IMG/VR virus record: IMGVR_UViG_3300043443_000090 | Location: 1 to 32,262 of that record | DNA: 32,262 nucleotides | Direction: 5' to 3' (one strand) | Source of the DNA: a virus | Taxonomy: Duplodnaviria > Caudoviricetes | Shown here: positions 1-32,262 of the stretch, in pieces | Layout: each line of letters opens with the position of its first letter | Position numbering within the stretch: the first letter of the stretch is position 1 | Program-made: the position numbers and the translations under genes | The notes under the pieces: model-generated | The model's database searches: none | What the model saw: the letters and a program-made list of their open reading frames with translations, nothing else | What the model was told of the DNA's origin: nothing

Positions 1-98
1 TGTGGCGCATGAACCTCAAGGGCGATCCCATTGAGAACGCCGAGAAGGCTGCGTGGTATCTGACTTGGCTGCGGGGAGAGGATCCTCGTGCCGGGTAA
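1..98 (+). CDS. 3' end of a DUF3310-family protein (T7 gp1.7-like nucleotide kinase family), partial
   Basis: Frame from nt 3 reads WRMNLKGDPIENAEKAAWYLTWLRGEDPRAG*, matching the WRxxxK...E(D/N)xxKAxWYL signature. TAA at 96-98. Not in the ORF track. Confidence 0.7.
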   Translation, partial: WRMNLKGDPIENAEKAAWYLTWLRGEDPRAG

Positions 99-411
99 GC
101 GCAGGCTTACCATCGAGCAGGTGCGTTATGTGCTGGAAGTCTACGACTTGCGTAAGTCTATTCCTACATATGACGCACTCGCCAAGCAGTACGGTATCAC
201 CGAGCCGTCAATCCACAGGATCTTGAGCGACAGCTTCAATCCTGAAACGACTCGGTTGCCGCTGGCTACTGACGACATCAAGCGCATTCGTGAGCTTGGG
301 TTGCGACGCAAGAAGCTGCCCACTCTGGCGAAGATCGCAAGGCAGTGGGGCGTGAGTCCATCCACACTGTTCGATGCCGTCAATGGGCAGACCTACAAAG
401 AAGTAGTCTAG
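88..411 (+). CDS. Tandem helix-turn-helix DNA-binding protein (107 aa)
   Basis: Two internally similar HTH units (TYDALAKQYGITEPSIHRIL and TLAKIARQWGVSPSTLFDAV). Purine-rich GGAGAGG upstream of the GTG. Confidence 0.7.
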   Translation: MPGKRRLTIEQVRYVLEVYDLRKSIPTYDALAKQYGITEPSIHRILSDSFNPETTRLPLATDDIKRIRELGLRRKKLPTLAKIARQWGVSPSTLFDAVNGQTYKEVV

Positions 412-421
412 GAGTAAAGCC

Positions 422-562
422 ATGTGCGATTGGCAGATCATCATTGTCTTGGCAATCATGTCTTGGCTGGTGCTGGCAATCGCACTGGCCCTCATGGAGT
501 ACGACGAGCGCAAGAGGCAGCGCAAGTGGAAACCAAAAGGGAGGTACGATGACTGGCCGTAG
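422..562 (+). CDS. Small membrane protein (46 aa)
   Basis: AGGAG at 410-414, ATG at 422. Reads MCDWQIIIVLAIMSWLVLAIALALMEYDERKRQRKWKPKGRYDDWP*: one TM helix followed by a basic tail. Not in the ORF track. Confidence 0.6.
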   Translation: MCDWQIIIVLAIMSWLVLAIALALMEYDERKRQRKWKPKGRYDDWP

Positions 563-782
563 CGGCAGGAAGTGGACACCTGAAGAAGATAAGATGCTAC
601 TCGAACGTGCCGGTAGTCTCACCTGTGAACAGATTGGTGGGTTGCTAGGCAGGTCTGTCAACGGTGTGTTCGAGCGAGCAAAGGTACTGGGTGTCAGCAC
701 AAGACGGTGGGTGCAGAAGTCCCCGCCACAATCAAGCAACCACCCGTGGCGCAGAGCAAGACTATCGAGGAGCGAACAATGA
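549..782 (+). CDS. Myb/SANT-like HTH protein (77 aa)
   Basis: GGGAGG RBS then ATG at 549 (internal to track ORF 345..782). KWTPEEDKML...IGGLLGRSVNGV is a Myb-like pattern. Confidence 0.65.
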   Translation: MTGRSGRKWTPEEDKMLLERAGSLTCEQIGGLLGRSVNGVFERAKVLGVSTRRWVQKSPPQSSNHPWRRARLSRSEQ

Positions 783-994
783 ACCGCGACGACATCGAGC
801 ACCTATGGTTTCAGGCCATGCACGAATCCGTCGAGGCCGGCGAGCCATACATCCGGCACCGCTTCGCCGCCCTTGTCGCCGCAGCCGAACGGGAGGCGTG
901 TGCGAAGGTGGCTGATGAGTGGCAGACAGAAGTTGATGACCCGCGATATCAATGTGATTGCGCCGCAGCCATCCGCAAGCGAGGTGAGGTATGA
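779..994 (+). CDS. Hypothetical phage protein (71 aa) with EREACAK...CAAAIR motif
   Basis: GAGGAG RBS, ATGA overlap with the previous gene. The motif FAALVAAAEREACAKV...CAAAIRKRG is common in small phage proteins. Confidence 0.7.
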   Translation: MNRDDIEHLWFQAMHESVEAGEPYIRHRFAALVAAAEREACAKVADEWQTEVDDPRYQCDCAAAIRKRGEV

Positions 995-1113
995 CCCCCA
1001 GTGAAATCCAGCACTTCGTCAAGCACCCGTTCGTGAACTACATCATCGGCTTTTTGGTGGCGTCACTGACGATCATGATCTTCAACTACATTCTCAAGAG
1101 TGACGATGAGTGA
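991..1113 (+). CDS. Small membrane protein (40 aa)
   Basis: GAGGTGAGG RBS, ATGA overlap. Reads MTPSEIQHFVKHPFVNYIIGFLVASLTIMIFNYILKSDDE*, one TM segment. Not in the ORF track. Confidence 0.55.
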   Translation: MTPSEIQHFVKHPFVNYIIGFLVASLTIMIFNYILKSDDE

Positions 1114-1277
1114 AGAAGTATCCCAAGGTACGTTGGACACAAGCCGACAAGGACTTTGCGTTCAAGAACTATGGGCCTATGACTGGCAAGCAGATCGCTG
1201 ACAAGCTGGGCAGAACGCTCGTAGCTGTGCAGCAACTGATAAAGAACGGCAACCGTCAAGGGAGAGATAACACATGA
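1110..1277 (+). CDS. Second Myb/SANT-like HTH protein (55 aa)
   Basis: GTGA and ATGA overlaps at the two ends. Reads MKKYPKVRWTQADKDFAFKNYGPMTGKQIADKLGRTLVAVQQLIKNGNRQGRDNT*, resembling 549..782 (WT..D...IAxxLGRT/S). Not in the ORF track. Confidence 0.65.
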   Translation: MKKYPKVRWTQADKDFAFKNYGPMTGKQIADKLGRTLVAVQQLIKNGNRQGRDNT

Positions 1278-1477
1278 AGCCTTGCCCATTCTGCGGAGAT
1301 GTAAACGTGTCGCCTGTGAGGGTATCAATGGATGCAGAGGAGGGGCTGTACCATATGCAGTGCGGATTCTGTAGTAGCCGTGGGCCGTGGGCTAGGACAG
1401 AGCAGGACTCTATTCGTATGTGGAACAACCGCAGGTCGGTTGAGTGTCAACATTCCAAGTGGCTGGACGTAAGGTAA
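1274..1477 (+). CDS. Lar-family restriction alleviation protein (Zn ribbon)
   Basis: KPCPFCG...CGFC..RGP...WNNR is the typical Lar-family pattern. Confidence 0.7.
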   Translation: MKPCPFCGDVNVSPVRVSMDAEEGLYHMQCGFCSSRGPWARTEQDSIRMWNNRRSVECQHSKWLDVR

Positions 1478-3327
1478 TGGACATCGTAACGATTGACTTC
1501 GAGACGTACTACGACAGGGACTTCTCCCTGTCCAAGATGACTACGGAAAGCTACATCCGTGACCCTCGCTTCGAGGTGATCGGCGTGGGCGTCAAGGTCA
1601 ACGATGGCCCTACCGACTGGTACTCCGGCGATAGTCCGGGCAAGTTCCTCAGGTCACTGGACTACAGCAAGCGTGCCATCCTGTGTCACAACACAATGTT
1701 CGATGGTGCCATCCTTTCGTGGCACTTCGGCATCAAGCCTAGGCTGTGGCTGGACACGATGTGCATGGCGAAACCTTTCCATGCGGTGAAGGTGGGCGGT
1801 AGCCTTGCCTCACTGACTTCCTTCTATGAGCTTGGCAAGAAGGGCGACGAGGTGGTCAATGCACTGGGCAAGCGCCGTGCTGACTTCACGCAAGAGGATC
1901 TAGCCCGGTACGCAAGCTACTGCTGCAACGATGTCGAGCTGACCTACGCCCTGTTCAACAAGCTGCGTAAGCGTGTGCCTGTCAACGAGCTGATGGTCAT
2001 CGACCAGACGCTACGCATGTACATCGAGCCAGTCATCGAGCTGGACGTACCACTGTTGGAGCAGCACCTCGTCGATGTGAAGCAGCGCAAGGCAGACTTG
2101 CTTGCCAGCGTGGACCTGCCCATCGAGGACATCATGTCCAACAACAAGTTTGTCAAAGCGCTTGAGTCGCTGGGTGTACCTGCCCCGACCAAGATCAGCC
2201 CGACAACTGGCAACGTAACGTGGGCACTGTCCAAGACTGACAAGGGCATGACCGATCTGCTTGAGTACCCGGACGACAGGGTGCAGGCACTGGTAGCCAC
2301 CCGCCTTGGGGTCAAGTCCACCATCGAGGAGACACGGACGCAGGGACTTATCGGTGTTGCCAGCCGAGGCAAGCTGCCGATCATGCTCAACTACTTCGGC
2401 GCACACACTGGCAGGTTCAGTGGTGGTGACAAGCTGAACTTGCAGAACCTTCCTGCTCGTGGCAACAACACCATCCGCCGTGCGCTCAAGCCGCCAGCCG
2501 GGCACAAGATCATTGCCTGTGACTCCAGCCAGATCGAGGCCCGTGTAGTTGCGTGGATGGCAGGACAAACTGACCTACTCGCAGCGTTCACCTACGGTAG
2601 AGATGTTTACTCAGAGTTCGCATCCGAGGTGTACGGTCGCACCATCACCAAGGCTGACAAGGTGGAGCGGTTCGTAGGTAAGACCTGCATCCTTGGCCTA
2701 GGCTACGGCATGGGAGCGGAGAAGTTCCGGCGTACCCTTGAGCTTGGCATGGGCGGCGTGTCCGTGAAGATCGACATGCCCGAAGCACAGCGCATCGTCA
2801 GCCTGTACCGTAGCAAGAACCACAGGATCGCAGCGCTGTGGAACGCAGCCGGCTCCGCACTGACTGGCATGATGAACGGTGGTTCTGGCAGGGTAGGCCC
2901 ACTGGACTACACCCCGGACGGCATCGTGCTACCCAACGGGTACACCATCAGCTACCCCCTGCTGCGCTCAACTGGCAACGGGTTTGAGTACATCGCAGAC
3001 TCCCGAGAGTTCCGCAAGGCAGTGAAGGATCGGGTGACTGGGGAGAGCAGCGCCGTGTGGACCAAGATCTACGGCGGCAAGGTAGTGGAGAACATGGTGC
3101 AGGCACTGGCCGCACTGGCAATCCGTGAGCAGATGGTAGCACTGCGTACTCGTGGGTACAAAGTAGCGTTCCAAGTACATGACGAGATCGTCGTGGTTGT
3201 ACCGGATACACAAGCCAAGGTAGCCGAGGCGGACATCATCGCCGTCATGTCTACGCCACCTGTCTGGGCACCCCAGCTACCTGTCTCCTGTGAGGCTGGC
3301 ACTGCTGACAACTACGGCGATACCTGA
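1477..3327 (+). CDS. Family A DNA polymerase with 3'-5' exonuclease domain (616 aa)
   Basis: ExoI DFET, ExoII HNTMFD, HTGRFSG/NLQNLP, motif A DSSQIEAR, motif B RFVGKTCILGLGYG, motif C QVHDE. Start most likely ATG 1477 (TAATG overlap). Confidence 0.95.
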   Translation: MDIVTIDFETYYDRDFSLSKMTTESYIRDPRFEVIGVGVKVNDGPTDWYSGDSPGKFLRSLDYSKRAILCHNTMFDGAILSWHFGIKPRLWLDTMCMAKPFHAVKVGGSLASLTSFYELGKKGDEVVNALGKRRADFTQEDLARYASYCCNDVELTYALFNKLRKRVPVNELMVIDQTLRMYIEPVIELDVPLLEQHLVDVKQRKADLLASVDLPIEDIMSNNKFVKALESLGVPAPTKISPTTGNVTWALSKTDKGMTDLLEYPDDRVQALVATRLGVKSTIEETRTQGLIGVASRGKLPIMLNYFGAHTGRFSGGDKLNLQNLPARGNNTIRRALKPPAGHKIIACDSSQIEARVVAWMAGQTDLLAAFTYGRDVYSEFASEVYGRTITKADKVERFVGKTCILGLGYGMGAEKFRRTLELGMGGVSVKIDMPEAQRIVSLYRSKNHRIAALWNAAGSALTGMMNGGSGRVGPLDYTPDGIVLPNGYTISYPLLRSTGNGFEYIADSREFRKAVKDRVTGESSAVWTKIYGGKVVENMVQALAALAIREQMVALRTRGYKVAFQVHDEIVVVVPDTQAKVAEADIIAVMSTPPVWAPQLPVSCEAGTADNYGDT

Positions 3328-3353
3328 TACGCTCTAGCTTCCAGTGACTACCG

Positions 3354-3372
3354 CCCCCGTTAACACCGGGGG
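3354..3372 (+). promoter_or_regulatory. Hairpin overlapping the putative RBS of the nuclease gene
   Basis: CCCCCG (3354-3359), loop TTAACAC, CGGGGG (3367-3372). The 3' arm lies 7 nt before ATG 3380. Confidence 0.35.
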
Positions 3373-3379
3373 AAATACC

Positions 3380-4036
3380 ATGCGACTTTCCCATTCGTAT
3401 TCGTCCATCAAGCAGTTCGAGAACTGCCCGTATCGCTACTTCCGGCAGCGCATCGTCAAGGATGTGAAGGACGAAGGCGGTGAGGCCAGCCGCTACGGCG
3501 AGCGGATACATTCCTTTTTGGAAGCCAGGCTCAAGGGGTCAGACTTACCACAAGAGATTGCTGCGTATGAACCCTTGTGCAGATCCATCGAAGCCATCGC
3601 TGCCAACGGTGAGCTGCACATAGAGAAGGAGCTGGTGCTGACGGAGGAACTCAAGCCGACAGGCTGGTGGGATGCAGATGCATGGCTGCGTAGCAAGCTG
3701 GATATCTTGGTGATCACTGGCACTGACGCTGTGGTCATGGACTGGAAAACCGGCAAGCGCAACCCTGACTTCTTCCAGATGCAGTTGTTCGCAGCCCAGA
3801 CCTTCAAGCACTTCCCGGATGTGCAGCATGTAAAGACATCGCTGGTCTGGCTGAAGGACATGAAGATGGACACCGAGGTATACAACCGCACGAACATGGC
3901 TGCGATATGGCAAGACGTCATGTCCCGCATCCGGCGTATCCATGATGCGCTTGAGTCGGATAACTGGCCTTGCCGCCCCAGTGGATTGTGCAGGTTCTGC
4001 CCGGTGCGCCATGACTGTGAACAGGCGAAGCTGTGA
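3380..4036 (+). CDS. PD-(D/E)XK (RecB/Cas4-like) exonuclease with probable Fe-S cluster
   Basis: SYSSI..F..CP at the N-terminus, G..IH, E, KLD, DWKTG, Q..L, and C-terminal CRFCPVRHDC. Probable ATG at 3380. Confidence 0.88.
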   Translation: MRLSHSYSSIKQFENCPYRYFRQRIVKDVKDEGGEASRYGERIHSFLEARLKGSDLPQEIAAYEPLCRSIEAIAANGELHIEKELVLTEELKPTGWWDADAWLRSKLDILVITGTDAVVMDWKTGKRNPDFFQMQLFAAQTFKHFPDVQHVKTSLVWLKDMKMDTEVYNRTNMAAIWQDVMSRIRRIHDALESDNWPCRPSGLCRFCPVRHDCEQAKL

Positions 4037-4368
4037 TGGCACAGACACCAGAGGGCAAGGTCAAGGACAAGGTTCGCAAGCTGCTCAAGGAGTACCACGC
4101 TTGGTACTTCCTGCCGGGCAACAACGGGTTCGGCAAGTCAGGTGTACCTGACTTCGTTGTCTGCGTTGGCGGACGCTTCATTGGTATCGAGTGCAAGGCG
4201 GACGCAACCAAGAGGCCGACTGAACTGCAACTCAAGGCGGCGCGTGAGATACAGCTTGCCGGTGGAGACTGGCTGCTGGTGTGCGACGACGCCACACTCA
4301 AGACTCTCGAACAAACATTAGATCACTACGGCTGGAAGGAGAAACATGTTAATCGTGGAGAAAGCTAG
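4036..4368 (+). CDS. VRR-NUC domain nuclease (putative resolvase)
   Basis: TPEGKVK...SGVPDFVVC..GRFIGIECKA...PTELQ...I..AGG pattern. Confidence 0.88.
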   Translation: MAQTPEGKVKDKVRKLLKEYHAWYFLPGNNGFGKSGVPDFVVCVGGRFIGIECKADATKRPTELQLKAAREIQLAGGDWLLVCDDATLKTLEQTLDHYGWKEKHVNRGES

Positions 4369-5911
4369 AGCGCTTGCGCTCAAGCTGAACAATCCAGAGC
4401 GGGTGCTGCAATGCATCCCGACAGCCAAGACGTATGAAGTGCAGGGCGTACCCATCGTGGTCACGCCGCACAAGCTGGACGAGGTAAGGATCCTCAACAA
4501 CTTGGGGATCAAAGCCCCGAGTCCCATCCTCCACTACTACGACTGGCCGGGCAGGTTCACCCCGTACGAACACCAGAAAGATACCGCTGCGTTCTTGACG
4601 GTGAACACTCGAGCTTTGGTGCTCAACGATATCGGCACTGGAAAGACCCAATCCTCGCTGTGGGCAGCGGACTATCTCATCAAGACCGGTCATGTCCGCA
4701 AGGTACTGATCCTCTCCCCGCTGTCCACACTTGAGCGGGTGTGGGGTGATGGCATCTTCACCGGCCTGATCCATCGCAAGTTCGTTGTGCTGCATGGCAC
4801 AGCAGAGCGCAGGCTCAAGCTGCTCAAGACCGAGGCGGACTTCTACATCATCAACCACGATGGGTTCAACATCATCTCGCAGCACTGCCATGGGATGTTC
4901 GACCTTGTGATCGTGGACGAGGCCGCCGTTCTGCGTAACCCATCCACCAACAGGTTTAAGGCGTTCCGCAAATGGATCGACCACAACCCGACGGTGCGAC
5001 TGTGGCTGATGACTGGAACCCCAACGCCCAACTCACCTACTGATGCGTGGTCACTTGCCAAGCTGGTCAACAGCCCGTACTGCACCAAGACCTACACCGC
5101 ATTTCGTGAGCAGGTGATGATGAAGATCGGTCAGTGGAAGTTTGTTCCACGGGCTGAGTCGACTGAGATCGTCAAACATATTCTGCAACCTGCTGTGCGG
5201 TACACCCGAGACGAGTGCTTCGATCTGCCCGACACAATCATCCAGACCCGGCAGGTCGAACTGACTCCCATGCAGAAGAAGTACTACACGCAGATGCTCA
5301 AGACCTTCACCACTGACATCATTGCCAGTCGCAATGGCGGGACGCAACTGACCGCAGTCAACGAGGCAGTGAAGATCCAGAAGCTGGTGCAGATCGCCTG
5401 TGGCGTGGCGTACGACGAGAATGGAAACGATGTGGAGATCGACTGCTCACCCCGGATCAACTTGGTCAAGGAGATCATCGAGGAAGCGGGAGAGAAGGTG
5501 ATCCTGTTCGTACCCTTGACGGGTACACTTCACATGCTGGAGAGGGAACTGTCCAAGGACTGGACTGTCGCCGTGGTCAACGGCGAGGTGTCTGCCAACA
5601 AGCGCAACCAGATCTTCCACGACTTCCAGCATCAGAAAGAACCGCACGTCCTGATCGCCCACCCCGGCACAATGTCCCATGGTCTGACCTTGACAAGCGC
5701 GTCAACTATTGTATGGTATGGACCTATCAACGCAAACGAGCAGTACGTCCAAGCCAACGGTCGTATTGAGCGCATCGGTAAGCGGCATGTATCCAACCTT
5801 ATACATATCGAGAGTACCGATCTTGAGAAGAAGATGTACGAGAGGCTGAGAAACAAGCAGCGACTGCAAGGTCTGCTGCTCGACTTGATCGAAGAACAAA
5901 CAAAGAGGTAG
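4346..5911 (+). CDS. SNF2-like superfamily 2 helicase
   Basis: Q-motif PYEHQ, Walker A DIGTGKT, VIVDEA, MTGTP, HGLTLT, QANGRIERIG. Confidence 0.92.
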   Translation: MLIVEKARALALKLNNPERVLQCIPTAKTYEVQGVPIVVTPHKLDEVRILNNLGIKAPSPILHYYDWPGRFTPYEHQKDTAAFLTVNTRALVLNDIGTGKTQSSLWAADYLIKTGHVRKVLILSPLSTLERVWGDGIFTGLIHRKFVVLHGTAERRLKLLKTEADFYIINHDGFNIISQHCHGMFDLVIVDEAAVLRNPSTNRFKAFRKWIDHNPTVRLWLMTGTPTPNSPTDAWSLAKLVNSPYCTKTYTAFREQVMMKIGQWKFVPRAESTEIVKHILQPAVRYTRDECFDLPDTIIQTRQVELTPMQKKYYTQMLKTFTTDIIASRNGGTQLTAVNEAVKIQKLVQIACGVAYDENGNDVEIDCSPRINLVKEIIEEAGEKVILFVPLTGTLHMLERELSKDWTVAVVNGEVSANKRNQIFHDFQHQKEPHVLIAHPGTMSHGLTLTSASTIVWYGPINANEQYVQANGRIERIGKRHVSNLIHIESTDLEKKMYERLRNKQRLQGLLLDLIEEQTKR

Positions 5912-5915
5912 GAGT

Positions 5916-6311
5916 ATGAACGTCGACGACGTGATCGCAGCCTACATGAAGCTGCGAGAACAGAAGAAGCAACTGGAGGCGCAGGTCAAAGACCAAGTGT
6001 CTGCGATCAACGCCAAGCTCGACAAGCTGGAAGCGTGGGTGAAGGAGCAAGCCGACACCCAAGGCGTGACCAGCTTCAAGACCAAGCATGGCACTGCGTT
6101 CCTGACCACCACGGACTATGCCAACGTGGCTGACTGGGACGCTGTACTGGGTTTTGTTCGGGAGAACGAAGCCTACGACATGCTGGAGAAACGCATCAGC
6201 AAGACTGCTGTGCGTAGTTACATTGACCAACACAAGGCCGTTCCACCCGGTGTCAACTATGGCACCAAGCTCGAAGTCAACATCCGTAAACCCACTGGTA
6301 CTCAGGAGTAA
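5916..6311 (+). CDS. Conserved hypothetical replication-region protein (coiled-coil N-terminus)
   Basis: AGGAG RBS. N-terminal coiled coil followed by KT..GT...ANVADWD...LEKRISK...PPGV. Confidence 0.75.
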   Translation: MNVDDVIAAYMKLREQKKQLEAQVKDQVSAINAKLDKLEAWVKEQADTQGVTSFKTKHGTAFLTTTDYANVADWDAVLGFVRENEAYDMLEKRISKTAVRSYIDQHKAVPPGVNYGTKLEVNIRKPTGTQE

Positions 6312-6313
6312 TC

Positions 6314-7273
6314 GTGTCCACTAACCTCATTCCCGCCAACATCTCCGTCCCCGCCCACCTCGCCAGCCGCGTTGGTGTGCCATCTGCACTGGCTCAGTCC
6401 CTGACTGGTGGCCTGCCGCAAGGTGGCAGTGGGTTCCCCCGCATCAGCATCAAGGCCAGCCGCTTCCGCATCGTGGAAGGCGACACCGAGACTGTGCTGG
6501 ATTCCACCAAGCTGAACGTCATCATCGTCGGTGCCAACCCCCGTCTGTCCAAGACTTGGTACGCCAAGCAGTGGACGAAGGACGCCGAGCCGACTGCGCC
6601 TGACTGCTTCTCGCTGGATGGTATCGGCCCCGACCCGGAGTCCACCTCCCCGCAGAACGATCTGTGTGCCTCCTGCCCGCAGAATGCTTGGGGTTCCAAG
6701 ATCACCCCGCAGGGCCAGCAGATCAAGGCTTGCGCTGACCAGAAGCGCCTTGCCGTTGTGGCAGCGGACGATCCGTCCGGCCCGGTCTATCTGTTGCAGG
6801 TCACCCCGGCTGCGCTGAAGGGACTGAACCAGTACCAGAAGGAACTGTCCGTCCGTGGCATCCCCCCGGAAGTTGTCCAGACGCAGGTGTCGTTCGACAC
6901 TGACGCATCGTTCCCGAAGCTGCACTTTAGCTTTGGCGGCTTCATCGACGCCGACACACAGCAAGTTGTTGACAAGCTGTTCGGTTCCGCTGGGGTGAAG
7001 GAGATCACCGGCGAAGCGTCCAAGCCTGTCCCTGTCCCGCAGCTTGCCGCCCCTGCCCCTGCTCCCCGTCCGGCCCCTGTCAAGGCGGTGGAGGAGGAAC
7101 CTGCTCCTGCCAAGCGTGGCTTTGGTGCCAAGCCTGCCCCGGCTGCCGCTCCGGCCCCGGCTCCTGCCCCTGCCCCGAAGGCGGCGAAGCCTGCTCCTGC
7201 CCCTGCCGCAGCCCTCTCGTTGGCCGATGAGATCGCTGCCTTGGTCGGCGAGGTGAACGCCGATGATGCCTAA
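6314..7273 (+). CDS. Putative single-stranded DNA-binding/annealing protein with Cys cluster and Pro/Ala-rich tail
   Basis: AGGAG RBS. RISIK..RF; CFS.DG..P...CASCPQN.WGS...KAC; long PA-rich linker and acidic C-terminus. Located in the replication module. Function is inferred. Confidence 0.6.
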   Translation: MSTNLIPANISVPAHLASRVGVPSALAQSLTGGLPQGGSGFPRISIKASRFRIVEGDTETVLDSTKLNVIIVGANPRLSKTWYAKQWTKDAEPTAPDCFSLDGIGPDPESTSPQNDLCASCPQNAWGSKITPQGQQIKACADQKRLAVVAADDPSGPVYLLQVTPAALKGLNQYQKELSVRGIPPEVVQTQVSFDTDASFPKLHFSFGGFIDADTQQVVDKLFGSAGVKEITGEASKPVPVPQLAAPAPAPRPAPVKAVEEEPAPAKRGFGAKPAPAAAPAPAPAPAPKAAKPAPAPAAALSLADEIAALVGEVNADDA

Positions 7274-7556
7274 ACAACCTTTGGATTTCTCCAAGGTTGA
7301 GGCGCTGCGCCGGCACATGCTCCTGACCACTCAGGACATGTCCGAGGTGCTTGGCGTGAGCCGCATGACGTATTATGGTTGGGTCAAGAAGGGCACGACC
7401 ACCCTTCGCAAATCCAACGATGAGGCAGTGCGGCTGACGCTGAAGAAACTTCTGTCCATCATGTCAGTTCACCACTGGCCGATGCCCGAGGTCATCGCCT
7501 CGGGACAGAAGGAGCGCAAGGCGCGGCTCCTCGAGTTGCTGAAAGAAGTTAGCTAA
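7263..7556 (+). CDS. Cro/CI-type HTH transcriptional regulator
   Basis: LRRHMLLTTQDMSEVLGVSRMTYYGW is an XRE-type HTH. Start at 7263 or 7266. Confidence 0.8.
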   Translation: MMPKQPLDFSKVEALRRHMLLTTQDMSEVLGVSRMTYYGWVKKGTTTLRKSNDEAVRLTLKKLLSIMSVHHWPMPEVIASGQKERKARLLELLKEVS

Positions 7557-7562
7557 CTGGAT

Positions 7563-7583
7563 GGGGGGAGCAATCCCCCCTTT
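7563..7583 (+). terminator. GC hairpin with GNRA loop, possible weak intrinsic terminator or attenuator upstream of the primase
   Basis: GGGGGGA-GCAA-TCCCCCC followed by only TTT, in the 41-nt intergenic gap. Confidence 0.45.
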
Positions 7584-7597
7584 CCATCAGGGGCACA

Positions 7598-10441
7598 ATG
7601 GACACGTTGCAATTTCTACAGCGGGTTCTGCCCACCGACGGATACTTTGTCACGACCGTCATCAACAAAGATGGTCCGAGACAGGGATACTTCTCTACGG
7701 TGGAGGAACTCGCCAAGGTCGTACTCGCTCTCGACCAGCGTGGTAACAACACATACTTCGCCATCTCCTCGTACAAGGAGAAGGGCAGCCGAAAACAAGA
7801 GAACGTCAGAGCCACCAAGGTACTTGTACTGGACGTGGACTGTGGCGCATCGAAGCCATTCCCGTCGTGGAAGGAGGGACTCGTAGCACTGGGCAAGTTC
7901 ATTGCAGACACCGGTCTGCCCAAGCCCATGATCATTCATTCCGGCAACGGCTTGCATGTCTACTGGACGCTGGCCGAGGAGCTGGATCCTATCCAATGGA
8001 AGCCGCTGGCTGATGCTCTCAAGGCAGCCGCAGCCGACTTAAAGTTCCCTGTAGATGCCGGCCCCACTGCCAACAGTGCGCTGGTGCTACGTCCTATTGG
8101 TACGCATAACCCCAAGAACGGGAGCGAAGTGCGCCTGCTGATGGACGCACCGCAGACTACGACAGCCGTGATGACGGCTGCTCTGTCAAGATATATCAGG
8201 TTCAGTGCTGTAGATCCAATCAAGAAATCCACATCCGCACTGGCTCAAGCACTGGAAACAAAGGTAGACATACCGCTTGCCTCGTCCCATCTCGTAGCCA
8301 GCAAGTGCAAGCAGGTCAAGTGGGCAACGGAGAACCAGAGTGAGGTGGCCGAGCCGTTCTGGTATGCCCTGCTCGGCGTGGCAGCATACTGTCAGGACCC
8401 CGAAGATACTGCGATCAAGTGGAGTGAGAACCACCCGGACTTCGACGCGACCAAGACCATACAGAAACTCTACCACTGGAAGCAGTCGACTACCGGGCCG
8501 ACCACATGCAACCGCTTCGCTACTGACAGGCCGGAAGGCTGCAAAGGTTGCAGGTTCAAGGACAAGATCGGAACCCCTGCCCGACTGGGTGTGCAGTACA
8601 AGGAAGTGCAGGCCCCGCAGGAAGCGCCTGACAAGATCGCATTCGAGGTCGATATCCCCAAGCCGTTCAAGCGTACAGCCGACGGCATCAAGGTAACCAT
8701 CGACGAGTCGGACGTTGACATCTGCAAGTTCGACATCTACCCCGTCGGCTATGGCAAGGATGAGTCGCTGGGCTACGAGACTGTTCGCTACCACTGGAAG
8801 CGTCCCCATATTGGGTGGACGGAACTGTCCATGCGGCAGGCGTACCTCACCGTACCTAGGATCAAGGACTTCACCACTGACATAGCCGACCAAGGTATTG
8901 TCCTATCCACCGAGAAACAGACGGAGTTCTTTCAACTCATGCTTCGGGCATACATGGAGGAGCTACGGCAGAAGCGGGCGATGACCAACCTGTACTCCAC
9001 GATGGGGTGGAAGGAGAACTTCACCCAGTTCGTGATTGGTGACACCCTGCTGCGTCGTAGCGTGGACGGTACTGTGAGCGAGGAGGACATCACCCTGTCG
9101 TCCGGATCACAGCGGTTGGGCAGCGAGTTGTACGGCAAGCTGGGTACGCTTGAGTCGTGGTCGCAACTGACCACGCTGACCGAGAAGCTTGGCCTACCAG
9201 CACATCGTTTCGCCTTGTGTGTCAGCCTGTCCGCCCCGCTCTACGCATTCACCGGACTCAAGGGCCTGACAATATCTTTGTACGGACCTACCGGAAGCGG
9301 CAAGACGCTGGCACAGTTGTGGATGCAGAGTGTCTGGGGTAACCCGGATCGGCTGCACTTCTCTGCCAAGTTCACCCAGAACACGTTGTTCGGACGCATG
9401 GGTCTGTACGCCAACATGCCCATGACCATCGACGAGGCGACCATGATGGTCGACAAGGAAGTGGGTGACTTCCTGTACTGGGTGAGTCAAGGTAGGGACA
9501 AGGCTCGCCTCAATCGCAACGCGGAGGAGAAGGATGCGAAGACCTTTTCCATGCCGGTTACTGTATCCACCAACAAGTCCATGCAGTCAAAGCTCATCTC
9601 GTCTGGTCTGGATACCGATGCGCAGATGGCCCGACTGCTTGAGGTCACCGTCCCCTCGCACCCCATGTTTGTTCGGGATAGCGCGGCTGGTCGCAAGCTC
9701 TACAACTTCATAAACACCAACTACGGTCATGCCGGCGCTGCGTTCGTGAAGAAGTTGCTGGAACTTGGACCGGACGGTATCCGGGCAGCCATCGCCAATG
9801 CAACCGAGAACTTCAACAAGACCTACAAGTCCAAGTTCTCTGGCGAGGAGCGGTACTGGGAGCAGGCCATCATCCTTGCTGACCTTGCCGGCAAGCTTGC
9901 CGAGGACTGGGACATCATCCAGTTCGACCCGTCAGTGGGTACGGAGTGGGTACTCAATAGCCTAGGCTCGATCCGTCGCTCTGTCTTGGAGAACAAGGTC
10001 GATGCGTTCGACATGCTGTCCGAGTTCCTGAACGAGAACGTGGACAAGGCGATCACTGTGTTCCACAACGGCACTGGCAAACCCACCGTGGACTACAGCC
10101 GCATGCCAAGGAGCAGCGTGTACGTACGCTTCGACCTGCACCGCAAGTCCGCCAGCGATCAGTTCGACCACGGCAGTGTGACCATTGACCGCACCAACTT
10201 CCGCCGATGGATCTCTACCCGTGGCGCCGACTACAAGACATTTGTGCAGGAACTTACTGACGAGAATGTCAACGTCACGCCCAAGTCCAACAAGGCGTAC
10301 TTGGCCAAGGACAGTCCGATCAAGCTGCCGCAGTCCTACGTCATCGCTGTCAACCTGAACCACCCGAGACTCATGGGCATCCTCGAGAAAGCCAACGAGG
10401 ACGTGGACTCCATGAGTATCGGGCAGCTCCGGGCGCTATAG
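7598..10441 (+). CDS. Primase (AEP/RepB-like) fused to DUF927 and P-loop helicase
   Basis: LDVD, SGNGLHVYW, LRPIGTHNPK (AEP-type primase); Cys-containing primase C-terminal region; MGW (DUF927-like); Walker A GPTGSGKT and Walker B MTIDE. Confidence 0.88.
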   Translation: MDTLQFLQRVLPTDGYFVTTVINKDGPRQGYFSTVEELAKVVLALDQRGNNTYFAISSYKEKGSRKQENVRATKVLVLDVDCGASKPFPSWKEGLVALGKFIADTGLPKPMIIHSGNGLHVYWTLAEELDPIQWKPLADALKAAAADLKFPVDAGPTANSALVLRPIGTHNPKNGSEVRLLMDAPQTTTAVMTAALSRYIRFSAVDPIKKSTSALAQALETKVDIPLASSHLVASKCKQVKWATENQSEVAEPFWYALLGVAAYCQDPEDTAIKWSENHPDFDATKTIQKLYHWKQSTTGPTTCNRFATDRPEGCKGCRFKDKIGTPARLGVQYKEVQAPQEAPDKIAFEVDIPKPFKRTADGIKVTIDESDVDICKFDIYPVGYGKDESLGYETVRYHWKRPHIGWTELSMRQAYLTVPRIKDFTTDIADQGIVLSTEKQTEFFQLMLRAYMEELRQKRAMTNLYSTMGWKENFTQFVIGDTLLRRSVDGTVSEEDITLSSGSQRLGSELYGKLGTLESWSQLTTLTEKLGLPAHRFALCVSLSAPLYAFTGLKGLTISLYGPTGSGKTLAQLWMQSVWGNPDRLHFSAKFTQNTLFGRMGLYANMPMTIDEATMMVDKEVGDFLYWVSQGRDKARLNRNAEEKDAKTFSMPVTVSTNKSMQSKLISSGLDTDAQMARLLEVTVPSHPMFVRDSAAGRKLYNFINTNYGHAGAAFVKKLLELGPDGIRAAIANATENFNKTYKSKFSGEERYWEQAIILADLAGKLAEDWDIIQFDPSVGTEWVLNSLGSIRRSVLENKVDAFDMLSEFLNENVDKAITVFHNGTGKPTVDYSRMPRSSVYVRFDLHRKSASDQFDHGSVTIDRTNFRRWISTRGADYKTFVQELTDENVNVTPKSNKAYLAKDSPIKLPQSYVIAVNLNHPRLMGILEKANEDVDSMSIGQLRAL

Positions 10442-13400
10442 GTCTTCGACGTCGTAGCCCATGGCCTGAAGCATCTCGACCGTCTCTGGCTTGATACCCT
10501 CCGGTGCAGACTTGAGGTAGCGAGCCAGAGTCGGACGGGACATCTCGCGGGCAGAGCGGAGCGCTGACTTCTCGAACCCGCTGATCTCCAGCCCAGTCCC
10601 TTGGGCATCTGCGTTCCACTCACGAACGTATTCACGGATCCGCTTCATGCCAGCCTGATCCGAATCCAGATACGCCTTGCGGTACGCCTGTACGTAGTCG
10701 GCCTTGATCTCCTTGGCGTAGGCATCCAACTGCTTGGACAGGCGCACCACGTCGTTCTGCAACGTAGCTTCGGCAGGGTAGAACCCAAGCATCCGCGCCA
10801 TGGCGAGGCCCACCCCGGCGTCGCTCGACACCACTTGCCCGTCCTTGTTGGTGACACGCCCATCTGCAAGATACATCGAGCCGTCTGCAATCGAGCGGAA
10901 CGCAGCAACCGGAGACTTGCGCAGGATATCCACGACACTCGTGGTGTCGTCACGCAGCCCAATAACTTCTGCTGAGTACCGGGCAATGTTGCCAGCGGTA
11001 GCCGTTGCGTCGATCAATCCGCCGACCGCAGGACCAGCGAAATCCTTGAGTTCCTGTGTCGGAGACGCACCTGCCCGCAGTGCGCCAGTCAGCGGTATCA
11101 GATCGCCCATACCCAAGCGGCTGGAGACTGTCACGCCAGTGAACTGATCGAGTACGCCCTTCATGATGGCCGGCGTCATGCCCGGTGCGACACCATCGAA
11201 GAACTCCATCAACTCCTTCTCCACGCTCGCCGTGGTCAGGCCAAGCTTCTGCATGATGGTATCCAGAATATCCATCAGGTCTTCCGCGAACGGTAGACCG
11301 CGCATACCACTGGCCAGCAGGAGGAAGCCGATCATCAACGCCCTGCCCTTGAGCGGCATGTTGCGCAGCAACTGAACAGTGATGATCGAGAACTGCTTGT
11401 ACATAAAGACGTACTGCATGAGGTTACCGCGAGCCATCTCTGGGCGGTTGAACATGCCGTACTCGCCTTGCGAGTCGTTCACTGCATCGCGGGCAAACTG
11501 CGCAGCCTTGGCCGAGGCATCCGCTTCCGACATACCCATGGCCAGAGCGCGTTCCTTCTCCAGCCGGTACGCAGCCATCGCAGTGACGCGACGGTTCATC
11601 TGCTCGGTGTAGCTGAACATACCCATCCATGTCTGGATGGCAGCCTGCATCTTGTTGTTGCGTGTGCCCTGACCACGCGCACTACCGATCAGCGCGTTGA
11701 ACAACGCAGCCTGCAACACACCTTCTTCCGTGGCAGCCAAGAGGAACCTAGCTTCGTCCTCCGTCATGCCGTAGTCAGCCCACTTGCCGGACTCCACGAC
11801 CTTGCTGATGAACCCACCGTCAGACAGGTTGTAGTTCTTCAGATCAGTCGCAGCCTTCCAGATGGCGTTGCTGGCCTTGTTGACCGAGAAGCCACCGCCG
11901 AATCCCATCTTCTCGTTGTGCGTTGCGAGATAGGGAATCGAGTGCGTCATCAGCGAGGTGAAGTTCACAAGCGCCGTGGCAACCGAGCCACCGAGCTGCG
12001 CCACAACCACCCACATCTTGAACTGCGACCCGACCTCACCGGAGAGCTTGTCCTCGGTGGACTCGATGATGTTGCCGGCGTCGGTGTACCACCGCAGGAT
12101 GCTCTTTGCTTCTTCTCGGTAGTCCTCGCCACGACCCAGCGTAGGCGTCTGCTTGCCACCGACCTCGACAGTCCGGCCTTGCGCCTCGGGCTTCATGTAC
12201 TGATACATGTAAGCATACTTGGCATACTCGCGCCGGGCTTCTGCCCGCTGCTCATCCGTAGTGGCGTTATCCACCGCAGCCTTCAGTGCAGCCAGCTTAG
12301 CGGCATCACCAAGCCAGTTCTCTTGACGCAGGAAGATATCGTCCATCCTATGACGGAAGCGCTTCTTCGCTGCCACGTGGGCAGTGGACTCAAGGTACTC
12401 GGACACCGACCGGATAACGTCCTTGTCCCAACCCGGAGTACCCGAGCGGAACAGATTCTTTCGCGCACGCGCGTTGGTGTCCGTCAAGGTCTTGACAATA
12501 CGTTCACGTTCGTCAGGCTTGATGTTGATGTTCATCCGGTTCAAGGCGTAGATGAACTCGTTGAAGTTGACCGCCTCGACCAGATCAGGACTCTGGCGTA
12601 CCCGCGAGACTTCAGCCGTCAGCCGGACCTCCATCTCCTTACCTTCACCAGTACCGTCATCAACCATCAACTTCCATGTCTTCTCGCCACCGAACGTATT
12701 GTTCAGGTCGGCCTGCATCTCCAGCGCCTCACGGCGACTGTCGAACTGGTAGTACGGCAGGATGGTCTTGGCGCTTTCGTGCAGCGTGACGTACCTACCC
12801 TGCATGTCCGTAGCCGTCAGCTTGACCTGCTGGTCACCACGGCGGGTGAAGGGGACATACGCACCCATGATGGTGCGCATCGCATAGTACTCTGCGTTCT
12901 GCGCCTGCAAGTCGAACATGAACTGGTCGCGGATCGCCTTTTGCACGACGAAGGACTTCTTGTCCGTCTGCACCTTGGCGGCAAGACTTGGCAACTGCTT
13001 GCGGATATCGTCGTACTCTGAGTTCTGGAACTCAGCCAGATCCGCCAAGACCTCTGGCTTTGCGTCGGGCCGCTTGAGCCACACAGCCATGACGTCATCG
13101 TTGAACAGCGCACGACCAACGGCGATCACAAGCCGTTCCGCCTTCTCACGAGACTCCTTGCGCAGTTCCTTGGATGCGTTCTGGATCGTGCTGCCCGCGT
13201 ACATTATCTCGATGTACCGACGCGAGACGTCCTTGATCGCCTTCAGGTCCTCATCCGTGAACATATCCAAGCCGGTGCGCTTGTAGTTCAGGTCGTTGAA
13301 GATGCGGGTCGACTCGTCTTGGGCTGCCTCGAAGTTGGCCAGCATCATGTCGACGGCTGCCTCGGCAACCGTGTTGCGCTGTTCGAGGTAGATCTTCCAA

Positions 13401-16312
13401 GCCGTGCTGTTCTCGTCGACGTTATCCTGAACAAGCTGCTCGGTTACGCCACCCTTGCCGTCGTCGTAGGTAACTTTGAAGCCCTTGCGGAACTCCTCTG
13501 CAGTGACGACGCCGAACGTCTTGAGCGCATCAATAGCTTTACGGTTGAGCGTCAGCGATCCGTCCGGCGACAACTGCACGATGGACTGCTGCTTGCGGAT
13601 CACCTCGTCGGTGGCCGCTCGACTGCGAAGCAGCGCAGCATGGGACAGATACCAGCCAGCCTTGATCTTGTCTTGGTCGGTGGTGCTGAACTCGTGGGTC
13701 ACACCAGTCATGCGCTCGTACTTGGCCAGCAGCCTACGGGCAAACTGCTGTTGTTTCTCGAGCATGTTGTAGATCAGCGACAGGCCATAGCTGCGCCGGG
13801 CCTTGTTGTCCAGCGTCTGGATGGCGTTGAGCGCCCGCGACACCACACCGGGTGCATCCTGCCTACGGGCAGCGATGTTCTTCCACGCATCAGCGAAGTT
13901 GAAGACGCCACCGTTGGGACCCTGCGATATGGCTTGCGTGTAGCCCATGGACGCAAAGCTGCTCGACACCGCATCGCTGAACGTCGACGGAGTTGCCCGC
14001 TGGAACCTACCCTCGGTAGCCGCGTACCCACTGGACAGCGACGCACCGCTGAACTCGAACCCACCCTTGCCAGTGCGGACGTACTTGCGTGCCTGCCCGA
14101 CCAGATACCGGGCCATGTCGTCCTTGAACGTGAAGCCCAGCTTGTTGAGGAAGTTCTTGAGCTGCGTCCAGAACCGGTACAGCACAGAGGTTTCCATCGT
14201 GGCAGCGTTGTCTGCCAGATACTCCTCGATGGCCTCAAGCTTGGACATGTTCTCGGCGACCATCATGCCGTCGATGACAGCCTTGGCAGCCGGGTCGGTC
14301 CGGTACACTTCTTCAAGGGCGGCGTCCAGCTCACGCTTGGGCATGACGCCAGAGAACCCGAAGTGGCCGAGCACTTCGTGCGCCATCAGGAAGCGAAGCT
14401 GTTGCTCGGTGCGGATGAAGTCCGAGAACACTAGGACCGTATCACCACCAAACGCGTAGCCCATCGCGTTGGATGCGACCGCATCGAAGTCGCCCTTGTA
14501 CGCAGCCTTGGCACGGCGGTAGAGCGCGTTGTCCTTGGTGCGCATGTCAGCGACGTTGGCAAAGACATGGACCGTGGGCCGCTTGTAGAAGCGCGACATG
14601 AGCGAGGCGATGACCATGCGGATGCGACCGACCGGGACCGTATCCCCCAGCACAGTGCCATCATCACGGCGGAACGCACCGTTCTTGTCGTCGTAGGGCG
14701 AGCCACTGCGCGAGCGCTCTGCCGATACTTCTTCCTTGCGGGCTTCAGCCGCAAGTCGCCTAGCTTCTTCCAGTGCAGCCTTGACGCGATCAGCCTCGAC
14801 CATCACGTCGGTATCAGAGACCTCCTCGGTAGTAACCACAAACGTGTTGGCCGCTGACCGGCGTCCCTTCGGGTTACCGTCGGCATCGAAGTAGTCGCGC
14901 AGTGGCTGACCACGGACGAGGTAGTCCTGCATGTCCTCGGACACGCTCTCATACAAGGCACGCATCCGCTTGAACAGTGCATTGATCTTGCGCTTGTCCG
15001 TGAACAGGATCTGGTCTTCCCCCCACAATCCGTTGATGAGGTTCTGGAGCTTGAACTCCGGTGTGTTCGTAATGGTCGTCGAGGTCGGAGCCGGCTTGGA
15101 CGGAGCGTCACGGAACTCCTTGGCCGTCTCCTCTGGCAGGTTCGACAACTGGATATCGCCAGAGGCGAGCTTTGCCTTGATCACTGCCTCAGGCATGTTG
15201 GTGATCTTCAGATCCGGCTTGGCTCGGGTTATCGCGCTGAGCAAATTGTTCTTGTCTGCGTACGTAAACCACGCGTTAACCTCGCCCTTGCGCTCGCCCT
15301 TGCCGGGGGCATACTGCAAAGACTTCAGATCCTTGATCAGCGTGACGAACTCCAGCGTCGCACGTTCATGCCGGTCTTGGGTAACCTGCAGTTCCTCCAT
15401 GAACTTGAGCGCAACCTTGACCAGTCCGTTCTTCAGGTTGTTGCTGTCGGTGTTGAAGAACGCCATCTGCATGACGTCAGAGATCGCAAGGCCGAATACC
15501 TTTACGCTCTTGGCGGACTTGGCCTCGTCCATGGCTTCTTGCAGATCTTCGGCGGCGCTGTATGCCTTCTCGGAACGCGCCATGAGTACTTCGCCAAGTT
15601 CGATATTGGCCCGGCCTTCCATGAGAGCCTTGGTCCACCGCTCCTGATCTTCAGGATTGAGGTTGGCAAACGTCACGAACTTGGACGTGCCGTCATTCAT
15701 CACCGCATCCCATTCCGCGCTGGCATTGTGTGCCCTGAGGATGCGTTCGCCGAGTTCACCTGTGGCCTTGTTGCGAGCGACAGCCGCTGCCCAGCGCTCC
15801 TGAGCCTCTGTGCTGAGTGCCTCGAACGGAGCAAACTCAGGCGAGCCGTCATCCATCATGTCGGACCAGAGTTCACCAGCCGATGCACTGGCAGCTTCTT
15901 TATGCTTGGCGGTAATAGTCTTGGCCGCCATGCGGCGACCTTCGCCAGCGGCGACAGCAGCCTTCCACTCGGTCTTGAGTTCCGGGCTGAGTACGTTGTA
16001 GTTGGGGGCGTCCTCCGGGGCGAAGTTGAACCAAGCCCTACGGGCCTGATCGTCGGTTACTTCTACTGCCGCTTCCGGGGTGGCGGCTACCGCCGCCTCA
16101 CCTTTTGGGCTGGGCTTGCCCTCCAAGGCAGCCTGCACCTGCTCACGCAACTGCTTGAAAGAATCCAGCGTATCGGAGATCGCCGCGACGTAGTTGGCCT
16201 GCACGTCGTCGGTTCCGTACTCGTTGGCCAAAGCCACAAATCTTTCGGCTTCCTTGTCGGTGATCTGGGCACCTTTGAAGCAAGCACGGAATCGCAAGTT
16301 AACGGTAGCCAT
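10436..16312 (-). CDS. Giant polyvalent internal virion/ejection protein (1958 aa) with metallopeptidase-like and PLxRFG-like regions
   Basis: AAGGGG RBS then ATG 16312. LMAHEVLGHFG...EEYLA is a zincin-like motif (~14363-14380). YVPFTRRG resembles the PLxRFG signature (~12840-12860). Largely helical; last gene of the virion operon. Confidence 0.75.
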   Translation of the reverse strand: MATVNLRFRACFKGAQITDKEAERFVALANEYGTDDVQANYVAAISDTLDSFKQLREQVQAALEGKPSPKGEAAVAATPEAAVEVTDDQARRAWFNFAPEDAPNYNVLSPELKTEWKAAVAAGEGRRMAAKTITAKHKEAASASAGELWSDMMDDGSPEFAPFEALSTEAQERWAAAVARNKATGELGERILRAHNASAEWDAVMNDGTSKFVTFANLNPEDQERWTKALMEGRANIELGEVLMARSEKAYSAAEDLQEAMDEAKSAKSVKVFGLAISDVMQMAFFNTDSNNLKNGLVKVALKFMEELQVTQDRHERATLEFVTLIKDLKSLQYAPGKGERKGEVNAWFTYADKNNLLSAITRAKPDLKITNMPEAVIKAKLASGDIQLSNLPEETAKEFRDAPSKPAPTSTTITNTPEFKLQNLINGLWGEDQILFTDKRKINALFKRMRALYESVSEDMQDYLVRGQPLRDYFDADGNPKGRRSAANTFVVTTEEVSDTDVMVEADRVKAALEEARRLAAEARKEEVSAERSRSGSPYDDKNGAFRRDDGTVLGDTVPVGRIRMVIASLMSRFYKRPTVHVFANVADMRTKDNALYRRAKAAYKGDFDAVASNAMGYAFGGDTVLVFSDFIRTEQQLRFLMAHEVLGHFGFSGVMPKRELDAALEEVYRTDPAAKAVIDGMMVAENMSKLEAIEEYLADNAATMETSVLYRFWTQLKNFLNKLGFTFKDDMARYLVGQARKYVRTGKGGFEFSGASLSSGYAATEGRFQRATPSTFSDAVSSSFASMGYTQAISQGPNGGVFNFADAWKNIAARRQDAPGVVSRALNAIQTLDNKARRSYGLSLIYNMLEKQQQFARRLLAKYERMTGVTHEFSTTDQDKIKAGWYLSHAALLRSRAATDEVIRKQQSIVQLSPDGSLTLNRKAIDALKTFGVVTAEEFRKGFKVTYDDGKGGVTEQLVQDNVDENSTAWKIYLEQRNTVAEAAVDMMLANFEAAQDESTRIFNDLNYKRTGLDMFTDEDLKAIKDVSRRYIEIMYAGSTIQNASKELRKESREKAERLVIAVGRALFNDDVMAVWLKRPDAKPEVLADLAEFQNSEYDDIRKQLPSLAAKVQTDKKSFVVQKAIRDQFMFDLQAQNAEYYAMRTIMGAYVPFTRRGDQQVKLTATDMQGRYVTLHESAKTILPYYQFDSRREALEMQADLNNTFGGEKTWKLMVDDGTGEGKEMEVRLTAEVSRVRQSPDLVEAVNFNEFIYALNRMNINIKPDERERIVKTLTDTNARARKNLFRSGTPGWDKDVIRSVSEYLESTAHVAAKKRFRHRMDDIFLRQENWLGDAAKLAALKAAVDNATTDEQRAEARREYAKYAYMYQYMKPEAQGRTVEVGGKQTPTLGRGEDYREEAKSILRWYTDAGNIIESTEDKLSGEVGSQFKMWVVVAQLGGSVATALVNFTSLMTHSIPYLATHNEKMGFGGGFSVNKASNAIWKAATDLKNYNLSDGGFISKVVESGKWADYGMTEDEARFLLAATEEGVLQAALFNALIGSARGQGTRNNKMQAAIQTWMGMFSYTEQMNRRVTAMAAYRLEKERALAMGMSEADASAKAAQFARDAVNDSQGEYGMFNRPEMARGNLMQYVFMYKQFSIITVQLLRNMPLKGRALMIGFLLLASGMRGLPFAEDLMDILDTIMQKLGLTTASVEKELMEFFDGVAPGMTPAIMKGVLDQFTGVTVSSRLGMGDLIPLTGALRAGASPTQELKDFAGPAVGGLIDATATAGNIARYSAEVIGLRDDTTSVVDILRKSPVAAFRSIADGSMYLADGRVTNKDGQVVSSDAGVGLAMARMLGFYPAEATLQNDVVRLSKQLDAYAKEIKADYVQAYRKAYLDSDQAGMKRIREYVREWNADAQGTGLEISGFEKSALRSAREMSRPTLARYLKSAPEGIKPETVEMLQAMGYDVEDL

Positions 16313-18212
16313 CAAAGAACCCCTTGGTGGTCAAGGCCACCAGAAGATCAGTAACCAGTTCATCTTCCTGCTGCAACTGTACCAGAGTGGGAAGATCTTT
16401 TTCAGGGCGGTAAGGCTCGAACTTGACACCGTGTCGGCGGGGTCGGCGGGCCGATACCACAGGAGCTGCGACCACGATCGCATCGGCGGCAAACGCAATG
16501 CCATCCAACGTGAACGCCATGGTCCCGGTGATTGCACCGGGCGAGGAAACTGTAGCGCTGGCGTTGACTGCGATCGTGTCGAGGGTCGCAGCAAGTGTAG
16601 CCGGGTGTCCCAGCGTAGCCGAGGAGGCTACCGTTACCCCGTCGAGGGTCGCAGCAAGTGTAGCCGGGTGTCCCAGCGTAGCCGAGGAGGCTACGGTAAT
16701 CCCATCCAACGTAACCGCCATCGTGGCGGTAAGACTTCCCCCGATGCTGGCGCTGGCAGCAAAGGTGATGCCGTCAAGGGTTACGGCAAGTGTGGCTGGA
16801 TGCCCCAGCGTTGCCGAGGAGGCGACGGCGACATCGTCAAGGGTGAACGCCATCGTGGCGGTCTTGCCCCCAGCGGTGACCGTTCCAGAGGCCGCGACCG
16901 TTACCGAGTCCAGCGTAAACGCAACGGTTGCTTCAAGCCTGTTCGCGGTATCGAATACAACGGGGTCAAATACCGCAATGTCAAATACCGGCAGCGTTAT
17001 CGAAGGCGCGATCGGGTTTACGGTTACGGTGGCTGCATTGGAGTAGACCGCGCCAGAGCCGGCATCGGTGACCAATACGAGGTACTGCCAACCGCTATCG
17101 GCAGTTGTCAGTGTGCCAGTCGTGTAGCTGCTAGAAGTGGCCCCAGAAAGAGTCGAGAACCCGCTTCCTGGGGTTTGCTGTCTGTACCACTGGTACGCAA
17201 GAGGTGCGCTTGTAGTGACGGCAGTAACGCTGAACGTCGCAGTGCTGCCGGTAGATATCGACTGATTCGCGGGCTGAACAGTGATCCCAGGCGACGGGAC
17301 AGTCAGCAGCGCTGAGCTAGACGTCGTCGTACCAACGCTGTTGGTTACCTGTACGCGGTACAGGTTGCCATTTTCAGTGAAGGTTACGGACGTTCTGTTG
17401 TATGTGCTGTTGGTGTAGGTGCCCGGCGCTTTGTCCCATGTCGAGCCACTGTTTACCGACTCCTCCCACTGGTACGTCATCGCACCAATGTTTGAGGTCG
17501 CCGAAACAGTAAACGTCGCCGTGGTGCCGTATGGCGCAACTACGTCGACAGGCTGCGCATCAATAACCGGAGCAGTGGCGATCTTGTATGTCGCCAGAGC
17601 AAGACGACTATTGATCGAATTGGTCGCCGTCCAAAGAGCGTTGGCAAGGGTAATGCTGGATACGGTTTGGTACGCCGCAGCCGACCAATAGTAGGTATTG
17701 GCGATGTCGTCAAACGACGTCGTATACCCAGAAGGGAACGTAGTAGTGCCGGGATCCGAGCTAAAGATGACCGTTGCGTAAACAAGCTCGTCAGCTTGAG
17801 TAGTAAAATCCGTGGCGTTGACGGAGCATAGCGTAGTTCCGGTAGGGGCAGCATTCCCGGTCGTATCAAGCGGCGTAGTGGCAAACCCTGACCACTCGTC
17901 AATTGACAGCGAGATTGAGAACGTATCTGCAGCAGGCAGATTGACGGTAACAGCCGTCTGACCGGAATTTACTACCCGAGCCCGGAATATATAGACAGCG
18001 CGGAACGTGTCCGTTTCGCGGGAGGAGTCTTTGGTGGCAGTGGTTCCGGCAATCGTGACCGACGAGATCAGGTTGTTAGCCTGCATCGCAATCGAGACGA
18101 TTACATCATTGCCTACCGTGAACGCAGAGGCGGCGTTGAATGTGATCGAGGATACGGGTGTACTTTGGTTTGCGCCAAGTAGCCCGGATCCTTGAACCAG
18201 TGTGGCTGCCAT
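16299..18212 (-). CDS. Ig-domain and beta-repeat fibre/decoration protein (637 aa)
   Basis: Ser/Thr-rich N-terminal domain; two Ig-like domains (PVIDAQP...TATFTVSA...TYQW...YRVQVTN and ITVQP...TATFSVTA...YQWY...YLVLVTD); FDIAVFDPVVFD motif; seven ~21-24-aa TLD repeats; C-terminal RRPRR...EDELVTDLLVAL. Confidence 0.75.
   Translation of the reverse strand: MAATLVQGSGLLGANQSTPVSSITFNAASAFTVGNDVIVSIAMQANNLISSVTIAGTTATKDSSRETDTFRAVYIFRARVVNSGQTAVTVNLPAADTFSISLSIDEWSGFATTPLDTTGNAAPTGTTLCSVNATDFTTQADELVYATVIFSSDPGTTTFPSGYTTSFDDIANTYYWSAAAYQTVSSITLANALWTATNSINSRLALATYKIATAPVIDAQPVDVVAPYGTTATFTVSATSNIGAMTYQWEESVNSGSTWDKAPGTYTNSTYNRTSVTFTENGNLYRVQVTNSVGTTTSSSALLTVPSPGITVQPANQSISTGSTATFSVTAVTTSAPLAYQWYRQQTPGSGFSTLSGATSSSYTTGTLTTADSGWQYLVLVTDAGSGAVYSNAATVTVNPIAPSITLPVFDIAVFDPVVFDTANRLEATVAFTLDSVTVAASGTVTAGGKTATMAFTLDDVAVASSATLGHPATLAVTLDGITFAASASIGGSLTATMAVTLDGITVASSATLGHPATLAATLDGVTVASSATLGHPATLAATLDTIAVNASATVSSPGAITGTMAFTLDGIAFAADAIVVAAPVVSARRPRRHGVKFEPYRPEKDLPTLVQLQQEDELVTDLLVALTTKGFFDGYR
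16578..16694. repeat. Tandem direct repeat, 63-bp period, 54 bp identical
   Basis: gtcgagggtcgcagcaagtgtagccgggtgtcccagcgtagccgaggaggctac at 16578-16631 and 16641-16694. Degenerate copies extend over ~16470-16935. Confidence 0.9.
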
Positions 18213-18223
18213 CTAGGGCACCT

Positions 18224-18568
18224 TTACGCGCGGATTTCGGCAGCGCGCCCCGGCGCGATCAATCCTTCTAGCTCAAAGTACGCCAGCGCGTCGATGACTT
18301 CCTGATTGTCGAGATCAATTTCTTCTGCAGCGTTAAAATCATTGCGCATGACAATAACGTTCACATCAGTAGACGTGTCGATACCAGTGCGCTCAGAGAA
18401 AGTGAACCGAATACGGAACTGATACTTGGTGATGATCCGCGGGGTCGGCAGCGGATCAAGATAGTTTGGATCAGCAGTGACCGCTTCAATTGTCCAGCCG
18501 CTGGGGACGGGGTCGTTGACCGGCAGCAACTGATAGTTGCCGTTGCCGTCAGAGAGTACGTTCCACAT
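18224..18568 (-). CDS. Putative fibre assembly chaperone (114 aa)
   Basis: ITKYQFRIRFT..ER..I...IDLD...GLI..GRAAEI resembles small proteins found next to phage fibre genes. Directly follows the fibre-like gene. Confidence 0.55.
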   Translation of the reverse strand: MWNVLSDGNGNYQLLPVNDPVPSGWTIEAVTADPNYLDPLPTPRIITKYQFRIRFTFSERTGIDTSTDVNVIVMRNDFNAAEEIDLDNQEVIDALAYFELEGLIAPGRAAEIRA

Positions 18569-18570
18569 GG

Positions 18571-19563
18571 TTAGATGTCCGTCTCAAGATAGAACTTGTT
18601 GAGGGCCAGAATCTTCGCCGTCGTGCCAGTGGTCGACCTGATATGAAACTTTGCCGCCAGAGCGCCAGTCGGCTGCGTGGCAGTGACGACTACGTTGTTG
18701 ACGTAGACAGTGCCTGTGATGGCATCCTTCAGCAGGTAAGTGACGCTGGTGCCACTGGGCGGCATGAATGCGGTGAAGTCCAGAATCTGCCCGGCTGTCG
18801 GTGTGACACCAGTCGCCGTCTTGGTTGTCGTGGTGCCGTTGCGGGTCATGATCTGCCAAGTAGTGTCGGCAGTGTCTTTGCCAATGCCGCAGAGACTGCC
18901 CGTCCACGTTGACGGATCCGTCGTCTGTGCAGCCACTGCCGATGTCAGACCCAAGAACATCTGTATTGATGACAGGTAGGTATCGACCGCGAACCGCATG
19001 TACATGAAGAACCCGGTTTCCGGCAAGGAAGCCACAGAGTTCGCGGTTGCGATTGTTGCGTTACCGAGCCCAGAAAAAATGGACGACGACGATGTTGCGT
19101 TGGTTCCAGTAGACAGGAGCGTTCGCCGCATCCTCGTGTATGCAGACGTGGTCGTGATCGCTGGGTTAGTTATACCAAGGGTTGCTGTTGCGGTGCCGCC
19201 GTTTAGGCTTACCCATGACGTACCAACATTTCCGACCACTAGAGAAGTCGTGTTCATCACGGTTGCCGTGACGCTATTGACTTGCTGGCCGCCACCGGGC
19301 GTGTACATGGTGATGGTGTTGCCGAAGAACGCCGGCTGGATGCCGACGTCGACGCCCGTAGGCCCAATCATGTTCAGCATGCGTCGACCAGCGCGACTCT
19401 TTGAGTACAAGCGCAAGTCAGCCGCAGGCGCTGCGGGATCAGTGGCCTGAACAGGAAAGTCCAGATACTGATCCAACGTGTGATCGTCATTCCACCGCGT
19501 TACGGATACTTGTTTCGTGGGGTCATTAGACCCCGTTGCTGTATATCCGTGCTTGATCGGCAT
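18571..19563 (-). CDS. Putative fibre/receptor-binding protein (330 aa)
   Basis: N-terminal IKH...D...V...WN..H motif; LRLYSKSRAGRRML...GP.G.D...QP; Thr-rich beta-sandwich-like C-terminus ending YLETDI. Confidence 0.6.
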   Translation of the reverse strand: MPIKHGYTATGSNDPTKQVSVTRWNDDHTLDQYLDFPVQATDPAAPAADLRLYSKSRAGRRMLNMIGPTGVDVGIQPAFFGNTITMYTPGGGQQVNSVTATVMNTTSLVVGNVGTSWVSLNGGTATATLGITNPAITTTSAYTRMRRTLLSTGTNATSSSSIFSGLGNATIATANSVASLPETGFFMYMRFAVDTYLSSIQMFLGLTSAVAAQTTDPSTWTGSLCGIGKDTADTTWQIMTRNGTTTTKTATGVTPTAGQILDFTAFMPPSGTSVTYLLKDAITGTVYVNNVVVTATQPTGALAAKFHIRSTTGTTAKILALNKFYLETDI

Positions 19564-19940
19564 TACGCATTACCTTCGGTAATCGTCGCCGACGTGATCG
19601 TGACCGTGTCGCTGATGGCGATCGTGGTGTTGGTGATGTTGATGTTGCTGCCAGACGTACCGACAGTCAGACCTTCCATCACCAGCGTGGAACCGTCGGA
19701 CTTGTAGATCCGGGCGATTGCCGCCGTACCCGCTGCGCTGGCTGTGCCTGCCGAGATGGCGTTGAGGGTAAGCACACCGCTCGATGCCGCAGCAGCGAAA
19801 GCCGAGGCATTGCAAATGCACTCAACCAACTGCGAAGCATAAGCTGCCGTGTAAATACGCAGCTTGGCACTGGTGCCAGCGAACGTCGTGATCTGGTCGG
19901 CGCGGTTGTTGCGCAGCGTTACGTTGAGTGCGATAGCCAT
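19563..19940 (-). CDS. Small beta-rich virion structural protein (125 aa)
   Basis: LRN..AD.I......KLRIY...F..A.SG.L......A...GTA..ARI...G.VGTSG....I....V.ITS.TITEGNA pattern, typical of small phage fibre or decoration subunits. Confidence 0.65.
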   Translation of the reverse strand: MAIALNVTLRNNRADQITTFAGTSAKLRIYTAAYASQLVECICNASAFAAAASSGVLTLNAISAGTASAAGTAAIARIYKSDGSTLVMEGLTVGTSGSNINITNTTIAISDTVTITSATITEGNA

Positions 19941-19942
19941 TA

Positions 19943-20299
19943 TTAAGCCTCAGAAGTTGCGTTGATGCGCTTGATTGTACCGTTGGGATTGCGCTCGAAC
20001 TCAAACGTCCACTTGGTAGGCGCTTGGGTTTTGGCCGGTGCAGCAACGGTTACCTGCGGTGTCGGCATGGTCGGAAGCTTGACTTCAACCGGACGATTGA
20101 TTGCAGCAAGTATCTGCTGCATAAGCTCGGGGGTCAACTCCTGCCGAGGGGCAGGAGCAGGCATGGGGGCAGGCTCGGGTTCAGGCTTGCTGCCCCGCAT
20201 CAGACGCTTGCCTTGGATACCAGCCGTGTTGAACTTGCGGCCGTCCGTGTACGCCACGGTAGACCCAGTCTCCAGAGCCAGCTCATCAAGATCGTACAT
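19943..20299 (-). CDS. Hypothetical protein (118 aa), Pro-rich linker, C-terminal WTFEFERNPNGTIKRI hairpin
   Basis: GGAG RBS. Tightly coupled to flanking genes (2-nt gaps). Confidence 0.7.
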   Translation of the reverse strand: MYDLDELALETGSTVAYTDGRKFNTAGIQGKRLMRGSKPEPEPAPMPAPAPRQELTPELMQQILAAINRPVEVKLPTMPTPQVTVAAPAKTQAPTKWTFEFERNPNGTIKRINATSEA

Positions 20300-20301
20300 G
20301 C

Positions 20302-23085
20302 TCAGGCTCCCTTGACGCAGTTCAACAGTTGCTCGAAGCGCTTGATCTTATCCTCGATTGTAGCAAGGAACTTCTTGCCATCAGGGTTTTCGAGGGTACT
20401 GCCGTCAGCAAGCGTGATGCTGATTGGTACAGGCGCTACTTCATCCGGAACAGCCCCGGCTTGTCCTTCTTCCTTGGGGACGGCCTTGCCTTTTCGGGTA
20501 AGCGTTTTCCGGGTGGGTACTTTTGCTCCCACTCCTGCGCCAGTTTCGGCAGGTTCGCGTGGAGGTACCGACGCTGCTTCTCGCTTTTGAACGGCATCTG
20601 CCTGCTCCTGTTCCGCCTTCGCCTTGGCAGCCAAGGCTTCGGCTGCCTGCTTCTCGGCTTCCTTGCGCGCCTGCTCAGCTTCCTTGAGCGCGACCTCAGC
20701 TTCCTTGCGAGCCTTGTCGGCTTCCTCAGCTTCCTTGCGGGCCTTCTTGAGCAGCTTGTCCGCGTTCTTGCGGGTCTGCGCAGCCGTGGCAGGCGGTGCC
20801 TGCTGACCTCCCGTCTCAGCAACTGGGGTGACAGGACCACGGCGCAAGGCCGCACCCTTGAGCGCAGCAACCGAAGGCTCACCAGCCTGCGTGAACATCG
20901 GCAACTGACCAGCCTGCTGGAACTCACCGGGCGTAGGCCGCTTGAGGGCTTGAGCCTTGGCGGTAACAGGCGGCTCCATGCCACGGCGCAGGCGCTCTGA
21001 TCCTGACGGACGAGGCAGCCCACGCGGACCGAACAGCGGTAACTGCTGCGGCACCTGCTCGGTAGGAACCTGCTGACGGACTTGCCTTACACCACGGCGC
21101 AGACTCTCGCCTGCCAGTTGCTGGTCACGTTGTACCAGAGCGCGTTCGTAGTCGGCATCAAGCTGGGCCTGCCGCTGTTGCATGGCAGCATCGAACTCTG
21201 CCTGACGCTGCGGAGAAAGCTGCGCTCGCTGGACCTGCTGCCCGAACTCTGTCGAGGGGGTAACGACCGGTGCTTCAGGGGCAGGCGGCGCAAACTGGAA
21301 CGGCATCTGCCCGGGCGGAACTTCCGGTGGGAGCTGCGGCAAGCCAGTGGTCGCATACTGCTCGGGCTGCATCCGCTGCGCAGTCTCGGCCTGCGACATG
21401 GGGAACAACGGAAGTACGCCCTGCTGTCCGGGCTGCAACTGGGCAGCCCCCGGTTGATCGAACGGAAGACCCAACTGCTCTGGCGCAGGACCAAACTCAG
21501 GTGCAACGGCTGGCGCAACACCGGGCATCGGTCCGGGCAACTGCGCTCCGAACAACTCACCCTGTGCTCCAGTGAACGCAGGCGCTGGCGGGCGAGGCGG
21601 GCGACGAGTTCTCTCCCGTGTTGGGAGAACTTGTTCTGCGGTAAGCGGCTCCGAGGAAGCAGCAGGGTTGAGCAGGTTGGCAGGCTTGTTACCGGAGAGA
21701 TTGGCGACAGCACCGATGGGGCCACCGACACCAAAGCCAGCGGCGAACGAGTTGACCAGTCGGTTGATACCTTCCGCCGAGTTCCAGTCAACGTCCTCAT
21801 TGGCAGCGAGGAGCAGCCCCTCCTGCGCAGCTTCTGTACCGCCCTCGAGCGCACCGCCCTTGAACAATCCAGCGCCCGCACGCTTGGCACCTTCGGTCAG
21901 CTTTCCACGGATACCGGGGACTTGCAGCAGCGGAGCTTTGGCTGCACCGATATTCCCGAATACCTTACCGGCCAACAGGAACTCGGGCAGCGTCTCAAAC
22001 GCAGCGTACGGAATGCCGAGCATCGCAGCGGTGGCGCGGTCAGGATCACCCGACTCAACGGTCTCGCCGTAGATATCCGCCACACCGGTAGCGTAGTTCT
22101 GCAAGCCAGTGGCGATACCAGCGCCACCGATACGAGCCTGCTGTGCCCCAAGCTTCAGAGCATCGCCAGCGCCTGCGTAGGCAGCAAACTGGTCAGCATT
22201 CATCAGCCCCTGAGGACTGGCGTACAGTCGACCCTGTTTGATCTGGGCAGCGGCGGTAGTACCGGCCATCTCATGCAGCAGCTTGGTCTCTGCGGCGTCG
22301 AGGACTTCACCCTTCTGGTACTTCTTGGCAGCGGCAAGCACAGCCTGCTTGACCGACTGACGACCCGCGAGGGCGGCCAGAGCGCCACCAGCGGCGGAGA
22401 ACGGGTTCGGGCCACCACCAGCGGCAGCACCAGCGCCAGCGCCAAGGGCGGCAGTTACCACCGACTCGACGATGTTGGGGCCTTGCTGCGCAAGGTTGGC
22501 TACGAACCAGTCGAGGACGCCACGGTTGGGCTGGCCGATGTCGGTCGCCATCCGCTCGTACGGGGAGGTCTTGCGAAGATCCTCCATCTGCTGGGCGACA
22601 ATGCCGCCACCCATTTCCTCGGCACCAGCGAACTGCAGCCCACGACCAGCCAGAAGCTGGGTCATGTCAACGCCACGTCCGAAGTTCTTGGACGCAAGCC
22701 GGCCAAGGCTGGGGTTGCGGATGGCCTGCAAGTACTGCCCGTACGCCTGCGCGTCGAGCGGGACCCAGTCACCCTGCGGCAAGCCGGTGCCCGGAGCGTC
22801 CAACAGCGGCTCGACCTCAAGCGCACGCTGCGCGTCATCGGCAGAGAACGTCTGACCTTGTACGTACAACTCGTTGCGCGAGGGGCTGAACGCGATCGAC
22901 GCCGGCATGACCGGCTTGGGGAACGAGAAGTCAGACGCCCCCGCCAGCCTCTCACCCATGGTAGCCATGTCGGTCAGCGACGACTCAAGCCCCTGCAAAC
23001 CAGCCGGCCGGTACGAGGCGTAGGGATTGGGGTCCTCGCCTGCAGTTATCCCCGGTCGCATTACACCAAACGGATCAATGGCCAT
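20302..23085 (-). CDS. Large internal virion/ejection protein (927 aa)
   Basis: Gly/Ala-rich hydrophobic segments with G..EGGTEAAQE, a Pro/Gln-rich disordered region, an EAE/K coiled-coil repeat, and C-terminal ...LLNCVKGA. Follows the lytic transglycosylase gene. Confidence 0.7.
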   Translation of the reverse strand: MAIDPFGVMRPGITAGEDPNPYASYRPAGLQGLESSLTDMATMGERLAGASDFSFPKPVMPASIAFSPSRNELYVQGQTFSADDAQRALEVEPLLDAPGTGLPQGDWVPLDAQAYGQYLQAIRNPSLGRLASKNFGRGVDMTQLLAGRGLQFAGAEEMGGGIVAQQMEDLRKTSPYERMATDIGQPNRGVLDWFVANLAQQGPNIVESVVTAALGAGAGAAAGGGPNPFSAAGGALAALAGRQSVKQAVLAAAKKYQKGEVLDAAETKLLHEMAGTTAAAQIKQGRLYASPQGLMNADQFAAYAGAGDALKLGAQQARIGGAGIATGLQNYATGVADIYGETVESGDPDRATAAMLGIPYAAFETLPEFLLAGKVFGNIGAAKAPLLQVPGIRGKLTEGAKRAGAGLFKGGALEGGTEAAQEGLLLAANEDVDWNSAEGINRLVNSFAAGFGVGGPIGAVANLSGNKPANLLNPAASSEPLTAEQVLPTRERTRRPPRPPAPAFTGAQGELFGAQLPGPMPGVAPAVAPEFGPAPEQLGLPFDQPGAAQLQPGQQGVLPLFPMSQAETAQRMQPEQYATTGLPQLPPEVPPGQMPFQFAPPAPEAPVVTPSTEFGQQVQRAQLSPQRQAEFDAAMQQRQAQLDADYERALVQRDQQLAGESLRRGVRQVRQQVPTEQVPQQLPLFGPRGLPRPSGSERLRRGMEPPVTAKAQALKRPTPGEFQQAGQLPMFTQAGEPSVAALKGAALRRGPVTPVAETGGQQAPPATAAQTRKNADKLLKKARKEAEEADKARKEAEVALKEAEQARKEAEKQAAEALAAKAKAEQEQADAVQKREAASVPPREPAETGAGVGAKVPTRKTLTRKGKAVPKEEGQAGAVPDEVAPVPISITLADGSTLENPDGKKFLATIEDKIKRFEQLLNCVKGA
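20436..20597 (-). CDS. Overprinted small basic protein (53 aa) nested out of frame in the 927-aa gene
   Basis: AGGAG (20609-20605), 7-nt spacer, ATG 20597. Reads MPFKSEKQRRYLHANLPKLAQEWEQKYPPGKRLPEKARPSPRKKDKPGLFRMK*. Confidence 0.65.
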   Translation of the reverse strand: MPFKSEKQRRYLHANLPKLAQEWEQKYPPGKRLPEKARPSPRKKDKPGLFRMK

Positions 23086-23088
23086 GTA

Positions 23089-24873
23089 TTACCCCATCGG
23101 TGCGTAGCTGGGCAGACCCGCAATCGGGCGGGCGGCATTCGATTGTACCTCAATACCGTCGATGGTGATCGTCTGACCTTGCGGGGTAAAGTAGAACGGC
23201 GACTGTCCGGGCGGGCGGATGAGGACCATGCCTTCGGAGCCGACGGGTTTGATCTCCCAGCCGGCGTTTGCCTTGACGTACTCCAGTGCCTGAGCAAGAT
23301 TGCCCTTGGTGCGCTCGACGGCAATGTCCTTGATCATCTCGCCATACAACTTCGACTGGTCTTCCTGCTGCTTCAGTCTCGACTCGAACTGCTTGGCGTT
23401 GAACTCGGCGGTCGCTGCAGACTGCTGCTGGCGGAACGCACTATCGAACGCCGCACGCGATCGGGAGGAAAGCTCTGTTGCGGAAATGCCACGGTCGGTA
23501 AGCTGCCCATTGACCAACACGTTGTACGTACCGTCCGAGCGCGGCTGGATGTTGATCGGCTGCCCGTAGTACATGGACCACACGGCGGCAAGCCGGCGCG
23601 GATCGTTGGACATCGCCAGTTCCTGCAGACCCTGCATACCCTGCAAGTGGGTCATGCCAGCATCCAACTCGAGGATCTTGGCCCGGACTTCCATGAACTG
23701 CTGGCCCATCCCGGAGCGCTGGTACATACCGGCCAGACGCGCAAGTTCCTCACGGACCTGACCCATCCGCTGGAACTCCATCGGGATCGACTGTTCCTCG
23801 CCGACGTACGCCTGCACCGGAGCGCCTGCGGCTTGGGCGGGAGCGCCTGCAGCCTGAGCGACCTGCACCCCCGGCTGGGCTCCCATCTTGGACAACACCT
23901 TGGGGATGTAGTCCCGCGTTTCCGCAGGGAGACGGTTGGGGTCAGCGCCTGCGGCGATCCATTCTTCTGCGTTGGCCGGACCCCAGTTGTAGGCAGCCAG
24001 TGCATGCTCGACATTGCCACCAAACTTGTTGAGCATTGCGGCAAGATAGTCACGGCCAACCCGGCGCTTTTCCTCAGGACTGTCGTCCTGCGCGGGAGTT
24101 ACACCGAAACCCGGATCACGTAGCGTACCAGCCATGGTCTGCATCGAGCCAGATGCGCCAGACTTGGGGTTCACCGCATACATGTTGCCGCCGCTCTCAA
24201 CCATCTCAACGGCGTTTGCAAGCGACCCAAACTGCGGAGCCTGCGGAGTCTGCGGGAGATTAAGGGCAGCCTCTGGCGACACCGCCGCCTCTGGCAAGTT
24301 AAGCGCACCAGCCACGGACTCAGGCGATACACCTGCTGGACGCCTAGCCAGACGACGCCCCGAAGGAGCAGCCCGACCACTAGCTGCGGTTTCTTGGATG
24401 TACTTGCGCAACTCGGCTTCGACTTGTGCGTCTGTTACCGTAGGTTTACCACTAGGGACACGGGCACCCGGTCTTACCATCGAGTAGGGCGACATCGCCG
24501 CCAACCCGGTTGTAGGCACCATATTCGGACCTTGAGCGGACTCTAGCCGGGTACGAATGCTCGCTCGCAGCTTCTGCATTTCAGCAGGAGAAAGATCCCA
24601 TGTACGCTCCGGCGTAGTGGGCTTTGCAACTTCTTCCTGTTGCTGCGGCTCCGGAGGAGCTACCTGCTCGACGCCAAGCTTCGGGGCTGCCATACGCTGG
24701 TACTCAGGCGCAGCCGGCAAGGGCTGGGAAGCAGCTTCCCTGCGGAACTGGTCGAGGCGGTTCTGCTCCTCGATCTGGAGTTGGCGCTCACGCGACTTAC
24801 GAGCCTGTTCCTCGCCAGTACGAAAGCCAGTGGAGGCGGCACCAGCACGACCAAGGATCAACCCAAGTGCCAT
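23089..24873 (-). CDS. Internal virion protein with soluble lytic transglycosylase (SLT) domain
   Basis: VESGG (catalytic Glu), GASGSMQTM, G.DYL..ML..F.G....ALAAYNWG, ETRDYI.KV. Confidence 0.88.
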   Translation of the reverse strand: MALGLILGRAGAASTGFRTGEEQARKSRERQLQIEEQNRLDQFRREAASQPLPAAPEYQRMAAPKLGVEQVAPPEPQQQEEVAKPTTPERTWDLSPAEMQKLRASIRTRLESAQGPNMVPTTGLAAMSPYSMVRPGARVPSGKPTVTDAQVEAELRKYIQETAASGRAAPSGRRLARRPAGVSPESVAGALNLPEAAVSPEAALNLPQTPQAPQFGSLANAVEMVESGGNMYAVNPKSGASGSMQTMAGTLRDPGFGVTPAQDDSPEEKRRVGRDYLAAMLNKFGGNVEHALAAYNWGPANAEEWIAAGADPNRLPAETRDYIPKVLSKMGAQPGVQVAQAAGAPAQAAGAPVQAYVGEEQSIPMEFQRMGQVREELARLAGMYQRSGMGQQFMEVRAKILELDAGMTHLQGMQGLQELAMSNDPRRLAAVWSMYYGQPINIQPRSDGTYNVLVNGQLTDRGISATELSSRSRAAFDSAFRQQQSAATAEFNAKQFESRLKQQEDQSKLYGEMIKDIAVERTKGNLAQALEYVKANAGWEIKPVGSEGMVLIRPPGQSPFYFTPQGQTITIDGIEVQSNAARPIAGLPSYAPMG

Positions 24874-24876
24874 AGA

Positions 24877-26052
24877 TTACCCCTTCTTCTGGCTGGTGTA
24901 CGCACCGTAGAGATCGCCCGCAAACTTGCCGATGTTCTCAGCCTGTCCCGCAGCCCGATCCTCTGCAGTACCGTAGGCCGACATCAAGCTGGTGTACCCA
25001 CTGCCAGAGTCAGGATACGCCCCCGGGAACATCGCAAGACCAGCTTTACGCGTATCAAGTCGGTTACCGATCCCGGCACCATAACCCACATCGTAAGCCG
25101 TACCGGTGGTGCGGGCGGTATCCAGATCGTAACGACGGGCCTCGGCCTGACGCTCGCCACCAGTCATACCACGCAGACCTTCACGCTTGGCGCGGCTGCC
25201 GGCAATCTGGGCACGCCTTGCGGACTGCAGCCCTGCGTACTCAGGATCGAAGTAGGCCGACTCACCGATCAGCTTGCGGGCCTCGTTCAGCCGCTCACGG
25301 TACGCAGCCTCGTTGGCAGAGGTAGACGCACGCAAAGCTTCAGCCTGCTGCTCCATCATCCGCCGCTCCGCAGCACTGGGACCAGACAGAGCACCAGCGG
25401 CCAGAGTCGTGGCACCCTGCACAAGAGCCGGGGTCAGCTTGCTAGCCGTACCAGCAGCCGCAGTGCCGGGAGCCGCGCCGATACCGGTCATCGTCCGGAA
25501 GTTCTGCGCCGTACCGCTGGCGATATTGCCAAGGACACCCGAAGCATTTGCTGCTGACGGAGTTACCGCGCTAGCCATACCCGCAGCCCCCGGGACATTC
25601 GCCAAGAAGCCCGGAGTCGCAGTTGCTGTGGTCGGAGCAGCCAGCACACCGCCACCTGCCGGAAGCTTAAGCCCCGCAGCCATGTCAGCAATACTTGTGG
25701 GTGCAGCACCCGGAGCGCTAGCCAGCACACCAGACCCCGGAGTCGCTTGCGTAGCCCCTGCAGCAAGATTGGACGTAGGTGCACCAGTGGGTGTAGTCAT
25801 GTACCCGCCAATGCCACCTCCCAAGCCACCCATTAGTGCGCCTGAGCCGAACTTGCCACCTTGCAGTTTCGAGGCTGCGCCGCCCAGTACTGCACCAGTC
25901 AAGGCACCACCGAAGGTGGACCCAAGGGTAGCGCTACCCAGCGCAGTACCGATGGCACCGGATAGACCAATCGCACTTGCGATCGCAGGAGCAGCAAAAG
26001 GCACTGCAATGGCAGCGACCACACCGATAACTTTCCGAACGGACTTGCTCAT
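24877..26052 (-). CDS. Gly/Ala-rich pilot/DNA ejection protein (391 aa)
   Basis: N-terminal hydrophobic VAAIAVPFAAPAIA and GxxxG-rich helices, low-complexity middle, helical C-terminus. Position before the SLT ejection protein. Confidence 0.6.
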   Translation of the reverse strand: MSKSVRKVIGVVAAIAVPFAAPAIASAIGLSGAIGTALGSATLGSTFGGALTGAVLGGAASKLQGGKFGSGALMGGLGGGIGGYMTTPTGAPTSNLAAGATQATPGSGVLASAPGAAPTSIADMAAGLKLPAGGGVLAAPTTATATPGFLANVPGAAGMASAVTPSAANASGVLGNIASGTAQNFRTMTGIGAAPGTAAAGTASKLTPALVQGATTLAAGALSGPSAAERRMMEQQAEALRASTSANEAAYRERLNEARKLIGESAYFDPEYAGLQSARRAQIAGSRAKREGLRGMTGGERQAEARRYDLDTARTTGTAYDVGYGAGIGNRLDTRKAGLAMFPGAYPDSGSGYTSLMSAYGTAEDRAAGQAENIGKFAGDLYGAYTSQKKG

Positions 26053-26501
26053 GCCGACTCCTGAAGATTCATCCGTACGTAGGAACAGGATTTGTTGAAG
26101 CCAAACTTCTTGCGGTACAGGTTGGCCATGCGCTCGTTGGCGTACGCGTCAAGGAACACAATGTCATTGGCCTTGAGCCACTGGAGAATGATCTTCCAGT
26201 ACGCAGCCTTGAACAGCAGCAGGTGCTGCCCACCCAATCCGATGATGTCCGCGCACTTCATGTTGTTCGTGACGTTGAACTGGATGGCCAGCACAAGGCT
26301 GGGTACATCGTCCATCGAGAATACAAACACAGCGCACAGACCGTCGATCGCCAACTGCTTGATGGATTCAGGAGTGAGTTCGTCCTTGGCAATGTCGTTG
26401 CTCTCGCACGACTGCCTGAACAGCGGCTCCAAGACAGGCCACAACTCATCTACGCGGGCCTGCCCTTCGAGCATTTCTACAGAAAGGTTACGACTTTCCA
26501 C
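26049..26501 (-). CDS. Putative GNAT-fold virion-associated protein (150 aa)
   Basis: IIGLGG...W.KAN....LDA......LYRKKFGF. Size and position match the acetyltransferase-like gene that precedes ejection genes in many podoviruses. Confidence 0.55.
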   Translation of the reverse strand: MESRNLSVEMLEGQARVDELWPVLEPLFRQSCESNDIAKDELTPESIKQLAIDGLCAVFVFSMDDVPSLVLAIQFNVTNNMKCADIIGLGGQHLLLFKAAYWKIILQWLKANDIVFLDAYANERMANLYRKKFGFNKSCSYVRMNLQESA

Positions 26502-27156
26502 CCTGATTCTCTGAGTACTTGGCGATCATGGAGTCGAAGAACTCTTTGCCCTTCATTTCCACCACGTGCTTGGGGATGACGTACTCACCCTCGTGGGCCT
26601 CAATGATAACACCCCCGTCAGCTTTTGCCGACTTACCGACCTTACCGCCTGCAGCCATGGACTGCATCTGCGCCGGGGAGCCACCAGCCATGGCGTTCTG
26701 CCCACCCAGATCCTGCTGCACAGCCTGCGCGGCGAGGAGAAGGACGAACACCAGACCCTGATCGTACTGCTGCGGCAGGTCCTGCTCGGTGGCAATGCCC
26801 TGCTGGATGGCGAAGGCGCGGACCTGCGGGTACATGTCCGGATTCTGGGACGCTACCGTGGCAAGCTGGATCACCATGTTCAGTTCCTGCGGGGTGAGTT
26901 CCCCGGACTGCATGGACTCCAGTACCGCCTGCCGAATCTGCTCAACCTGCTGCGGGTTCTGGTTGACGAACTGGTTCAGTTGCATCTGCATCATCTGAGG
27001 GTTCATCTGCTGTTGCTGACCCTGCTGAGCCAGACCTGCCGGCATTGGCTGACCACCCGGACCAACCATGCCACCCTGCTCGAACTTGGGGAACTGCGGG
27101 GCCGGTGGGATACCCATGTTCGGGTCCATCATGTACGGGTTGTTGTTCATCGTCAT
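26488..27156 (-). CDS. Gln/Met-rich putative internal virion protein (222 aa)
   Basis: FEQGGMV and MAAGGKV motifs; C-terminal AHEGEYVIPKHVV..KG..FF. Confidence 0.65.
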   Translation of the reverse strand: MTMNNNPYMMDPNMGIPPAPQFPKFEQGGMVGPGGQPMPAGLAQQGQQQQMNPQMMQMQLNQFVNQNPQQVEQIRQAVLESMQSGELTPQELNMVIQLATVASQNPDMYPQVRAFAIQQGIATEQDLPQQYDQGLVFVLLLAAQAVQQDLGGQNAMAGGSPAQMQSMAAGGKVGKSAKADGGVIIEAHEGEYVIPKHVVEMKGKEFFDSMIAKYSENQGGKS

Positions 27157-27500
27157 CCCTTCAGTTGTATGAGCAGAGCGTTGACCGACGCCCGCAATGT
27201 GGCCACATCGTTGGCAAGTTCCTGCACGTTTGTCAGGAGCTTGACGTAATCGTCTGCACTGGGCACGGTCACGCCGCTGATCGTGTAGCTGGCACCCTGC
27301 GCGGTGACTCGGGTCATGGTCCCGGTGGGCACAGCCGCCACAGTTATATTGCCGCTAACCACCGCACGCCCGCCAGTGCCACCACGCGCACCGGTGAGGA
27401 TCTCGACGTTTTCCTTGAGCGCCGACAGAACATACGACTGCCAGTCGGTAAGACCGGTCATCGGGATGTTGGGAACTGCGGCGAAACGTGGGGCAGCCAT
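27153..27500 (-). CDS. Small virion/tail-associated protein (115 aa)
   Basis: Coupled to both neighbours (TGATG and ATGA overlaps). LKENVEILTG.RG and a C-terminal coiled coil. Confidence 0.65.
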   Translation of the reverse strand: MAAPRFAAVPNIPMTGLTDWQSYVLSALKENVEILTGARGGTGGRAVVSGNITVAAVPTGTMTRVTAQGASYTISGVTVPSADDYVKLLTNVQELANDVATLRASVNALLIQLKG

Positions 27501-29923
27501 CAGATCTCCTTGAGTCCGATCGGAGTCTCGGCCAGATGGATCGACCGGACCCGGATGTTACCGGATATACCGACCTCGTACGTGTCCGAGCGGAAACCTG
27601 TGGGCAGGCGGAACACCGAACTATCGGTGAGGTCGGTCGTGAACACGAGCTGCTTGTCCACCCAGAGCTTGAACTCCAGCGGGTCAAGTGCACTCCACGT
27701 CAGGGTCGACGTTTCCCAGTTGGAAGTTCCCGATTCCCAGACCTCGGTCGTGCTTACGTAGTCGGCCACCACACGGGCGGCTCCGAGGTTCAGCATGTCC
27801 TTGGTTACGATAACCTTGGACTTCCACTCCATGGTGGTCAGCGGCTGGGCAAGGTTGTCCCACTCGTAGATGTCGCCGTCGTCTCCGCTCACAACGTAGA
27901 GCTTGCCGGTCAGCGAGTCGTACCAAGCGGCCGTGAACTGGAAGTCGTTGGAGACGAAGAAGCCACCGATCTGGTCGTCGCGCTCGAACACGAACGCCCC
28001 GGTGGAATGGGACGCGAAGTAGTTCTCACCGTAGTACGAGGCCGTGATCGTGGTCGGGTCGATCGCCGTATTCCACGTATCGTTGTTGAGCAGCGCCTTG
28101 GTGACCACCTGCGGACCGGACCCAACCGAGAACACGGCCAGACCGTCATGGGTGGAGTACACCACACCATAGTCCATGGTCACGATGCTGCTGCGGTTGA
28201 GGCAGGGGTACAACGCGTCCACTCGCTGGATGGACAGATTCTGCGGATCAGAACCCGTCACAACATACGGGTAGCCTTCCGTCAGTACCAGTACGCTGCC
28301 GTTAGCCACGGCAAGTCCCACGATGTTGTGCTCGATTGTCTTTGTGTACTCTCGAGGCCAAGCGTGGGGGACAGCCTTCTCGCTGAAGAACAGTTGGTTC
28401 CCCACAAATCCAGCGAGTATGGTGTTCTGGATCGACACGAGCCCCTGCAGTCCGGACGGAGGTGCGTCGTACTCATCCGTCCCGAGGATGTCGAGCAGGT
28501 TCTTGGAATCAAAGTCGTCGACAAAGTCGTAACTACCGTCACCCCAGTAACGCGCAGTAGACGTAGGAGGATTCTCCGACACGTCATGGTATACGGTTCC
28601 AGCAGCAACTGCGGTATCTGCAACATCGCCAGCCACCTGTGCGTACTCGAACGTGTAGTCATCCAGCACATCAGTGACGATACCGCCAGTGATGTTGAAC
28701 GTAGCGTTCGTGCATCCGCTGAGCTTGAACCGCCCGTCGATATCCAGATTGTGGGGATAGGTAGTCTCGACACGCGATACGTTGCTCGTACGCTGCACTC
28801 GTGCAACTGCGATGGGGAACCACAGGGTAGCGAGCCGGTAGTACTCAGTCCCCGAGGTCGAAGCAAGCGTGCGGTACAGCCGCACACCGCGCACGAAGTT
28901 GCTTCCGGTCGGCTTGGCAGTCGGAAGATTGCTGACCGTGACCGTTACGCCTTCCTTGATGTACAGGTTGTCGGAGGGCTTGGATGCGATCGACTCCTCA
29001 TCCCACGGGGTGTACCACGTGAACACGTAGGAGCGAGTCTGGGTAAGACCGCCGAGGTCAACCGTACCAGTGGTGTACGAGGTGGTGGCGACCGGGAACC
29101 CCGGGCTGAAGTACTTGATCGTGGTGCTGTCCACCACAGTGCACTCGACACTGGTGGCGTTGAAGCTACGCAGGTCAAGGTTGACCGTACCCGAGGTCGT
29201 AAGCGCAGCATCCGCAACAACCGAAAACTGGCTGGAGCTGATGTAACTGATCGTGAACGTACCTGCAACTGCAGTGCCCGACGTGAAGTCAAGCGTGACC
29301 GATGCGCCGTTGGACAGGCCGTGCCCGACAATGGTCACAACGATCGTCGTCAGAGTCTGGCTGTAAGTACCCGCTATGTGGGTAAACCCGGCCACAGTGA
29401 TCGAGTTGCCAGTACGCAGATTATGCGCAGAGGAAGTGACGATCGTTGCGGTATTGCCAGAGTCTCGCGCGTACGAAGCCGTGGCCACCGTGGTGAACGT
29501 GCCAGCCACAGTCGTGAGTACAGAGGAATCCGGAGGTACAGGCAGCCCCAGATCGTAGCTGGAAACCGGGTACGGGGTAGCTCCACCAGTTGCCAGTTCG
29601 TAGTTGCTTACCTTGGGCGCGCCATCACCAGTGTAGTAGAACCGCTGCTCGTCGTCCTGCGACGGGGTAGCAATGGCGATGTTGACATCACCTGCCCACG
29701 ACAGCCACTTGAGTTCGCTGGTGACCGGATCTCGAAGTGCGTACAGAGTGTGGATCGTACCGGTGCGATTAGTGCTACCGGCTACGACAGGCTGGGGATA
29801 AGGTAGCAGATCGCCTGAATACAACTTGCAGTTGCGGGCAATCTGGGCAGCCGTATCCGGCAACAGCTCCGGGGAAACCTTGGGAGCTGTACCGAGGAAG
29901 CGCAGGATCTTCAACCCAGCCAT
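27500..29923 (-). CDS. Tail nozzle / head stabilisation protein (beta-propeller type) with inserted beta domains (807 aa)
   Basis: F.G..P...P.LLP...AQ.A.N start; LAGF.GNQLFFSE...PHAWP; C....SIV.....V.Y.THDGL; W.SK; FRLP.G near the end. Pattern of podovirus gp10/tubular-B-like proteins. Confidence 0.7.
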   Translation of the reverse strand: MAGLKILRFLGTAPKVSPELLPDTAAQIARNCKLYSGDLLPYPQPVVAGSTNRTGTIHTLYALRDPVTSELKWLSWAGDVNIAIATPSQDDEQRFYYTGDGAPKVSNYELATGGATPYPVSSYDLGLPVPPDSSVLTTVAGTFTTVATASYARDSGNTATIVTSSAHNLRTGNSITVAGFTHIAGTYSQTLTTIVVTIVGHGLSNGASVTLDFTSGTAVAGTFTISYISSSQFSVVADAALTTSGTVNLDLRSFNATSVECTVVDSTTIKYFSPGFPVATTSYTTGTVDLGGLTQTRSYVFTWYTPWDEESIASKPSDNLYIKEGVTVTVSNLPTAKPTGSNFVRGVRLYRTLASTSGTEYYRLATLWFPIAVARVQRTSNVSRVETTYPHNLDIDGRFKLSGCTNATFNITGGIVTDVLDDYTFEYAQVAGDVADTAVAAGTVYHDVSENPPTSTARYWGDGSYDFVDDFDSKNLLDILGTDEYDAPPSGLQGLVSIQNTILAGFVGNQLFFSEKAVPHAWPREYTKTIEHNIVGLAVANGSVLVLTEGYPYVVTGSDPQNLSIQRVDALYPCLNRSSIVTMDYGVVYSTHDGLAVFSVGSGPQVVTKALLNNDTWNTAIDPTTITASYYGENYFASHSTGAFVFERDDQIGGFFVSNDFQFTAAWYDSLTGKLYVVSGDDGDIYEWDNLAQPLTTMEWKSKVIVTKDMLNLGAARVVADYVSTTEVWESGTSNWETSTLTWSALDPLEFKLWVDKQLVFTTDLTDSSVFRLPTGFRSDTYEVGISGNIRVRSIHLAETPIGLKEI

Positions 29924-29929
29924 ATCGGA

Positions 29930-30223
29930 TTACTTGTTCCGATAGGTGGAGCCGCCAGTAAACGGCGAGTTGATCGTCTGCTTCATCTTCGTACCAATAC
30001 GCTTGGTCTCTGCCTCGTTCGCCATTTCCATACCAGCGTAGCGGCCGGGACGATTCATGGACGCAGGCGTGTACCTACGCGGAGGACCACCGGAAGTCGA
30101 CTCCTGCTGAGCCAGAGGATTGCCCTCGATCATGCCAAGGCGGCGACGCTCCTCCTTGGAGGGGAGACCACGCATGGAAGCCTCGTTGCTCGACGGGTTG
30201 GGGTTGCGGCGACGGCTGGCCAT
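29930..30223 (-). CDS. Small basic hypothetical protein (97 aa)
   Basis: ATG 30223 overlaps the TGA of the upstream 31-aa ORF. Arg-rich and probably disordered. Confidence 0.55.
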   Translation of the reverse strand: MASRRRNPNPSSNEASMRGLPSKEERRRLGMIEGNPLAQQESTSGGPPRRYTPASMNRPGRYAGMEMANEAETKRIGTKMKQTINSPFTGGSTYRNK

Positions 30224-30318
30224 CACTTCTTACCCTTGCAAGCGCACGGTGCCTTACCGCACTTGGCGCACTTGACCATACCACCCTTCTTGTACTTCAT
30301 AGGCTTAGCGCACTTCAT
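30223..30318 (-). CDS. 31-aa Cys/Lys-rich peptide
   Basis: AGGAG RBS then ATG 30318. Reads MKCAKPMKYKKGGMVKCAKCGKAPCACKGKK*. Fills the gap exactly, with a TGATG overlap downstream. Not in the ORF track. Confidence 0.65.
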   Translation of the reverse strand: MKCAKPMKYKKGGMVKCAKCGKAPCACKGKK

Positions 30319-30327
30319 GACTTACTC

Positions 30328-30684
30328 CTAGTATCCACGCAGAACGAGCGTGACGTCGATGGAATTGGCAGACCCGCTGGTGACCACCGGCTTGATGTAC
30401 ATGGCAGAACTTGGCACCTGCACAAGCCCAGCCGCCGTGAGCGACACAGCAGTGCCATGCAGATCCTTGGCTCCGGCGTACGTGACACCGTCGTTGGACA
30501 CCTCAAGCGTGACGGTTGCACCGCCAAACGTGCCGCCAACCTGCGCCGAAATCAGGGACGCGTTGTACCCCGGGACGGGCAGGGCGACGATCGTGTCGCC
30601 GGTAACGATGCCGGACCACACCACCTTGGGGACGTTCTGGGCCTGAGCCTGAACGTACGAAATGACTGGAGAGACAGTAGCCAC
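30328..30684 (-). CDS. Small beta-rich virion protein (118 aa)
   Basis: AGGAG RBS and GTG start. W.G...GD...QV.GTFGGATVTLE.SNDG...YIKP pattern of small phage structural proteins. Confidence 0.7.
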   Translation of the reverse strand: MATVSPVISYVQAQAQNVPKVVWSGIVTGDTIVALPVPGYNASLISAQVGGTFGGATVTLEVSNDGVTYAGAKDLHGTAVSLTAAGLVQVPSSAMYIKPVVTSGSANSIDVTLVLRGY

Positions 30685-30693
30685 AAACTTCTC

Positions 30694-30903
30694 CTATTTC
30701 CTGTCCGTAACAGTACCACACCACGCGGCCCGGCGTGCATTGTTCAGCTTGACTTCCGCCACCGTTTCTGGGGTGTCGCGGCTGCTCCATGACACCGGTT
30801 GCCAGACGGCGCAGACCTCAGTCCCGCTGATTCTCGTCAGGGGCGTACACGCCGGCAGCAGCGATATCACGGCGAACGCGAGCGTCAGCGTCCATCGCCT
30901 CAC
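30694..30903 (-). CDS. o-spanin (Rz1-like outer-membrane lipoprotein)
   Basis: RRWTLTLAFAVISLLPA-C signal peptide and lipobox, further Cys residues, overlapping the i-spanin 3' end in another frame. Start uncertain (30903 or 30945). Confidence 0.7.
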   Translation of the reverse strand: MRRWTLTLAFAVISLLPACTPLTRISGTEVCAVWQPVSWSSRDTPETVAEVKLNNARRAAWCGTVTDRK

Positions 30904-31039
30904 GCAACTTCCGGTTGGCAGTCTCGGCGGCATCAAGTTGCACATCGGTTTCTCCTACCTGACGTCCGAGTCTGGAGGCGAACCAGAAGATCACCCCCAG
31001 ACCCAGAAAGATGCCGACCGACAAGGCCAGCAGGGTCAC
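30818..31039 (-). CDS. i-spanin (Rz-like)
   Basis: GGAGG RBS and GTG 31039. N-terminal TM helix followed by a helical periplasmic region ending DENQRD. Confidence 0.7.
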   Translation of the reverse strand: MTLLALSVGIFLGLGVIFWFASRLGRQVGETDVQLDAAETANRKLREAMDADARVRRDIAAAGVYAPDENQRD

Positions 31040-31040
31040 G

Positions 31041-31220
31041 TCACGCCTCCGGCTTGTGGTCGGGTGAGAACGCGCCAACCAGACCGGCCAAAGCCAGACC
31101 AGCAGCGATCACAGCCTCGACCTGCTCGGCACTGAACACCACGCCGACAGCAGTCGCCAGCATGATCAGACCGCGCCAAGTCGACGCTTCGGACATACGC
31201 GCCAAAAGATATTCCTTCAT
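31041..31220 (-). CDS. Putative holin (59 aa, two TM segments)
   Basis: ATGA overlap with the endolysin. R..EASTWRGL followed by two hydrophobic segments. Confidence 0.65.
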   Translation of the reverse strand: MKEYLLARMSEASTWRGLIMLATAVGVVFSAEQVEAVIAAGLALAGLVGAFSPDHKPEA

Positions 31221-31642
31221 GGGATCACCTCGGATTTGATGGACTTCCACGCACGATGCTGGATATGGGGCAGCTCCTTGAACCGCTTCCACCGGCCAGC
31301 CCACTCCATACCGCACGATTCTGCCAGTTCCCCAGCGCGAGTCCAGTGCGGATGTTTACCGTCCCAGACCGGTTTACCGTTGACCAGTGGGACAAAATCC
31401 AGTGCCAAACTCGCCGGCATCGGCCCCGGCATCGTGAAATTGTGCGCCGACTGCCCCGGCTTGGCGTTGGTCACAACCTTGCCCGGCATGGTCCGGCCCT
31501 GCTCATAGAGCCGCTGCTGCTCGTCCATGCTGCGGTAGGTGCAGGTTACGAGGATGTCCAGCCCGGCTGCGTCGCAGGCCGCAAGCCAGTTATCCACGAA
31601 CGGGCGGAAGGCCGAATGCAGATCGCCTAGGCTGCGGCTCAT
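31217..31642 (-). CDS. Endolysin, peptidase M15 family (L-Ala-D-Glu peptidase-like)
   Basis: SR.L.DL, TYRS..EQ..LY.QGRT.PG..VTNAKPGQSAHN, A.D, WAG.W..F.E.PH.Q. Confidence 0.92.
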   Translation of the reverse strand: MSRSLGDLHSAFRPFVDNWLAACDAAGLDILVTCTYRSMDEQQRLYEQGRTMPGKVVTNAKPGQSAHNFTMPGPMPASLALDFVPLVNGKPVWDGKHPHWTRAGELAESCGMEWAGRWKRFKELPHIQHRAWKSIKSEVIP

Positions 31643-31643
31643 G

Positions 31644-31850
31644 TCAGCTCCCGAACACCAGTTTTACCAGAATGCCGGCCATACCCACGATGAGCGTGAA
31701 CCCGACCTTGGCCAGCAGTCCGTTCATCCGACCAAAATCTTCGGTCAGTTTCGTAGTGTTGGCGATGATGCCGTGGTAGCGCTCGGCGCAAACTGCTTCG
31801 TGGGTGTTCAATTGCTGCTCCACATGCCGCAGGCGGTCATCCATGTCCAT
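31644..31850 (-). CDS. XhlA-like / holin-like membrane protein (68 aa)
   Basis: HEAVCAERY coiled coil plus a C-terminal TM helix, directly upstream of the endolysin. Confidence 0.6.
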   Translation of the reverse strand: MDMDDRLRHVEQQLNTHEAVCAERYHGIIANTTKLTEDFGRMNGLLAKVGFTLIVGMAGILVKLVFGS

Positions 31851-31859
31851 CGTGTGTCC

Positions 31860-32262
31860 TTATGCCCAGGTCAGTTCGACCGAGTACGAGAAATTGTAAG
31901 ACGCTCCCCACGTCCCGCTGCTATACGACAACGCAAGTTGCAGGTTTCCAGCCGTCACGCTCAAGGTGATTGATGGAGGCGTTGCGGGGTTAACGTCTAC
32001 AACCGGCGTATTCAGTGTTAGGGTCGTTCCAGATATGTAGAAGTCAACAATCTGGATGCGTTGCCCCGATCCGCCGCCAGATCGCCCGCTGATGTACATG
32101 CGGCCAGCGCAAGAGCGGGACGATGATATGGCGGCAAGAACCACGGTTGCAGACGATGTTGCCGTGGTCAGCGTCTGTGATCCGGTAAACACACGGCGTG
32201 GGGCGAGGCTGGACGGGCCACCAAGTGACAGATACGCATCCGCCACGGACAGCGAGTTGTTG
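31860..32262 (-). CDS. C-terminal part of a probable tail fibre/spike (partial)
   Basis: Frame is open to the window edge. Ser/Thr/Gly-rich beta-strand sequence ending just before the lysis cassette. Confidence 0.5.
   Translation of the reverse strand, partial: NNSLSVADAYLSLGGPSSLAPRRVFTGSQTLTTATSSATVVLAAISSSRSCAGRMYISGRSGGGSGQRIQIVDFYISGTTLTLNTPVVDVNPATPPSITLSVTAGNLQLALSYSSGTWGASYNFSYSVELTWA

Follow-up and report, generated by a model that had tools for sequence, protein, structure and literature searches.

A five-gene cassette splits a giant, likely injected protein in this member of the Caudoviricetes, and the two halves probably still travel as one chain. By analogy with a solved phage structure, the new ends, each a module with a lone cysteine, likely dock and become linked by a Cys923-Cys11 disulfide, which would allow one-chain packaging and ejection. 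The window, meaning the whole 32,262-nt stretch of viral DNA that was analyzed, encodes half A (20302..23085, minus strand, 927 aa), which matches the N-terminal part of fused relatives of 2.2 to 3.3 kaa and has a conserved N-domain at approximately aa 16 to 480, and half B (10436..16312, minus strand, 1,958 aa), which shares about 50% identity with the C-terminal part of fused relatives from approximately aa 85 on. The first-pass annotation described both ends correctly: half A terminates in LLNCVKGA before its stop codon, half B begins with MATVNLRFRACFKGA, and the corresponding 15-mers are identical at 12 of 15 nucleotides. It was also right that Cys923 is the sole cysteine of half A and Cys11 the sole cysteine of half B; their codons are 4,037 nt apart.

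Each cysteine lies in a small terminal module. The C-terminal module of half A (approximately aa 880 to 927; 20302..20448, minus strand) is predicted to contain a beta-hairpin (888 to 900) and a long helix (903 to 926) with Cys923 (codon 20319-20317), while the N-terminal module of half B (aa 1 to 63; 16124..16312, minus strand) has three predicted helices (3 to 11, 19 to 29, and 37 to 63) with Cys11 (codon 16282-16280). Fold models agree, with a long half A C-helix that terminates at the cysteine and a three-helix half B module. Neither module had a fold match in the PDB or BFVD, and sequence and fold searches of the PDB, together with BFVD and the ESM Atlas, returned nothing significant. A helix said to be similar at both ends is identical at 6 of 15 residues in the window; the resemblance is not kept in homologues and was dropped.

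Single-ORF relatives exist. Among 79 related viral loci, 63 encode both halves as one almost cysteine-free ORF and 3 are split, while the other 13 stop short of the point where the state could be read; in the protein set, 19 of 21 are fused. The nearest relatives of the window halves are themselves fused (56% and 50% identity), and fused relatives lack both modules. No module remnant was detected in the fused proteins (best scores of ≤5.7 bits in 82 rows), and the modules, the 118-aa cassette gene, the conserved cassette border, and the interior genes had no significant match in 77 fused locus records. Because fused relatives contain only 5 cysteines in 211,848 aa (82 rows, counting duplicates and partial sequences), lone terminal cysteines are far beyond chance.

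Split proteins show the opposite pattern at their ends. A helix with a terminal cysteine ends 39 of 57 near-length half A homologues (window included), a count in which rows were called split by their terminal cysteine and most A-half proteins come with no genomic context; of the 18 matches lacking the motif, 13 proved to be assignable to fused proteins as fragments and 5 did not. All six B halves, one of them partial, have a single cysteine at residues 4 to 11. Searches blind to cysteine gave the same picture, with both residues present in every split locus that they recovered (3/3 via the N-domain and 4/4 via the 118-aa gene). A scan for the border DNA pattern gave 11 matches, of which 4 were real, all previously found loci with both cysteines, and complete split junctions number six in total. 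Most matches to a degenerate DNA pattern for the C-module were chance, the real ones being 2 of the 4 viral and 3 of the 27 from metagenomes, and an N-module profile search for B halves returned only two, both previously found. Cys-less splits possibly exist among relatives: P0068 (1,705 aa, on a 58-kb contig) has no cysteine and begins inside half B, and P0050 has no module and ends close to the cut site. Half A has no match among GenBank phages, leaving no cultured relative.

Phage assembly takes place in the cytoplasm, a reducing setting unfavorable to disulfide formation, and each end has one cysteine, always at the facing termini. Both points would suit a reading in which the modules do join the halves while the lone cysteines carry out other chemistry, either as a shared metal site or by thioester or peptide ligation to one polypeptide. 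This is unlikely, as module alignments contain no conserved histidine or second cysteine, neither half matches an intein family, and the variable 2 to 5 aa that follow the A-half cysteine and 3 to 10 aa that precede the B-half cysteine are unlike intein junctions. Against it also stands cyanopodophage A4 (Anabaena phage A-4L), where, according to the accessible text on the pre-ejectosome cryo-EM structure, the same layout is a disulfide: the gp27 C-terminal helix inserts into gp26 and is linked by Cys1715-Cys5 (PMC12002296; PDB 9K2V/9K3A).

The A4 arrangement resembles the window in several respects. In both, consecutive giant ejection proteins lie downstream of a transglycosylase-bearing ejection protein, and a sole cysteine ending a C-terminal helix faces a sole cysteine near the N-terminus of the next protein; Cys1715 and Cys5 are the only cysteines of gp27 and gp26, and half A and half B repeat this pattern. 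The A4 genes differ in being adjacent (5-nt gap) with no cassette, and the accessible part of PMC12002296 treats the bond as a structural detail and does not mention fused relatives or mobility. A second pair, epsilon15 gp16/gp17, also has a sole cysteine in each protein (Cys629 of 634 and Cys5) and likewise follows genes for GNAT, a small internal protein, and SLT; it differs in having adjacent genes, no cassette, and no sequence similarity, and we came across no mention of a bond. Sequence comparison did not show BPP-1 Bbp10 to be a fused epsilon15 gp16+gp17. Since the module termini have no HMM or blastp similarity to the A4 and epsilon15 termini and no fold match, the link to A4 is an analogy. 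Under the disulfide model, the half A C-helix would pack on the three-helix module of half B, Cys923 and Cys11 would oxidize inside the particle in the style of A4 gp27-gp26, and the pair would enter the capsid and leave it as a single chain. An earlier suggestion that the halves are rejoined through their terminal cysteines thus has a solved precedent in A4; its further idea that cassette products dock at the seam found no evidence, and the interiors vary by locus.

Genomic position and domain content identify the probable cargo. The split gene follows nozzle, GNAT, small internal, and SLT genes, the position of a podophage ejection operon. Immediately upstream (23089..26501, minus strand) are ejection-type genes for a 150-aa GNAT-like protein (labeled from synteny, not from a family match), a 391-aa Gly/Ala-rich protein, and a 594-aa SLT transglycosylase, arranged like epsilon15 gp13-gp14-gp15. 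Half B carries a PLxRFG domain (tail-700, NF032893) at aa 1435 to 1919 (10556..12010, minus strand; 196 bits versus a cutoff of 100) and an HEVLGH zincin-type motif at aa 645 to 650 (14363..14380, minus strand) that all 73 full-length fused relatives also have. Large polyvalent proteins are giant multidomain products of late-gene regions with a zincin-like MPTase; the context and an HEVLGH motif are seen here, but there was no Pfam MPTase or LPD match. Half B, with its zincin motif and its score above the NF032893 cutoff, resembles PLxRFG/polyvalent proteins such as the F116, H66, and LKA5 giants and phi24B gp47, and it is about 28% identical to F116-like giants; those proteins differ in being single ORFs by annotation. 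The available text on phi24B gp47 reports it in virions and proposes it as an ejection protein (bioRxiv 10.64898/2026.04.10.717836). From synteny with epsilon15, the PLxRFG family, and phi24B gp47, we infer that the split protein is capsid cargo.

One proposal has polyvalent proteins processed into units by an MPTase that they themselves carry (PMC5512222, Iyer 2017, a source whose accessible text contains no occurrence of "cysteine," "split," or "disulfide"), and because half B has a zincin motif, continuity of the cargo may be dispensable. The halves could then be independent cargo, with the modules serving as separate packaging or ordering signals that bind, for example, the portal or scaffold and not each other. 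We consider this quite improbable, given that fused relatives are packaged without either module, that the modules are always paired and at facing ends only, and that the lone cysteine on each would be left unexplained.

The two halves are separated by five tightly coupled genes, as first described, encoding proteins of 118, 125, 330, 114, and 637 aa with gaps of 2, 2, −1, 2, 11, and −14 nt. Their description as fibre-type genes is supported in part, by the 637-aa and 125-aa proteins, which are structural-like. The others are less telling: the PHROGs matched by the 330-aa and 114-aa proteins have no assigned function, and no match was obtained for the 118-aa protein. The 118-aa gene (19943..20299, minus strand) is the constant first cassette gene; its product had no Pfam or PHROG match, and the gene had none among GTDB genome contigs or GenBank phages. 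It is likely an adaptor for the structural genes. The variable interior comprises a 125-aa virion structural protein (19563..19940, minus strand; phrog_3758), a 330-aa Thr/Gly-rich protein (18571..19563, minus strand; phrog_13925), a 114-aa protein (18224..18568, minus strand; phrog_25252), and a 637-aa Ig-domain fibre/decoration-like protein with 21-aa repeats (16299..18212, minus strand), which matches Pfam Ig_3 (E = 4.5e-11) and tail/Hoc-like PHROGs.

The final 50 or so aa of the 637-aa protein form a conserved stub (..DLLVALTTKGFFDG..; 16299..16448, minus strand) that marks the 3′ border, overlaps the start of half B, and is a separate small gene in other loci. Inside its last codons (16310..16325, minus strand) are the Shine-Dalgarno-like AAGGGG (16325-16320) and the half B ATG (16312), a layout identical in 5 of 5 cassette loci. 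The order is a helical C-terminal module with its sole cysteine, the 118-aa gene, the variable interior, the stub, and a helical N-terminal module with its sole cysteine. Across loci this block, from C-module to N-module, is an all-or-none unit placed in a short low-complexity linker, where it provides the half A stop and the half B start. The interior consists of fibre or structural genes that differ between loci. Four further viral contigs, including the distant phages L129 and L130, have the same borders, and a near-identical strain from another study keeps both borders with a swapped interior. A promoter and terminator scan found no excess over shuffled sequences. A homing endonuclease insertion was rejected as an origin, no nuclease family being present among the five window cassette genes or the scanned interiors of other loci.

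The CxKGA motif that first drew attention to the two ends does not mark a target site. The 12-of-15-nt match is real but private to the window lineage: identity does not extend into the flanks (14/35 and 23/75), and comparison at the same positions gives 5 to 7 of 15 in five other complete split loci and 3 to 10 of 15 in cross pairs between loci. In-register arithmetic does give a 2,870-aa product, as first calculated, and it is not evidence, because any in-register Cys-to-Cys join is in frame. Nor would joining at CxKGA rebuild the fused form, because fused relatives have neither of the cysteine modules. An element that is site-specific or excisable, sits at a self-duplicated CxKGA target, and would restore one 2,870-aa ORF on leaving is thus highly improbable. 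It would account for a match seen at a frequency of about 4.5e-4 in random 15-mer pairs that both start with TGY (the motif length having been chosen after the fact), and is opposed by the low identity in the five other split loci, by a cassette with no recombinase gene, by fused relatives with no cysteine or CxKGA at the site, and by contigs of four runs that contain no 16282/20320 joint, although rare forms tend to be lost from contigs. In five loci, none of the largest repeats displayed is a conspicuous border repeat, and an att-flanked element was rejected for want of conserved direct repeats and a recombinase gene. The switchable cassette of the first-pass annotation was accordingly abandoned; of its insertion scenario, the breaking of a single giant gene is supported by the fused homologues, and the duplicated target was dropped.

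Instead, the cassette may move or be lost via homologous recombination between conserved flanks. In a tree of 112 N-domains there are 16 changes between split and fused states, 12 of them forced by starred branches; split and fused alleles interleave on this tree and on a B-core tree, where monophyly of three cassette loci is rejected (p-AU 2e-11), both being "quick," unrooted trees built under a simple model with long-branch warnings. Footprints of recombination are also seen: P0025 and P0007 are 56% identical in the N-domain and 88 to 100% identical over the last 150 aa, and split P0014 and fused L021 are 86 to 100% identical over the first 450 aa. Tail identity nonetheless correlates with N-domain identity (rho 0.70), and much of module history is therefore vertical. 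The unrooted trees cannot decide between gain and loss of the cassette. It is conceivable, if somewhat doubtful, that the split, clasped state is old and that fused genes arose repeatedly by in-frame cassette loss, since split A halves occur all over the tree, deep branches included, module similarity follows N-domain similarity, and distant L129 and L130 have identical borders. Set against this direction are fused genes without module remnants, the excess of fused over split loci (63 versus 3), and divergent N-domains that bear identical modules. A plausible origin would be one-step capture of the end of an ejection gene, fibre genes, and the start of the next ejection gene from a phage whose ejection pair was already Cys-linked, and the benefit may be a late-operon slot for exchangeable fibre or decoration genes.

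Tentatively, these loci may represent a mobile cassette of a new type, a portable module that splits genes without encoding any enzyme for its own mobility. It would enter linkers of essential giant ejection genes in distantly related podophages, bringing its own stop, start, disulfide clasp, and exchangeable fibre genes, and the divided protein would still pass through the tail as a single chain. If so, the cassette would be in effect a redox "split intein," with the implication that cargo has to be covalently continuous for ejection, which bears on the open question of how megadalton cargo is ordered and drawn through the narrow podophage tail. Of phages that are otherwise near-identical, some have the protein whole and others in two pieces, always with a lone cysteine gained at each new end, which makes the continuity requirement directly testable. 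The recurrence suggests that the single A4 disulfide reflects a general design, and the modules, at 50 to 60 aa, are a potential redox-switchable protein clasp. Cys-module cassettes or a fused/split rule were not described in our literature search, which covered few subscription papers and found the A4 bond only.

Two known systems also keep broken phage genes working. According to the accessible parts of PMC3045599, phage Aeh1 nrdA-a/nrdA-b is split by mobE and assembled via added C- and N-terminal tails; there too an insertion breaks an essential gene and new terminal tails restore function without splicing, but a homing endonuclease gene interrupts one for an enzyme, whereas the window cassette has no nuclease gene, carries swappable structural genes, and adds tails with a lone cysteine. 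In "fractured genes," described in the available text of PMC2677866 mainly from phages, split inteins flank a free-standing endonuclease in the same layout of host-N, joining module, inserted genes, joining module, and host-C. A split intein was rejected for the window, as neither half has a Pfam family and the modules are short and helical. With no intein or endonuclease match, the window differs from fractured genes in that the predicted disulfide would keep the modules in place with no splicing, and the clasp would be a third survival route for broken phage genes, next to split inteins and non-covalent tails.

The window is a fragment of an uncultured podophage (its virus record is 59% complete), with replication genes on the plus strand and a virion operon on the minus strand. 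Half A, a 927-aa ORF (20302 to 23085, minus strand), ends in LLNCVKGA* and has its sole cysteine at residue 923; half B, a 1,958-aa ORF (10436 to 16312, minus strand), begins MATVNLRFRACFKGA and has its sole cysteine at residue 11. Five closely packed genes lie between them. The first-pass annotation called these genes fibre-type, a label only partly supported: a 637-aa Ig-domain protein and a 125-aa phrog_3758 protein carry a structural label, and the other three carry none.

Upstream of the giant gene are genes for an 807-aa tail/nozzle-type protein, two small genes, and genes for a 150-aa protein, a 391-aa protein, and a 594-aa SLT protein; with the giant gene included, this order parallels gp12 to gp17 of Salmonella phage epsilon15. 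Half B is a PLxRFG protein resembling F116-like giants. A polyvalent protein of 2,811 aa, phi24B gp47, has been detected in virions, and an ejection role has been proposed for it (bioRxiv 10.64898/2026.04.10.717836). Because of this gene order, the PLxRFG/F116 similarity, and gp47, we infer that the window's giant protein is ejected. Half B also contains a HEVLGH zincin-type motif (14363 to 14380), shared by all 73 of the full-length fused relatives, and overlaps a convergent primase-type gene (7598 to 10441, plus strand) by 6 nt at the stops (10436 to 10441).

The proposal that a single giant gene had been split was borne out. N-domain alignment retrieved 79 viral loci, some on duplicate contigs, of which 63 had one ORF matching both halves, 3 were split, and 13 ended too early. 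A search with the start of half B gave 21 proteins, and 19 of them matched both halves. The nearest relatives (proteins P0058 to P0062) are fused, matching half A at ~56% and half B at ~50%, the latter starting only at B residue 85. In the fused locus L058, only ~30 low-complexity residues lie between the motif equivalent to A residues 832 to 875 and the repeat equivalent to half B from residue ~88. Given this spacing and the late start of the B match, the short linker of the fused gene is replaced by a cassette that includes both Cys-bearing ends. The same linker carries other inserted segments in fused relatives; since P0059 (aa 850 to 960) and P0067 (aa about 770 to 860), both fused, each have additional, unrelated sequence at or close to the cassette site, it looks like a general insertion hotspot.

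In 39 of 57 near-length half A homologues (window included), the protein ends in a helix with a cysteine 2 to 6 residues before the stop. The ends of 13 of the other 18 align to internal sequence of fused proteins, and no placement was obtained for the remaining 5. The last ~45 aa of the main-type A tail can be aligned, with D, I, L, and C invariant, and are predicted to form a hairpin and a long helix with the cysteine at its end (pLDDT 83). Each B half seen (n = 6) has one cysteine, at residue 4 to 11, in a predicted three-helix module (pLDDT 80). Profiles of the A and B modules had no match in 82 fused rows, which contain 5 cysteines among 211,848 residues in total. Selecting A halves by cysteine is circular, so Cys-blind searches were added. 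Both cysteines were present in all 3 split loci found by N-domain, in all 4 loci found via the 118-aa cassette gene, and in all 4 real loci among 11 matches to a border DNA pattern. Split versions thus kept the terminal cysteines at every locus from these searches, and the ends are conserved modules that were added. Two proteins on long contigs, P0068 and P0050, have one terminus within or close to the junction and carry no Cys module there; they may be fragments or real exceptions to the rule.

Five cassette loci (the window, L028, L097, L129, and L130) have the same arrangement: the A-module, then a 118-aa homologue, a differing interior, the stub (the end of the window's 637-aa gene), and the N-module, with interiors of 3.1 to 4.4 kb from stop to start. 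The same 5' border occurs in partial contigs L105, L122, and L123. In 5 of 5 cassette loci, the Shine-Dalgarno-like AGGGG and ATG of half B lie inside the last codons of the stub; the cassette therefore brings both the stop and the restart needed for the split. A search of 77 fused locus records, including flanks of up to 10 kb, turned up no cassette parts. In a close strain from run X3, of another study, the flanks are close and both borders, including the 118-aa gene and stub, are kept, the interior has diverged (window 16379 to 19950), and length is unchanged across 18621 to 19950. The cassette's borders are fixed and its middle is swappable. Docking of cassette products at the seam, suggested in the first-pass annotation, found no evidence; more likely, variable fibres are anchored by the constant 118-aa protein and stub. 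The 637-aa gene contains 63-nt (21-aa) repeats (window 16576 to 16862), and similarly spaced repeats occur in the last interior gene of L129.

L129 and L130 are distant phages (tail gene 25 to 37% identical), and N-domain similarity is undetectable in the L129 A half. The same borders and both Cys modules lie there in divergent giant genes (L129, 5908 to 15750; L130, 6986 to 18135), the L129 A half matching phrog_11358 and the L130 B half matching DarB-like and PLxRFG-type PHROGs. In a second split type of the same family, at L089 (2683 to 11847) and L091 (8770 to 17934), the A half has 689 aa and ends in LHNCLSKKG, a single 148-aa gene follows, and the B half, of 2,210 aa, begins MASCSIK. Its A tail had no match to the window-type module profile, and the nine short A halves of this type fall in one clade.

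The matching CxKGA ends had been taken as a possible duplicated target or excision site. The match exists in the window, where the two 15-mers share 12 of 15 nt with no extension beyond, but the same comparison gave 5 to 7 of 15 in five other split loci and 3 to 10 of 15 for cross pairs between loci, with other tails (CLMGK, CLTRK, and CLKAA) and heads (CFVNT and CLINS). The cassette lacks a recombinase gene, border repeats do not stand out among the largest repeats listed for five loci, and the 16282/20320 joint was absent from contigs of four runs, which miss rare variants. The match was rejected as a mechanism on these grounds and is read as a lineage-specific coincidence.

In an N-domain tree of 112 rows (73 fused and 39 split, leaving out 12 duplicate rows and contig-end loci), the split/fused label had to change 16 times, and well-supported branches (support 95 or higher) forced 12 of these changes; this was a quick tree with long-branch warnings. 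In the B core tree, the nearest neighbours of each cassette locus are different fused genes, and grouping three cassette loci was rejected (delta lnL 554, p-AU 2e-11). Split and fused forms therefore switch often. Split P0014 and fused L021 are 86 to 100% identical over 450 aa, and P0025 and P0007 have an identical 40-aa module and N-domains 56% identical. Because module identity still correlates with N-domain identity (rho 0.70) beside these patterns, vertical descent and recombination both act. At L028 (9968 to 21395), fused L031 is the nearest neighbour of the A half and L083/P0074 that of the B half, which suggests that halves reassort across the cassette.

In cyanophage A4, gp27 inserts its C-terminal helix into gp26, and the cysteines forming the Cys1715-Cys5 disulfide seen by cryo-EM between them (PMC12002296) are the only ones in both proteins. 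The same pattern occurs in epsilon15 (L132, 14669 to 19329), with a sole Cys629 of 634 residues in gp16 and a sole Cys5 in gp17. Because A4 and epsilon15 share this sole-Cys layout, the window pair probably follows an A4-like route: the A and B modules would dock helix to helix during assembly, the two terminal cysteines would oxidise inside the particle, and the joined halves would be ejected as one thread. The A4 termini had no homology to the modules by sequence or fold search. Epsilon15 is a cultured model with a terminal-Cys pair, where linkage could be tested.

The A4 bond was the only such linkage found in a literature search. The words cysteine, split, and disulfide do not occur in the accessible portions of a polyvalent-protein paper (PMC5512222) and an ejection-protein review (PMC8954989), and in the available text on the crAss001 structure disulfides come up only for tail and portal-vertex proteins (PMC10172136). 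"Fractured genes" with split inteins (PMC2677866) have a similar working layout, as does Aeh1 nrdA, which is interrupted by mobE and has gained tails (PMC3045599). However, no intein or endonuclease is recognizable here, so the locus belongs to neither system. The locus adds a family in which the borders of a Cys-bearing cassette are defined, its interior can be swapped, and nearly identical fused sister alleles exist.

Follow-up and report, generated by a model that had tools for sequence, protein, structure and literature searches.

The window is a 32,262-nt stretch of DNA from a bacterial virus, and the locus of interest is a 927-aa ORF on its minus strand (the host gene) that contains a much smaller ORF in another frame. 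The relevant features, all on the minus strand, are as follows.

23089..24873, minus: 594-aa gene with a lytic transglycosylase domain, immediately upstream of the host gene (PF01464, E = 5e-14; PHROG lytic tail/internal virion matches)
20302..23085, minus: host gene, 927 aa, likely an internal virion (ejection-type) protein; residues 830-883 overlap the small gene (from relatives; role from position)
20598..21023, minus: upstream open stretch of the peptide frame (195-aa GTG ORF), outside the gene (from relatives)
20605..20609, minus: Shine-Dalgarno (SD) AGGAG, 7 nt 5' of the nested start; E-Q-E in the host frame (from sequence)
20436..20597, minus: nested 53-codon gene of the MPFKS family (type A), slot occupant, +1 relative to the host (from sequence and relatives)
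20499..20597, minus: conserved core, codons 1-33, with predicted helix 6-15, Pro17 and helix 17-26 (from alignment and model)
20439..20498, minus: K/R/P-rich variable tail, codons 34-53, low model confidence (from alignment and model)
10436..16315, minus: 1959-aa gene matching the C-terminal two thirds of the relatives' fused protein (phrog_11358 and phrog_21376)

The nested ORF (20597-20436) lies wholly within the 927-aa ORF (23085-20302) in its +1 frame and covers host residues 830-883; its ATG occupies 20597-20595, its stop codon ends at 20436, and the AGGAG at 20609-20605 is separated from the ATG by 7 nt. The product is a 53-aa peptide, MPFKSEKQRRYLHANLPKLAQEWEQKY..., with a pI of 10.6, a net charge of +11, and neither cysteine nor a hydrophobic signal. 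The original prediction had described this AGGAG-7nt-ATG start and basic product inside the 927-aa gene, and coordinates, pI and charge all agree. It had also placed the small gene just upstream of a cassette; this is correct as to position, the ORF lying 134 nt before the host stop and a five-ORF cassette, but the proximity is incidental, as most relatives have no cassette.

The 927-aa protein had no match in Pfam or PHROG, and its position after the SLT-domain gene suggests that it is likely an internal virion (ejection-type) protein. In most relatives it corresponds to the N-terminal third of a 2,200-2,860-aa ORF, and it is mostly within this unsplit ORF, without the cassette, that the nested gene is found. 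In the window the cassette (16299-20299) separates the host gene from the 1959-aa gene, whose product has phrog_11358 and phrog_21376 in common with the 2701-aa protein of the relative L082. Among cultured phages, none was found with the window's host gene.

Taken alone, the window is weak evidence for a nested gene. Start, SD and open frame survive together in 10.7% of cases when the host segment is recoded synonymously 10,000 times, a test that is circular in that the overlap itself shapes the host residues. RNA folding in the region of the nested start is only mildly weak (10th percentile), and no promoter-like site was found upstream of it. Among the best-supported strain differences listed, core codons 1-33 changed once, synonymously, at codon 33; the window ORF has five strain changes, of which four affect the host protein and three the peptide tail. 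None of the sequencing runs listed for the locus was of RNA.

Conservation and selection in the nested frame

Relatives gathered by the host N-terminus comprised 168 loci in 91 clusters, 65 of which were informative, and in 41 of these 65 a type A ORF is present at the same place and in the same frame. All 44 nested starts are ATG (28) or GTG (16), two of them sitting one codon off the profile register, and the host residue overlying the start codon varies among D, N, Y, S and R. An SD of at least 4 nt precedes 43 of the 44 starts, compared with 368 of 6164 (6.0%) other +1-frame ATG/GTG codons in the same host genes. The nested ORF spans 45-98 codons among relatives, with P2, F3, K4, S5, Q8, P17, A20 and W23 invariant in a 27-row alignment of the core. 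Identity is 55% for the peptide and 37% for the host, the peptide being the higher in 521 of 528 pairs.

Over 19 independent type A pairs, omega is 0.26 in the peptide frame (bootstrap 0.19-0.32) and 1.15 in the host frame (0.72-1.65), as calculated for the ejection family from copies scoring at least 30 bits on the peptide profile, a selection with a mild bias toward conservation. Across four settings the peptide frame ranged from 0.17 to 0.41 and the host frame from 0.66 to 1.73, and the pattern was reversed in the control, upstream host-only DNA (0.82 and 0.22, respectively). These ratios indicate that purifying selection acts on the peptide frame and not on the host frame, the host linker being a relaxed frame whose residues over the small gene appear to evolve near neutrality. 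The host ORF nonetheless stays open through the overlap in all nested loci listed, so that the marks of dual coding, namely a shifted internal ORF, a kept start and RBS, purifying selection and an open host frame, are found together. With the comparative data added, the nested ORF appears far beyond chance, and on this sequence evidence the 53-codon frame is almost certainly a real translated gene. The original prediction of a true dual-coding region with its own RBS, for which it had proposed frame-specific dN/dS across homologs as a check, is thereby supported.

It is very improbable that the ORF is no separate gene but a relic, a side effect of constraint on the host's amino acids, or a C-terminal extension translated after a frameshift: the window alone is non-significant and its peptide frame has no stop for 163 codons upstream, but the unconstrained frame is that of the host, ATG and GTG interchange with the SD retained, the upstream open stretch of relatives is short, and stand-alone copies carry stops in the frame equivalent to the host's. 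The GTG start of the 195-aa upstream ORF was rejected because the open length upstream in relatives has a median of 15.5 codons (range 2-163), and a frameshift product was rejected on the same grounds.

Two interchangeable occupants of one slot

In 16 clusters the same site is filled by a different basic gene, of the MPLKKG type (type B), for which omega over nine pairs is 0.24 in the peptide frame and 1.68 in the host frame. The 65 informative clusters divide into 40 with type A only, 15 with type B only, one with A and B in different members, and nine with neither; by locus, 71 of 114 carry A, 27 carry B, 16 carry neither and none carries both. Between loci L111 and L172 the flanks are near-identical and the divergent block extends from start codon to stop codon, and between L163 and L109 the ORF has been lost in-frame. 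Type B requires 11 changes for 12 rows on a quick tree whose labels predate the recognition of L098, L151 and L222 as type B. Two complete genomes are among the nine clusters in which neither type was found, implying that the small gene is not essential or that substitutes escaped detection. Taken together, these sequence comparisons make it very probable that the nested site is an exchangeable slot. The second occupant family is invisible from a single window.

Compared as profiles over their first 26 columns, types A and B gave a probability of 3.7% (E = 0.012), which does not establish homology, although the two may have a remote N-terminus in common; their predicted folds differ in helix lengths. 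In PHROG, type A weakly matches phrog_1375 (E = 0.0017 for the window peptide and 4.7e-05 for the best member; 18 of 27 members at E<=0.1) and type B matches phrog_2423 (8/8, E = 6e-6 or better). Type B is likely a distant relative of DUF6496, its Atlas neighbour clusters having 17% DUF6496; outright identity with this family (PF20106) was rejected, as the 3/8 members that matched scored 14.8-16.3 bits, below the curated cut-off of 24 bits. These library entries, phrog_1375 and phrog_2423/DUF6496-like, carry no functional assignment and were built from called genes, leaving the nested copies and their exchange unrepresented. The type A peptide had no match in Pfam, and an identity with DUF3008 (PF11450) was rejected, since it rested on an Atlas lead at 0.83 only and the PF11450 profile was absent from 27 plus 16 members. 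No match was found among PDB sequences or, for the peptide model, in the PDB by Foldseek; BFVD held uncharacterised homologs only, none at E<=0.001, the nearest Atlas clusters were all hypothetical, and the best VIA fold comparison reached Z = 2.7 on a small model of pTM 0.37. In the literature searched, the slot and the peptide family are undescribed; supplements and most subscription journals lay outside that search, so catalogues of small genes may list the family. A published "mpfks" string was dismissed as a chance string (one paper checked, the rest by title).

Phage morons are accessory genes that likewise come, go and are exchanged through recombination in conserved late-operon flanks. 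Their place is intergenic, often with a promoter and terminator of their own, whereas the unit here lies inside a coding frame and consists of an RBS and an ORF only.

The wider family and the origin of the overlap

The peptide family comprises 3,569 representatives at E<=0.001, in keeping with the original prediction of a recurrent small phage protein that also occurs stand-alone, which a homolog search with the 53-aa peptide had been proposed to check. The 80 loci found through the peptide include 23 nested copies, 26 at the N-terminus of long proteins and 31 stand-alone genes (the latter two counts made by hand), and the module begins at position 1 in nearly all of the best 150 matches. Tool estimates place the family in ~2,400-2,600 stored viral stretches, making it a large unannotated family; the GenBank records of P-RSP2, S-CBS2 and C75C1 miss the peptide even as a stand-alone gene. 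Among cultured phages, stand-alone copies are carried by S-CBS2 and P-RSP2 (type A) and by phiCbK and MED4-184 (type B). Matches to ECBP2/Bas88 by tblastn (E = 0.2-0.3) were discarded, as they fell in the reading frame of a large gene and were not recovered by the profile. A basic +1 ORF, with three kinds of occupant, was also present in the scaffold genes of other phages (68 of 80 loci); the scaffold of the cultured elemo Flavobacterium phage has no nested copy.

A frame newly born by classical overprinting is confined to one lineage and has no homologs (PMC8227390), and the locus resembles that case in its same-strand internal overlap with two proteins per stretch. By the phylogenetic criterion given there, it is the small nested frame that counts as ancestral here, and unrelated host genes show the overlap as well. 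The wider distribution and stronger constraint of the peptide, together with the near-neutral host frame, indicate that the original prediction has the polarity backwards if its "overprinted" is taken to mean a new frame born on the host. De novo overprinting was rejected given the 3,569 representatives and the occurrence of the peptide stand-alone, fused and nested in other hosts, and the small gene is probably older than the overlap. The overlap would have arisen when the host frame came to run through the small gene, by capture or read-through, and the small gene would spread by recombination in conserved host flanks, with ribosomes loading internally at the nested RBS on the late structural mRNA.

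The usual explanation for overlapping viral genes is a new frame on an old gene. At this locus the nested frame is the constrained and probably the older one, unrelated structural genes carry like overlaps, and small genes of different kinds swap at one site with start-to-stop precision. This offers a natural, replicated data set on how overlaps arise and exchange and on which proteins can substitute for each other. We lean slightly toward a general picture in which ejection-type and scaffold linkers of aquatic tailed phages serve as landing pads, where at least four families of whole, pre-existing small basic genes enter the +1 frame, are exchanged start-to-stop and drop out again with the host kept open; the overlaps would form by capture and exchange, not by de novo birth, and the products would be a hidden, widespread class of interchangeable DNA-packing head peptides whose hairpin doubles as a capsid-targeting module. 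Hidden, exchangeable small genes, whose products are likely DNA-packing peptides, probably go unnoticed in phage genomes. The nested gene also accounts for the recurring D/N-A-V/I-Q "motif" of giant phage proteins, as the shadow of another gene.

Candidate role of the peptide

The account that we consider reasonably probable as a whole is that of a conserved family member in an exchangeable linker slot, likely translated from its own RBS to give an accessory peptide whose likely target is the packaged head DNA. For the head-internal DNA-binding role itself, which rests on charge and gene context, the case is evenly balanced; the earlier reading as a DNA-binding core peptide is plausible. At 53 aa, pI 10.6 and +11, the peptide is small and strongly basic, as virion-internal DNA-binding proteins are. 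The helical hairpin (residues 1-27) would anchor or target it to the prohead interior, and the K/R tail would neutralise DNA. A head-and-packaging neighbour was present at 23 of 39 stand-alone loci, a count made without a random-gene control in viral contig collections that favour hallmark genes. In AP22, type B forms the beginning of the head maturation protease, and in DSL-LC04 it lies 3' of the portal gene. T4 internal proteins, with which the peptide is compared below, are dispensable and variable between strains, as the slot occupants seem to be.

The phiX174 J and SpV4 VP8 proteins (PMC11281519) are likewise very small and K/R-rich, with an ordered anchor, a basic part and an in-capsid role (the last only inferred for the peptide here); they differ in belonging to ssDNA microviruses, in their C-terminal hydrophobic anchor and in not being nested in a structural gene, and with no sequence or fold match found the analogy is functional only. 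T4 internal proteins (PMC3012670) carry a conserved N-terminal module on diverse bodies, with lysines contacting packaged DNA, but their genes are stand-alone and no sequence match was found; targeting by the peptide module is putative.

The nested gene could instead encode a protein-binding signal for capsid targeting or assembly, the stand-alone peptide modulating scaffold or core assembly. We regard this as unlikely, although the module stands at residue 1 of many unrelated long proteins (26/80 loci), type B heads a maturation protease, and the targeting sequence is all that T4 internal proteins share (PMC3012670). The module accompanies very different capsid systems, which favours a universal partner such as DNA, and the peptide is a predicted 27-residue hairpin. 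The T4 capsid targeting signal is short, about 10 residues, and is cleaved.

Less likely still is a non-virion late protein, such as a basic binder of nucleic acid or ribosomes, or a factor in host takeover or counter-defence, with alleles swapped under host pressure. Patchy swapping across the tree (11 changes for 12 type B rows), absence of both types from complete genomes, apparently chromosomal Acidobacteriaceae copies and the two of 39 stand-alone copies surrounded by DNA-metabolism genes would fit such a protein; selection, however, is strongly purifying rather than diversifying, and most annotated contexts are structural operons. The Acidobacteriaceae-type copies, stand-alone at ~20 loci with no phage neighbours detected, are unexplained by a virion role.

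A cationic lysis peptide disrupting the outer membrane is most improbable: the phiKT gp28 disruptin (56 aa) is similar in size and charge (10.1101/515445), and the FlowerPower copy lies between peptidase and holin, but the FlowerPower host is Gram-positive, contexts are mostly head genes, and the window has its own lysis cluster 10 kb from the nested gene, with a pair that resembles Rz/Rz1 in layout and lipobox and has weak PHROG support (E = 0.023). An embedded spanin was rejected on the distance of this cluster and the lack of cysteine or hydrophobic signal. Rz1 within Rz of lambda and LambdaSo (10.1101/2024.01.23.576932) is also a small +1-frame gene in a phage gene, with its own RBS and missed by annotation; it differs in encoding a lipoprotein that acts in lysis with its host gene product, whereas the nested gene here lacks a signal peptide and sits in a structural gene with a relaxed frame, where occupants of different families interchange.

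The frame of the nested gene is always the same, likely because reading AAA, AAG and AGA codons from one base earlier yields linker residues of the E/Q/K/R kind and rarely a stop. A basic tail is partly expected from a shifted E/K-rich linker.

The nested frame and its family

The window record is a partial phage (32,262 bases, 59% complete) whose plus strand carries replication genes; the structural and lysis genes form an arm on the minus strand. The original prediction of AGGAG-7nt-ATG opening a 53-aa basic frame inside the 927-aa gene was borne out in its coordinates, and the peptide has a computed pI of 10.6 and net charge of +11.

20609–20605, minus: AGGAG Shine-Dalgarno (SD) sequence, 7 nt before the ATG
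20597 (ATG) to 20436, minus: nested 53-codon frame
23085–20302, minus: host ORF, 927 aa, residues 830–883 overlapped by the nested ORF in the +1 frame

By itself the window sequence argues only weakly for a nested gene, since start, SD and open frame survive 10.7% of the time when the host segment is recoded synonymously. Strain variants came from contigs of four public runs (four studies), three of which span the whole nested ORF; the five best-supported differences in this ORF all lie within codons 33–48 and create no stop codon, and no indels are among the differences listed for the region. A 1013-codon antisense open frame (21082–24123, plus) overlapping the host and SLT genes is likely a high-GC by-product.

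Homologs of the peptide, here called type A, are abundant: 563 relatives were found in 600 viral stretches scanned, and the family comprises 3,569 representatives at 50% clustering. The original statement that it is a recurrent small phage protein that also stands alone proved correct, as 31 of 80 kept loci are short genes on their own (two are cut), with 26 forming the N-terminus of proteins of at least 110 codons (both hand counts) and 23 nested in another gene. The host-equivalent frame of stand-alone and fused copies contains stops, so the peptide is not the mere shadow of a host motif. An AlphaFold model predicts helices at 6–15 and 17–26 (pLDDT 80–90) and a low-confidence tail; Pfam and PDB searches returned no match, and phrog_1375 matched weakly.

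The MPFKS module begins 200–930-aa proteins of unknown function in L004, L008, L012, L031, L057, L069, L074 and L277, and many such fused long proteins show GG-I/L-x-x-L repeats or ends. By eye L277 (926 aa) resembles a prohead protease/scaffold fusion, for which a PHROG search gave no support. In phage C75C1 (L251:3625-4483), which has a cluster of several small K/R-rich genes, neither the MPFKS ORF nor the ORF after it is annotated in GenBank, where an overlapping frame is called in their place.

Conservation and selection in relatives gathered by the host protein

Relatives were gathered by the host protein and not the peptide, giving 168 loci including the window in 91 clusters at 90% identity. 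Sixty-five clusters read far enough to be informative; the nested ORF was still visible in 4 of the 26 dropped as too short. With the first profile, the nested ORF was found inside the host gene in 44 clusters, always in the +1 frame and between host residues 538 and 1160, and control frames never scored above 9.9 bits. Of the 44 start codons, 28 are ATG and 16 are GTG (two are one codon off the profile register), the host residue at this position varies (D, N, Y, S, R), and an SD of at least 4 nt precedes 43 of the 44 starts, versus 368 of 6,164 other +1-frame ATG/GTG codons. In a diverged type A clade (L084, L090, L126, L165, L203, L242), in which every copy starts with GTG, the PF start is gone (V-x-L/K-K-S-Q) but the SD, position and frame are kept.

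Among 33 strong copies, the peptide averaged 55% identity and the host frame of those bases 37%, with the peptide the more conserved in 521 of 528 pairs. By a simplified version of the site classes described for Wei and Zhang's method (PMC4316641), omega across 19 independent pairs was 0.26 (0.19–0.32) for the peptide and 1.15 (0.72–1.65) for the host, in a set limited to copies of at least 30 bits and so mildly biased toward peptide conservation. Other settings gave 0.17–0.41 and 0.66–1.73, and 22 host-only windows just upstream reversed the pattern (0.82 in the peptide frame, 0.22 in the host frame). Frame-specific dN/dS thus upholds the predicted coding role of the small frame, which is almost certainly a real gene.

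Exchange of occupants at the nested site

In relatives without type A, the corresponding point of the host gene often holds, in that same frame, a different 57–63-codon basic ORF beginning MPLKKG (type B), also with an SD and an ATG or GTG start. Its omega is 0.24 and that of the host 1.68 (9 pairs); it matches phrog_2423 in 8/8 cases and DUF6496 in 3/8, below cut-off, and comparison of A with B found no convincing homology. The 65 clusters divide into 40 with A, 15 with B, one with A and B in different members and nine with neither; by locus (n=114) there are 71 A, 27 B, 16 neither and none with both. That A and B exclude each other at a single site is in part a matter of position. Whole-record searches detected no type A in any of 13 records that have B or neither, 7 of which are at least 90% complete, and no type B in any of 16 that have A or neither, 10 of which are at least 90% complete; positive controls were 3/3 in each. 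It is this lack of co-occurrence that suggests that A and B substitute for each other. Two complete genomes have neither, and therefore the occupant is accessory or undetected substitutes exist.

Loci L111 (A) and L172 (B) have near-identical flanks and share the RBS and GTG, the divergent block running from the second or third codon to the stop codon. L095/L104 and L235/L234 likewise switch at the start codon, and the L163 ORF is absent from L109 as a clean in-frame gap. In a quickly built tree of host N-termini, 11 changes are required to place the 12 rows labelled type B at that stage, the same as for shuffled labels, and L170, the nearest relative of the window, carries type B. The site is very probably an exchangeable slot.

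Nesting extends to other hosts. A DNA pattern scan, which favours nested forms and whose "stand-alone" rows include a few nested close to a host start, gave among the matches listed (at least 120 loci) 72 nested and 38 stand-alone copies, with 7 cut and 3 fused. One nested host, of roughly 400 aa and likely a scaffold, has its gene between those for portal and capsid; others are several clusters of 1,200–2,700-aa proteins that BLAST does not link to the window host, some of which may be its remote kin. GenBank MW202828 has an unannotated copy within a 3,860-codon gene. In 80 scaffold loci gathered by host C-terminus, type A occupies 20, type C 42 and type D 6, and 12 hold none of these; a further 7 loci carry A and C in tandem. 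Types C and D (L414-L493) are nested basic ORFs in the +1 frame of the scaffold N-terminal region. Type C has an EWL...NKKKY motif, an omega of 0.13 (host 0.57; 20 pairs) and a weak match to phrog_6310; a PHROG search with type D gave no match.

Origin, gene context and possible function

As the phylogenetic criterion is put in PMC8227390, the widely distributed frame is the ancestral one. By it the small nested gene, being widely distributed, appears ancestral, and the selection pattern agrees; "overprinted", the original term, would assign the polarity the wrong way round if it is taken to mean a frame newly arisen on the host gene. The host frame would have extended through the pre-existing small gene; alternatively, the small gene may have been captured in frame within a tolerant host linker. 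In either case, recombination within the conserved flanking sequence would then move occupants. The fixed +1 frame likely stems from the code, K/R-rich codons read one base earlier yielding E/Q/K/R linker residues.

The nested gene lies just upstream of a cassette, as first noted, and this nearness is incidental, most relatives having one unsplit 2,200–2,860-aa ORF. Between 10436 and 23085 of the window, the cassette divides what is a single giant gene in relatives into parts of 927 aa and 1959 aa.

16299–20299: five ORFs (virion structural, Ig-domain and unknown genes)

Three relatives, L128, L130 and L244, also have the split form, in each case followed by the same gene (the first of the cassette) and then by different ones; the split form has its own C-terminal segment ending L..C, common to many homologs.

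Neighbours of 39 stand-alone type A loci, counted without a random control, were head-and-packaging (23), tail (3), GroES-like (4), DNA metabolism (2) or uninformative (7). Type B comes after the portal gene in DSL-LC04, and in MED4-184 it has head morphogenesis genes on one side and capsid genes on the other; the AP22 head maturation protease begins with it, but in phiCbK its neighbours are tRNA genes. The product of the nested gene is best read as an accessory basic protein inside the head, by analogy with microvirus J/VP8, as described in PMC11281519, and with the T4 internal proteins of PMC3012670, a proposal to which we give about even weight. The predicted hairpin would anchor the peptide in the head and the basic tail would sit on DNA. 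A targeting role, a non-virion role and a lysis role are the rival readings. A virion role does not account for about 20 copies from Acidobacteriaceae-type assemblies, for which no phage neighbours were detected. These, with one Verrucomicrobiae assembly (L382-L405), form a conserved stand-alone 50–59-aa branch with a strong SD, several on very long contigs; the four scanned had no detected phage neighbours, and cellular domestication is possible.

Nested phage genes are already known, as Rz/Rz1 is described in 10.1101/2024.01.23.576932; a literature search, with supplements and closed journals outside its scope, found no account of the type A family, its nesting or nested-gene exchange. The window has its own overlapping Rz/Rz1-like pair (30694–31078, minus), after an endolysin gene.

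31642–31217, minus: M15 endolysin
31078–30818, minus: 86-aa ORF with a transmembrane segment, Rz-like
30945–30694, minus: overlapping lipoprotein-like ORF, Rz1-like

Cultured cyanophages also carry unannotated stand-alone copies.

L254:4001-4123: type A, P-RSP2
L409:5001-5111: type A, S-CBS2
L413:5001-5132: type B, MED4-184
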